A stretch of 64,000 bases of DNA, from NCBI GenBank assembly GCA_002269645.1, contig NIVC01002488.1, positions 69,590 to 133,589 of the forward strand, read 5' to 3'. How positions within the stretch are numbered: the first letter of the stretch is position 1; every line of letters begins with the position of its first letter. This DNA is from Macrostomum lignano. Its lineage: Eukaryota. The position numbers and the translations under genes are program-made. The notes under the pieces are model-generated. The model worked only from the letters and a program-made list of their open reading frames with translations, searched no databases and was not told the origin of the DNA. This document shows, one piece after another, positions 1 through 64,000 of this stretch.

Positions 1-985
1 GCACAAGATACACGGTTCCAAATTTGAGTCCTCTTAATATTTCTTTAAACTTGCCGCTGCACTGGCAGTTTAGGCCTGACCATGAATCTGGAGGCTTTTT
101 AACGACTTTTTGTACCGGGTTTTTTTTGCACGCGTCGCAGTTCCAGTTGTGCAGCAGTATATTTTCTCCGTCATTCTGGTTTAAAAAGTTCAGGGGCTTG
201 CTTAGTTGCCCCTGAATTACCAGACGATGCTCTTCTGAGCAGCAGAAGTGCTTTGGAGGTTCAAAATTGACACTCTTCACCGAAATTCCAATCTTCTTCC
301 ACTCGGGTTCGGCTCCAGGATTGACATTTACCTCTTTCTCTATCCGCAGGTCGTACTTTTCTGTTTCACGACAATACACGCAGCCAGGCACACGGAAATC
401 CGGGTGAAAGCTGACGTGAGTTAAAGCCAAGTACTCTCCGAAAATAGACTCTTTAATATCGTTTTTTTCACTGTGAAGAATCATCTCTAGCAAGCACGGG
501 ATCTCTGTCACTTTACTTGAATTTCGGAAAACTTCGAAAGTGATGTTGGCATCTTTGAGCAGCAAGTAAAGAGATGCAGCAGCCAATCCTTCTGAGTAGC
601 TGTCAGGGACGTGAACCACTGTAGCTTCAGACAGCTTCCATTGGTTAGGGTTGTCTAGAAGATGAACAGACAGTCTGTCAGCTTCTTGATTGGATCTTTC
701 ACGAACCACAGGCCTTTTATGAACCACCTCGAATGGTGTTCCTGTAACACATACGCTCTTTCTGAATATAGTGTAGGCTTTTTTGTAAACGGTAAGGAAT
801 TTGGGATCACCATACTGTCCTGAAGACTCGCTGGCAGTTAAAACAGTTAGCAAGGCAGCAAGTTCGTTGCCGCCAGGCAGATCAGCAAAGTTTATTTTGT
901 CGAGTTCCTCTACCAGCTCTTTGTTGTAGCGCGCCGCTATGGTTTGATTCGAAGGATTTATTACATTCGCTGTTACACTGGCCAT
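1..985 (-). CDS. Uncharacterised protein, at least 328 aa, running off the window edge (MASVTANVINPSNQTIAARYNKELVEELDKINF...KFGTVYLV); absent from the ORF track
   Basis: Manual translation: ATG at 985-983 and no in-frame stop down to position 2. An in-frame TAA lies just upstream of the ATG. Cys clusters CVYC, CDAC and CQC. No recognisable family. Confidence 0.75.
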   Translation of the reverse strand, partial: MASVTANVINPSNQTIAARYNKELVEELDKINFADLPGGNELAALLTVLTASESSGQYGDPKFLTVYKKAYTIFRKSVCVTGTPFEVVHKRPVVRERSNQEADRLSVHLLDNPNQWKLSEATVVHVPDSYSEGLAAASLYLLLKDANITFEVFRNSSKVTEIPCLLEMILHSEKNDIKESIFGEYLALTHVSFHPDFRVPGCVYCRETEKYDLRIEKEVNVNPGAEPEWKKIGISVKSVNFEPPKHFCCSEEHRLVIQGQLSKPLNFLNQNDGENILLHNWNCDACKKNPVQKVVKKPPDSWSGLNCQCSGKFKEILRGLKFGTVYLV

Positions 986-1950
986 TGTATTAAACAGATT
1001 TTAGACTTGGCAAAACATGAAATCGGCTCTAAAAGTGGTATTTTATAAAGATGCCGGACTGCAACGAATTTTTTTCCCAGTATAACCAGAAAAGTATATT
1101 ACGAGCTAAAATTGCGCTTACATACGCTCGTCGATCAAACAGAGATTAAATCGGCAGTTGGCAGTTAGGTAATCAAATATTTGCAACTGATCAGCCGTTG
1201 ATGTTGTTTTGAATAAAAATATTTTTTATATCTGCTCACACTCACTATTTGTATATTTCCTAAAACGTGAGGCAAGAATGAAGAGAAGCTTTTTCTGTTT
1301 AAACCAACAAGTTCCGTTTAAATCCAATCAGCAACTGTTCTAGGACCGTAAATTCAGCAGTGTACAAATCAAAATGAGTTGAAACGGCGACCACGGACAA
1401 CACTAGCTAAATTCACGTCTATGTGGTTAAGTGTGGTAAAAACTCAATACTTGTGGCTGCTTTCTTATTCTTTCTTGGAGGGTTGGGAGAAAGAAAGAGC
1501 AGACATTGTAGTCGTCAAAAACTGCTTGAGCTCTTGCACAAAGGCTAAGGCTGTTGAGGCACAAGAACAGTATCTTTCTGTTGCTAACTCAAAACTACAG
1601 TCCATGCATTTGGCTGTGATGATGTACGATATTTTAACCTTAATGCTGTGAGAACACTACTCTCTTTCCGCCCTGCAGAGTCTTAGATACTCTTCGCTCG
1701 GTTTGCAGCATGAGATTACAGCTTGAGAACTTGTTTATTCTCAGGCAGAGCTTTTCTCTTTTGCATGCTCCATTGAGTCAGCGCACGATATATAGAGAAG
1801 AGAGAAATTTTGTCGTTCTATTTTTTAAAGCTCTAAAGAAACGAAACTGCAGCGTCTGAGCTTTCCACTTTTTCATACGGTAGCTGTTCAGTTTTTTAAA
1901 GCATTTCTGACTAGCAGCAGCAAAGAGCTCCACTGCCTGGCAAAGCAGGC

Positions 1951-2978
1951 ATGGCTTTGCTTGGCTTTTACGATGGAATTCTAAAAGAGTTGCTTAGCGC
2001 CTGCGAAATCGCACGCAATGCTGATCAGCCCCTGCTCCAGACCGCAGAAGACTCTCCACTGCTGAAGTTCTGTCTAGAAGAGACCAATGAATCGAGTTGT
2101 CAACTCATCATTCAGCGGGCTGAAAGTGCACACCAGGTCGATGCTGTCTCAGCGCTTTGCTGGACTTCGCCGCATCACCAGGTTGCTATGAGAGTCTCAA
2201 GACAAATTGAAGACTTGACAATGGACTCTGGAAACCAGCAAACTCAGCTCATTCTGTACGACTTGTGCCGATTTGCTTTCAAATACTTGAAGGAGCCCCA
2301 AAAACCCGACCTGAAAATACTTACTAATGAAAAATTGATAATGAGCTTGTTCGACTTCAAGAGACAGCCGGACCATCAGCGAGTGGAAAATTTCCTTGTA
2401 AGTGCCTACCTGTTTATGCACCTTATCCGAGTGCCAGGTGACAGACTTATGACCGTATTTGAAGACGCAAATAGCAGCCTTTGCATCCAGATTGGTGATG
2501 GACCCCGAAGCTCGATTCGAAAGTTGACTTTCGACTGCAGCACCGAAACAGATGAGTCTTTCGAGCAACAATTTCTCAAAACCCTGAGTGAGGGTGGCTC
2601 TCCATTGTACATCTGTTTATTCTTTAACGAACTGAAGACTTGCAGCTGGTACCTCAATGAAAAGGGCAAGGACAAGCAGCACGATAGGCTCCCGAATCAT
2701 GACACAAGCTTGATCAAGCTCGAAGGCGATGGCTCGAAGCTGAATATCTCAGTGACAGCCTTCGATAGCGTTGAAGACAAATACAGCAGCTTCCAGATGG
2801 AGCTGAGTGCGGATGCAGCATTCTCACCCGATCGGTTTGGAGACGATAAGCTGCTGTCGACTGTAGTTCGCCTCGTTCGAAAAGTCGTGGTGGAGCAGAA
2901 GCCGGCCAACCTCTGCCTCGTCTGCCTTACCGTTCCGTGTCGGACAGCCATTAAGTGGTTGGACATCGCTTCCGGCAG
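1951..2978 (+). CDS. Exon 1: 342-codon N-terminal domain of unknown function
   Basis: Long ORF starting at ggcATGg. The apparent stop lies inside a CAG|GTGAGT donor at 2979. Confidence 0.75.
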
Positions 2979-5900
2979 GTGAGTCGCTTATTTTTTAATT
3001 GGGTGGAGCAGGGCTTATTGGATATTTGCTTTTTTACTGTATATACCAAAGAGGAACTGCAAAACAGATTTTAAAATTTTTGGTCACATTATTTCACTAT
3101 GGCTAGTTGCTTATTGTGGTTATAAATTGTGATATTTGTAGTCGTATACAGTGTGTGGGAGTCTTGCTCACTTTCATCGATATTTTAATGATGCCAATGA
3201 GTGTCAAAGCTGTCACCGTAACCGTAAACCGTATTACTTCATTCCGTTGCTGAGTTAACGAAGTAAAATGACAGCTAAATATTACAAATTTGAATGTGAT
3301 TTTCAAAAACGCCAGTGCTTTTATATTTTTCAGGGAGACATCATGTTGTACAGAAGAAGGCCAAACAGTCCCATCTTTTGAAGACGCTCAGTTATCGGTA
3401 GGTTTTCCAATATCCACCTGTTATATCGATTTATGTACTTAATTATTATTTTCGATTTGATTCCAACAACTATCGTTCATGATCATTTTTCTCTATAAGA
3501 AAATTAGTGCGTAGTGTTGATTAATACTAAAAACTATAGTAACCGTCTTTGTAATTAAATAAAAAAAGTTTCTTCCAATTTTCCAGATTTTTCATTCAGC
3601 AGCTAGTGGAGATGTTGCATTGCTGAGGCAGAGACTGGAGTACAACCGACTATTGGTTAGTGCTCGGCAGCAGGAGTTTCCACATCGCACCGCTCTACTC
3701 TGTGCTGCAGCAGCTGCTCCAGAATACTTTTCTCAGGGTCAACAATCGCACACTGAATGTGCGAGCCTACTCATCAACAAAGGAGCTGATGTTGGAGACT
3801 GTGACTCTCGCGGACACTCGGTGCTGCACTGTGCGGTTCTCTCTGACAATGAAAAATTGGTTGAGTTTCTGCTGAAAAATTCAACTGCAGATCCAAACAG
3901 CAGAGACGAGGATGGTCTGACACCCCTGCAGCTTGCGGTAGAGCAGGAGAACGTTGCCATGGCAGACCTATTTCTGGAAAGTGGGGTGGATGTCTGTCTG
4001 AATCCCGACGGAACCATTGTTGAACTTGTCCAAGCTCTCGACTCCGAAAACTTTGAGCTCGTGAGGACACTCCTAAATCATTGTCCGGAAGCAATGTCCG
4101 ACGACCAGTTTTATAAGTACTACTGGCAAGCGTGGAAACTGGATGCGACTCAAATCTGCAGTCTTCTTTTGATGTATGTATGCTCATAGGTATTTTCCAA
4201 AAAGTTATTTTTTTCAATCTAATCGAACTGTAAATTTTTATTGGTCACCTTTTTAGATCAAAATATGGTCTTTCGAACGAAGCGGTTCAGGTAATTTCCC
4301 CAGTTTTTCTAAGCACTGATTATATATGAAACACTTTAACATAAATGTTCTTAATGTTTATTTGCATATGACTGTATAATTGTACATTAGAATATTCATG
4401 ATTTAGAAAAGTTATTGGGTTTTTTTATCAAAGCAGCAATGAGACTTCAGACATCGTAAATCATTCCACTTTTTCGCTAAAAACCCACATTTAGGAAGCA
4501 GCTCAACTCGGTCAGTTTGCATCTCAAGGCGATGTCGAGCAGCTCAAATCGAGGCTCAGCGTCTACAACTGCAACCTCCGAGACTGGGACTGCAGAACTC
4601 CGCTAATGTGGGCAGCCATCGCTAGTTGCGACCCCACAGAGGGACATGCAGACTGTGCTCAGCTGCTGCTCAGTCTGAGAGGAAACCCTAGCGCTGCCGA
4701 TCTTGACGGCAACTCATCATTGCACTTGGCTGCAGCATCCAACAATATTGAAGTGGCGGCGCTGCTGCTGCTGCACGGAGCCGACGTGAAGGTGAAAAAC
4801 CGGAAAGGCGCCTTTCCGGCTGAGCTGGCCAAGCAAAGCGGCCAGCTGGATGTGCAACTCATCATGGAGACCGCTGAGGAGCTGGAACGGTAAGAGCTCT
4901 TTTATAGATTATGCTGATTACTATAATTAAATGTATAGTAAAATTACGATAGAGCGAAACCCGAGTTACTGAGACGCGTGTGACCCAAGTCAAGTATGAG
5001 TAGTTCCGTAAGTCTAGACTGCGTAGCGAGTGAACACCTTCGCTTCCTAAATGGCTTAATATTAAGCGGCTTATGTGGCACAATCCAGATAACAATTACA
5101 TGCATACAAAAATTGATACGAAGCCGCTTTGGTAGATTGCATCAATCCGCCGTAACGCTAGCAATAAAAAAATGAGGATTGTTCGGGAGAGGGGGTAGAC
5201 CAGGGGTCGCAAACTCAGACTCTCAGGGCTCATCCAGCCCGTAAAGCCTCTCTATGCGGCCCTTTGAAACTTCACACCTACAATTCGGTGTATATTTTTA
5301 TGCAACGTTTTGTGCTTTTATCAGCTCTCCTCTCAGTCCTCACCTCTCTCAATTCTTCTCTCTTTTCTCTTCCCTCCCCTCTCCTCCCATCTCTCCTTTT
5401 TCGCTTCTTCTTTTCTCTCATCCACTATCGTTTTTTCTATCATCTCCTCTCTCTCATCCCCTCTCCTTTATTCTCTACTCTCTTCTCAGCCCTTATCCCA
5501 TCCCTTATTTTTTCTTCTCTCTACCCTATTTCCCCTCCTTTCGTTTCTTATTTGGCCTGCAGAAACGATCTAGTTTCTTTATATAGCCTTTGGAGGAAAA
5601 ATGTTAGCCAATCCCAAGGGTAGCCAGTCGGTGGGTCGCCTGAGCAGTTTGAGTTCTGTAGGGTTGCGTTTGGTTTGGGCCGTCGGGTGGGGGCTGCTCT
5701 ATTAGTACATGTACTTGCATCTCGCTTTCTTCTCTGTGCATGCCCACCACCCCAGTTGGGTGAGTCACTTATATCGATTTATCATCGCTGACTATTTAAT
5801 CGCTCCTAAATTATCGTGCATCAAAATATACATCGTAAATTAACTCTAAATTCTCGGCTCTTACAGTTATATATGGAAATAAAGCTGTGAGTGAACTCTC

Positions 5901-8900
5901 ATGCTGGATATGAGTAGCAAAAAAATAACCTTTATATCACCGCAAATAAAACAGAGGATCAGGAAAGTTTCGACAAAATAAAAACGAAGGGAACGGAATG
6001 GAGGGAGAAGAAAAGATGAGACAAATTGTATTCTAAGAGAAGGAACGATTACTAATGGAGTTAAATAAAGGTGAGCAAATAAAAAAACGAATTGACTATT
6101 TGATGAGATGGGCAGACAACAGCCGATTGTATATCTTAGGAGGTATTAGATTAGTTAACCTGGTAAATTAGCTCGTACAAAAAAGAGCTTCATGATACCG
6201 CAGTGACAATAAGAGGCGCAGGGACGGAGCAATGACAGGGGCTGCTGGGGGCAAGAGATGGCAGGGAGACGAGAAAGCGTCTCTGGACTCCTCAAAGGCC
6301 AGGTCTCCCAGCAACGAAACCTCAGCCCGGGTGCAGGAGTCAACCTAAATAGAAAGTGAAACCCCGTGGACCCAGACCGAGTTTCAAACATTGAATAAAA
6401 TGTTAACGAAAAAATCGACACAGGGATAGTGGGGCTGTTCAAAAGCACTGGGACATAGAAGTGACTGTCATTCTCCATATCCACTTTTTTCCTCGGCCCT
6501 CTTTCTCCCTACCTCCCCTCTTTCTTCTAGCCTTTTCATTTCAGTCCCCTCTAAACCCCTCCTCTTTCTCCCTTCCGTTTTCATATCTCCCCTCATTCTC
6601 CTCTCTGACCCTCCCTTTTTCTGCCTCGCTCTTCTCCTTCTCTTCTCTTTCTCCCCATCTTTGCATCTCCTCTATCATCCTCTTTTGTCCTCCCAAAAGT
6701 CTTGGACAGTTGGCACATGTCTACAACACGCCACCTAAACTATCAACAGCCATACAATTGACCAAAATTTCAGTCGCCATGGGGCAGTCACCGTTGGAAA
6801 ATCCACAGAAATTAGAGCTGATCTGCAGATTCGACCAAGACAAACATGGAGCACCCTGTTTTACAAAGAAAATATTCGCATGGCTGGAAGCAATGGTCAC
6901 TTGAAAGTCGTCAAATTTCTCGTGACACAAGTCGCGGACCAAGCAAACAGAGATCGCTGCTGCATCTACGCTGCAGAATCTGCTGCAACAAATGGTCAAT
7001 TAGAAGTCGTCAAGTTTCTCGTTTCGACCGTCTCTGACCAAACAAAAAGAGATCGCTGCTGCATCTACGCTGCAGAATCTGCTGCAACAAATGGTCAATT
7101 AGAAGTCGTCAAGTTTCTCGTTTCGACCGTCGCTGACCAAACAAAAAGAGATGATTACTGCATCACAGCTGCAGAATCTGCTGCAAGCAACGGTCAGTTG
7201 GAAGTCGTGAAGTTTCTCGTTCCCACAGTCACTGACGAAACAAAAAGAGATTATTTCTGCATCAAAGCTGCAGAATCTGCTGTTGTCTGGGGTCAATGGG
7301 AAGTCGTCAAGTTTCTCGTTCCGACAGTCGCTGACGAAAAAAAAAGAGATTATTTCTGCATCAAGGCTGCAGAATCTGCTGCAATCAAGGGCCACTTTGA
7401 AGTCGTCAAGTTCCTCGCTCACAAAGTCACCGACCAAACAAAAAGAGATGATTGCTGCATCAAGGCTGCAGAATCTGCTGCAACAAATGGTCAATTAGAA
7501 GTCGTCAAGTTTCTCGTTTCGACCGTCGCTGACCAAACAAAAAGAGATGATTACTGCATCAAAGCTGCAGAATCTGCTGCAATCTGGGATCGGTGGGACG
7601 TCGTCAAGTTTCTCGTTCCCATAGTCACTGACAAAACAAAAAGAGATGATTGCTGCGTCAAAGCTGCAGAATCTGCTGCAATCAAGGGCCACTTTGAAGT
7701 CGTCAAGTTTCTCCTACACACAATCGCTGACCAAAAAAAAAGAAATGATTGCTGCATCAAAGCTGCAGAATCGGCTGCAACAAATGGTCAATTAGAAATC
7801 GTCAAGTTTCTCGTACACACAGTCGCTGACCAAACAGAAAGAGATGATTGCTGCGTCAAAGCTGCAGAATCTGCTGCAATCAAGGGCCACTTTGAAGTCG
7901 TCAAGTTCCTCGCCGACACAGTCTCTGACCAAGCAAAAAGAGATGATTGCTGCATCAAAGCTGCAGAATCGGCTGCAACAAATGGTCAATTAGAAATCGT
8001 CAAGTTTCTCGTACACACAGTCGCTGACCAAACAAAAAGAGATGATTGCTGCGTCAAAGTTGCAGAGTCTGCTGCAATCAAGGGCCACTTTGAAGTCGTC
8101 AAGTTCCTCGCCGACACAGTCTCTGACCAAGCAAAAAGAGATGATTGCTGCATCAAAGCTGCAGAATCGGCTGCAACAAATGGTCAATTAGAAGTCGTCA
8201 AGTTCCTCGCCGACACAGTCTCTGACCAAACAAAAAGAGATGATTTCTGGATCAAACCTGCAAAAGCTGCTGCAACAAATGGTCAATTAAAAGTCGTCAA
8301 TTTTCTCGTTTCGACCGTCGCTGACCAAACAGTAAGAGATGATTGCCGCATCAAAGCTGCAGAATCGGCTGCAACAAATGGTCAATTAGAAATCGTCAAG
8401 TTTCTCGTACACACAGTCGCTGACCAAACAGAAAGAGATGATTGCTGCGTCAAAGCTGCAGAATCTGCTGCAATCAAGGGCCACTTTGAAGTCGTCAAGC
8501 TCCTCGCCGACACAGTCTCTGACCAAGCAAAAATAGATGATTGCTGCATCAAAGCTGCAGAATCGGCTGCAACAAATGGTCAATTAGAAATCGTCAAGTT
8601 TCTCGTACACACAGTCGCTGACCAAACAAAAAGAGATGATTGCTGCGTCAAAGTTGCAGAGTCTGCTGCAATCAAGGGCCACTTTGAAGTCGTCAAGTTC
8701 CTCGCCGACACAGTCTCTGACCAAGCAAAAAGAGATGATTGCTGCATCAAAGCTGCAGAATCGGCTGCAACAAATGGTCAATTAGAAATCGTCAAGTTCC
8801 TCGCCGACACAGTCTCTGACCAAACAAAAAGAGATGATTTCTGGATCAAACCTGCAAAAGCTGCTGCAACAAATGGTCAATTAAAAGTCGTCAATTTTCT

Positions 8901-11900
8901 CGTTTCGACCGTCGCTGACCAAACAGTAAGAGATGATTACTGCATCAAAGCTGCAGAATCTGCTGTTGTCTGGGGTCAATTAGAAATCGTCAAGTTTCTC
9001 GTACACACAGTCGCTGACCAAACAAAAAGAGATGATTGCTGCGTCAAAGCTGCAGAATCTGCTGCAATCAAGGGCCACTTTGAAGTCGTCAAGTTTCTCC
9101 TACACACAATCGCTGACCAAAAAAAAAGAAATGATTGCTGCATCAAAGCTGCAGAATCGGCTGCAACAAATGGTCAATTAGAAATCGTCAAGTTTCTCGT
9201 ACACACAGTCGCTGACCAAACAGAAAGAGATGATTGCTGCGTCAAAGCTGCAGAATCTGCTGCAATCAAGGGCCACTTTGAAGTCGTCAAGTTCCTCGCC
9301 GACACAGTCTCTGACCAAGCAAAAAGAGATGATTGCTGCGTCAAAGCTGCAGAATCTGCTGCAATCAAGGGCCACTTTGAAGTCGTCAAGTTCCTCGCCG
9401 ACACAGTCTCTGACCAAGCAAAAAGAGATGATTGCTGCATCAAAGCTGCAGAATCGGCTGCAACAAATGGTCAATTAGAAATCGTCAAGTTTCTCGTACA
9501 CACAGTCGCTGACCAAACAAAAAGAGATGATTGCTGCGTCAAAGTTGCAGAGTCTGCTGCAATCGAGGGCCACTTTGAAGTCTTGAAGTTTCTCGTTCTC
9601 AAAGTCACTGACAAAACAAAAAGAGATGATTACTGCATCAAAGCTGCAGAATCTGCTGTTGTCTGGGGTCAATTAGAAATCGTCAAGTTTCTCGTACACA
9701 CAGTCGCTGACCAAACAAAAAGAGATGATTGCTGCGTCAAAGCTGCAGAATCTGCTGCAATCAAGGGCCACTTTGAAGTCGTCAAGCTCCTCGCCGACAC
9801 AGTCTCTGACCAAGCAAAAAGAGATGATTGCTGCATCAAAGCTGCAGAATCTGCTGTTGTCTGGGGTCAATTAGAAATCGTCAAGTTTCTCGTTCCGACA
9901 GTCGCTGACGAAACAAAAAGAGATGATTACTGCATCAAGGCTGCAGAATCTGCTGCAATCAAGGGCCACTTTGAAGTCGTCAAGTTTCTCCTACACACAA
10001 TCGCTGACCAAAAAAAAAGAAATGATTGCTGCATCAAAGCTGCAGAATCGGCTGCAACAAATGGTCAATTAGAAATCGTCAAGTTTCTCGTACACACAGT
10101 CGCTGACCAAGCAAAAAGAGATGATTGCTGCATCAAAGCTGCAGAATCGGCTGCAACAAATGGTCAATTAGAAATCGTCAAGTTCCTCGCCGACACAGTC
10201 TCTGACCAAACAAAAAGAGATGATTTCTGGATCAAACGTGCAAAAGATGCTGCAAGAAATGGTCAATTAAAAGTCGTCAAGTTTCTCGTTTCGACCGTCG
10301 CTGACCAAACAGTAAGAGATGATTACTGCATCAAAGCTGCAGAATCTGCTGTTGTCTGGGGTCAATGGGAAGTCGTCAAGTTTCTCGTTCCGACAGTCGC
10401 TGACGAAACAAAAAGAGATTATTTCTGCATCAAGGCTGCAGAGTCTGCTGCAATCAAGGGCCACTTTGAAGTCGTCAAGTTTCTCCTACACACAATCGCT
10501 GACCAAAAAAAAAGAAATGATTGCTGCATCAAAGCTGCAGAATCGGCTGCAACAAATGGTCAATTAGAAATCGTCAAGTTTCTCGTACACACAGTCGCTG
10601 ACCAAACAGAAAGAGATGATTGCTGCGTCAAAGCTGCAGAATCTGCTGCAATCAAGGGCCACTTTGAAGTCGTCAAGATCCTCGCCGACACAGTCTCTGA
10701 CCAAGCAAAAAGAGATGATTGCTGCATCAAAGCTGCAGAATCGGCTGCAACAAATGGTCAATTAGAAATCGTCAAGTTTCTCGTACACATAGTCGCTGAC
10801 CAAGCAAAAAGAGATGATTGCTGCGTCAAAGCTGCAGAATCTGCTGCAATCAAGGGCCACTTTGAAGTCGTCAAGTTCCTCGCCGACACAGTCTCTGACC
10901 AAGCAAAAAGAGATGATTGCTGCATCAGCGCTATAGAATCTGCTGTAATCTGGGGTCAGTGGGAAGTCGCCGAGTTCCTCATTCCGTGTCTCTCAAGTCC
11001 GAATCAAAAAGCAAATCTCCGTTTCCAATGCGCAGTGGTGGCTTGCTCTCATCTTCGCGAAGATTTCGTCGCCGCCCTCGGCCTGGAGCCCGACTGGCTC
11101 TTCCAATCCAGCACCATCCTCAGCTTCACTGCAGCAATGGCCATCGAAGGCAGGAACTCTGTTCTCACTGACACCCTCTCTCGAATGCAGCCAGCTCACA
11201 TCACACAGCTGCTTTGTCTCTCCATCTCTCAAAGACACGTCGCTCTTGCTGTCACACTGATCTATGATGAGCGAGTCAGCACAGAGCATATCGATCTGCC
11301 AGACAGCACTGGAGCCACTGCTCTCATGCTGGCAGCTGATGCAGGTCATCACGAGCTCATTGAGAAACTCATCGATCTCGGTGCGTCAGTGCGTGCTAAA
11401 GACAGTCAGGGTCGGACTGCTCTGTCACGAGCGTGCGAAGCCGGTCACGTTCGAGCAGCCAAGGCTCTGTTGGACAGAGGAGCGGATGCGAGTCATCGAG
11501 ACGGTCGGGGCCTGACGTGTGCGCAGGTGGCACAGCGATATGAGCAGCGGCAGGTGCTGCGGCTGCTAAATCCTAGTGAAGTGAGGTGAGTTAAGCGAGA
11601 ATTTAACGATTTTTTTTCAATATACGAGTATGTTGCTTAAGTATAGCATTTCTGAAATTATACGAGTTTTTCATGAGCTAGGAAACGCTTGGTAAGAATC
11701 GCTTCAAATAGAAAATACGAGTATTTCGTATGTTTGGGCCATGTAGCGAACACAAGAACGAGGGAAGAAGTGAAGAAGAAAAAAGGGGATAAAATACGAC
11801 GACAAAAAACATGTAGAAAAATATCATTTTGCATTTTTAATTTTCATGAGACAAAACAAGGAATAATTTTAAAAAGATAAGAGAGCGAAGAAACCTTATG

Positions 11901-14900
11901 TGAAAACTGTTGGATTTTGTAAAACGAGCAAAGTTTGTGATTGCGAGAAATCCAACTTGGCGCTCAGGCCTGACAATCGATACATTTTAGCAGCCGATAA
12001 TTGGGGTGGGGTTTGGGTGTTGCACGCGCACGGGCGCAGCCGCACGTTGCAAACAACCACCCCCATACACAGCTACGTACAGCATACGAGCGTAGAGCTA
12101 AGAACACCAATAGAATATTTAGGTGCATAGAATGCTCACAATTTGAATGTATTAATAATAAATGAGATTAAAAACGAAATCATTTTTTTAATTTTATTAA
12201 TCATATTAATCATATAATAATTATCCCTGCTGGCAGAGAAGAGGATCAGGCCAAGCCCAGTACGTACGCACATCTGGCCAGGTGGTGGGGCACGAACAGG
12301 CCCCTGCTTGGGCACTAATGCCGGTTTGCTCAGGTGCAAACACAGAGCAGACCACATTCGCTTCAATATCCTAAACTCTGAAGACTCGAATATCCGGTCC
12401 AACAAGTGACCTTCTCTTACAATTTGCGGATTTCTCCCACTCTTTTCTCGGCTTTCTCTTGTTTATTGCCTGCTTTCTCTCGGTCATCTGCTTCTGCCTG
12501 CATCTACTTACTCTTTTTGATTTTTCTGCCCGAAAAAGCGTTGGAGTTTTGATGAAGCTGCACTAACTGGGCGCTTCGCCTTGAAATGCTTTTACAATGG
12601 AAGTTTCCGACTCAATGAAGTTGGTTTGTGCTTCATGAGAATCTCAGACTCAACTGCTGTGAGAACCCTTGGCTTTCTCCTTCCCTTGCAGAAGCTCAAA
12701 GGCCGAGCAGGCAGCCGCACACTGCTTGGATTCGGGCCTCCATCGGTGAGTCTGACCGGTTCGGCTTTCACTGCCGCACTGCGCCTTCCAACAGGCTGGC
12801 AGCTTGGGACAGAAATTGTAGCGAAACTCAGGTGGGTTAAGATTGGGTTGGACTGAGTGCTGAAGCAGCTGCACTCTCAGCTCTCCTGCTTGCTCTATCC
12901 ATCTAACTCTGAACAAATCACCCACACGCATGTCGGATCATTTTAGGCTCTCAGACGACTCCCAGAAAGACAGGCGCCTGAGCGAGGAGCTGCATCGATT
13001 GCTCAGTGAGGCGGGATTCACCAGAGAGAGAGCGGACTGTCAACAGAGACTGGCTGACTGGCTTGAACGAGTCGCTCGAGTCCTCACACAGGATGACAGA
13101 CAGATGACGGGCAGCTACGCAGAGGGCTGGGCCAACAGTCTGGTTCAAGTGAACGGCAGGACAGCTGCAGACTCGGACATTGACTGGACTGTACTGGTTT
13201 CTGGGAAACTGTTTCATCTGGAAGGCAGCTGCATAAGATTGAATAAGTCCTGCAGAGACGCCACTCGGCTGCAGGTCACGGAGGGCCACGCACAGGTGGC
13301 AGTGGAAGCAGGTTAGTGAGGCTGAGTTCATCATCAGAATGCTCATCAAATGCATCAGAATGACACAAGCGGCAGGCGAAATTAAAAAGAAAACTCTGAT
13401 GCCAACTGGCTGAGCCATTGGGTTTTGAATTCACAGGCTCCAATTGTAGCAGAGTGGGTGCAGCGCTGTTTGAGTGATGGACGGTAGGCGGCATGGCTCT
13501 GCTGAGGTGCTGCTACTCTTACTGAGAAAGTTTCAAAAAATAAAACGAAGCCGCTCCGACTGTCTGATTGGTGCCTTGCTGCGAGGCAATGAGTCCAGAT
13601 AATGTTTGATTTGTGCTGAGCTAGCTACATGTATAACCCGAGAAAGCCAGAACAGCTGAAGCTGAAGGGGTCTACGACAATTTTACCGCCACCCTATTTT
13701 ACCTTGTCTAGAACGGCCGTAAAATTTTCTGGCGGTCAGTTGTCGGTCTCCCAAGCTGAAGCTATGCAAACTCAGTTTACTCAGTAAACTCAAACTCATT
13801 TAGACAGCGTCCAAATTCTCTGGCGTGTTATCAAGCAGCTTGAGCGGGATGCCAAAATCGACTAAATAAAAATTAAAAGTCTAAATAAGCGCGTACACGC
13901 ACTTTAAATACACGCACTGGCAAAAGCGCTCAGAAACCAAAATAATTTCAGCGCGCTGGTGATTTCGATCAGGAGAGCCAAGTCAAGTGCACTTTTACTT
14001 GACAATAAATTCGATCGAAGGCATTAGTGGTAAACATATGCACATTATAACTCTTTCACTACTGATCCACTGATGACACAATTTGATACTTGTAAAGGCT
14101 ATGCAAATCGTTTTTTGCATATACAATCATGCAAATGAATGATCGAATTTTAAAGCTTCCGAACTGTACATGTAACTCCCTATCGCGCGCTTGCCAGTGC
14201 GTGCCTGAAGCATATTTCATCGGACAGTCAAATACTCGATATTCCCAACCAGCCAAGAGAAAATCTGCTGTTTTTAAGCCAACTCATCTATTTTACTCGC
14301 CACAAAGCAACTCTCCGCTCACTGCGTTCTGCAGGTGGCCAACCTGCAGTGACAGCCACGGCGTGCGGTGTGCGGCCTGCACAGGACACGTGCCATGCGA
14401 CCCGGTGCTGCAGAAGTTTCTGTGAGGACAGAATTGAAAAACTGCTCTTATACAGTGATTCTGTTCACCTCGTTCGGGCGACCAGACCGAGCTCGACCAA
14501 CGAGCTCAGAGTGAGCTTCAGCTTCCAAGAGAAACGGATCATGAGAGAGCTGAGCACAATCCAGGGCCAGCTGTTCACACTCATCAAGTTCATCTTCAAG
14601 AGATACTTGCCGCTCACTCTGGACACACCTGGACTCAAGACCTACCATGCAAAGACTCTGCTCTTCACAATGCTGGAGAAGTATGACACAGATCCTAAGA
14701 CTGTGGTTTGGCAGCCCCATAATCTGATCGCTCTGCTCAAGGAGTCTCTCAACATGATGCTGAGCTTCATCGACTCAAGCAGCTCGCCCGATGAGTGCAT
14801 GCCGCACTTCTTCATGCCCGACGCTCCGCTCTACTTCAAGTACGCTGGAATCGGCGGCGACTTCGACAACACGAAGGCGAGGGTTCGAGACCAACTTTGT

Positions 14901-15791
14901 GAACTGAGAAGCGACATCGGCGGAGTGGTAAAGCAGCTGAGGAGACTCGTGAGACCTCCGCAGTCAGAGAAGTTCTATTTTCACCCGTTCACTCTGCTGC
15001 CTCTGACAGCACCGCCTGCTGTCACGGAGATCAGGAAAGGACGTGGCTCTCAACAATTGTACTGCAAGTTCGCAGATGTGTACAGTTTGGTGCACCAGTG
15101 TGTAAGTGAGCTGCAGTCGGAATCGAGCGACAGAGACACCCTGATGAAGCACCTCAGTCTCCTGCATGAGCAGCAGTGGTGCAAGTGCGCCGCCTTGTGC
15201 ATGACCGCCATGGCGCATTTGAAGTTTGGAGAATCTGAGGAGGCTGAGAGACTCGCGATGGAGCTGCAGAGACATCAGATTGAGTCAGGGTTGAAGCCAC
15301 AGGATATTCGAGAAGAGAGCTGGTGGAACATTACTCGTACAAAACTGCCAGAAGACTCAGACTGGGCATGGAGGTTCTGCCTCCCCTGCGACTCTTCGCC
15401 TCACTTCCCGTTCCTTCCCGAGTTCACACAATCTCTATTCACAGCCAGACTGTCGCAGCCTCTCGCCTCCCACCTGTACGTGAACTTCCGCTGCCTGAGC
15501 TGGAGTCTCCAAGCTGAGCTGCTCCGCAATCGCGCACCTGCAATCGCATTCGATCATTGGATTGAACAGCTGCTTGAAGACCCGGACTTGGAGGAGCTGC
15601 TCACTCTGGCTCACTACAGCGACTGCTGCGAGCACGTGGAGCTCAGCCTGCAGCAGATGGAGATGATCAAGAAAGAGAGACGCGTCGCCATAGAGACGCA
15701 GGACGAGGAGAAGATCAGCTGGGTCAGACAGAAGCTGGAGAGACTTAATGATGCAGTAGCCGAAGTCCATCGGTCGGAAAAGGAAGGCTGA
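1951..15791 (+). CDS. Predicted 7-exon giant ankyrin-array / Mab-21 (cGAS-like, cGLR) protein, about 2903 aa
   Basis: Exons 1951-2978, 3334-3397, 3587-4177, 4495-4889, 6774-11585, 12947-13311, 14335-15791. All introns are GT-AG, all phases match (2,0,0,2,2,1), and the total of 8712 nt is divisible by 3. The 4889-6774 junction is the weakest. Confidence 0.55.
3334..3397 (+). CDS. Exon 2 (64 nt, ETSCCTEEGQTVPSFEDAQLS)
   Basis: Acceptor tttttcag| at 3333 and donor GTAGGT at 3398. Converts phase 2 to phase 0 as the model requires. Confidence 0.6.
3587..4177 (+). CDS. Exon 3: canonical ankyrin repeats
   Basis: Motifs GHSVLHCAVLSDNEKLVEFLL and GLTPLQLAVEQENVAMADLFL. Acceptor ttccag| at 3586, phase-0 donor GTATGC at 4178. 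Confidence 0.8.
4495..4889 (+). CDS. Exon 4: canonical ankyrin repeats
   Basis: Motifs CRTPLMWAA and GNSSLHLAAASNNIEVAALLLLHGADV. Acceptor ttag| at 4494, donor CG|GTAAGA at 4890. Confidence 0.8.
5201..5617. mobile_element. Non-autonomous hAT (Charlie/Buster-like) MITE with a CT-rich interior, in intron 4
   Basis: 5' end CAGGGGTCGCAAAC, degenerate inverted 3' end GTTAGCCAATCCCAA, and flanking 8-bp near-duplication GGGTAGAC/GGGTAGCC with central TA. The 3' part resembles the reverse complement of 23202-23266. Confidence 0.55.
6774..11585 (+). CDS. Exon 5: 41 tandem 33-aa ankyrin-like repeats plus one degenerate unit, a linker, and 3 canonical ankyrin repeats
   Basis: Track ORF 6880-11589 (1569 aa), with the frame open back to 6739. 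Unit core AAxxG(Q/H)(L/F/W)EVVKFL. C-terminal GATALMLAA, GRTALSRAC and GLTCAQVA. The apparent stop overlaps the donor AG|GTGAGT at 11586. Confidence 0.9.
6883..10990 (+). repeat. Coding 99-bp tandem array (41 units starting at 6982, plus a degenerate first unit)
   Basis: Unit starts at 6982 and 10942 differ by exactly 40 x 99 nt, with no indels or stops. Confidence 0.95.
12947..13311 (+). CDS. Exon 6: nucleotidyltransferase core of a Mab-21/cGAS-like domain
   Basis: GSYAEG at 13110-13127 and S-D-I-D at 13173-13184. Acceptor ttttag| at 12946 (phase 2), donor GTTAGT at 13312 (phase 1). Confidence 0.85.
14335..15791 (+). CDS. Exon 7: Mab-21 domain C-lobe plus a helical C-terminal region
   Basis: Mab-21-type motifs QDTCHA (candidate third Asp), VHLV, ELRVSFSFQEK, LKTYHAKTLLF and CMPHFFMP. 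Acceptor ctgcag| at 14334 (phase 1), stop TGA at 15789-15791. Confidence 0.9.
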
Positions 15792-18700
15792 GTCAGACTG
15801 ACTGTCTGGTGCGGTGTTCGATGCTGACACAATTTTCATTTACTTTGGTTTTGTTCAATCAAACTGTTTATTCTGCTGCATGCTGGCTTGATGAGGGTTC
15901 TGCGTATTCTGCCAATTTCTGTCTAATTTAGCAACTTAAATGCTGCTTTGGTTTGTCTGCTTTTCAGGAAATGAGCACATCGAGAGCCATCGAGTAGGAG
16001 TAGCCCTTCTGCTATTATCTGCAAATTGGTACACTTGTTCTGCAATTCAATTCACACACTGCATGCTAAATCGTTTTTTTCCGTTCAAACTGCGCATCTG
16101 CTTTGATGTGGACTTTTCTCTGAGATTTTGTTCTGTATTCTTCAATACTTTTTAAGAGGTTTTTTAGGCTAAATGTACAGGCAGTAATTATCAGCATGAA
16201 CCTTGAAAGGTCTTAGGGTCAGCTGGGTCGGTTCGAAGCAGGAAAAGCTTGCTTCAGGAAAAAGCAAGAAGGTTCAACCATGCTGTCGCTAAATATTATG
16301 CATCACTGATCAGTGACCAATCGCTCAAAGATCGATGCCTCTCGGATTGCTCTGAAGCTAGTGAATACTTAGCCTGTTGGATTAGTGCTGCTGAAATAAC
16401 CTTTTTGATGGCGTAATGAAAAAGACTTATTTTCCAGTGACGTCAATTAACGTCAGTTTCGTCGGTGGACATGAACAAGTTGCAAGGGTAGCTTGTAACA
16501 AAGATGTTTGAGTAGACAACTAGGATACATACTCAAGTCATCCAATTAGCTTGTGCATATACTCGTACATGTAATTGCATGCTTGCTTTTTGTAATTTAC
16601 TTTCTGTCGCCGGTTAGATACACTGCAGTGCAGATCTAACTGGCTTTGTTGTTCTCATGCATGGATTGCTGCATGCTTCCCACACCATCCTAGCGCAACT
16701 TACATGTATTCTCTGCTTTCGACGTTTATCTCTTGTAACTCATCTGTTTGTGTTTGCTTAATTTATCGCTGAGTTAGTTTATTTTTCGCTTCTCGGATCT
16801 CGGAAGTTTCAAATCTTTGGAGATATCAATTCGTGTTACATTGCCTGTTTCAGTTGAATCCGCTATGGTGTCATCATCGTGTGGTAGCACTGACGTTTAA
16901 AATATACAGCGTATATCCTCCTGCTTTGATTTACTAGTACTGTGCATGCTATGTTGCAGTTAAAATTCTATTTTTGTGTCAATAAGCATGCATGTGCCTG
17001 CGCCAGTTGTTTCTTGTATACGTTTTACTCCGCAGCAGTTACTTCCCTTAACAATCTCAGTTGATCAGTAAAGTAAGGTGCATTGTTTGTCGTAGCATTT
17101 GGGACATATCCACAGGATTCAGGAACACCCCATATAACTTTCACCAGCCTCTCCCAGCTCCTTGGCTACGCCCCTGCCTGTGATCCTGATCACAAACGGT
17201 TGATGAAACACTTGGGGCAACTAGAAATGATCGACTCAAAAACTCATCGAATGACTAGATAGTTGTTGCTATGATGCATTACATGCATTCCTGCGTGGCA
17301 TTGATGCACGCACAGACAAACAATGTATCTCGTAAATAAAGTGCGTACATGTACGTCTGTGCTGCGTGACAGCAGCTGGTTTAGGGTGCTTATTAACTGT
17401 TGCTGAGTGCATGTACTCGTAATGTTCCACTATTGCATGTACATATAGCTATCTGGTAATATAATAGATTTTTTGCAAAATCTTAAATATTCTGAACAAC
17501 TTCCATGTTTGTATTAATTTACCACTCTTTTCGTTAAAAATTCCATAATCATTTTAAATATGTGCAACCCGAGTTAAGAATATTACGTCACCTTTACTAT
17601 GTATTAGAGGATTATGTTTGGGTACAATACGCACTATCTTTTACTTCTTGGGCTAGAAGGTGTCGGAATGTTTATCTAATTTTTTGTACATGTACCTTGA
17701 AATTACTTGTGCTGTATTCGTATTTTGCTGATTCAGCGTCTTGTTTTAACCTCCCTTACTACTTTTTAAATATAACGACTCGTGATTACATGAGCCTCTG
17801 CACACGCCTTCGTGTGTTTTCTTACTTCTATAGCTGAATACTGTGAACCGCATGAAAAATGCAAGGACCACAAATAGCTAATTTATACTCGTAGTTGGTA
17901 GTCCTTGGAAGAATGTAAAGAGCCACGGGCCCTATTCGCATGTAACTCCATAATGATTTGATTTGACTCACGCTCGACCACATATACCACATGTATAGAC
18001 TAGATACATGTTGTACGTTGGCCTTCATATTTTTTCGTGTGTAGCACTCGTCGAATTCACGCACCGGCCGGATGAGGGCCGATGAGGCCAGAGCCTCCAG
18101 ATCGTCGACAGTCGAATTGATTCGCGGCGTGCCCAGCATCATCAACCTACTAATTACAGTAATAAGGAGAGCGGACGAAATAGCACCTAAACCTAAAAGA
18201 ATCTCGGATCGCTACTGTATAGAAGTCGGCATGGCAACCATAAGCAGCAAAAGAACCGCGTGCGTCAAAACGCTATTCCAAACTGCTTAGTCACATCTCC
18301 TGTTAATTTTCCCCTAGAGTCTAGATGCAGAGTATCTGAATTCGATTTTGAATCTCTCTTTTTCCGCATTGTTTTTGTTTAAACAAGCGAGTGCTTCGAG
18401 GAAAATTCGGCCGCAGAAATTGAAATTCGCCCCTGTAATAAAATTGATGCCGATATAAGCGTTAGAAATTTGAAAGAAGGTCATCCAAAACCAACCAAAA
18501 GCATCCACCAGACCATTTTAGATAAAGTGCAGCCCGTAGCGATCGAGATGAGCGCGACACGGCCTGTCGGAGCTGGAGTGCGACGGCAGGGATCGGGGGA
18601 TCGGGCACGCCCAACTCTGGCGACCAACCACGCAGTAAAAGTACAGTAAAATATAAATCGAATACAAATACAAGTAGCACACGATGCGAAATACGAGCTA

Positions 18701-18950
18701 ACTTGATTACTTTTAAAAACATACGCAGATACATTACACCAGTGGCACGGAAGTCTCTTTGGTCGCTGCTGTCCAGGAAGGGACACTCACCAGCCCACCC
18801 CCACTCCACTATACGAGTTTAGGGGCGTTTTTTCAAGCCCAGAGCGGGGGGAGTTTTAAAATTTCTCGGGACTGAGTGCAATGATCGAGGGCCCATCTTT
18901 GCACAAATTTACGCATTTATTAGACACTGCTTGCTTTTGCTTGCCACTTT

Positions 18951-19190
18951 ATGCCTATATGATAGTGTGCACGGACATGATGAAGCTTCACTATCTAAGC
19001 TTCTAAGCTAATCTAAGCTTGCTATCTGAGAATAGAAAGAACCATCCACACAGCCTGAGCTTCTGGAAAAATGGATCTCCGCGACTTCCCCGAAAGTGGA
19101 AAGCAGCAGAGTTGAAGAAGTTGCGCAGCGATCCAAAGCACAACTACCGGATCTGCTCACTGCATTTTTCAGAAAGGCTGTCTGTAACCA
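18951..19190 (+). pseudogene. Degenerate THAP zinc-finger fragment (possible P-element-type relic)
   Basis: Translated fragment ...RKWKAA...YRICSLHF matches the THAP C-terminal CxxHF signature. The upstream part is disrupted by stops and a frame change. Confidence 0.4.
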
Positions 19191-20946
19191 ATTCTCAGGA
19201 CTCCAACTCGATCGAGCCGTGTAAGCGCTCCGCGTTTGCAAATGCATGCAAATGGACAACCAAAGCAGCTAGAAAATCGACGCTTGAGAATTCTATCCCG
19301 TACCTGAGGAGTGCATCTTTCCAAACTTGCCATCCTGCTTGAGCATCCAAACGTGCCATCCTGCTTGAGCAAAACTGTACCTGAGGACGACCTACCACCA
19401 TGGCACCTACTCAGACTTGACGAGAGAGTGCTTAATTACTATACGCGTCGCTACAAGGATAAGGCAGAATAAACTCTTCGAAAGCAATGTTATAGGGGCT
19501 TCCATGATCTACTGGCGTTCGAGCTCTCCGCCACAAAGGGTAGCAAAATTTATTTTTGCACTAAAGAAACGACAGCTTCGTGAATAATGCAACCAAACAT
19601 AGTAGATACGGATCATAAATTTCTGAATGTTTTGCGTTCAATGATGCAAACCGCATCTTTCGATGACTTTTACTCATAAATTTATCAGTCATAGAAATGA
19701 AAAATAATCGCGTTTTCCTTTTCATTCAATGCAATTTAATTCGGCTTTTGCCCCTTAACTTGTATGCTGCCTAAACTAAGTGTTCCTTCCTGGGGAGCGC
19801 AGCGAGCCAATAGGATTCTAGATCTGCCAGTGGCGTAGCTAGGAGTTTGAAATGGGACTGGGGAAAAACTGCAAAGGTCAAAGTCACAGTCAATTAAATT
19901 TTTTTATGTAATTTTTTGCGGTAAAAATGCACTAAAAAGTACTTGTAGCATTATTTATAGGCTAAAAAACTTCAATTTGTTATAATCAAAAAAACCCGTT
20001 AGACATGTGTCTTAACTCAAATAACTTGAGTTAAAATTAGGAATAAAAATTAAAATCACATTTTACTAGTACATTTATACTTATTAGCTTTTTTAACAGA
20101 GACCGCAGTTTTTATCAAGTTTCACTCATGGACAACTAGAGTAGAAGGACGCTACACTCGGCTTTCGTGGAAATCGGGCTGGAGGCCAAATTTTCGCGTA
20201 AATACACTAGCGAGATAGAAGAATATATTATTTTTCATGCGAAATAGGCAGCTAAATTTGAGTCCAGTCCAAGAAGCAGTGAAGTTCTTATTTTGATATA
20301 AGTTGAAAGAGTTATTACTTTGTTGAATTTTATATGGCTTTCATCGCGAAAGTGTAGCATTCTATTTTTTCATTTACATTATAACTATAGGCCTAATTAT
20401 AAGGTATAGGCTACTCTACTCTAGTAGGCCTGTGGCCTATCTAGTAGTATAGTATTCCCTACTATTATTATTAGGCTCTGCATGTCTACTGTATTCAGTA
20501 ATGGACAATTACCAAGCCAGTCTATACATCCTATCTGTAGCTAGTAGATCTTAAATCTCATGCCTATAGCCTATGATCAATATACTTAGTATATTACAAG
20601 AATTGCAATCTAGAGTGTTATGGATATTCATTCATTCAAGCATACAAACCCAACCTTAGAGATTTCGTATATTTAGATAGGGTAGCTTTAATTTTTGTTT
20701 ACTTTGATTTGAAATGCTTGTTTTATAATAGAAAACTATTGATTTGTATCTATGCTATCTATGTAGACTCTAACTCAGATGTCAGACATCCCAACATAAT
20801 CATTACCTTTAAGTTTGATTTACTTTGAATTGTAACTGATGTAGGCCTATGAATATGATAATATCATATTTATATACCATTTAATGTCTTATGGCCAATT
20901 GTCATTGATTATATATATATCTGACAAGTTGGCTACTTAGTGGTAA

Positions 20947-21330
20947 CGAAGAGCTTGCGTGCACGGCAGCCGTTCACGTGGGCTCAGAATTGCGTGCACG
21001 GCAGAGCTGTATCTTATAGGCCTATACAGTAAGTCATAGCTATTCAAATAATATTCAAATTAACAAAAAAGCAATGAATTAAGATTACATTGGGTGTACA
21101 TGGTGTACGTGGGATAAAACATAAAACAATATAGTAACAATAACTTTTTAATTAGTTATTGTTTAATTTAAGGGCCCCAGTCCTGGCCATTTACTGGCTG
21201 CCATGCATGCAATTTCAACACTAGATGAACGGCTGCCATACATGCAAATAAAGCACTAGTTAGATAGTCGCCGTGCAGTGCACGCAATTCTGAGCTTGCG
21301 TGAACGGCTGCCGTGCACGCAAGCTCTTTG
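20947..21330. mobile_element. Mutator-like MITE (384 bp)
   Basis: About 51-bp terminal inverted repeats (20949-20999 vs 21278-21328, 3 mismatches) and a flanking direct repeat TAGTGGTAA(C) at 20938 and 21331. Confidence 0.7.
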
Positions 21331-23201
21331 TAGTGGTAACTGGGGAACCTGCATGGACAATCGAAGTCATTCATCTTTATTGCCTTTTTGCTTTAAAATT
21401 ATAGTATTGTTTGTTTCATTGTTGATATAGTTCTGATACAATTCATGTAGAGTATTGTTATATTTATCTCAATTGCTTCTAACTCTTGGATATATCTGAA
21501 AACTTTCGCCTTTAAATCTATGTAAAAGCCTACGAGTATAATATACACATTTGCACTTGTTTTTATACAGCTTTTATAAGCTGATTATGCATCAGATATT
21601 TTACTGATGGCACAAGATAAAAGAATTTACTAGAAGGGAGCTGTGGCTTGTGTGGCCTAATGGGTCTGTTTTGACTTTCGACTGCATTATTTTCTGACTG
21701 ATTATAGTTTTCCATACATGTTCAGTGCCGATTAATAGCAAAGATGAGCATTAATTGTTTTTACTAGAGCCAACAAATTTCTGAGCAACCTAGTGAAAGA
21801 ATTTTTAGTTTTCATGCAGCCAATCAAGAGATATTGACTTTTGAATTTTGGCCTCCAGCTAATTTTACATGATTCGCGAGTGTAGCGTCTTTCTACTCTA
21901 GTTGTTTCACTGCATATTTTACAGAATATTTTCAGGTAACGTTTTCTGCGAAAATCTGGGTAAATTTTCACACTTTACCCATGGCATTGGGAAACTCGGA
22001 ATTCGTGGAAATATCATTAAAAAATTATCTGCTACATATAAAAATCAAAACTCTGTGTGTGTGTCTGTGTGTGTGTCTGTGGACAATTTTGATCGCTATG
22101 GACTCCCAAACTGCTCAACCAAATGACACCAAACTTTACACCCACCCTAAACGTATTACGGAGAATGTCTTAGGCTACCTTTAAATTTCCTAGACTCAAG
22201 TCTTCTTGCCTAAAAGTACAAAAAACTGCTCAAAATGCGCGATTTTTTCACTTAATCCTCCATAGCGCCGCTCCACTTCTAACAATTCTCTTCAAATTTG
22301 ACACAAAAAATCTTAAACTATTTTAGCATAATCATGTAAAATTTCGAGTCTTAAAGTTAATCCTGAGCGATGCTGTGCACTTTTAAAGTTAGGCTGTTTT
22401 TTTCAGCGTAGCAACCACCCCAACCTCCGCCCGCCTGCCTCTCTTCCCGATCTGGGCCTAGATGTGTAAAAGGGTTTCAAAATTGACTAACTTTCAGCTG
22501 CCATAAGTTTGCTCCAAGTAAAGCGATTGACTTCAAACTTGACATAAATCTTTATTGACTTATTCTCTGTTTAAATGTAAAGTTTCAACTCTCTAACTCA
22601 ATCAGAACAGAAACTGTAAACATGTAAAGTTTGTCTGCTTTTTCTGTTGTTTGTGCCACTCACTCACTCATTCCCCCAGAGCCAGATGAAGGGTCAGGCG
22701 ATAGGGCTCAATGTACATAGCGAATGTACAGTGTTTTGGAATAACTTTTTAATAGCCTTCTGTACCCCCGCGAGTGGAGAGGAGAGAGTTTAGCGAGAGA
22801 TTCAATTTCAAACCACTGTCCTCTAAATAGACAAGTCTGCAGCAGTTAAACAAGGATGGCAAATCAAGGCAGTGTGGGATGGTTTGTAAAAATATTGAAA
22901 AATTAATGAATAACTGATTACAATGCAATCCTACTAAATTAGTTAGTTCCAGCATGAAGCTTTTAACATTAAGATTCACAAGGTAACTTTAAAATTTAAA
23001 TGGCTACGAAGAAATGCGTATTTCCTTGGTTGTTAGACTGCTGCAGACTGTGGTGGTGGAGCCAGAGAATGGAGATACACAAATTCCTCTCAGGGCTACT
23101 AATTGGCCAGAAAGATGACGCGATTAAAGCATGAGAAATGATAACAAATAACAACCATGATAGTATTACTTCCCATCCCATGCACAAACTGGCTTTCGAA
23201 G

Positions 23202-23631
23202 CAGGGATCGGCAGATTTTTATCTCAAAGGCCAGATAAAGAATCCAGCTCATGGCTGCGGGCCAGATGAGAGTAAAAAGGAAAAGGAATAGACTATTAGA
23301 AAGGGAGGAGGGGTGAGAGGGGATAAGAGAGCAGATAGAAGATAACAGGAGAGACAAGGGGGTTGAGGAGAGAGCAGAGAATATGGGACGAAGAAGCGAG
23401 AGGGGGGAGAGAGAAGGGAGACGAAATAGTAGAGGTGAGAAGATGGAGAGAGAAGAGGGGAGAGATGAGACAGAGGATCGATGAGAGAGGAGAGTGGAGA
23501 AGAGTGAGAAGAGATGAGAGATGAGAGAACAGAGAGGCAAATGAGAGAGGATCGAGAGGAGAGATTAGAAAGGATAGAGAAGAGAGGAGATAAGAGGGGG
23601 AGAGAGAGGAGTGAGAAGAGAGGAGATAAGA

Positions 23632-23703
<72 letters not shown>

Positions 23704-24700
23704 GAGAAAGGAGAGATGATAGAGTAAAGGGAAGAGGAGGAGAGAAAAAAGAGATGAGATGAGAGAGATGAGAGAGATGAAAGGAAAGATGAGAGATGAA
23801 GGAAGAGAGAGCAGAGTGCAGAGAGACGAGAGAAGAGAATAAAGGGGAGAGAGTATAGAAGAGGGAAGAGAAGAGAGGAGTAAGGAAAGAGAGGAGTCAG
23901 AAGAGGGGAAAGAGAAGAGTACACAGTAGAGAGGAGAGTAGAGATGACAGAAGAGAGAGGGAAATGAGAGAGCAAAGATGAGAGTGAACAGACGATATAA
24001 TTGAGAGGAGAGAGGAGAGTGGAGAGAGAAGAGAGAAGACAAGAGAGGGAGAGAGTATAGAAGAGAGAAGAGAAAAGATGAGAAGGAAGAAGAAAGGAAA
24101 GAGAGTCCTGAGTCAAAAAGGGGAAAGAGAGGAGTACAAGAAGAGAGAGGTGAGAGAACATATGAGAATAAAGATGACAGATGAGAGAGGGGAGATGAGA
24201 GAGCAGAAACCAGAGTGAACAGACAAGAGATGGGAGAGTAGAGAGAAGAGAGGAGAGATAAGAAATAAGAGATGAGATGTGGAGACAAGGGAGAGATGAG
24301 AAGTGAGTGAAGAGAGAGGAGGGGAAGGGAGAGAATTGAGAGGACAGGGGAAATTGGTGAAAAGGACGAGAGAGGAGAGGAAAGAGAGGAGAGATTAGTG
24401 AGAAGAGAGATAGGACAGGAGAGAGCATAGAGAAGAGAGGAGAGAGAGAAGAGAAATGAGAAAAGATAAGAGAGAGAGAGAAGATAAAAGAAGAGAAATG
24501 AGATATAAGAGAGCAAAGACGAGAGAGAAGGGAGGTGAGAGAAAAGAATAGAGGGAGAGGGAAGAGACGAGAGAAGAGGGGAAAGAGGAGAGAGGACAGA
24601 GAAGAGAAAAAAGAAGAGATAAGAGGAGAAAAAGAGGAGACGAGAGACGTGAGAAAAGATAGGAAACAGAAAAGAAGATGAAAGTTTTAAAGGATGCAAA
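23202..24700. repeat. GA-rich low-complexity tract including (GA)n at about 23635-23700, starting with a hAT-like terminus
   Basis: Purine-rich degenerate repeats. 23202-23266 is about 70% similar to the reverse complement of 5551-5617. The overlapping S/L-rich ORFs are artefacts. Confidence 0.85.
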
Positions 24701-27700
24701 GTACATAGGGAGAGGCAGAGGTAGAGGCCAGAGTTTGCCTGACATTCTGCGCAGCACCCTAGCCAACAATATCAATGTTTGCTTCAAATCCTAATTTTAC
24801 ACGAATCTATACTCTATTTTATGTTTAACTCCATCCTAACTATTAACAAGTTTTTGTTTGAGTTTGACCTCAGATTTTAGATTACATGCAAAAATAATTC
24901 TGGGGAATGGAGTTCCCCGGTTCAAAATCCGCGGGTTTCAACAGCTTGTAATGTAATATAATTAACTTAAATATAATATCAGTGTCAGCTAACGATGAAA
25001 CACTTTCTTTCTTCCTCCGCCCACATCAATATATCTCCGTGTCCCCCGTAGCCACGCTACTGCATTACATCCAGAGGTCCGCGTTCTAACCGCATTATTC
25101 ACAGTAGGTAGAAAAAAATACATATTTAATACTGTAAGAACTAAGAACAGTACTAACGTATTGTATGGTAAGAGAAGTCTTTATTGTAACCTTTGTGCAT
25201 GAGAATTTTTCCACTGAAATGCTAGGCCTATCTAGCCTATCTTCCTGGCTGTATGCCTGTATCATATTCATATGGTCTAGTCTGACTAAATCAGTATTGT
25301 ATGGCTACTGTAATGTATGCTAATGCTAGATTTGATTTAGGAAAAACTCACTTCATGTATTACTAATTCTTTTTTAATTACTTAGGCCTAGGGCCCTAGG
25401 CTATACTATTACTAGACACATTCCATAGTCATCATAAGCTGTCTTATTGAATTATGGTTACTTTGGTGCCAAATGTGTATAGTATAGAGCATTGCTGCCA
25501 AAAATAGGGAGTCTAGTGAGATGTTAATTTTTTTAATTTGTCTCTTTTTTGATACCATGGCATGTGATAGACATTTATTGTATAAGTAAAATGAAACCTT
25601 AGTTTTGAATTTTGGTCAAGTAATAAAAAAGTTTGAACACTTTTAATGTCATATTTTTTTTAATTTCTATAGCCATGTGACGTTGATGGTTTCTTTTGTC
25701 TTGCCAGTTTGTCAGTTGGTAGCTCGTATCAGCTGGGAATATTTAATGTGTAATCTGGTTATTTCAATGAGTTGTATTTTTATGTTTGCTGACAATGGTT
25801 GGGACTTTGTTTTACTGGGTTGGCAATACTTTATTTAACATTTGAATTCTGTGGCTTTGGAGAAGAGGGATCTAGGGTTCGTGCTTGTCTGTTAAAACTA
25901 CCGCTTGCAAGTTCATTTTTTCAATCATTATTAAAGAATGCTTCCCGCTAGATCTTAAACTGCATTCAGTCTAAGTACCGTGTTCTCCCACAAGATCATA
26001 TCTTCCAAAGCCACCCCACCTGATCCGTTACTTTGCTATCAGTTGCAAGCGAATATTATACTTCTTCCAACCGTGTTTGAGAGAAAAAATACAAATAATC
26101 CAATAATCGGCCAGTTGTCATCAATCAATCAAGGTTCTACGTGTTTGTCGCTAATTTGAATACATGTAGCAGCCCGTCAGCACGTGAACTCTTACATCAG
26201 ATCAGATATATTTGTCACAGCCATAGGCCTAATGGCTAATGCAATTTCCTATAAGGCACTATGAACATTTTTTCCTTAAGAGGTCTGATTTTTCAAGTTA
26301 TAGGCCTAAAGGATATAACTTTTGAACTAGGCCCCTATTCAGGGGATTTTCATTCCTAATAGTAATGTCAATAGTAAGAGGCCTAGTGTGTGGATCATGT
26401 ACCTGTGTATGCTGGAAAAAATTTGGGTGTCAAGGACTTTGTATGCCAGTGAATGCCAAAAAACAAAAAGTTGCACTAATGTACACCAAAAAATTTTAAA
26501 AAAGGTCATCCGGTTTTTACAAATAGAGTTTTCTAAGAAAGGCTTTTGTATGAAAAGTGTTTTTAAAATATTACAAATATTTTTAAATTAAACAAACTTA
26601 AATTATAACTACAAAAAATATGATGCAAAATTAATACTCTTAGCAAAAATTTACACTAATTTTATTTATTATTAATTTAAAAGAAGCAAAAAGTTTATCA
26701 CTGACAATATAAATTTTCCTTTACTTTTGAGGTGGGGGCGATTTAGACTTGGTTGTGGTCGGGATTGTCTGGTGTTCACTTGATTTAATGTCAAATTTGA
26801 ATGGCTCAGGCCTCTGAATAGGCGCCATTGTTATTTCGCACAAATTAAATCCAGAAAATTTGCGTGGGCAAATCCGATAGAAACAACTCGTAGATACTCC
26901 GTCTGCTGGGGTCCTCAATCCCGGGGGGAAGGTAGTTTTGGTCGTAGGCAAGCGGTCTTCGTTTGGCGCGAGCGTTCAAATGGGGGTCCTTAGACACTGT
27001 AAATTTAATGTGTCTCGTATTCTTGTTGTGTTACTAACAGTAGAGTAGCGCTGCCACCACCGTAATTTGCATATTACGGAACGTTGAAAAGTCTCAGAGC
27101 TTGCTTCAAGGTGAGACTGGGTTATTTTATGCCCCACGGGCAAATGACTTAAGTTAATCTATGGCTTTTAATCGAAGAACGGATTGTAGTAAATTAATGC
27201 GAGTTTATTGCTTAACGAGTTATTACAAAAGACAGCTAAAATATTATACTATGTCTCACGCGTGTAAATTAAGAGACAACTGACGACAGATGATCAGGGG
27301 TGCCGCAGTGCGGACCTTCGCTTAAAGAAAAGTTAAACTAAATTAGTTTTTGGTCAGGCAGTAGTTAGTTGAGTTATCTTAAAGTTATTAAACTAGTAAA
27401 AAGGAAATCCCTGAAGGAAGTTATAGAGGGACGTCACAGACGGAGACAGGGAGGCAAAGGCGAAGGGGGAAAAGAAGAAGACGAAGAAGAAGACGAACAA
27501 ACAAAACGAAACGAAAATGCAACGCATGAGGAGAGGGCAGGCGCAAGGGGTGGGAATAAATACCCGGAGACAGGACACAAAAAGGCTGGCAAGGCCCAGA
27601 AACTGGGGAGGGGTGAAAACTCAAAAGGCCAAAAAAGGATTCAACAAAATTACCCCAGAAATACATAGTAAAACAAAAGAAAAACACAATTTGGTCATAT

Positions 27701-29103
27701 AGCGCCAGAAAATGGGGCAAGGGGGAACAGAAAGGGGGCAAAATTACGTCATGACTTGCACCAGGGAGTAGACTAACGGGGACCAGAATAGGGTACGCAT
27801 AATTTTATCGTCCAGAAACTGTAATGTTATTAAAATCAATAAAATAATTAAAATCAATCAAATAATCAATTGGTGGTACCCAACTACCACATGCTTTATT
27901 TTATAAATTTAGTACACAATAGATTTTGACCAAGTTTAACTTGTTTCATACTTGGTTGCACAATTTAAACAGTCAGACACTTATCAGAAAGCAGAATTTA
28001 TCAGCTTTTTGGTTTATATTATGGCTTTGTTATATTATTTATTATTTTTATTTTGTTCACTTTTTAAGTTGATACCTTTTTTATTTTTCCCACATTGTAT
28101 ATAGCTCACAAGACTTGCTACCAAGAATTCAGAGTAAAATAAAAAGCCTTAGTCTATGCTAGTGTGTTGCTGCTTCCTAAGTTCTTGAAGATGTTCCTAG
28201 AAATATAACTCGCTGCTCCGGAAGTAGCTAGATAGTATTGTAGTACTACTTATCGATTTGCCTAAAAAGGAACCTAAAATGTTAGCCTTAGACTTGGTAG
28301 GGTTGCTGCCACCTTGGTAGGTGGACTTGACGTGTTGGCAGAGTTATCTATCCATCATCTGAAATAAAATAATGAAGTCATTCGGAGCAAGGCAAATCTG
28401 AAAAATGTCTTGACAGTTGATCATTCCTGAAGGTGCTGCTCAATCCTGAAATGAGAGAGGAGAGCTTGGAGGCAAAGAGGCAGCTCCAGTTGAGCCCAGG
28501 CAAGACAACGCAATCAAACAAGGTGCGGCAGCCCGGGGGCACAGTCTGGAGAAAAACAGCTCTCAGGTGCTCCATATTTATAGGTGAATGTGTGAAACTT
28601 CCTTATTTGGTCATCATAATGTAACCCTATTACTCAGCAGTGGCGTGACTCAAGGTCAGCAGCCACGCTTAACATGCGTACACAGTCACATGCTTATATT
28701 GTGCTAAAAATAGAACTTGGGTGGATGACTCATCCTGTTTACTCCTAGGCAACCACTATACCCCGCGTAGTTGATGAGTCATCCTGCTATGCCTCTTCAG
28801 CACAAGTGGGAAGACATTATGTGTGGCTGTCCACACCTGCTCAGGCAATGTCATTGGGCAGTAAACACTTCAGCCCAACTCTCTCTCTAGATCAGGTGGA
28901 TTGAGACTCTGTGCAGTGGATCACAGAGCTCTTAGGGAAAGCTAGTGAATGCTGCTGAATAGCCAGTTAGCAGCCAGTCACTACACTCTCCCTGTCCAAA
29001 TTAAATTGTGCAGCAACAACAATAATTCAATTTATTTAAAACTCTTCGTGGTAATAATTTTAGTCTGATTCAGCAAAAAAATTAAACAAACAAACAGGCA
29101 ACT

Positions 29104-29369
29104 TGTGGCGGACAAGTGCAAGCACACCTGAAGACGGCCGTTTAGATGCCCTCGCGCTCCCTGCTCATCACGCCGCGTCTATGCGCCACCAACCCGGAGA
29201 TTAGGGGTGGGGGTTCGCCCACCCAGCCTGAGCTACGTGGGGGTTGGGGTTGACTGACTAACTAGCGCGTTGGCCTATTTAACCTGATTGTGCGCAGACG
29301 CTTGTAAGAACCTTTTGCTCTCCGCAAATACAATTTCAAGTCTGCACGCAGTAGCTACTGCCCGCTTCA
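29104..29369 (+). repeat. 5' LTR (266 bp)
   Basis: Direct repeat of 33195-33461. Starts TGTGG, ends TTCA. Confidence 0.97.
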
Positions 29370-29370
29370 T

Positions 29371-29383
29371 TGGTGAGCCCGAC
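29371..29383 (+). other. Primer-binding site, tRNA-Trp-like
   Basis: TGGTGAGCCCGAC, 1 nt after the LTR. Matches 12/13 of TGGTGACCCCGAC, the complement of the vertebrate tRNA-Trp 3' end as recalled. Confidence 0.7.
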
Positions 29384-29405
29384 AACCCGCCATTTCGTCT
29401 AACAC

Positions 29406-30110
29406 ATGGCGCCACCCACTGAGTCAACTGTTGCACTCAAGCTGCCCACGTTTTGGGCCATGCAGCCACGCGCGTGGTTCATCCAGGCAGAGGCCCAGTT
29501 CCAGCTGCGCGGCATCACCCAGGACGACACCAAGTATCACCACTTGGTCGCCTCGCTTGATCAACAAACCGCCGAGCGCCTGCTGGACGTTCTGGAAAGC
29601 CCTCCGAGCGAGGACAAATACGGCAAACTGAAAGGGCGCCTGCTCGGCACTTTCAGTCTCACCCGGCAGCAGCGAGCTAGCCGTTTGCTCAGCATGTCCG
29701 GCCTGGGAGATCGCCGGCCGTCCGAGATGATGGACGAGATGCTGGCCCTGCTTGGTGATCACCGGCCTTGCCTGCTCTTTGAGGAGCTGTTCCGCCAGCA
29801 GCTGCCCGTGGACATCCGGATGGCGCTCGCATCCGCCGACTTCGAAGACCCCCGGACAGTCGCGCAGCTCGCCGACCAGCTCTGGGCCAGCCGTCCCCAG
29901 CCAGTGGCCGCTTCCGCCCAGTTGGCAGGTCCGCCGGAGGTTTGCGCTGCGCGTCAGGCTGCGCGTCCCCGCACCACGTCGCCCCGGCCTGTGCACCGCG
30001 GCACCCGCGCCCAGGAGCTGTGCTACTTCCACCGCAAGTTCGGCGCGAAGGCTAGGCAATGCGAGCAGCCCTGCAGCTTTCCGGGAAACGGGCCGGCCGG
30101 CCGCCAGTGA
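29406..30110 (+). CDS. gag: Gag (234 aa) with a CHCC zinc motif
   Basis: LKLPTFW...[11 protein letters not shown]-terminus and C-x2-H-x9-C-x3-C ([18 protein letters not shown]), typical of the CsRn1 lineage. Confidence 0.93.
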
Positions 30111-33100
30111 CCATCGCGGCGGCCGGCAACCTGCTGCTCATCCCCGACGTCCCATCCGGCCGGCGGTTCCTGGTGGACACAGGCGCCGAGGTAAGCATTT
30201 TCCCAGCCTCTGCAGATGATGCCCGCGCCCGTTCACCTGGCCCGCCGCTGTTCGCCGCGAACGGCACCCGCATCCGAACCTTCGGCGGCCGCAGCATCAC
30301 ACTGGACGTCGGCCTGAAGACCTGCACCTGGCCATTCGTGTTGGCTGAGGTCTCCCGGCCGTTGATCGGCGCCGACTTCCTGCGCCACCACGGCCTGCTG
30401 GTGGACCTGCCCAACCGCCGCCTTCTGGACGCCGCCTCCCTGGCCAGTGTGCAATTGCTGGCTGGCTCCGGTTCTGCGCCTCAGCTCGCCGCCGCGGTTG
30501 CCAGGGACCCGTACAGCCGGTTGCTGGCGGAGTTCCCCAGCATCACGGAGCCCAGTTTCAGCAAAGCCACGCCGCGGCACGGCGTGGAGCACTACATCCC
30601 GACGACGGGCCCGCCGGTGCACGCTAGAGCGCGCCGCCTGCCGCCCGACAAGCTGGCCGCGGCCAAGGAAGAGTTTCGCAACCTGGAGCAGCTCGGCATT
30701 GTGCGGCGGTCCAGCAGCCCCTGGTCCTCGCCGCTGCACATGGTGCCCAAGACTTCCGGCGGTTGGCGGCCCTGCGGCGATTTCCGGCGGCTCAATGACG
30801 CCACGGTGCCCGACCGCTACCCCGTGCCGCATATCCAGGATTTCTCAGCGCGCCTGAGCGGCTGCACAGTGTTCTCGAAGATCGACCTGGTGCGGGGCTA
30901 CCACCAGATCCCGGTCGCGCAAACGGACATCCCGAAGACCGCCGTCATTACACCGTTTGGGTTGTTTGAGTTCCTCCGCATGCCGTTCGGGTTGAAAAAT
31001 GCGGCACAGGCCTTCCAGCGGTTAGTAGATTCTATCTGCCAGGACCTGCCGGCCGTCTTCGCGTACATCGACGATTTCCTGGTCGCCAGCAGCAGCCCCG
31101 AGCAGCACGAGGAGCACCTGCGGAAGCTGTTCCAGCGCCTCGCCGACAACGGCCTGTTGCTCAACCCAGCCAAGTGCCAGTTTGGCCGCAGCGAGATCGA
31201 TTTCCTCGGCCACAGGATCAGCGCTGCGGGCGCCATGCCGCTGCCGGACAAGGTCGACGCAGTCGCCAGGTTCGCGCCGCCCACGACGGTGAAGGGTCTC
31301 CAGGAGTTTGCCGGCATGGTGAACTTCTATCACCGCTTCGTGCCCCGCGCAGCCCGGTTGCTGCGCCCGATCTACCAGGCCATGGCCGGCAAGGAGAAGC
31401 TGGTGCGGTGGACGCCGGAGCTGACCGAGGCCTTCGACAAGACCAAGCAGGCGCTGGCCGACGCGACCATGCTGGCGCACCCCAGGCCCGACGCGCCGCT
31501 GGCCCTCACCGTAGATGCTTCTGACACCGCCGTGGGCGCCGTCCTCGAGCAGCGTGTCGGCCCCGCCTGGCAGCCGCTCGCATTCTTCAGCCGGCAGTTG
31601 CGACCTGCGGAGGTAAAGTACAGTGCCTTCGACCGCGAGCTCCTGGCACTGTACCTAGCGGTCCGCCACTTCCGTTACCTCCTTGAGGGGCGCCACTTCA
31701 CAGCCTACACGGACCACAAGCCGTTGGCCGCCGCCATGGCCAAGCTGTCCGACCCGTGGTCCGCTCGGCAGCAGCGGCACCTGGCGTACGTGAGCGAATT
31801 CACCACGGACGTCCAGCACATCGCCGGCAAGAACAATCCGGTGGCCGACGCGCTGTCCCGCTGCACCGTGGCCAGCGTGCTACCCGGCATCGATTTTGCA
31901 GCGATGTCGCAGGCCCAGCATGCCCCGACCGAGTTGCCGCCGCCCGGCTCCGGCCTCCGACTGGAGCGCGTGACCCTCCGCCCAGGCCTGGAGCTGCTCT
32001 GCGACGTCTCCACCGGCCATCCCCGCCCGCTGGTGCCGCCCGAATTTCGACGGCCGGTGTTCGACGCCATCCACGGCCTTGCGCACCCATCAATCCGCAG
32101 CTCCCGCCGCCTCGTTGCAGACCGTTTCGTCTGGCCCGGCCTCAACCGCGACGTCGGCCGTTGGGCTCGCAGCTGCCTCGCCTGCCAGACGACTAAGGTC
32201 CAGCAGCATGTTGTCAGCCCGCCAGACAGCATCCCGGTGCCCCGCGACCGCTTCGCGCACGTGCACATCGACCTGGTGGGCCCGCTTCCGCACTCTCAAG
32301 GGTGCTCGCACCTGCTGACCGTTGTCGACCGGTTCACGCGTTGGCCGGAAGCAATTCCGCTGGCAGACACGTCCGCCGCTACCTGTGCGGCCGCATTCAT
32401 CGCGCACTGGATTGCCCGTTTCGGTGTGCCAAGCGACCTCACGTCAGACCGCGGCCCGCAGTTCACCTCGGAGCTGTGGTCCAACGTGTCCCGCTTGCTT
32501 GGCACGCAGCTGCACCAGACGACGGCCTTCCACCCACAGGCCAACGGGCTTGTGGAGCGGTTCCACCGGCAGCTCAAGGCTTCCCTGATGGCGCGGCTGA
32601 CGGGCCGTCCTGGACTGCCGAGCTGCCCTGGGTGTTGCTCGGCATCCGCACCGCTCCCAAGGAGGATCTCGGCACGTCATCGGCGGAGTTGGTGTACGGA
32701 GTCCCACTGGCGGTGCCGGGCGAGTGTCTGCAGACCAGCTCGCCTACGGGCCATGACGGGTTCCTCGCGCGCCTGCGCCAGGCCGTGCAGGCTTTCCGCC
32801 CGCCACCGACCTCCCAGCATGGCCGCCGCCCCACCGCCTTGCCTGCTGTCTTGGACACCTGCACGCACGTCTTCGTCCGCCGCGGCGGGCACCGACCGGC
32901 GCTGCAACCGCCTTATCTAGGTCCCTTCAAGGTGCTGGAGCGCGGCGCTAAGGCTTTCCTCCTCGACCTCGTCACTAGGCGGGACTTCGTGTCGGTGGAC
33001 CGGCTCAAGCCAGCGGCGCTTGACCCTGCGAGCCCGGTTTCGACGCCTCAAATTCGGCCAAGGGGGCGCCCACCGCGTGAGCCCACCGTCCCGGGCGCCG

Positions 33101-33222
33101 CGACGGCCGAACCGCTGCGCCGCCGCCCGCCGCGGCGCCGCCAGCCACGCCGCCGTTGCCGTCGAGTACCGGAGGCCACCGCTGGGGGGAGCCGTGTGGC
33201 GGACAAGTGCAAGCACACCTGA
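30059..33222 (+). CDS. pol: Pol polyprotein (PR-RT-RNaseH-IN) with a single 1-nt frameshift near 32602
   Basis: LVDTGA protease, YIDD RT, DASD...TDHKPL RNase H, and an integrase with H..H..C..C and HIDLVG/SDRG. The IN C-terminus ([14 protein letters not shown]...GPFKV) continues in track ORF 32302-33222. Confidence 0.93.
30083..30127 (+). promoter_or_regulatory. -1 programmed ribosomal frameshift signal
   Basis: Slippery G GGA AAC at 30083-30089 in the gag phase, a 6-nt spacer, and a perfect 10-bp GC stem (30096-30105 with 30118-30127). pol is in the -1 frame. Confidence 0.85.
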
Positions 33223-33461
33223 AGACGGCCGTTTAGATGCCCTCGCGCTCCCTGCTCATCACGCCGCGTCTATGCGCCACCAACCCCGGAGATTAGGGGT
33301 GGGGGTTCGCCCACCCAGCCTGAGCTACGTGGGGGTTGGGGTTGACTGACTAACTAGCGCGTTGGCCTATTTAACCTGATTGTGCGCAGACGCTTGTAAG
33401 AACCTTTTGCTCTCCGCAAATACAATTTCAAGTCTGCACGCAGTAGCTACTGCCCGCTTCA
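33195..33461 (+). repeat. 3' LTR (267 bp), preceded by a polypurine tract at 33184-33191
   Basis: Direct repeat of the 5' LTR, followed by the AACT TSD. Confidence 0.97.
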
Positions 33462-33619
33462 AACTTGTATTTTATAATATTATAAAGTTTCAGAAAGTTT
33501 GGAGTTGATGGTTAATAGTAATAAGCGATTGTACACTAGATAGTCATGGAATACGATTTTCGAGTTACAGCTACCAATCACTGTCACTGTCGCTTCTATC
33601 GCTGGATGCGTCCACAGAT

Positions 33620-33935
33620 TGATTGCTGGCTCATGCATTTGCCATTTACGGAGATGCATTTTTGGTAGTGCTCAATCAGCTTGTCGAAGCCAGACTCCCA
33701 GAAGCTGGCATCGAACCAACGCAGAGACTTGTTGGCTGCTTCAATGACCTCCTTGCACGTTGTGAAGATCTCGCCACACATTGGCATCTTCATTGGGCCA
33801 AAGAACACCAAAAGCAAGATGCACCTCATCAAAGGTCTGTGTCGCTGTTTTGCCCTCTCGTTGGCATTCCATGATAAAGTGGCGCTGGCTTTCCTTAGAC
33901 CCGAACTCCGATGGATTCTTCGGTCGACTCATTTT
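33620..33935 (-). mobile_element. Internally deleted mariner transposase relic
   Basis: HTH-like N-terminus (RHFIMECQREGKTATQTFDEVHLAFG) directly abuts the mariner-type C-terminus (FFGPMK...GEIF...EVIEA...FWESGFDKLIEHYQKCISVNG). The catalytic core is missing. Confidence 0.7.
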
Positions 33936-34189
33936 CGCTCACTTTTGGTTTGTGAAAAATCGTGTCAACAGCTTCAAAGGGTTGCAACCTATTTTGTTCC
34001 CTTTTGTCTATGGTTTCCGGCATTCATACTTGCGGTAACAATTTAATTGTTTGTCGGCTTTTTTCGATTGTTGCCGGATTTCAGACGAATGTATTTGGCT
34101 ATCAAAACAAGGAACAACAATAGCAACACGGCGAAATTGTTTCATAGTCACAAAAAGTTCTTAAGAACAAACCGATCGAATCAATTGTT

Positions 34190-34534
34190 TTACTTTCCGT
34201 AAAAGTTGAATGTGCAGTTGTGGAACTGACCACCACAGAGGCTTCTCGGCAGGTCTTGGCCGCCCTCGGGTGCTTTCATCAGCTCGCCTCTATCAGACCC
34301 AGTTGTCACACTTTCGATGGTGGATTCCGCATCGTCGTCAATCTTGGTGACTTTGGACCCATAGGCAGCCAGACAAGCGCTCATTCGGGCCACACAGTCC
34401 ATGTCTCGCCGCTTGTATACATCCACTGAGCTCGAATTCTTGTGTCCCGTCATTAGTGTAATCGCTTGATTATCGAAACCGGCCTTGGCCAAACTCTCGG
34501 GTGACAAAAGCCAACTCGTCCGTGGAGAGTCCAC
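34190..34534 (-). pseudogene. Tyrosine-recombinase C-terminal fragment, Crypton/DUF3504-like
   Basis: AGFDNQAITLMTGHKNSSSVDVYKR (GH...Y box) and a terminal GGQFHNCTFNF motif. The HxxR box is degenerate (DSPR). Confidence 0.6.
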
Positions 34535-34867
34535 ATATTTCTCCGCCAGGAATGTTTGCGTAGCGAATCATAGCTACTTTTCCTATTTGCACTCCGAATA
34601 GGAGAATTAATTCAAGCTCAAAATCAACTTGAGAATTAACTCATGGCAGCCAGGCTAGCTGTCTTCACTGTCCTTTAAATTTGCCATAAACGATTAATTA
34701 TCTCTACAACCCTTTCATTTAGAGAGCAACTAAATTTGCCATAGACGATTGATTATCTCTACAACCCTTTCAAAGCGCATTCCGGCAACAATCGCATTTC
34801 ATACTCAGCATCCGCACTATGTCTGGGCCATAGACAAGGGAAGTCAAAAGGGTACAATAATGACATG

Positions 34868-34956
34868 TACCGATTTTTTTCGGCAGCAATTGCGTAAGCT
34901 GAAGCCGCGTAGCGGCTGAAGCTTAGTAGAGCAATTGCTGCCGAAAAAAATCGGTA
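34868..34956. repeat. 89-bp fold-back palindrome
   Basis: Perfect 26-bp arms (34868-34893 and 34931-34956), with inner stems TAAGCT/AGCTTA and AGCCGC-GTA-GCGGCT. Confidence 0.9.
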
Positions 34957-36549
34957 TATATCGTTACATTGGCCCTGATGTATGCTGTGATTGACTAGCT
35001 GCAAAAAATTTTAGGAAAAGTTTTTTTCTATGGCTGAATACCATAGACATCAATTTTCAGCCAAATCAAACACGAATTGTCACCAGGATTAGCATTAGTC
35101 CGGAAACTTTTGCAACACCCCTCGTATTTTAATGAGAGATTGCATATTTTTTTAGACTAAATGTTGGACTCAACCGTCCTAATGTTTATGAATTTTAAAA
35201 TCGCACAAAACAGTTAAGCTCGTCTGGTACTTGTATAGTTTGGCCTAAGAAAAATAACATTTTAAGCACTGCCAGCTCCAGAGAAGTTGCATGCGGCAGA
35301 TGTGGTGGGAGGGCAGTAGCGGTGCCGCAGGCCACTTCATCAACAGCCTGGCGCCTGGCTTCGGCAGTTGCGGAGCAGAAATCATCGCAAATCGAGTCAG
35401 CCATTTTCTGCATAGCTACCTCTCTAGACTGGCATTCACAAGTAGGTCTGTCAGTGCACTGATACATGGAGCCCAGATGATTGACTTGGGTCGTCGCATC
35501 AGCTTGTTGAGGCCTGCCCCGGATGGCGGTGCTGATGGCCTTGGCTAGTTTAGTCCAGCTGAACAGTCGTGGAGGCGATGGTACTGGCGATGGGTGGCGG
35601 AAGTGCAGCGATGGAGGCATAGGTGGTGTCGGATAGTCGTCCAACAACATCTGGCTGCGGTGGCAATCAGGTCAAACAAGTTGCCACTTGGTTGCTGCTG
35701 AACGGGCGAGCTGTGAACAGGTGGTTCTTGGGTCGGCTGCACCGGTGGCGATTGTGGCAGAGTGGGCGAGCTGTGGATTAGTTGCGCTGACAGTGGTTCC
35801 TGCAGGGCAGCGGCGCCTCTAGCTGCTTTTGCGGCCAGTAGCCAAGCGTCAGCCATGATCGCCTTTGACAGGTCAAGACAGCTTGATGGCGGCAGCTGTT
35901 TCTCTAGCGACTGCTAGTTGATTTCCTATCTGAGGTGGCTGCAATGGTTCAAGTTGGCACACCTCAATATTGGCATCACGTTGGGGACGCACATCCCAGC
36001 GGCTGCGTCGGCTGCGAGATGGGTCCTGGCTTGGAATAGGGATAATGCGCGTCCTGCTTGCTGGCTTTGATGAGCTTGTTGCGCGGAAATGGTGGCTTCA
36101 GATGATCTATGATGCTCGGCAGCACGGCAAACTTTGACAAGGTGCAAGCTGGGGAGATGCTTCAGCTGTACATGCTCTGTTTTTCTTAAATGCAGACTTC
36201 GTCACCTCTGCATAGGAACGTGTCAGTTTTGGCGTAGGACAAAGGCGCTTCATGGCGCAAGACATATCGTCCTCGCGTTGTTAATAGGTGGTTGGCTGCA
36301 GGCTCATGGAAGAGCAACAAGATGGCTCGACCTGCGGAGTCTGTTGGCTCATGGGAGAGCAGCGGGACTCCTCAGCGGTAAATTTTTGACCAAGATATGA
36401 GCAGTGGCGCTCGACTGGGAGGGCTGCTAATGCGGTGGCCTCCGAATCTTTGTCCAAGTCAGTCTCCAAACTCTGTAGGTAGACCTTATGGCTGTCGTTG
36501 GAGAGGGCTAATGGTATAGTGGCCTCTTGAACATCATCATTTAGGCTGG

Positions 36550-39500
36550 TCTCTTTGAAGTGACAATAGAGCGTCGGCTTTGGTGTGGTCAGTACCTTTG
36601 TGATGGGAGATGGTGAACTGAAATTCGCTGATCCTCTGGACCCATCAACCTAGAATCCCTGTAGATTCTGTCTGACGTAACAGCCAGAGCAAGACCTTAT
36701 GGTCACTTCTTCAAATTTCTTTCCTATTTAGTATTCTCGAAAGTGTCGCATGTCATTGACAATTCCTAGTAGGTCCTGCTTGTTGACCATGTAGCGAACT
36801 TCTGGGTCACAGAGCTTGGAACTGAAGAATGCAATCGGGCATTCTATTCCATCGGATTGCAGTTGTCCTAGACATGCTCCGATTCAGGTGTTGGATGCGT
36901 TTGTATCCAGGATGAACTTGGCCTTTGGATCCTCATTGAACTGCGAGTACTTCAGTTGAGCATAGCTTGCTCTTCAGAGTCTCAAAGGCAGTCTTATGCT
37001 GCTGCGTCCAATGACGCTAGAATCCTTGCAGGTCCTTGCGTTCAATGCGTGTAACGGGGCAGCAATGCCCAAATAATCCTTGACAAACTTCTTGTAGTAA
37101 TTGGCAAGACCAAGAAAGCTTTGTAGTTGACGAACAGTCCAAGGTGTTGGCCAACTGCGTATCTGCGCAATCTTGTATTTACTGGTTCGTAGGCCTTCTG
37201 GCCTACCTAATCACGTGGCCTAGATAATGGAGGTCCTTCTTAAATAAATGGCATTTATTCGGTTTTAGCTTCAAGTTGGCGGCTATAATTCGATTTAGGA
37301 TTTGTTGTAGACGGTCTAAGTGATCTTTGAATGTCACTGCATGTACAACGATATCGTCCATGTAACCAAACGTGGCCTGCGGTGCTAATCCATTGAGCAG
37401 TTGGTTGATACAATGCTGGAATGATTGGGGCTGTCAGTGGGTCCCATTAGTAGCACCTTAAAGCAGAATTGTCCACAATCGAGCACAGAGAAAGCAGTGA
37501 TGTCCTGGTCTTCTTCGCGGAAAAGGATCTGGTAGAAGCCTTGTACAAGGTCGAGGCTTGAATGCCACTGCGCTTCTCTTAGTTTGGCGAAAGTTTCCTG
37601 AATGTGCAGGATTGGATACGGGTGCTTCAGCGTCACTTCGTTGATTGCTCTGAAGTCGTGCACAATGCGAATCGTCTTGTCCTTCTTTGGTATTAGGAGC
37701 ATTGGCGAGTTGTAACTGGAGTAAGTCAGTCGTATAATGCCCTTCTTCAGCATATCATTGAGCATCTGATCCAGTTGCGGTCATAGGTGAAAAGGTATCC
37801 GGCGAGGAGGAATCGCGATTTGCGTCGAGTCTATGAGCACAATCTCATGAGTTACTAGGTGCGTCAGTCTGTGGTACAACGGAGTTAGGGAGAATGCCGT
37901 CTTGCATTCTTTGAGTAAATCCTGGACCTGGTGCCTCTAGTGGCTGTTCAGCTGGTCTCCGATGGCGACTTCATTAATCCAACTGGTAGTCGTCTCTTCA
38001 GCCATTATCAGTTGACATACTTCTGGCTCGGTCGACTTGCTGAAGTACTCGAGGTCCTGGGTCTTGAGTGGTGTAGCTACTCCCATTAGCATGTTGCGAC
38101 GCAAGTGAACCTCTGTATCTGATGGGTTGAGTACTTCCATCACTCCTCGACTTTCTGTCATCGTATGCAGGACCAGGGCTGCGTCTAACTGGTGATGCTT
38201 TACTCGTAGTCCTGATTTGAGTGGTTCGATAATCATCGGTGAACCGTAGTTCTGCTGTTGACCTTCGGCTAGCTTAATGGCGATGAGGCAGGAACATTGG
38301 GGCAGCAGAGTGCATTTTTCAGCAATATACACTCGGCAGGCCTTCAGTTCTCTCCTTGAATAGCATACTGGAAGTCGGGTGCCTTGTTGGAATGTAAGCA
38401 TTCCTTGCTGGAAGTCCAGTCCTTGGCAATGACTCCGCATGAAATCAATTCCTAGAAGATTTCCAGTCTCTTTCGGCGGCAAAGAATTCGGTTTCCACGA
38501 ATTAATCCCCAAATTCAACTGATAGGATAACTTTGGTGGCGAGACTTAACTCAGTCCCATCATACATAGTGACTCAGTTAGGGTAAGCAGGTGTGACTAT
38601 ACAACGTGGTGAACGACGGCTAATGGTGGTCTAAGTAGACGCTCCAAGGAATTTCTTCTGCTTCCGCTGTCTAGCAGAAAGGCGACCTCTTGTCAAGCCA
38701 CTCATCCAGTAATAAATGGATCGGCGTCATGCGCATGGACTGTATTTACAAAAGAGGCATCCAGAAAACCTCCATCAACTGATTCTTTGATTACTGACAA
38801 CTTGGACAAGTCAGCTGCTGCGGCTGCGGGGCCATACTCTTCCGGGGCGTGTTCGGTGTCAGCTGCATAGCCTGGGCTGGAGCTTGGGGGTGTTGCCATT
38901 TACGTCCTCTGGCTGGCTGTTTCCCATAAACTGCTGAGTTGATTGATGTCTGTGCGGACAATCTCTTGCCTTGTGTCCTTCTTGATGACACTCATAGCAT
39001 GTGTAGTGTGGTGGTCGGTTTGCTTGACTGGTCATTTGATTGGCTGTGGCCTGCTGTGCCATCGTGTTGAGTAGATGCTGCTGCTGCTGCATCATTGCAG
39101 CTTGTTGCTTAATGACTTTTTCCAACTTCTTGAGGGTGCTGTTGTTGGGCTCCTTTGAGGCTTGTCCCTCCCCGTCCAACATTCTGACTGGGGCTCTTTC
39201 AAACAATGAGCCAGGTCTTTAGCTAGTTCCATCCTCTCTAGTGCTTGCATGGCTTCGCTGAGTGTCCGAGGTTGGATCCAGAAAAGCTTTTTGCGGCAGT
39301 CTGATGACATGCAAATCCCACAAAGGAACTGGTCAATCAGTTATTGCTCTAGATGGCGAGGCTCAAGCCAAGGGAAGGCTTGTTCTCCTAGCTCCTGCAG
39401 AGCATCTGCGTAATCTTCAGTTGACTCATTCTTGCGCTGGCTGCAGCCTCTGAATTCTTCTCAATACTCATCAGGTCCTGAGAGTTGTGCGAATTTCTCT

Positions 39501-39610
39501 ATTAGTCATTGCTGAAGCTGTTTATAGGTGATGCAGTCGGGCAGCCTCATGCAAAGTACCACAGGCACAGCCTACTGGGTCCCATAGCGGCTAGTTGATG
39601 CCATCATGTC
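36550..39610 (-). mobile_element. Old, frameshifted Ty3/Gypsy relic (gag-PR-RT-RNaseH)
   Basis: CCHC knuckle CYECHQEGHKARDC, protease LLDSGS (38663-38671), RT SPMLLIPKKDKTIRIVHDFRAIN and YMDD (37353-37364), and RNase H remnants to about 36570. Many stops; no LTRs or integrase seen. Confidence 0.85.
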
Positions 39611-39676
39611 TCGGTATCGCGCGGCTTTGGTGACGGAGGGTCGCCTGTCCGAACTTTTTTTAAAACTTGGTCAGGA

Positions 39677-39850
39677 TTGCTACAGGGCGACACATTAGCA
39701 TCATTCCTCTTCGTTTTGCTTCTTGACTGGGTGCTCCAGAATGCACTCCCCTCAGCAGGCGACGGCTTCCTGCTACGCAGACGCATCGGTCGCCGCTACA
39801 ACAAGATGCACTTGACCCTACTGCGCTATTCTGACGACCTTGTCCTCGTG
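39677..39850 (+). mobile_element. Non-LTR (LINE) reverse transcriptase fragment
   Basis: LQGDTLASFLF...LRYSDDLVL, matching the QGD and Y(A/S)DD motifs. Confidence 0.75.
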
Positions 39851-40627
39851 CCATTTAAATTTATACTTGAAATATTTAAATATTAAATAGATGAAAGACC
39901 AAAAATCTAGCTAGTAGATTGTCATATTCTATTATTTACCAAGTTTTAGTAGCAGTGTTTATTATGGTACCTGTATGCAATCTATCTTGACATGTTTAAG
40001 AGTAACGGTCCATACTTTTACTCAAGTACTCTATGTTAGAATCCCAGAACTAATTTAAAATTTTCAGAGTCCATCTTAGCACTCCAATATTTATCTCAGC
40101 TGCCCAACACCATCAAAGGCCACTTTAATATTCAGAGTTTCAATCTAGTATTCTAGAATTCTCTTAGTTGTCTAGAATCAATCTTTCCACCATGTCACTC
40201 CAAAGTCCCTTTGTCAGTTGTCACTCCAGAATCCACCTCACCTTATCACTCCAGAGGTCACCTTGTCACTCCAGAGTTCATTTCGTCATCACAGAGTCCA
40301 CCTATGGACAAGCATTCGCCTTGTAAATAAGCAAGCAAGATTAAACAGCCTGGCAATTCCCGGTCTATCTTTGTGCTATGCGGGTCTGTTGCGCGGACTT
40401 CAACGCAGAATCTTTAGCTTTGTGTGCATCGTGTGGTACTTTAAGTCATAGTTTGATGTCCGCTTAGCAACGAGAATATTGTACACCGGGTCTATTGGAA
40501 GCAACCAATTTTCAAATTTTCAGTAATATTAATCTTTTACTAAAATATATCCTTTCTAGATCTGCTAAGAAAACTTGTGCAACACCAAAAATACTAGCGA
40601 ACACCCATCATAAACTCAAAATATCAG

Positions 40628-40711
40628 AAACCCAAAATATCATGACTCCGAAAACCAATGTAGCCTTGGGTAACGTTGCTAGCACTTTCGGAGTCATGAT
40701 ATTTCGGGTTT
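40628..40711. repeat. 26-bp inverted repeat with extra partial copies (probable transposon subterminal remnant)
   Basis: AAACCCAAAATATCATGACTCCGAAA vs TTTCGGAGTCATGATATTTCGGGTTT (1 mismatch). Confidence 0.7.
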
Positions 40712-40881
40712 GTGATAATTCGGTTTTATAATGGTAGTGCTTTCGGAGTTGTGATATTTTGGGTTTGTAATGCCCCCCCCCCAATTTAAAGATAAAGGAC
40801 AGAATGTATTCTAGATTAAGAATAGATGATATGAAAGAGCAAGTGGGAAGGTAGAAGGAAACATGAGACGAGTTTAGCTGC

Positions 40882-40884
<3 letters not shown>

Positions 40885-40922
<38 letters not shown>
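40885..40922. repeat. (CT)n microsatellite
   Basis: Perfect dinucleotide run. Confidence 0.95.
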
Positions 40923-40928
<6 letters not shown>

Positions 40929-41153
40929 CTAACAGTTAGGTCTATTTTTACCTCATCGATATATTCCTTAATAGGGAGTTGAAAGTACGCTGGGCTCTCT
41001 GCAGTTTCTGTCTGTCCAATGCGCACACAGCTTAGGAGAGAGAGATGAACTAGGAGAAGCGTGGCATAGAAGCAGGTGCAGCCTAAGTTTCAGATCCTAT
41101 TTTTAGCTCCCAAAATGCCTAGCCTATAAGTTCAATCTTTCTGCTCAGTGTTA

Positions 41154-41167
41154 GTCGCCCTGGCAAC
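41154..41167. promoter_or_regulatory. Possible RFX X-box
   Basis: GTCGCCCTGGCAAC fits GTNRCC-N2-RGYAAC and lies about 1.3 kb upstream of the first coding exon of the EF-hand gene. Motif match only. Confidence 0.25.
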
Positions 41168-41921
41168 TAAACCTGACTATACTAGCTAGATACAGCTTTT
41201 GAAAAAGAAACTTGCTCGTCCGTCTATTATTCAAGCAAGAAGTTGCCCTGCATAAGCAATTAGTTTCAGCTGTAAAAAACGAAATAATTAAAAAAATCTT
41301 CTAGAACCATTAGTGGTGAGTGCGATTTGTGTAATGATTCTGTGTATTTTTTTATTAACGCAACCCTTGATTTAAGTTTAAGTTTAAGTTATGTATGGAT
41401 GGAGTTGAATGTATGTAATGGGGGGGGGGTAGCCATCCCGCTGAGGATGGGGGTCAGATGTTACTTTGTCACTCTTACATTTTGGAGCTAATACCTTTTC
41501 TTTGGTGCTAAATTGGCGCCAAAACCTTTCCAGTAGCACTGGATTGGCGCTAAAACTTTCCGTGGCGCTAAATTAGCGTCAAAACCTTGCCAGTATTCCA
41601 AACCTTGCCTTGCCACAATAATCTAGTGCAATCTAGTTTTTGCATTAGAATGGCGCCCAAACCTTTTCTGTGGCGCTACATTGGCGCCATAATTATTTTA
41701 AAGACCTTAATCTCTTTGCTAAAACGCTAAACTGATACCAAGCTGTTGGTCAGTGAGTAAGACTCTTAATTTCTGTCAAAATTATTTCTTAGTGCTGGTT
41801 TCAAGTATCGAAATTTTCATTAAGTTTCAACCACGTATTTGTCGAGAGGTTTTTTGTGTATTTTCTTTTGAAAATGAATTGTTTCTCTTTCTGGTTCTAA
41901 ATTAGATTAAGGAAAAACTGA

Positions 41922-41978
41922 AAGACAGACAGACAGACAGACAGACAGGCAGACAGACAGACAGACAGACAGACAGGC

Positions 41979-42015
<37 letters not shown>

Positions 42016-42026
42016 GGCAAGCAGGC
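41922..42026. repeat. (GACA)n microsatellite
   Basis: Tetranucleotide run. Confidence 0.95.
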
Positions 42027-42511
42027 AGACTCTGAACGGTAGACAAATAGATAGACTGACAGACAATTCGCTGTCGCCATACTGTATCAAAATTGATAGA
42101 AAATTTAAGTTGCGAAGTCAATCCGAAGCCATCAAGCCACGAATTGTATCGAGGCGCAAGAATCCGCCGGTTAAATTTGTAGCTTATGTTTTTTCCTAGC
42201 ATTTTTATTGTCTAATACTTATAGCACTCCTGAAGTTGTGAAATTTTGTCAAGGATGTCCTGTTTTTGAATTGATACAAAGTTAGCAGTAGCATGTTGAT
42301 AGACAGCTACGTTTTAAAGAATTAAAACACCTTCGCTACAATGATTGCAGATATTTTCCATCAGGCGATACGGCTGTGCTTAGATCATGTAAAGAATAAT
42401 CGTTGTAGAAGAAATAAAACAAAGTTTATTGCTTGTTATAATTCGAATATACCCGGTTCGTTTAAAAGCTTGTTGGAGTTCGTTACCAAGATTTCAAGCT
42501 CGTGTGCAATA

Positions 42512-57383
<14,872 letters not shown>

Positions 57384-57884
57384 TGAGCCGCCGTCATCTC
57401 AGACAATCCTTCTTCTTAAACGGCAGTGTTTCTTCTTCTTTATTCTTCATTCCTCTCTTTCTTTTTGCCCTTTTTAGACTTTAGAAGAACTGTTTCGTAT
57501 GAATTATGTTTCTCCTACAAGACTATTATTGTACTGAGGCCTTTTGTGGATTGCTGGATTCTTGATGACTTGCTTAAATGTTTTCCTCTGGTTTTTCGAT
57601 CTAATTCTATATATATAATTAATATATCATACTGCCTGCTGTTTAAAAAATTGATTTTCTATTGATTCTGTGCACTTTCCTTCGGTAAATATTTGTCAAA
57701 TATGACTGCAGATTTAATTTATATATTCAACGATTGATTTGTACACACTGATTATTCGCGCCTGCTGTAATTTTATTTTATTCTAGTCTCATTGGCATTA
57801 TTGTTTGCTCACCTGGGTGGGCAGAGTGCTGGCTCTGCTTTATTTACCTGCGCTGGGATCGTGATGTTGCTTGACGGACAGATA

Positions 57885-58050
57885 CAGACAGACAGACAGA
57901 CAGACAGACAGGCAGACAGACAGACAGACAGGCAGACAGACAGACTGACTGACTGACTGACTGACTGACTGACTGACTGACTTGAGTGAGTGGGTGACTG
58001 ACTGACTGACTGACTGACTGACTGACAGACAGACAGACAGGCAGACAGAC
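57885..58050. repeat. Compound (GACA)n/(GACT)n microsatellite
   Basis: Simple repeats. Confidence 0.95.
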
Positions 58051-59065
58051 AACTATTTTGATACCTAAGAAACTACTATGAAAGGGCAACATTCATAAAT
58101 TGGTTTTATTAGCAAACAAGGTAAAGGGTATTTCGCATAACACAAAATATTGCAGCACTGATTATTGCAATAGCAGTTCTTGCATACTAGCAATCATTTA
58201 TCAGATTGATCTAATTGAACTCTTTTGGTATCTAGTCTGTGTAAATTCACTTGAGAAGTCACACAATATTTCTATAAAATGCATCTATTTTGAATTATCA
58301 TCATTAATAAGCACGGGTGCAATTGTTCAAAACAGTCACAATCTTTACCTAATTAGCAATTTCTTTTGCACTTATAAGTCTGTGTTTTTTCTTTCAAAAT
58401 CTCAGCTTTGATTTACAATTTTGTGTCAGCGCTAAGAGGAGTGAACACTTTATTTTCCTTGTTTCAATAACTTTTACTTGTTTTTTTAATTATCTTCATA
58501 AATATTTCCTTTGTCCCGTAACTGATATTGCTGCTATTTAGTGCATTATTGATTCAATTTATTAAATTTATTAATATTATAATTAGTTCCAACCACAGTT
58601 GTCATGACAATAGATGCGATTAAAATATGTTATATTTTATTATTGACAATAATACAATTAGTAAAATTGCATATAAAAATGGTTGGTCATTAGTTTTTTG
58701 AATAAATATTGACGCGTAAAAATGACTGGAATTTATTTTTTTATTAATGGAGAATTGAAGGCGATACGGTCAGAGTACTTTTAGTTGTTGCTGGGGGGCA
58801 GGTGGTAAACATGGGGCGTCTCCTGCGCATTCGCCTGGCGACCGCGCCCTAAAAAGTACTTTTGGATTTTGTAGGATGTGTTTTTTCGCCAAATTGTCGG
58901 ACAAAATCAACTGGGAAATGTTTTTTTAAGGACAAGAATCGATAAAATTTTGACGATGGGTTCAACGCGTAAATTATCCGTCTAAACTGTGTGACAATTG
59001 TCATGTTTATGATTAGAAAAATGATTGTATATATCCAAAAAGTACGAAGATTTTATCGTGGTTAC

Positions 59066-59990
59066 TAGCAATCCACTCTGTTCGATTAGGCTATAGATTA
59101 GCAATCCACTCTGTTCGATTAGGCTATAGATTAGCAATCCACTCTGTTCGATTAGGCTATAGATTAGCAATCCACTCTGTTCGATTAGGCTATAGATTAG
59201 CAATCCACTCTGTTCGATTAGGCTATAGATTAGCAATCCACTCTGTTCGATTAGGCTATAGATTAGCAATCCACTCTATGTTCAAGTAGGCTATAGATTA
59301 GTAATCCACTCTATATTCAAGTAGGCTATAGATTAGCAATCCACTCTATGTTCAAGTAGGCTATAGATTAGCAATCCACTCTATGTTCAAGTAGGCTATA
59401 GATTAGCAATCCACTCTATGTTCAAGTAGGCTATAGATTAGCAATCCACTCTATATTCAAGTAGGCTATAGATTAGCAATCCACTCTATATTCAATTAGG
59501 CTATAGATTAGCAATCCACTCTATGTTCAAGTAGGCTATAGATTAGCAATCCACTCTATGTTCAAGTAGGCTATAGATTAGCAATCCACTCTATGTTCAA
59601 GTAGGCTATAGATTAGCAATCCACTCTATGTTCAAGTAGGCTATAGATTAGCAATCCACTCTATGTTCAAGTAGGCTATAGATTAGCAATCCACTCTATG
59701 TTCAAGTAGGCTATAGATTAGCATCCACTCTATATTCAAGTAGGCTATAGATTAGCAATCCACTCTATATTCAAGTAGGCTATAGATTAGCATCCACTCT
59801 ATATTCAAGTAGGCTATAGATTAGCATCCACTCTATATTCAAGTAGGCTATAGATTAGCAATCCACTCTATATTCAAGTAGGCTATAGATTAGCAATCCA
59901 CTCTATCCAATTAGACTATGGATTAGCAATCCACTCTATATTCAATTAGGCTATAGATTAGCAATCCACTCTATCTAATTAGGCTATGGA
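59066..59990 (+). repeat. 33-bp then 35-bp satellite related to the 42-bp family
   Basis: Shares TAGATTAGCAATCCA(C/T)TCT with the 42-bp unit. Confidence 0.92.
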
Positions 59991-60092
59991 TTAGATTGGC
60001 AAACTACATTGGTTAGTAATTATTATGATATTATTATTAGTAGTAGTAGTAGTAGTACAACATAACTCACGCGGTAATCTTAAAGATTAAGT

Positions 60093-60319
60093 CTAGAGTC
60101 GAGCATGAATAACAAACGAGTTTCCGCTCGACCCAGAACTCAGTCCAGTGCCGGATTCATCACACTCCGCCGCCTTCCTCAGCCAGAATCTGGGCCTCTT
60201 TGTCGCCGTTCTTCGCGGCCGCTTCGATGCCACTGGAGCGAAGGCAGCCGCAGACAACAGGTACCAGGCAATTGGCAGAGTCAGCAGCAGCGCTGCCAGG
60301 AAGGCGATGGCACGGAACA
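60093..60319 (-). CDS. Probable terminal exon of a membrane-protein gene continuing beyond the window
   Basis: GC-rich unique island between satellites. Acceptor cacattttag| at 60320, hydrophobic helix FRAIAFLAALLLTLPIAWYLL, basic tail, stop TAG at 60095-60093. Confidence 0.5.
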
Positions 60320-60346
60320 CTAAAATGTGTGCGCAGTGGGGCAATG

Positions 60347-63300
60347 TCGCTAATCTAGCCAATCACTGATCAGTTAGAATAGAATGGATTGCTAATCTAG
60401 CAGATCAATCGGAATAGAATGGATTGCTAATCTAGCCAATCACATCAATTGGAATAGAATGGATTGCTAATCTAGCCAATCACAAATCAATTGGAATAGA
60501 ATGGATTGCTAATCTAGCCAATCACAGATCAATGGAATAGAATGGATTGCTAATCTAGCCAATCACAAATCAATTGGAATAGAATGGATTGCTAATCTAG
60601 CCAATCACAAATCAATTGGAATAGAATGGATTGCTAATCTAGCCAATCACAATCAATTGGAATAGAATGGATTGCTAATCTAGCCAATCACAAATCAATT
60701 GGAATAGAATGGATTGCTAATCTAGCCAATCACAGATCAATTGGAATAGAATGGATTGCTAATCTAGCCAATCACAGATCAATTGGAATAGAATGGATTG
60801 CTAATCTAGCCAATCACAGATCAATTGGAATAGAATGGATTGCTAATCTAGCCAATCACAGATCAATTCGGAATAGAATGGATTGCTAATCTAGCCAATC
60901 ACAAATCAATTGGAATAGAATGGATTGCTAATCTAGCCAATCACAGATCAATGGAATAGAATGGATTGCTAATCTAGCCAATCACAGATCAATTGGAATA
61001 GAATGGATTGCTAATCTAGCCAATCACAGATCAATTGGAATAGAATGGATTGCTAATCTAGCCAATCACAATCAATGGAATAGAATGGATTGCTAATCTA
61101 GCCAATCACAAATCAATTGGAATAGAATGGATTGCTAATCTAGCCAATCACAAATCAATTGGAATAGAATGGATTGCTAATCTAGCCAATCACAGATCAA
61201 TTGGAATAGAATGGATTGCTAATCTAGCCAATCACAGATCAATTGGAATAGAATGGATTGCTAATCTAGCCAATCACAAATCAATTGGAATAGAATGGAT
61301 TGCTAATCTAGCCAATCACAGATCAATTGGAATAGAATGGATTGCTAATCTAGCCAATCACAGATCAATTGGAATAGAATGGATTGCTAATCTAGCCAAT
61401 CACAGATCAATCGGAATAGAATGGATTGCTAATCTAGCCAATCACAGATCAATCGGAATAGAATGGATTGCTAATCTAGCCAATCACAGATCAATTGGAA
61501 TAGAATGGATTGCTAATCTAGCCAATCACAGATCAATTGGAATAGAATGGATTGCTAATCTAGCCAATCACAATCAATTGGAATAGAATGGATTGCTAAT
61601 CTAGCCAATCACAGATCAATTGGAATAGAATGGATTGCTAATCTAGCCAATCACAGATCAATTGGAATAGAATGGATTGCTAATCTAGCCAATCACAGAT
61701 CAATTGGAATAGAATGGATTGCTAATCTAGCCAATCACAGATCAATTGGAATAGAATGGATTGCTAATCTAGCCAATCACAGATCAATTGGAATAGAATG
61801 GATTGCTAATCTAGCCAATCACAGATCAATTGGAATAGAATGGATTGCTAATCTAGCCAATCACAGATCAATTGGAATAGAATGGATTGCTAATCTAGCC
61901 AATCACAGATCAATTGGAATAGAATGGATTGCTAATCTAGCCAATCACAGATCAATTGGAATAGAATGGATTGCTAATCTAGCCAATCACAGATCAATGG
62001 AATAGAATGGATTGCTAATCTAGCCAATCACAGATCAATTGGAATAGAATGGATTGCTAATCTAGCCAATCACAGATCAATTGGAATAGAATGGATTGCT
62101 AATCTAGCCAATCACAAATCAATTGGAATAGAATGGATTGCTAATCTAGCCAATCACAGATCAATTGGAATAGAATGGATTGCTAATCTAGCCAATCACA
62201 AATCAATTGGAATAGAATGGATTGCTAATCTAGCCAATCACAATCAATTGGAATAGAATGGATTGCTAATCTAGCCAATCACAGATCAATTGGAATAGAA
62301 TGGATTGCTAATCTAGCCAATCACAGATCAATTGGAATAGAATGGATTGCTAATCTAGCCAATCACAGATCAATTGGAATAGAATGGATTGCTAATCTAG
62401 CCAATCACAGATCAATCGGAATAGAATGGATTGCTAATCTAGCCAATCACAGATCAATCGGAATAGAATGGATTGCTAATCTAGCCAATCACAGATCAAT
62501 CGGAATAGAATGGATTGCTAATCTAGCCAATCACAAATCAATTGGAATAGAATGGATTGCTAATCTAGCCAATCACAGATCAATTGGAATAGAATGGATT
62601 GCTAATCTAGCCAATCACAGATCAATTGGAATAGAATGGATTGCTAATCTAGCCAATCACAAATCAATTGGAATAGAATGGATTGCTAATCTAGCCAATC
62701 ACAGATCAATTGGAATAGAATGGATTGCTAATCTAGCCAATCACAGATCAATTGGAATAGAATGGATTGCTAATCTAGCCAATCACAGATCAATTGGAAT
62801 AGAATGGATTGCTAATCTAGCCAATCACAGATCAATCGGAATAGAATGGATTGCTAATCTAGCCAAATCACAGATCAATCGGAATAGAATGGATTGCTAA
62901 TCTAGCCAAATCACAGATCAATCGGAATAGAATGGATTGCTAATCTAGCCAATCACAGATCAATCGGAATAGAATGGATTGCTAATCTAGCCAAATCACA
63001 GATCAATCGGAATAGAATGGATTGCTAATCTAGCCAAATCACAGATCAATCGGAATAGAATGGATTGCTAATCTAGCAAATCACAAATCAATCGGAATAG
63101 AATGGATTGCTAATCTAGCCAATCACAGATCAATTGGAATAGAATGGATTGCTAATCTAGCCAATCACAGATCAATCGGAATAGAATGGATTGCTAATCT
63201 AGCCAAATCACAGATCAATCGGTATAGAATGGATTGCTAATCTAGCCAATCACAGATCAATTGGAATAGAATGGATTGCTAATCTAGCCAATCACAGATC

Positions 63301-64000
63301 AATTGAATAGAATGGATTGCTAATCTAGCCAATCACAGATCAATTGGAATAGAATGGATTGCTAATCTAGCCAATCACAGATCAATTGGAATAGAATGGA
63401 TTGCTAATCTAGCCAATCACAGATCAATTGAATAGAATGGATTGCTAATCTAGCCAATCACAGATCAATTGGAATAGAATGGATTGCTAATCTAGCCAAT
63501 CACAGATCAATTGGAATAGAATGGATTGCTAATCTAGCCAATCACAAATCAATTGGAATAGAATGGATTGCTAATCTAGCCAATCACAGATCAATTGGAA
63601 TAGAATGGATTGCTAATCTAGCCAATCACAGATCAATTGGAATAGAATGGATTGCTAATCTAGCCAATCACAAATCAATTGGAATAGAATGGATTGCTAA
63701 TCTAGCCAATCACAGATCAATTGGAATAGAATGGATTGCTAATCTAGCCAATCACAGATCAATTGGAATAGAATGGATTGCTAATCTAGCCAATCACAGA
63801 TCAATTGGAATAGAATGGATTGCTAATCTAGCCAATCACAGATCAATTGGAATAGAATGGATTGCTAATCTAGCCAATCACATCAATTGGAATAGAATGG
63901 ATTGCTAATCTAGCCAGTCACAGATCAATCGAATAGAATGAATTGCTAATCTAGCCAATCACAGATCAATCGGAATAGAATGGATTGCTAATCTAGCAAT
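60347..64000 (-). repeat. 42-bp satellite in reverse orientation (about 87 copies, runs off the window)
   Basis: Reverse complement of the 55215-56372 unit. Confidence 0.97.

Follow-up and report, generated by a model that had tools for sequence, protein, structure and literature searches.

Gene organization at the locus

The 64,000 nt of the Macrostomum lignano contig NIVC01002488.1 analysed here, hereafter the window, carry a three-exon gene on the forward strand (6880-15791), of which exon 1 houses a long array of tandem repeats. The spliced frame is intact across 2,175 codons, both introns being canonical GT-AG introns that keep the frame. The first in-frame ATG opens unit 0 (6880..6978, +), which begins MAGSNGHLKVVKFL, bears the di-residue SN and stands as one further unit upstream of a block of 41 tandem 99-nt units of 33 residues each (6979..11037, +), recognised as ankyrin-derived by translation, TRF, Pfam, AlphaFold and Foldseek. 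Then come a conserved linker and two to three canonical ankyrin repeats (~11284-11502) up to the end of exon 1 (11038..11585, +), a region delineated by Pfam (Ank/Ank_2 match at residues 1469-1541) and homology (87% identity to P0001, a paralogue). Regarding the end of this exon, the stop codon at 11587 was rejected as the true protein end; the donor AG/GTGAGT at 11585/11586 spans this apparent stop, which is therefore intronic, and the frame runs on into homologous exons. Beyond intron 1 (11586..12946, +; GT...AG, reading frame preserved), exon 2 (12947..13311, +) encodes the start of a cGAS/Mab-21-like domain, as found by tblastn with P0001 (77% identity), and contains TGSYAEGW...SDIDW, i.e. 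a GS loop and a DxD motif. Downstream of intron 2 (13312..14334, +; GT...AG), exon 3 (14335..15791, +) encodes the remainder of this domain, including a Mab-21_C match, and a helical C-terminal region down to the stop codon, as assigned from PF20266 (25-26 bits), AlphaFold and Foldseek. A search for the exact sequence of the 1,569-aa product retrieved no record, and Pfam gave no match for exon 2 alone or for an upstream ORF (1951-2982). Besides, the window is rich in minisatellites.

Upstream of unit 0, alignment to the DNA of the P0004 and P0001 loci uncovers a remnant of the N-terminal leader of the family (6757..6879, +), in frame with the array, where the family start ATG GGC has become ATT GAC at 6757 (ACAATTGACCAA vs. 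ACAATGGGCCAA). In tblastn, the P0001 N-terminus matches at 6763-6936, and an in-frame stop lies upstream of the remnant, at 6736. An ATG at 6779 (MGQS...) was considered as a relic of the family start and rejected because the homologous start is 6757; it is out of frame and arises by coincidence from CAT GGG GCA G. With the family start codon lost, the 6880-15791 copy is a young pseudogene or else a gene shortened at its N-terminus. Outside the repeats, omega amounts to 0.56-0.67 against two paralogues, i.e. weak constraint.

The C-terminal fold was identified through AlphaFold (pLDDT 83, pTM 0.85) and Foldseek, the best matches being mouse and human cGAS as well as MAB21L1 (E about 6e-6, target TM 0.50-0.56), with an identity to cGAS of 13-18%. 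At the sequence level, Pfam Mab-21_C (PF20266) is matched at 25.1 bits against a cut-off of 24.1, and PF03281 finds no match in this domain. Both G55-S56 and D77-I-D79 are present, S56 and D77 being conserved in the family alignment, and a third acid, possibly E178 in ELRVSF, is placed by pattern only. A PDB sequence search with the domain returned a chance match only (alanine dehydrogenase, E=0.24).

Register and probable copying history of the array

Read in 33-residue steps, the ORF at 6880-11589 (+) yields the 41 units of 6979-11037 with zero indels, and TRF reports a single 99-nt array (41.4 copies, score 4840). The original prediction had listed, unit by unit, the di-residue occupying the AAxxGH sites; translation reproduces this string exactly and in perfect 33-aa register, with TN in 17 units, IK in 14, VW in five, IW in two, and SN, IE and RN in one each. 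Its linkage to the motif that follows proved equally correct (TN-GQL in 17/17, IK-GHF in 14/14, and VW-GQ(L/W)), and the DDCC, DDYC, DYFC, DDFW and NDCC variants ascribed to a second patch are each found in the array. Unit 41 is a degenerate C-terminal cap. Mean pairwise identity between units reaches 72% for protein and 85% for DNA, with 81% to the consensus.

At the DNA level, the array is a mosaic of ~14 unit types, many units being 100% identical, in the order ABCDEBFGHIHIJKHIHIJKLGHIIHMLINGHJKDGHIHIO. For 17 of the 41 units the array contains another copy identical in DNA, 5 of 594 nt separate units 9-14 from units 15-20, and some units are recombinant, a VVW head being joined to three different tails. 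Such a mosaic suggests that unequal crossing-over and conversion copy and reorder both whole units and multi-unit blocks, and that this gene has recently amplified a small number of unit types, mostly a TN-type and an IK-type in alternation. The order of the di-residue string follows from the copying of multi-unit blocks, and with so few types amplified the TN/IK/VW string would mainly be a copying record in three composite letters rather than 41 independently chosen specificities.

A derived ankyrin repeat

The ankyrin identity of the units is confirmed by Pfam (Ank_4, E=4e-150 over 22 stretches; Ank_2, E=2e-140 over 25 stretches), ankyrin being the sole Pfam repeat family matched, with no TALE, PPR or PUF match. 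AlphaFold models the array at pLDDT 92.7 with two helices per unit. Among the best 50 PDB matches listed by Foldseek, nearly all are ankyrin-repeat proteins or DARPin constructs, with TM of 0.55-0.61 to AnkB, ankyrin-1 and NOMPC, and none is a TALE structure. The units lack the TPLH motif and the hairpin glycines, with KAAE for TPLH, Cys for Gly4 and Val for Gly27; they are nonetheless a derived ankyrin variant and still members of the superfamily. In the predicted fold, a long inner helix (unit positions 21-33 plus 1-4) and a short outer helix (8-17) would stack into an ankyrin-like solenoid, the former hairpin stretch forming one continuous 17-residue helix. The second patch, previously seen as a variable ankyrin hairpin, is thus modelled as helical and is not hypervariable either: its entropy is mild (0.62, 0.70, 1.32 and 0.65 bits) and its non-synonymous divergence does not exceed the synonymous background. 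The di-residue does align with ankyrin positions 13/14, those of AAxxGH; in the AlphaFold model it closes the inner helix, forming its last turn and C-cap at the C-terminal end. Exposure of residues was deduced from helical periodicity together with conservation.

Variability within the array and across the family

The description of a largely constant scaffold turned out to be overstated, as entropy is above 1 bit at 10 of the 33 positions and peaks at position 16 (1.99 bits vs. 1.68 and 1.61 for the di-residue); together with the cluster 15/19/22, at the outer-helix end and loop, this position varies as much as the di-residue or more. Residues 3-8 form a single co-varying block with three main states in the 41-unit array, the di-residue class accounting for 83-91% of the entropy at positions 3, 7 and 8. 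Each main state is also tied to the helix-2 end and loop, as well as to the preceding "hairpin" residues.

The family is very large, with 99 clusters (at 50% identity) at E<=1e-10. All nine strong-match clusters sampled come from Macrostomum lignano, from which the family, at strong similarity, appears limited to this species; within the 64-kb window, tblastn detected no member outside 6700-15900. Literature searches on ankyrin, Mab-21, cGAS or STING in Macrostomum brought up no account of the family. Among 53 paralogues examined, the arrays that could be delimited comprise 1-19 units, and the 41-unit array is more than double the length of any of them. The 177 paralogue units display 66 distinct di-residues, charged and aromatic residues included, and the arrays of paralogues have pI values between 5.0 and 9.6. 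In P0004, variation is nearly limited to positions 1, 4-8 and 33 of a near-invariant scaffold.

Regarding selection, codons 4 and 5 of the 41-unit array show a pN of 0.42 against a pS of 0.196 (bootstrap interval 0.11-0.29), i.e. 2.2-fold, and the pN at the same codons is 5.7-, 2.7- and 6.6-fold the pS of the array in P0004, P0005 and P0007, respectively. Overall, an excess over array-wide pS is seen in five of seven arrays by simple pairwise counts on recombining repeats; P0001 and P0008 show none. At codon 4 of the 41-unit array the local synonymous divergence is also high (0.57), hence the excess there can be an old divergence island kept by patchy conversion, and not positive selection. 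Core positions, at 0.2-0.5 times the synonymous background in six of the seven arrays, appear to be under purifying selection. Across the family, the variable positions 23, 26, 30, 33 and 4 form one helical stripe (permutation p=0.0025), the same test being non-significant in the 41-unit array alone (p=0.14). The di-residue positions are the fastest-evolving of the family, with a stripe along the same helix.

Discussion

Because of this pN excess at codons 4 and 5 and of the single helical stripe across the family, a diversifying binding surface is plausible, in partial support of the natural binding surface first suggested; a two-residue code is not supported. On balance, it is slightly more likely than not that the array is an ankyrin surface for binding, diversified through the shuffling of units in the manner of fungal NLR repeats. 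The array forms the N-terminal part of a Macrostomum-specific protein that combines ankyrin repeats with a cGAS/Mab-21-like domain. Its fast-changing stripe would serve to bind a ligand, most likely a protein or a peptide, and would diversify from one paralogue to the next; the variable pair marks a fast-evolving and probably ligand-binding spot. By analogy with innate immune receptors combining repeats with a signalling domain, the array may serve as a sensor or adaptor recruiting or regulating the C-terminal cGAS-like domain.

The closest parallel is offered by the ANK, TPR and WD repeats of fungal NLR (STAND) proteins, which likewise have near-alike tandem ankyrin units within a gene, differences in repeat number and reshuffling, carry positions that vary, or would be under selection, along the inner helices and the binding face, and are joined to a signalling or effector domain in a large lineage-specific family. 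Repeat-number variation (1-19 vs. 41 units) and reshuffling are both found here, the comparison being made among paralogues. Fungal NLR repeats are, however, highly internally conserved, by a criterion of >=85% identity over >=100 residues (Dyrka et al. 2014, PMC4986451), whereas the flatworm units fall below it at 72% mean protein identity, with identical sub-blocks. In addition, the host is an animal, the spliced protein has no Pfam match to NACHT or NB-ARC, and the partner domain is cGAS/Mab-21-like. A domain of this fold joined to ankyrin repeats is also known from ankyrin- and TPR-fused cGLRs, e.g. in the coral Stylophora pistillata, such fusions being a minority, since single enzymatic proteins make up 87% of cGLRs (Li et al. 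2023, bioRxiv 10.1101/2023.02.22.529553). In contrast to these, the putative NTase-like domain of the flatworm is very divergent, its one Pfam match being Mab-21_C at 25 bits, and a derived, hairpin-less repeat makes up an array of far greater length. DARPins and related consensus ankyrin libraries share the fold family, and library positions 13/14 of their AAxxGH align with the di-residue, but they differ from the flatworm unit by its KAAE for TPLH, Cys at Gly4, replaced beta-turn glycines and predicted helical turn, and the counterparts of the randomised turn positions are not hypervariable in the 41-unit array. In natural ankyrin repeats, entropy is high at positions 2, 3, 5, 10, 13, then 12, 14, 16, 22, 25, 26 and 30, among which 10, 13, 14, 16, 25 and 26 coincide with variable positions of the flatworm unit (PMC4308713).

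A non-adaptive expansion is unlikely as an explanation, though several features speak for it. The 41-unit copy would then be a decaying paralogue in a repeat-rich region, its 99-nt unit having spread in a minisatellite-like manner and its frame and patterned di-residues being inherited, with no present function. The lost start codon, the minisatellites that fill the window, an array over twice as long as any delimited among the 53 paralogues, an omega of about 0.6 outside the repeats and the lack of an identical product on record all fit, and with identical twins for 17 of the 41 units and near-identical blocks, a long open frame needs no selection. Against this stand the 2,175-codon spliced frame kept by both GT-AG introns, the in-frame ATG that opens the array and, between unit types, a pN of scaffold codons (0.082) below their pS (0.132). 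Moreover, decay accounts for the state of the 41-unit copy and not for the family-wide focus of change at positions 4 and 5.

Rather improbable is that the linked residues (3, 4, 5, 7, 8 and 15, 16, 19, 22) around the two inter-helix turns co-vary through the packing of alternating unit types, e.g. L/F/W at position 8 with T/I/V at 4, the array being a spacer, spring or scaffold making no ligand contact. Variation does occur at both helical-hairpin turns and not on the inner face alone, residues 3-8 shift as one block, and position 8 is the counterpart of Leu17 in the ankyrin consensus, a buried residue; mechanical action is known for long ankyrin arrays such as NOMPC, which Foldseek matches to this one. 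In 14 of 15 cases the unit before an IK-type unit is of another type (p=0.0026), hinting at a super-repeat of two units, but this alternation is equally explained by two- and six-unit block duplication, and with 66 di-residue combinations in paralogues on near-invariant scaffolds such as that of P0004, packing is an unlikely cause.

As for the TALE/PPR-like code initially proposed, each unit would read through its di-residue a single element of a ligand of periodic build, be it nucleic acid, glycan or repetitive protein. The strict register of 41 units with zero indels, the variable pair, which sits like that of TALE repeats at the end of a helix or in a turn, and the hypervariable patch on the near-invariant P0004 scaffold speak for it. 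It is very improbable all the same, since in the 41-unit array residues 3-8 change together and take three main states only, each tied to at least four other residues, the P0004 patch spans positions 1, 4-8 and 33 instead of two residues, fold and sequence family are ankyrin, and the unit order is explained by block duplication. TAL effector repeats are likewise tandem two-helix units of 33-35 residues that recombine and vary in a pair at the inter-helix turn, but they bear no sequence or fold relationship to the flatworm units, in which variation extends beyond the pair and the surface is acidic. The suggested repetitive-polymer ligand fares no better, as nothing points to a polymer or nucleic acid: an acidic array (pI 5.7, net -27) would argue against a polyanion, and with paralogues from pI 5.0 to 9.6 there is no consistent basic groove. 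A TALE-like code, if true, would matter greatly; the data do not support it. Equally improbable is that unit types serve as genuine letters of recognition, with the ordered array reading, unit by unit, a periodic ligand or a defined series of partner sites and shuffling across the ~100 Macrostomum paralogue clusters providing a programmable receptor repertoire that switches on the cGAS-like domain.

Concluding remarks

The hairpin-less ankyrin unit, with an inner helix of 17 residues, offers protein engineers a scaffold variant found in nature. The family itself, of which the literature searched holds no account, is a flatworm-specific expansion of ~100 clusters, combining a shuffling derived ankyrin solenoid with a divergent cGAS/Mab-21-like domain. 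If the repeats are sensors, it would represent a candidate repertoire of innate-immune receptors in an animal used as a model of regeneration and, after the fungal NLRs, a second and independent case of receptor diversity generated by reshuffling near-identical ankyrin units.

Organization and copying history of the repeat array

On the forward strand, a single ORF of 1,569 codons (6880-11589) holds one 99-nt tandem array (TRF: 6883-10980, 41.4 copies, score 4840), and its translation, divided into steps of 33 residues, yields 41 units in perfect register (6979-11037), preceded by one extra unit (6880-6978). The original prediction singled out the di-residue at unit positions 4 and 5, between A(A/V) and G(Q/H), and its string matches the translation exactly (TN 17, IK 14, VW 5, IW 2 and SN, IE and RN one each). 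The linkage it claimed with the following motif is likewise seen in all cases, with GQL after every TN, GHF after every IK and either GQL or GQW after VW. The repeat pattern is real and beyond chance.

At the DNA level, about 14 unit types succeed one another in the order ABCDEBFGHIHIJKHIHIJKLGHIIHMLINGHJKDGHIHIO, with H and I occurring nine times each. A DNA-identical twin is present for 17 of the 41 units, 5 of 594 nt distinguish units 9-14 from units 15-20, the G-H-I block is found three times with at most one difference, and some units are recombinant, a single head (SAVVWGQ) being joined to a different tail in each of types D, L and N. The residues are also linked: once the di-residue class is known, 83-91% of the entropy at positions 3, 7 and 8 is accounted for, as is 31-44% of that at positions 15, 16 and 22. 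In the structural register, the second variable patch (positions 25-28, reading DDCC, DDYC, DYFC, DDFW or NDCC and assigned to the ankyrin hairpin in the original prediction) of one unit is linked to the di-residue of the next (CCV-IK, CCI-TN, YCI-VW, FWI-KPAK-TN), with a mutual information of 1.29 bits against 0.58 expected and 0 of 5,000 shuffles higher; besides, the unit preceding an IK unit is non-IK in 14 of 15 cases (p=0.0026). Alternatively, packing may be what makes the linked residues vary together. Given these unit types, identical twins, duplicated blocks, recombinants and residue linkage, the di-residue string is pieced together from a few composite unit types that block duplication has spread, and does not represent 41 independent choices.

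Variability and substitution rates within the array

Entropy peaks at position 16 (1.99 bits), followed by positions 4 (1.68), 5 (1.61), 22, 15, 8, 19 and 27, and amounts to 0.62, 0.70, 1.32 and 0.65 bits across positions 25-28. A largely constant scaffold had been proposed, which holds in part: ten unit positions stay below 0.5 bits, and variability extends beyond the di-residue, with ten positions above 1 bit.

Over the 28 distinct DNA units, pS is 0.196 (bootstrap 0.11-0.29) and pN 0.154. At codons 4 and 5, pN reaches 0.40 and 0.44, some 2.2 times pS, placing the di-residue above the synonymous background; codons 26-29, at 0.5-1.2 times pS, do not set the second patch apart from it. The highest ratio belongs to codon 16 (pN 0.56, 2.8 times pS), codons 15, 19 and 22 lie at 1.4-1.6 times pS, and the rest of the scaffold shows a pN of 0.082 vs. 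a pS of 0.132. Codon 4 has a high local pS as well (0.57), and its excess may reflect an old divergence island kept amid conversion instead of positive selection.

Fold of the repeat unit

Pfam assigns the protein to ankyrin repeats (Ank_4, E=4e-150; Ank_2, E=2e-140), and an ungapped alignment pairs the unit with the ankyrin consensus (AA-xx-G(Q/H)-LEVVKFL vs. AA-xx-GH-LEIVEVLL), from which the unit departs by KAAE for TPLH, Cys for Gly4 and Val for Gly27. From this alignment and established DARPin design, we take the di-residue to be ankyrin positions 13 and 14.

Using an alignment made of eight 12-unit windows of the array, AlphaFold modelled units 8-19 with a pLDDT of 92.7 and a pTM of 0.79. 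In each modelled unit, positions 21-33 plus 1-4 form a helix of 17 residues, which extends to position 5 in IK units; a turn of three residues (5-7) joins it to a helix of 10 residues (8-17), another turn (18-20) follows, and no hairpin is present in this model. Nearly all of the best 50 listed Foldseek matches are ankyrin-repeat proteins or DARPin constructs (DARPins, AnkB, ankyrin-1, espin, NOMPC, FEM1C), with a TM of 0.55-0.61 to long natural ankyrin arrays. In this predicted layout the di-residue terminates and caps the inner helix at its C-terminal end, and its structural mapping in the original prediction was right. The mapping of the second patch was only partly so, since the model puts it within the same long helix, three turns before the di-residue. 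At 100 degrees per residue, positions 26 and 4 would lie on one side of the helix and position 28, a conserved Cys, on the opposite one.

As a separate observation, a Cys-Cys pair occupies unit positions 27-28 in nearly every unit (6979-11037), with 68 Cys in the array, and is conserved across the family. Both residues are predicted inside the long helix, with Cys28 on its conserved face; a packing ladder, a metal or redox site, or acylation are possible roles.

Gene model and genomic surroundings

The stop at 11587 lies within a consensus donor (AG|GTGAGT), the acceptor at 12946 keeps the frame into exon 2 (12947-13311), and exon 3 (14335-15791) follows after a second GT-AG intron, giving an in-frame spliced product of 2,175 residues. 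The array is followed by a conserved linker, by two or three canonical ankyrin repeats and by a C-terminal domain whose sole Pfam match is Mab-21_C (25 bits). The AlphaFold model of this domain (pLDDT 83, pTM 0.85) best matches mouse and human cGAS and MAB21L1 in Foldseek (E about 6e-6, target TM 0.50-0.56, 13-18% identity); the GS loop and the D-I-D motif are present and conserved, and E178, placed by pattern only, is a candidate third acidic residue.

At 6757-6762 the gene reads ATT GAC where paralogues (loci L001 and L002, at 3001-3006) encode the start, so that both the start codon and Gly2 are gone and the first in-frame ATG falls at 6880. The paralogue N-terminus, MGQxLSS, is an N-myristoylation-like motif. 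The window copy may be a young pseudogene whose array has grown in a minisatellite-like manner. An out-of-frame ORF of 41 codons (6779-6904, forward strand), overlapping the leader and starting with MGQS, was rejected, its likeness to the family start being a coincidence of the codons CAT GGG GCA G. No identical product was found on record, and no second family member in the window.

Upstream on the forward strand, ORF 1951-2982 (343 aa) is without Pfam match and ORF 3620-4189 (189 aa) encodes three canonical ankyrin repeats; tblastn of family proteins gave no match to either at E<1e-6, and both are probably exons of a separate gene. Further downstream lies the coding region of a Ty3/gypsy-type LTR retrotransposon (29406-33222, forward strand; GC 0.61-0.68 vs. 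0.35-0.50 around), with a DUF7041 gag-like ORF, reverse transcriptase, RNase H, integrase zinc-binding and integrase core domains in that order, the last part being in another frame. Dense unrelated mini- and microsatellites (23-nt x79, 30-nt x32, (TGTC)n x160, and units of 28-29, 98 and 163 nt) fill 42741-47380 and 48163-52945, generating long spurious ORFs on both strands. A 42-nt satellite forms two arrays in opposite orientation, at 55221-56374 (about 27 copies) and 60401-63997 (about 86 copies, to the window end), separated by about 4 kb including a 35-nt satellite (59066-59994).

A Macrostomum family and its variable positions

The best database relatives are all M. lignano hypothetical proteins sharing this architecture. 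With the C-terminal domain as query, an exhaustive HMMER search returned 166 clusters (50% identity), of which 99 have E<=1e-10; each of the nine clusters sampled among the strong hits belongs to M. lignano, and the only cluster sampled among the weak hits (E about 1e-5) is a Mab-21-like protein from a mollusc. Non-repeat parts compared with two paralogue loci show a dS of 0.09-0.21 and an omega of 0.56-0.67.

Among the 22 paralogues in which four or more units could be delimited (164 units in total), mean within-protein entropy gives the order of positions 4 > 1 > 5 > 30 > 7 > 16 > 17 > 8 > 19 > 33. Variability along the long helix is one-sided in the family (positions 23, 26, 30, 33 and 4; permutation p=0.0025) and not significantly so in the window array alone (p=0.14). 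The 177 paralogue units contain 66 different di-residues, and the window head motifs TNGQL, IKGHF and VWGQ(L/W) are absent from all of them. The variable unit positions correspond to ankyrin positions 10, 13, 14, 16, 25 and 26, which are of high entropy in natural ankyrin repeats generally and were selected or remarked on in the design of consensus libraries (PMC4308713; for the DARPin concept, PMC8683736).

For six paralogues compared at the DNA level, the ratio of pN at codons 4 and 5 to the pS of the same array is 0.9x in protein P0001, 1.3x in P0002, 5.7x in P0004, 2.7x in P0005, 6.6x in P0007 and 0.9x (saturated) in P0008; core positions are at 0.2-0.5x in every array but that of P0007. 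The ten-unit array of P0004 (L001, 3124-4113) comes closest to a TALE-like layout, as its scaffold hardly varies, synonymous sites included (pS 0.05), and most change falls at positions 1, 4-8 and 33 (pN 0.35 vs. 0.03). Owing to this packing of changes into an almost invariant scaffold, it is a better candidate than the window array for testing recognition letters.

Concluding remarks

The best-supported reading is that of an ankyrin-type binding surface diversifying between paralogues. Diversification would proceed by point change at the inner-helix end and along its exposed stripe, and by unit reshuffling. This would be the same regime as in fungal NLRs, whose ANK, TPR and WD repeats are highly conserved within a protein, polymorphic in number and under selection at sites of the concave face (PMC4986451). 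In its broader form, the original idea of a naturally variable binding surface of ankyrin type is plausible, with family-level support. A TALE/PPR-like code finds no support here, considering the three composite letters in place of a free pair, the ankyrin fold family, the variation at the other turn of the helical hairpin and the acidity of the array (pI 5.7, net charge -27; paralogue arrays pI 5.0 to 9.6).

Fusion of a cGAS-like domain to ankyrin repeats is known as a minority architecture (bioRxiv 10.1101/2023.02.22.529553), and the array may serve as sensor or adaptor for the cGAS-like signalling domain. The interest lies mainly in an apparently undescribed Macrostomum family of ankyrin and cGAS-like proteins and in its hairpin-less repeat.
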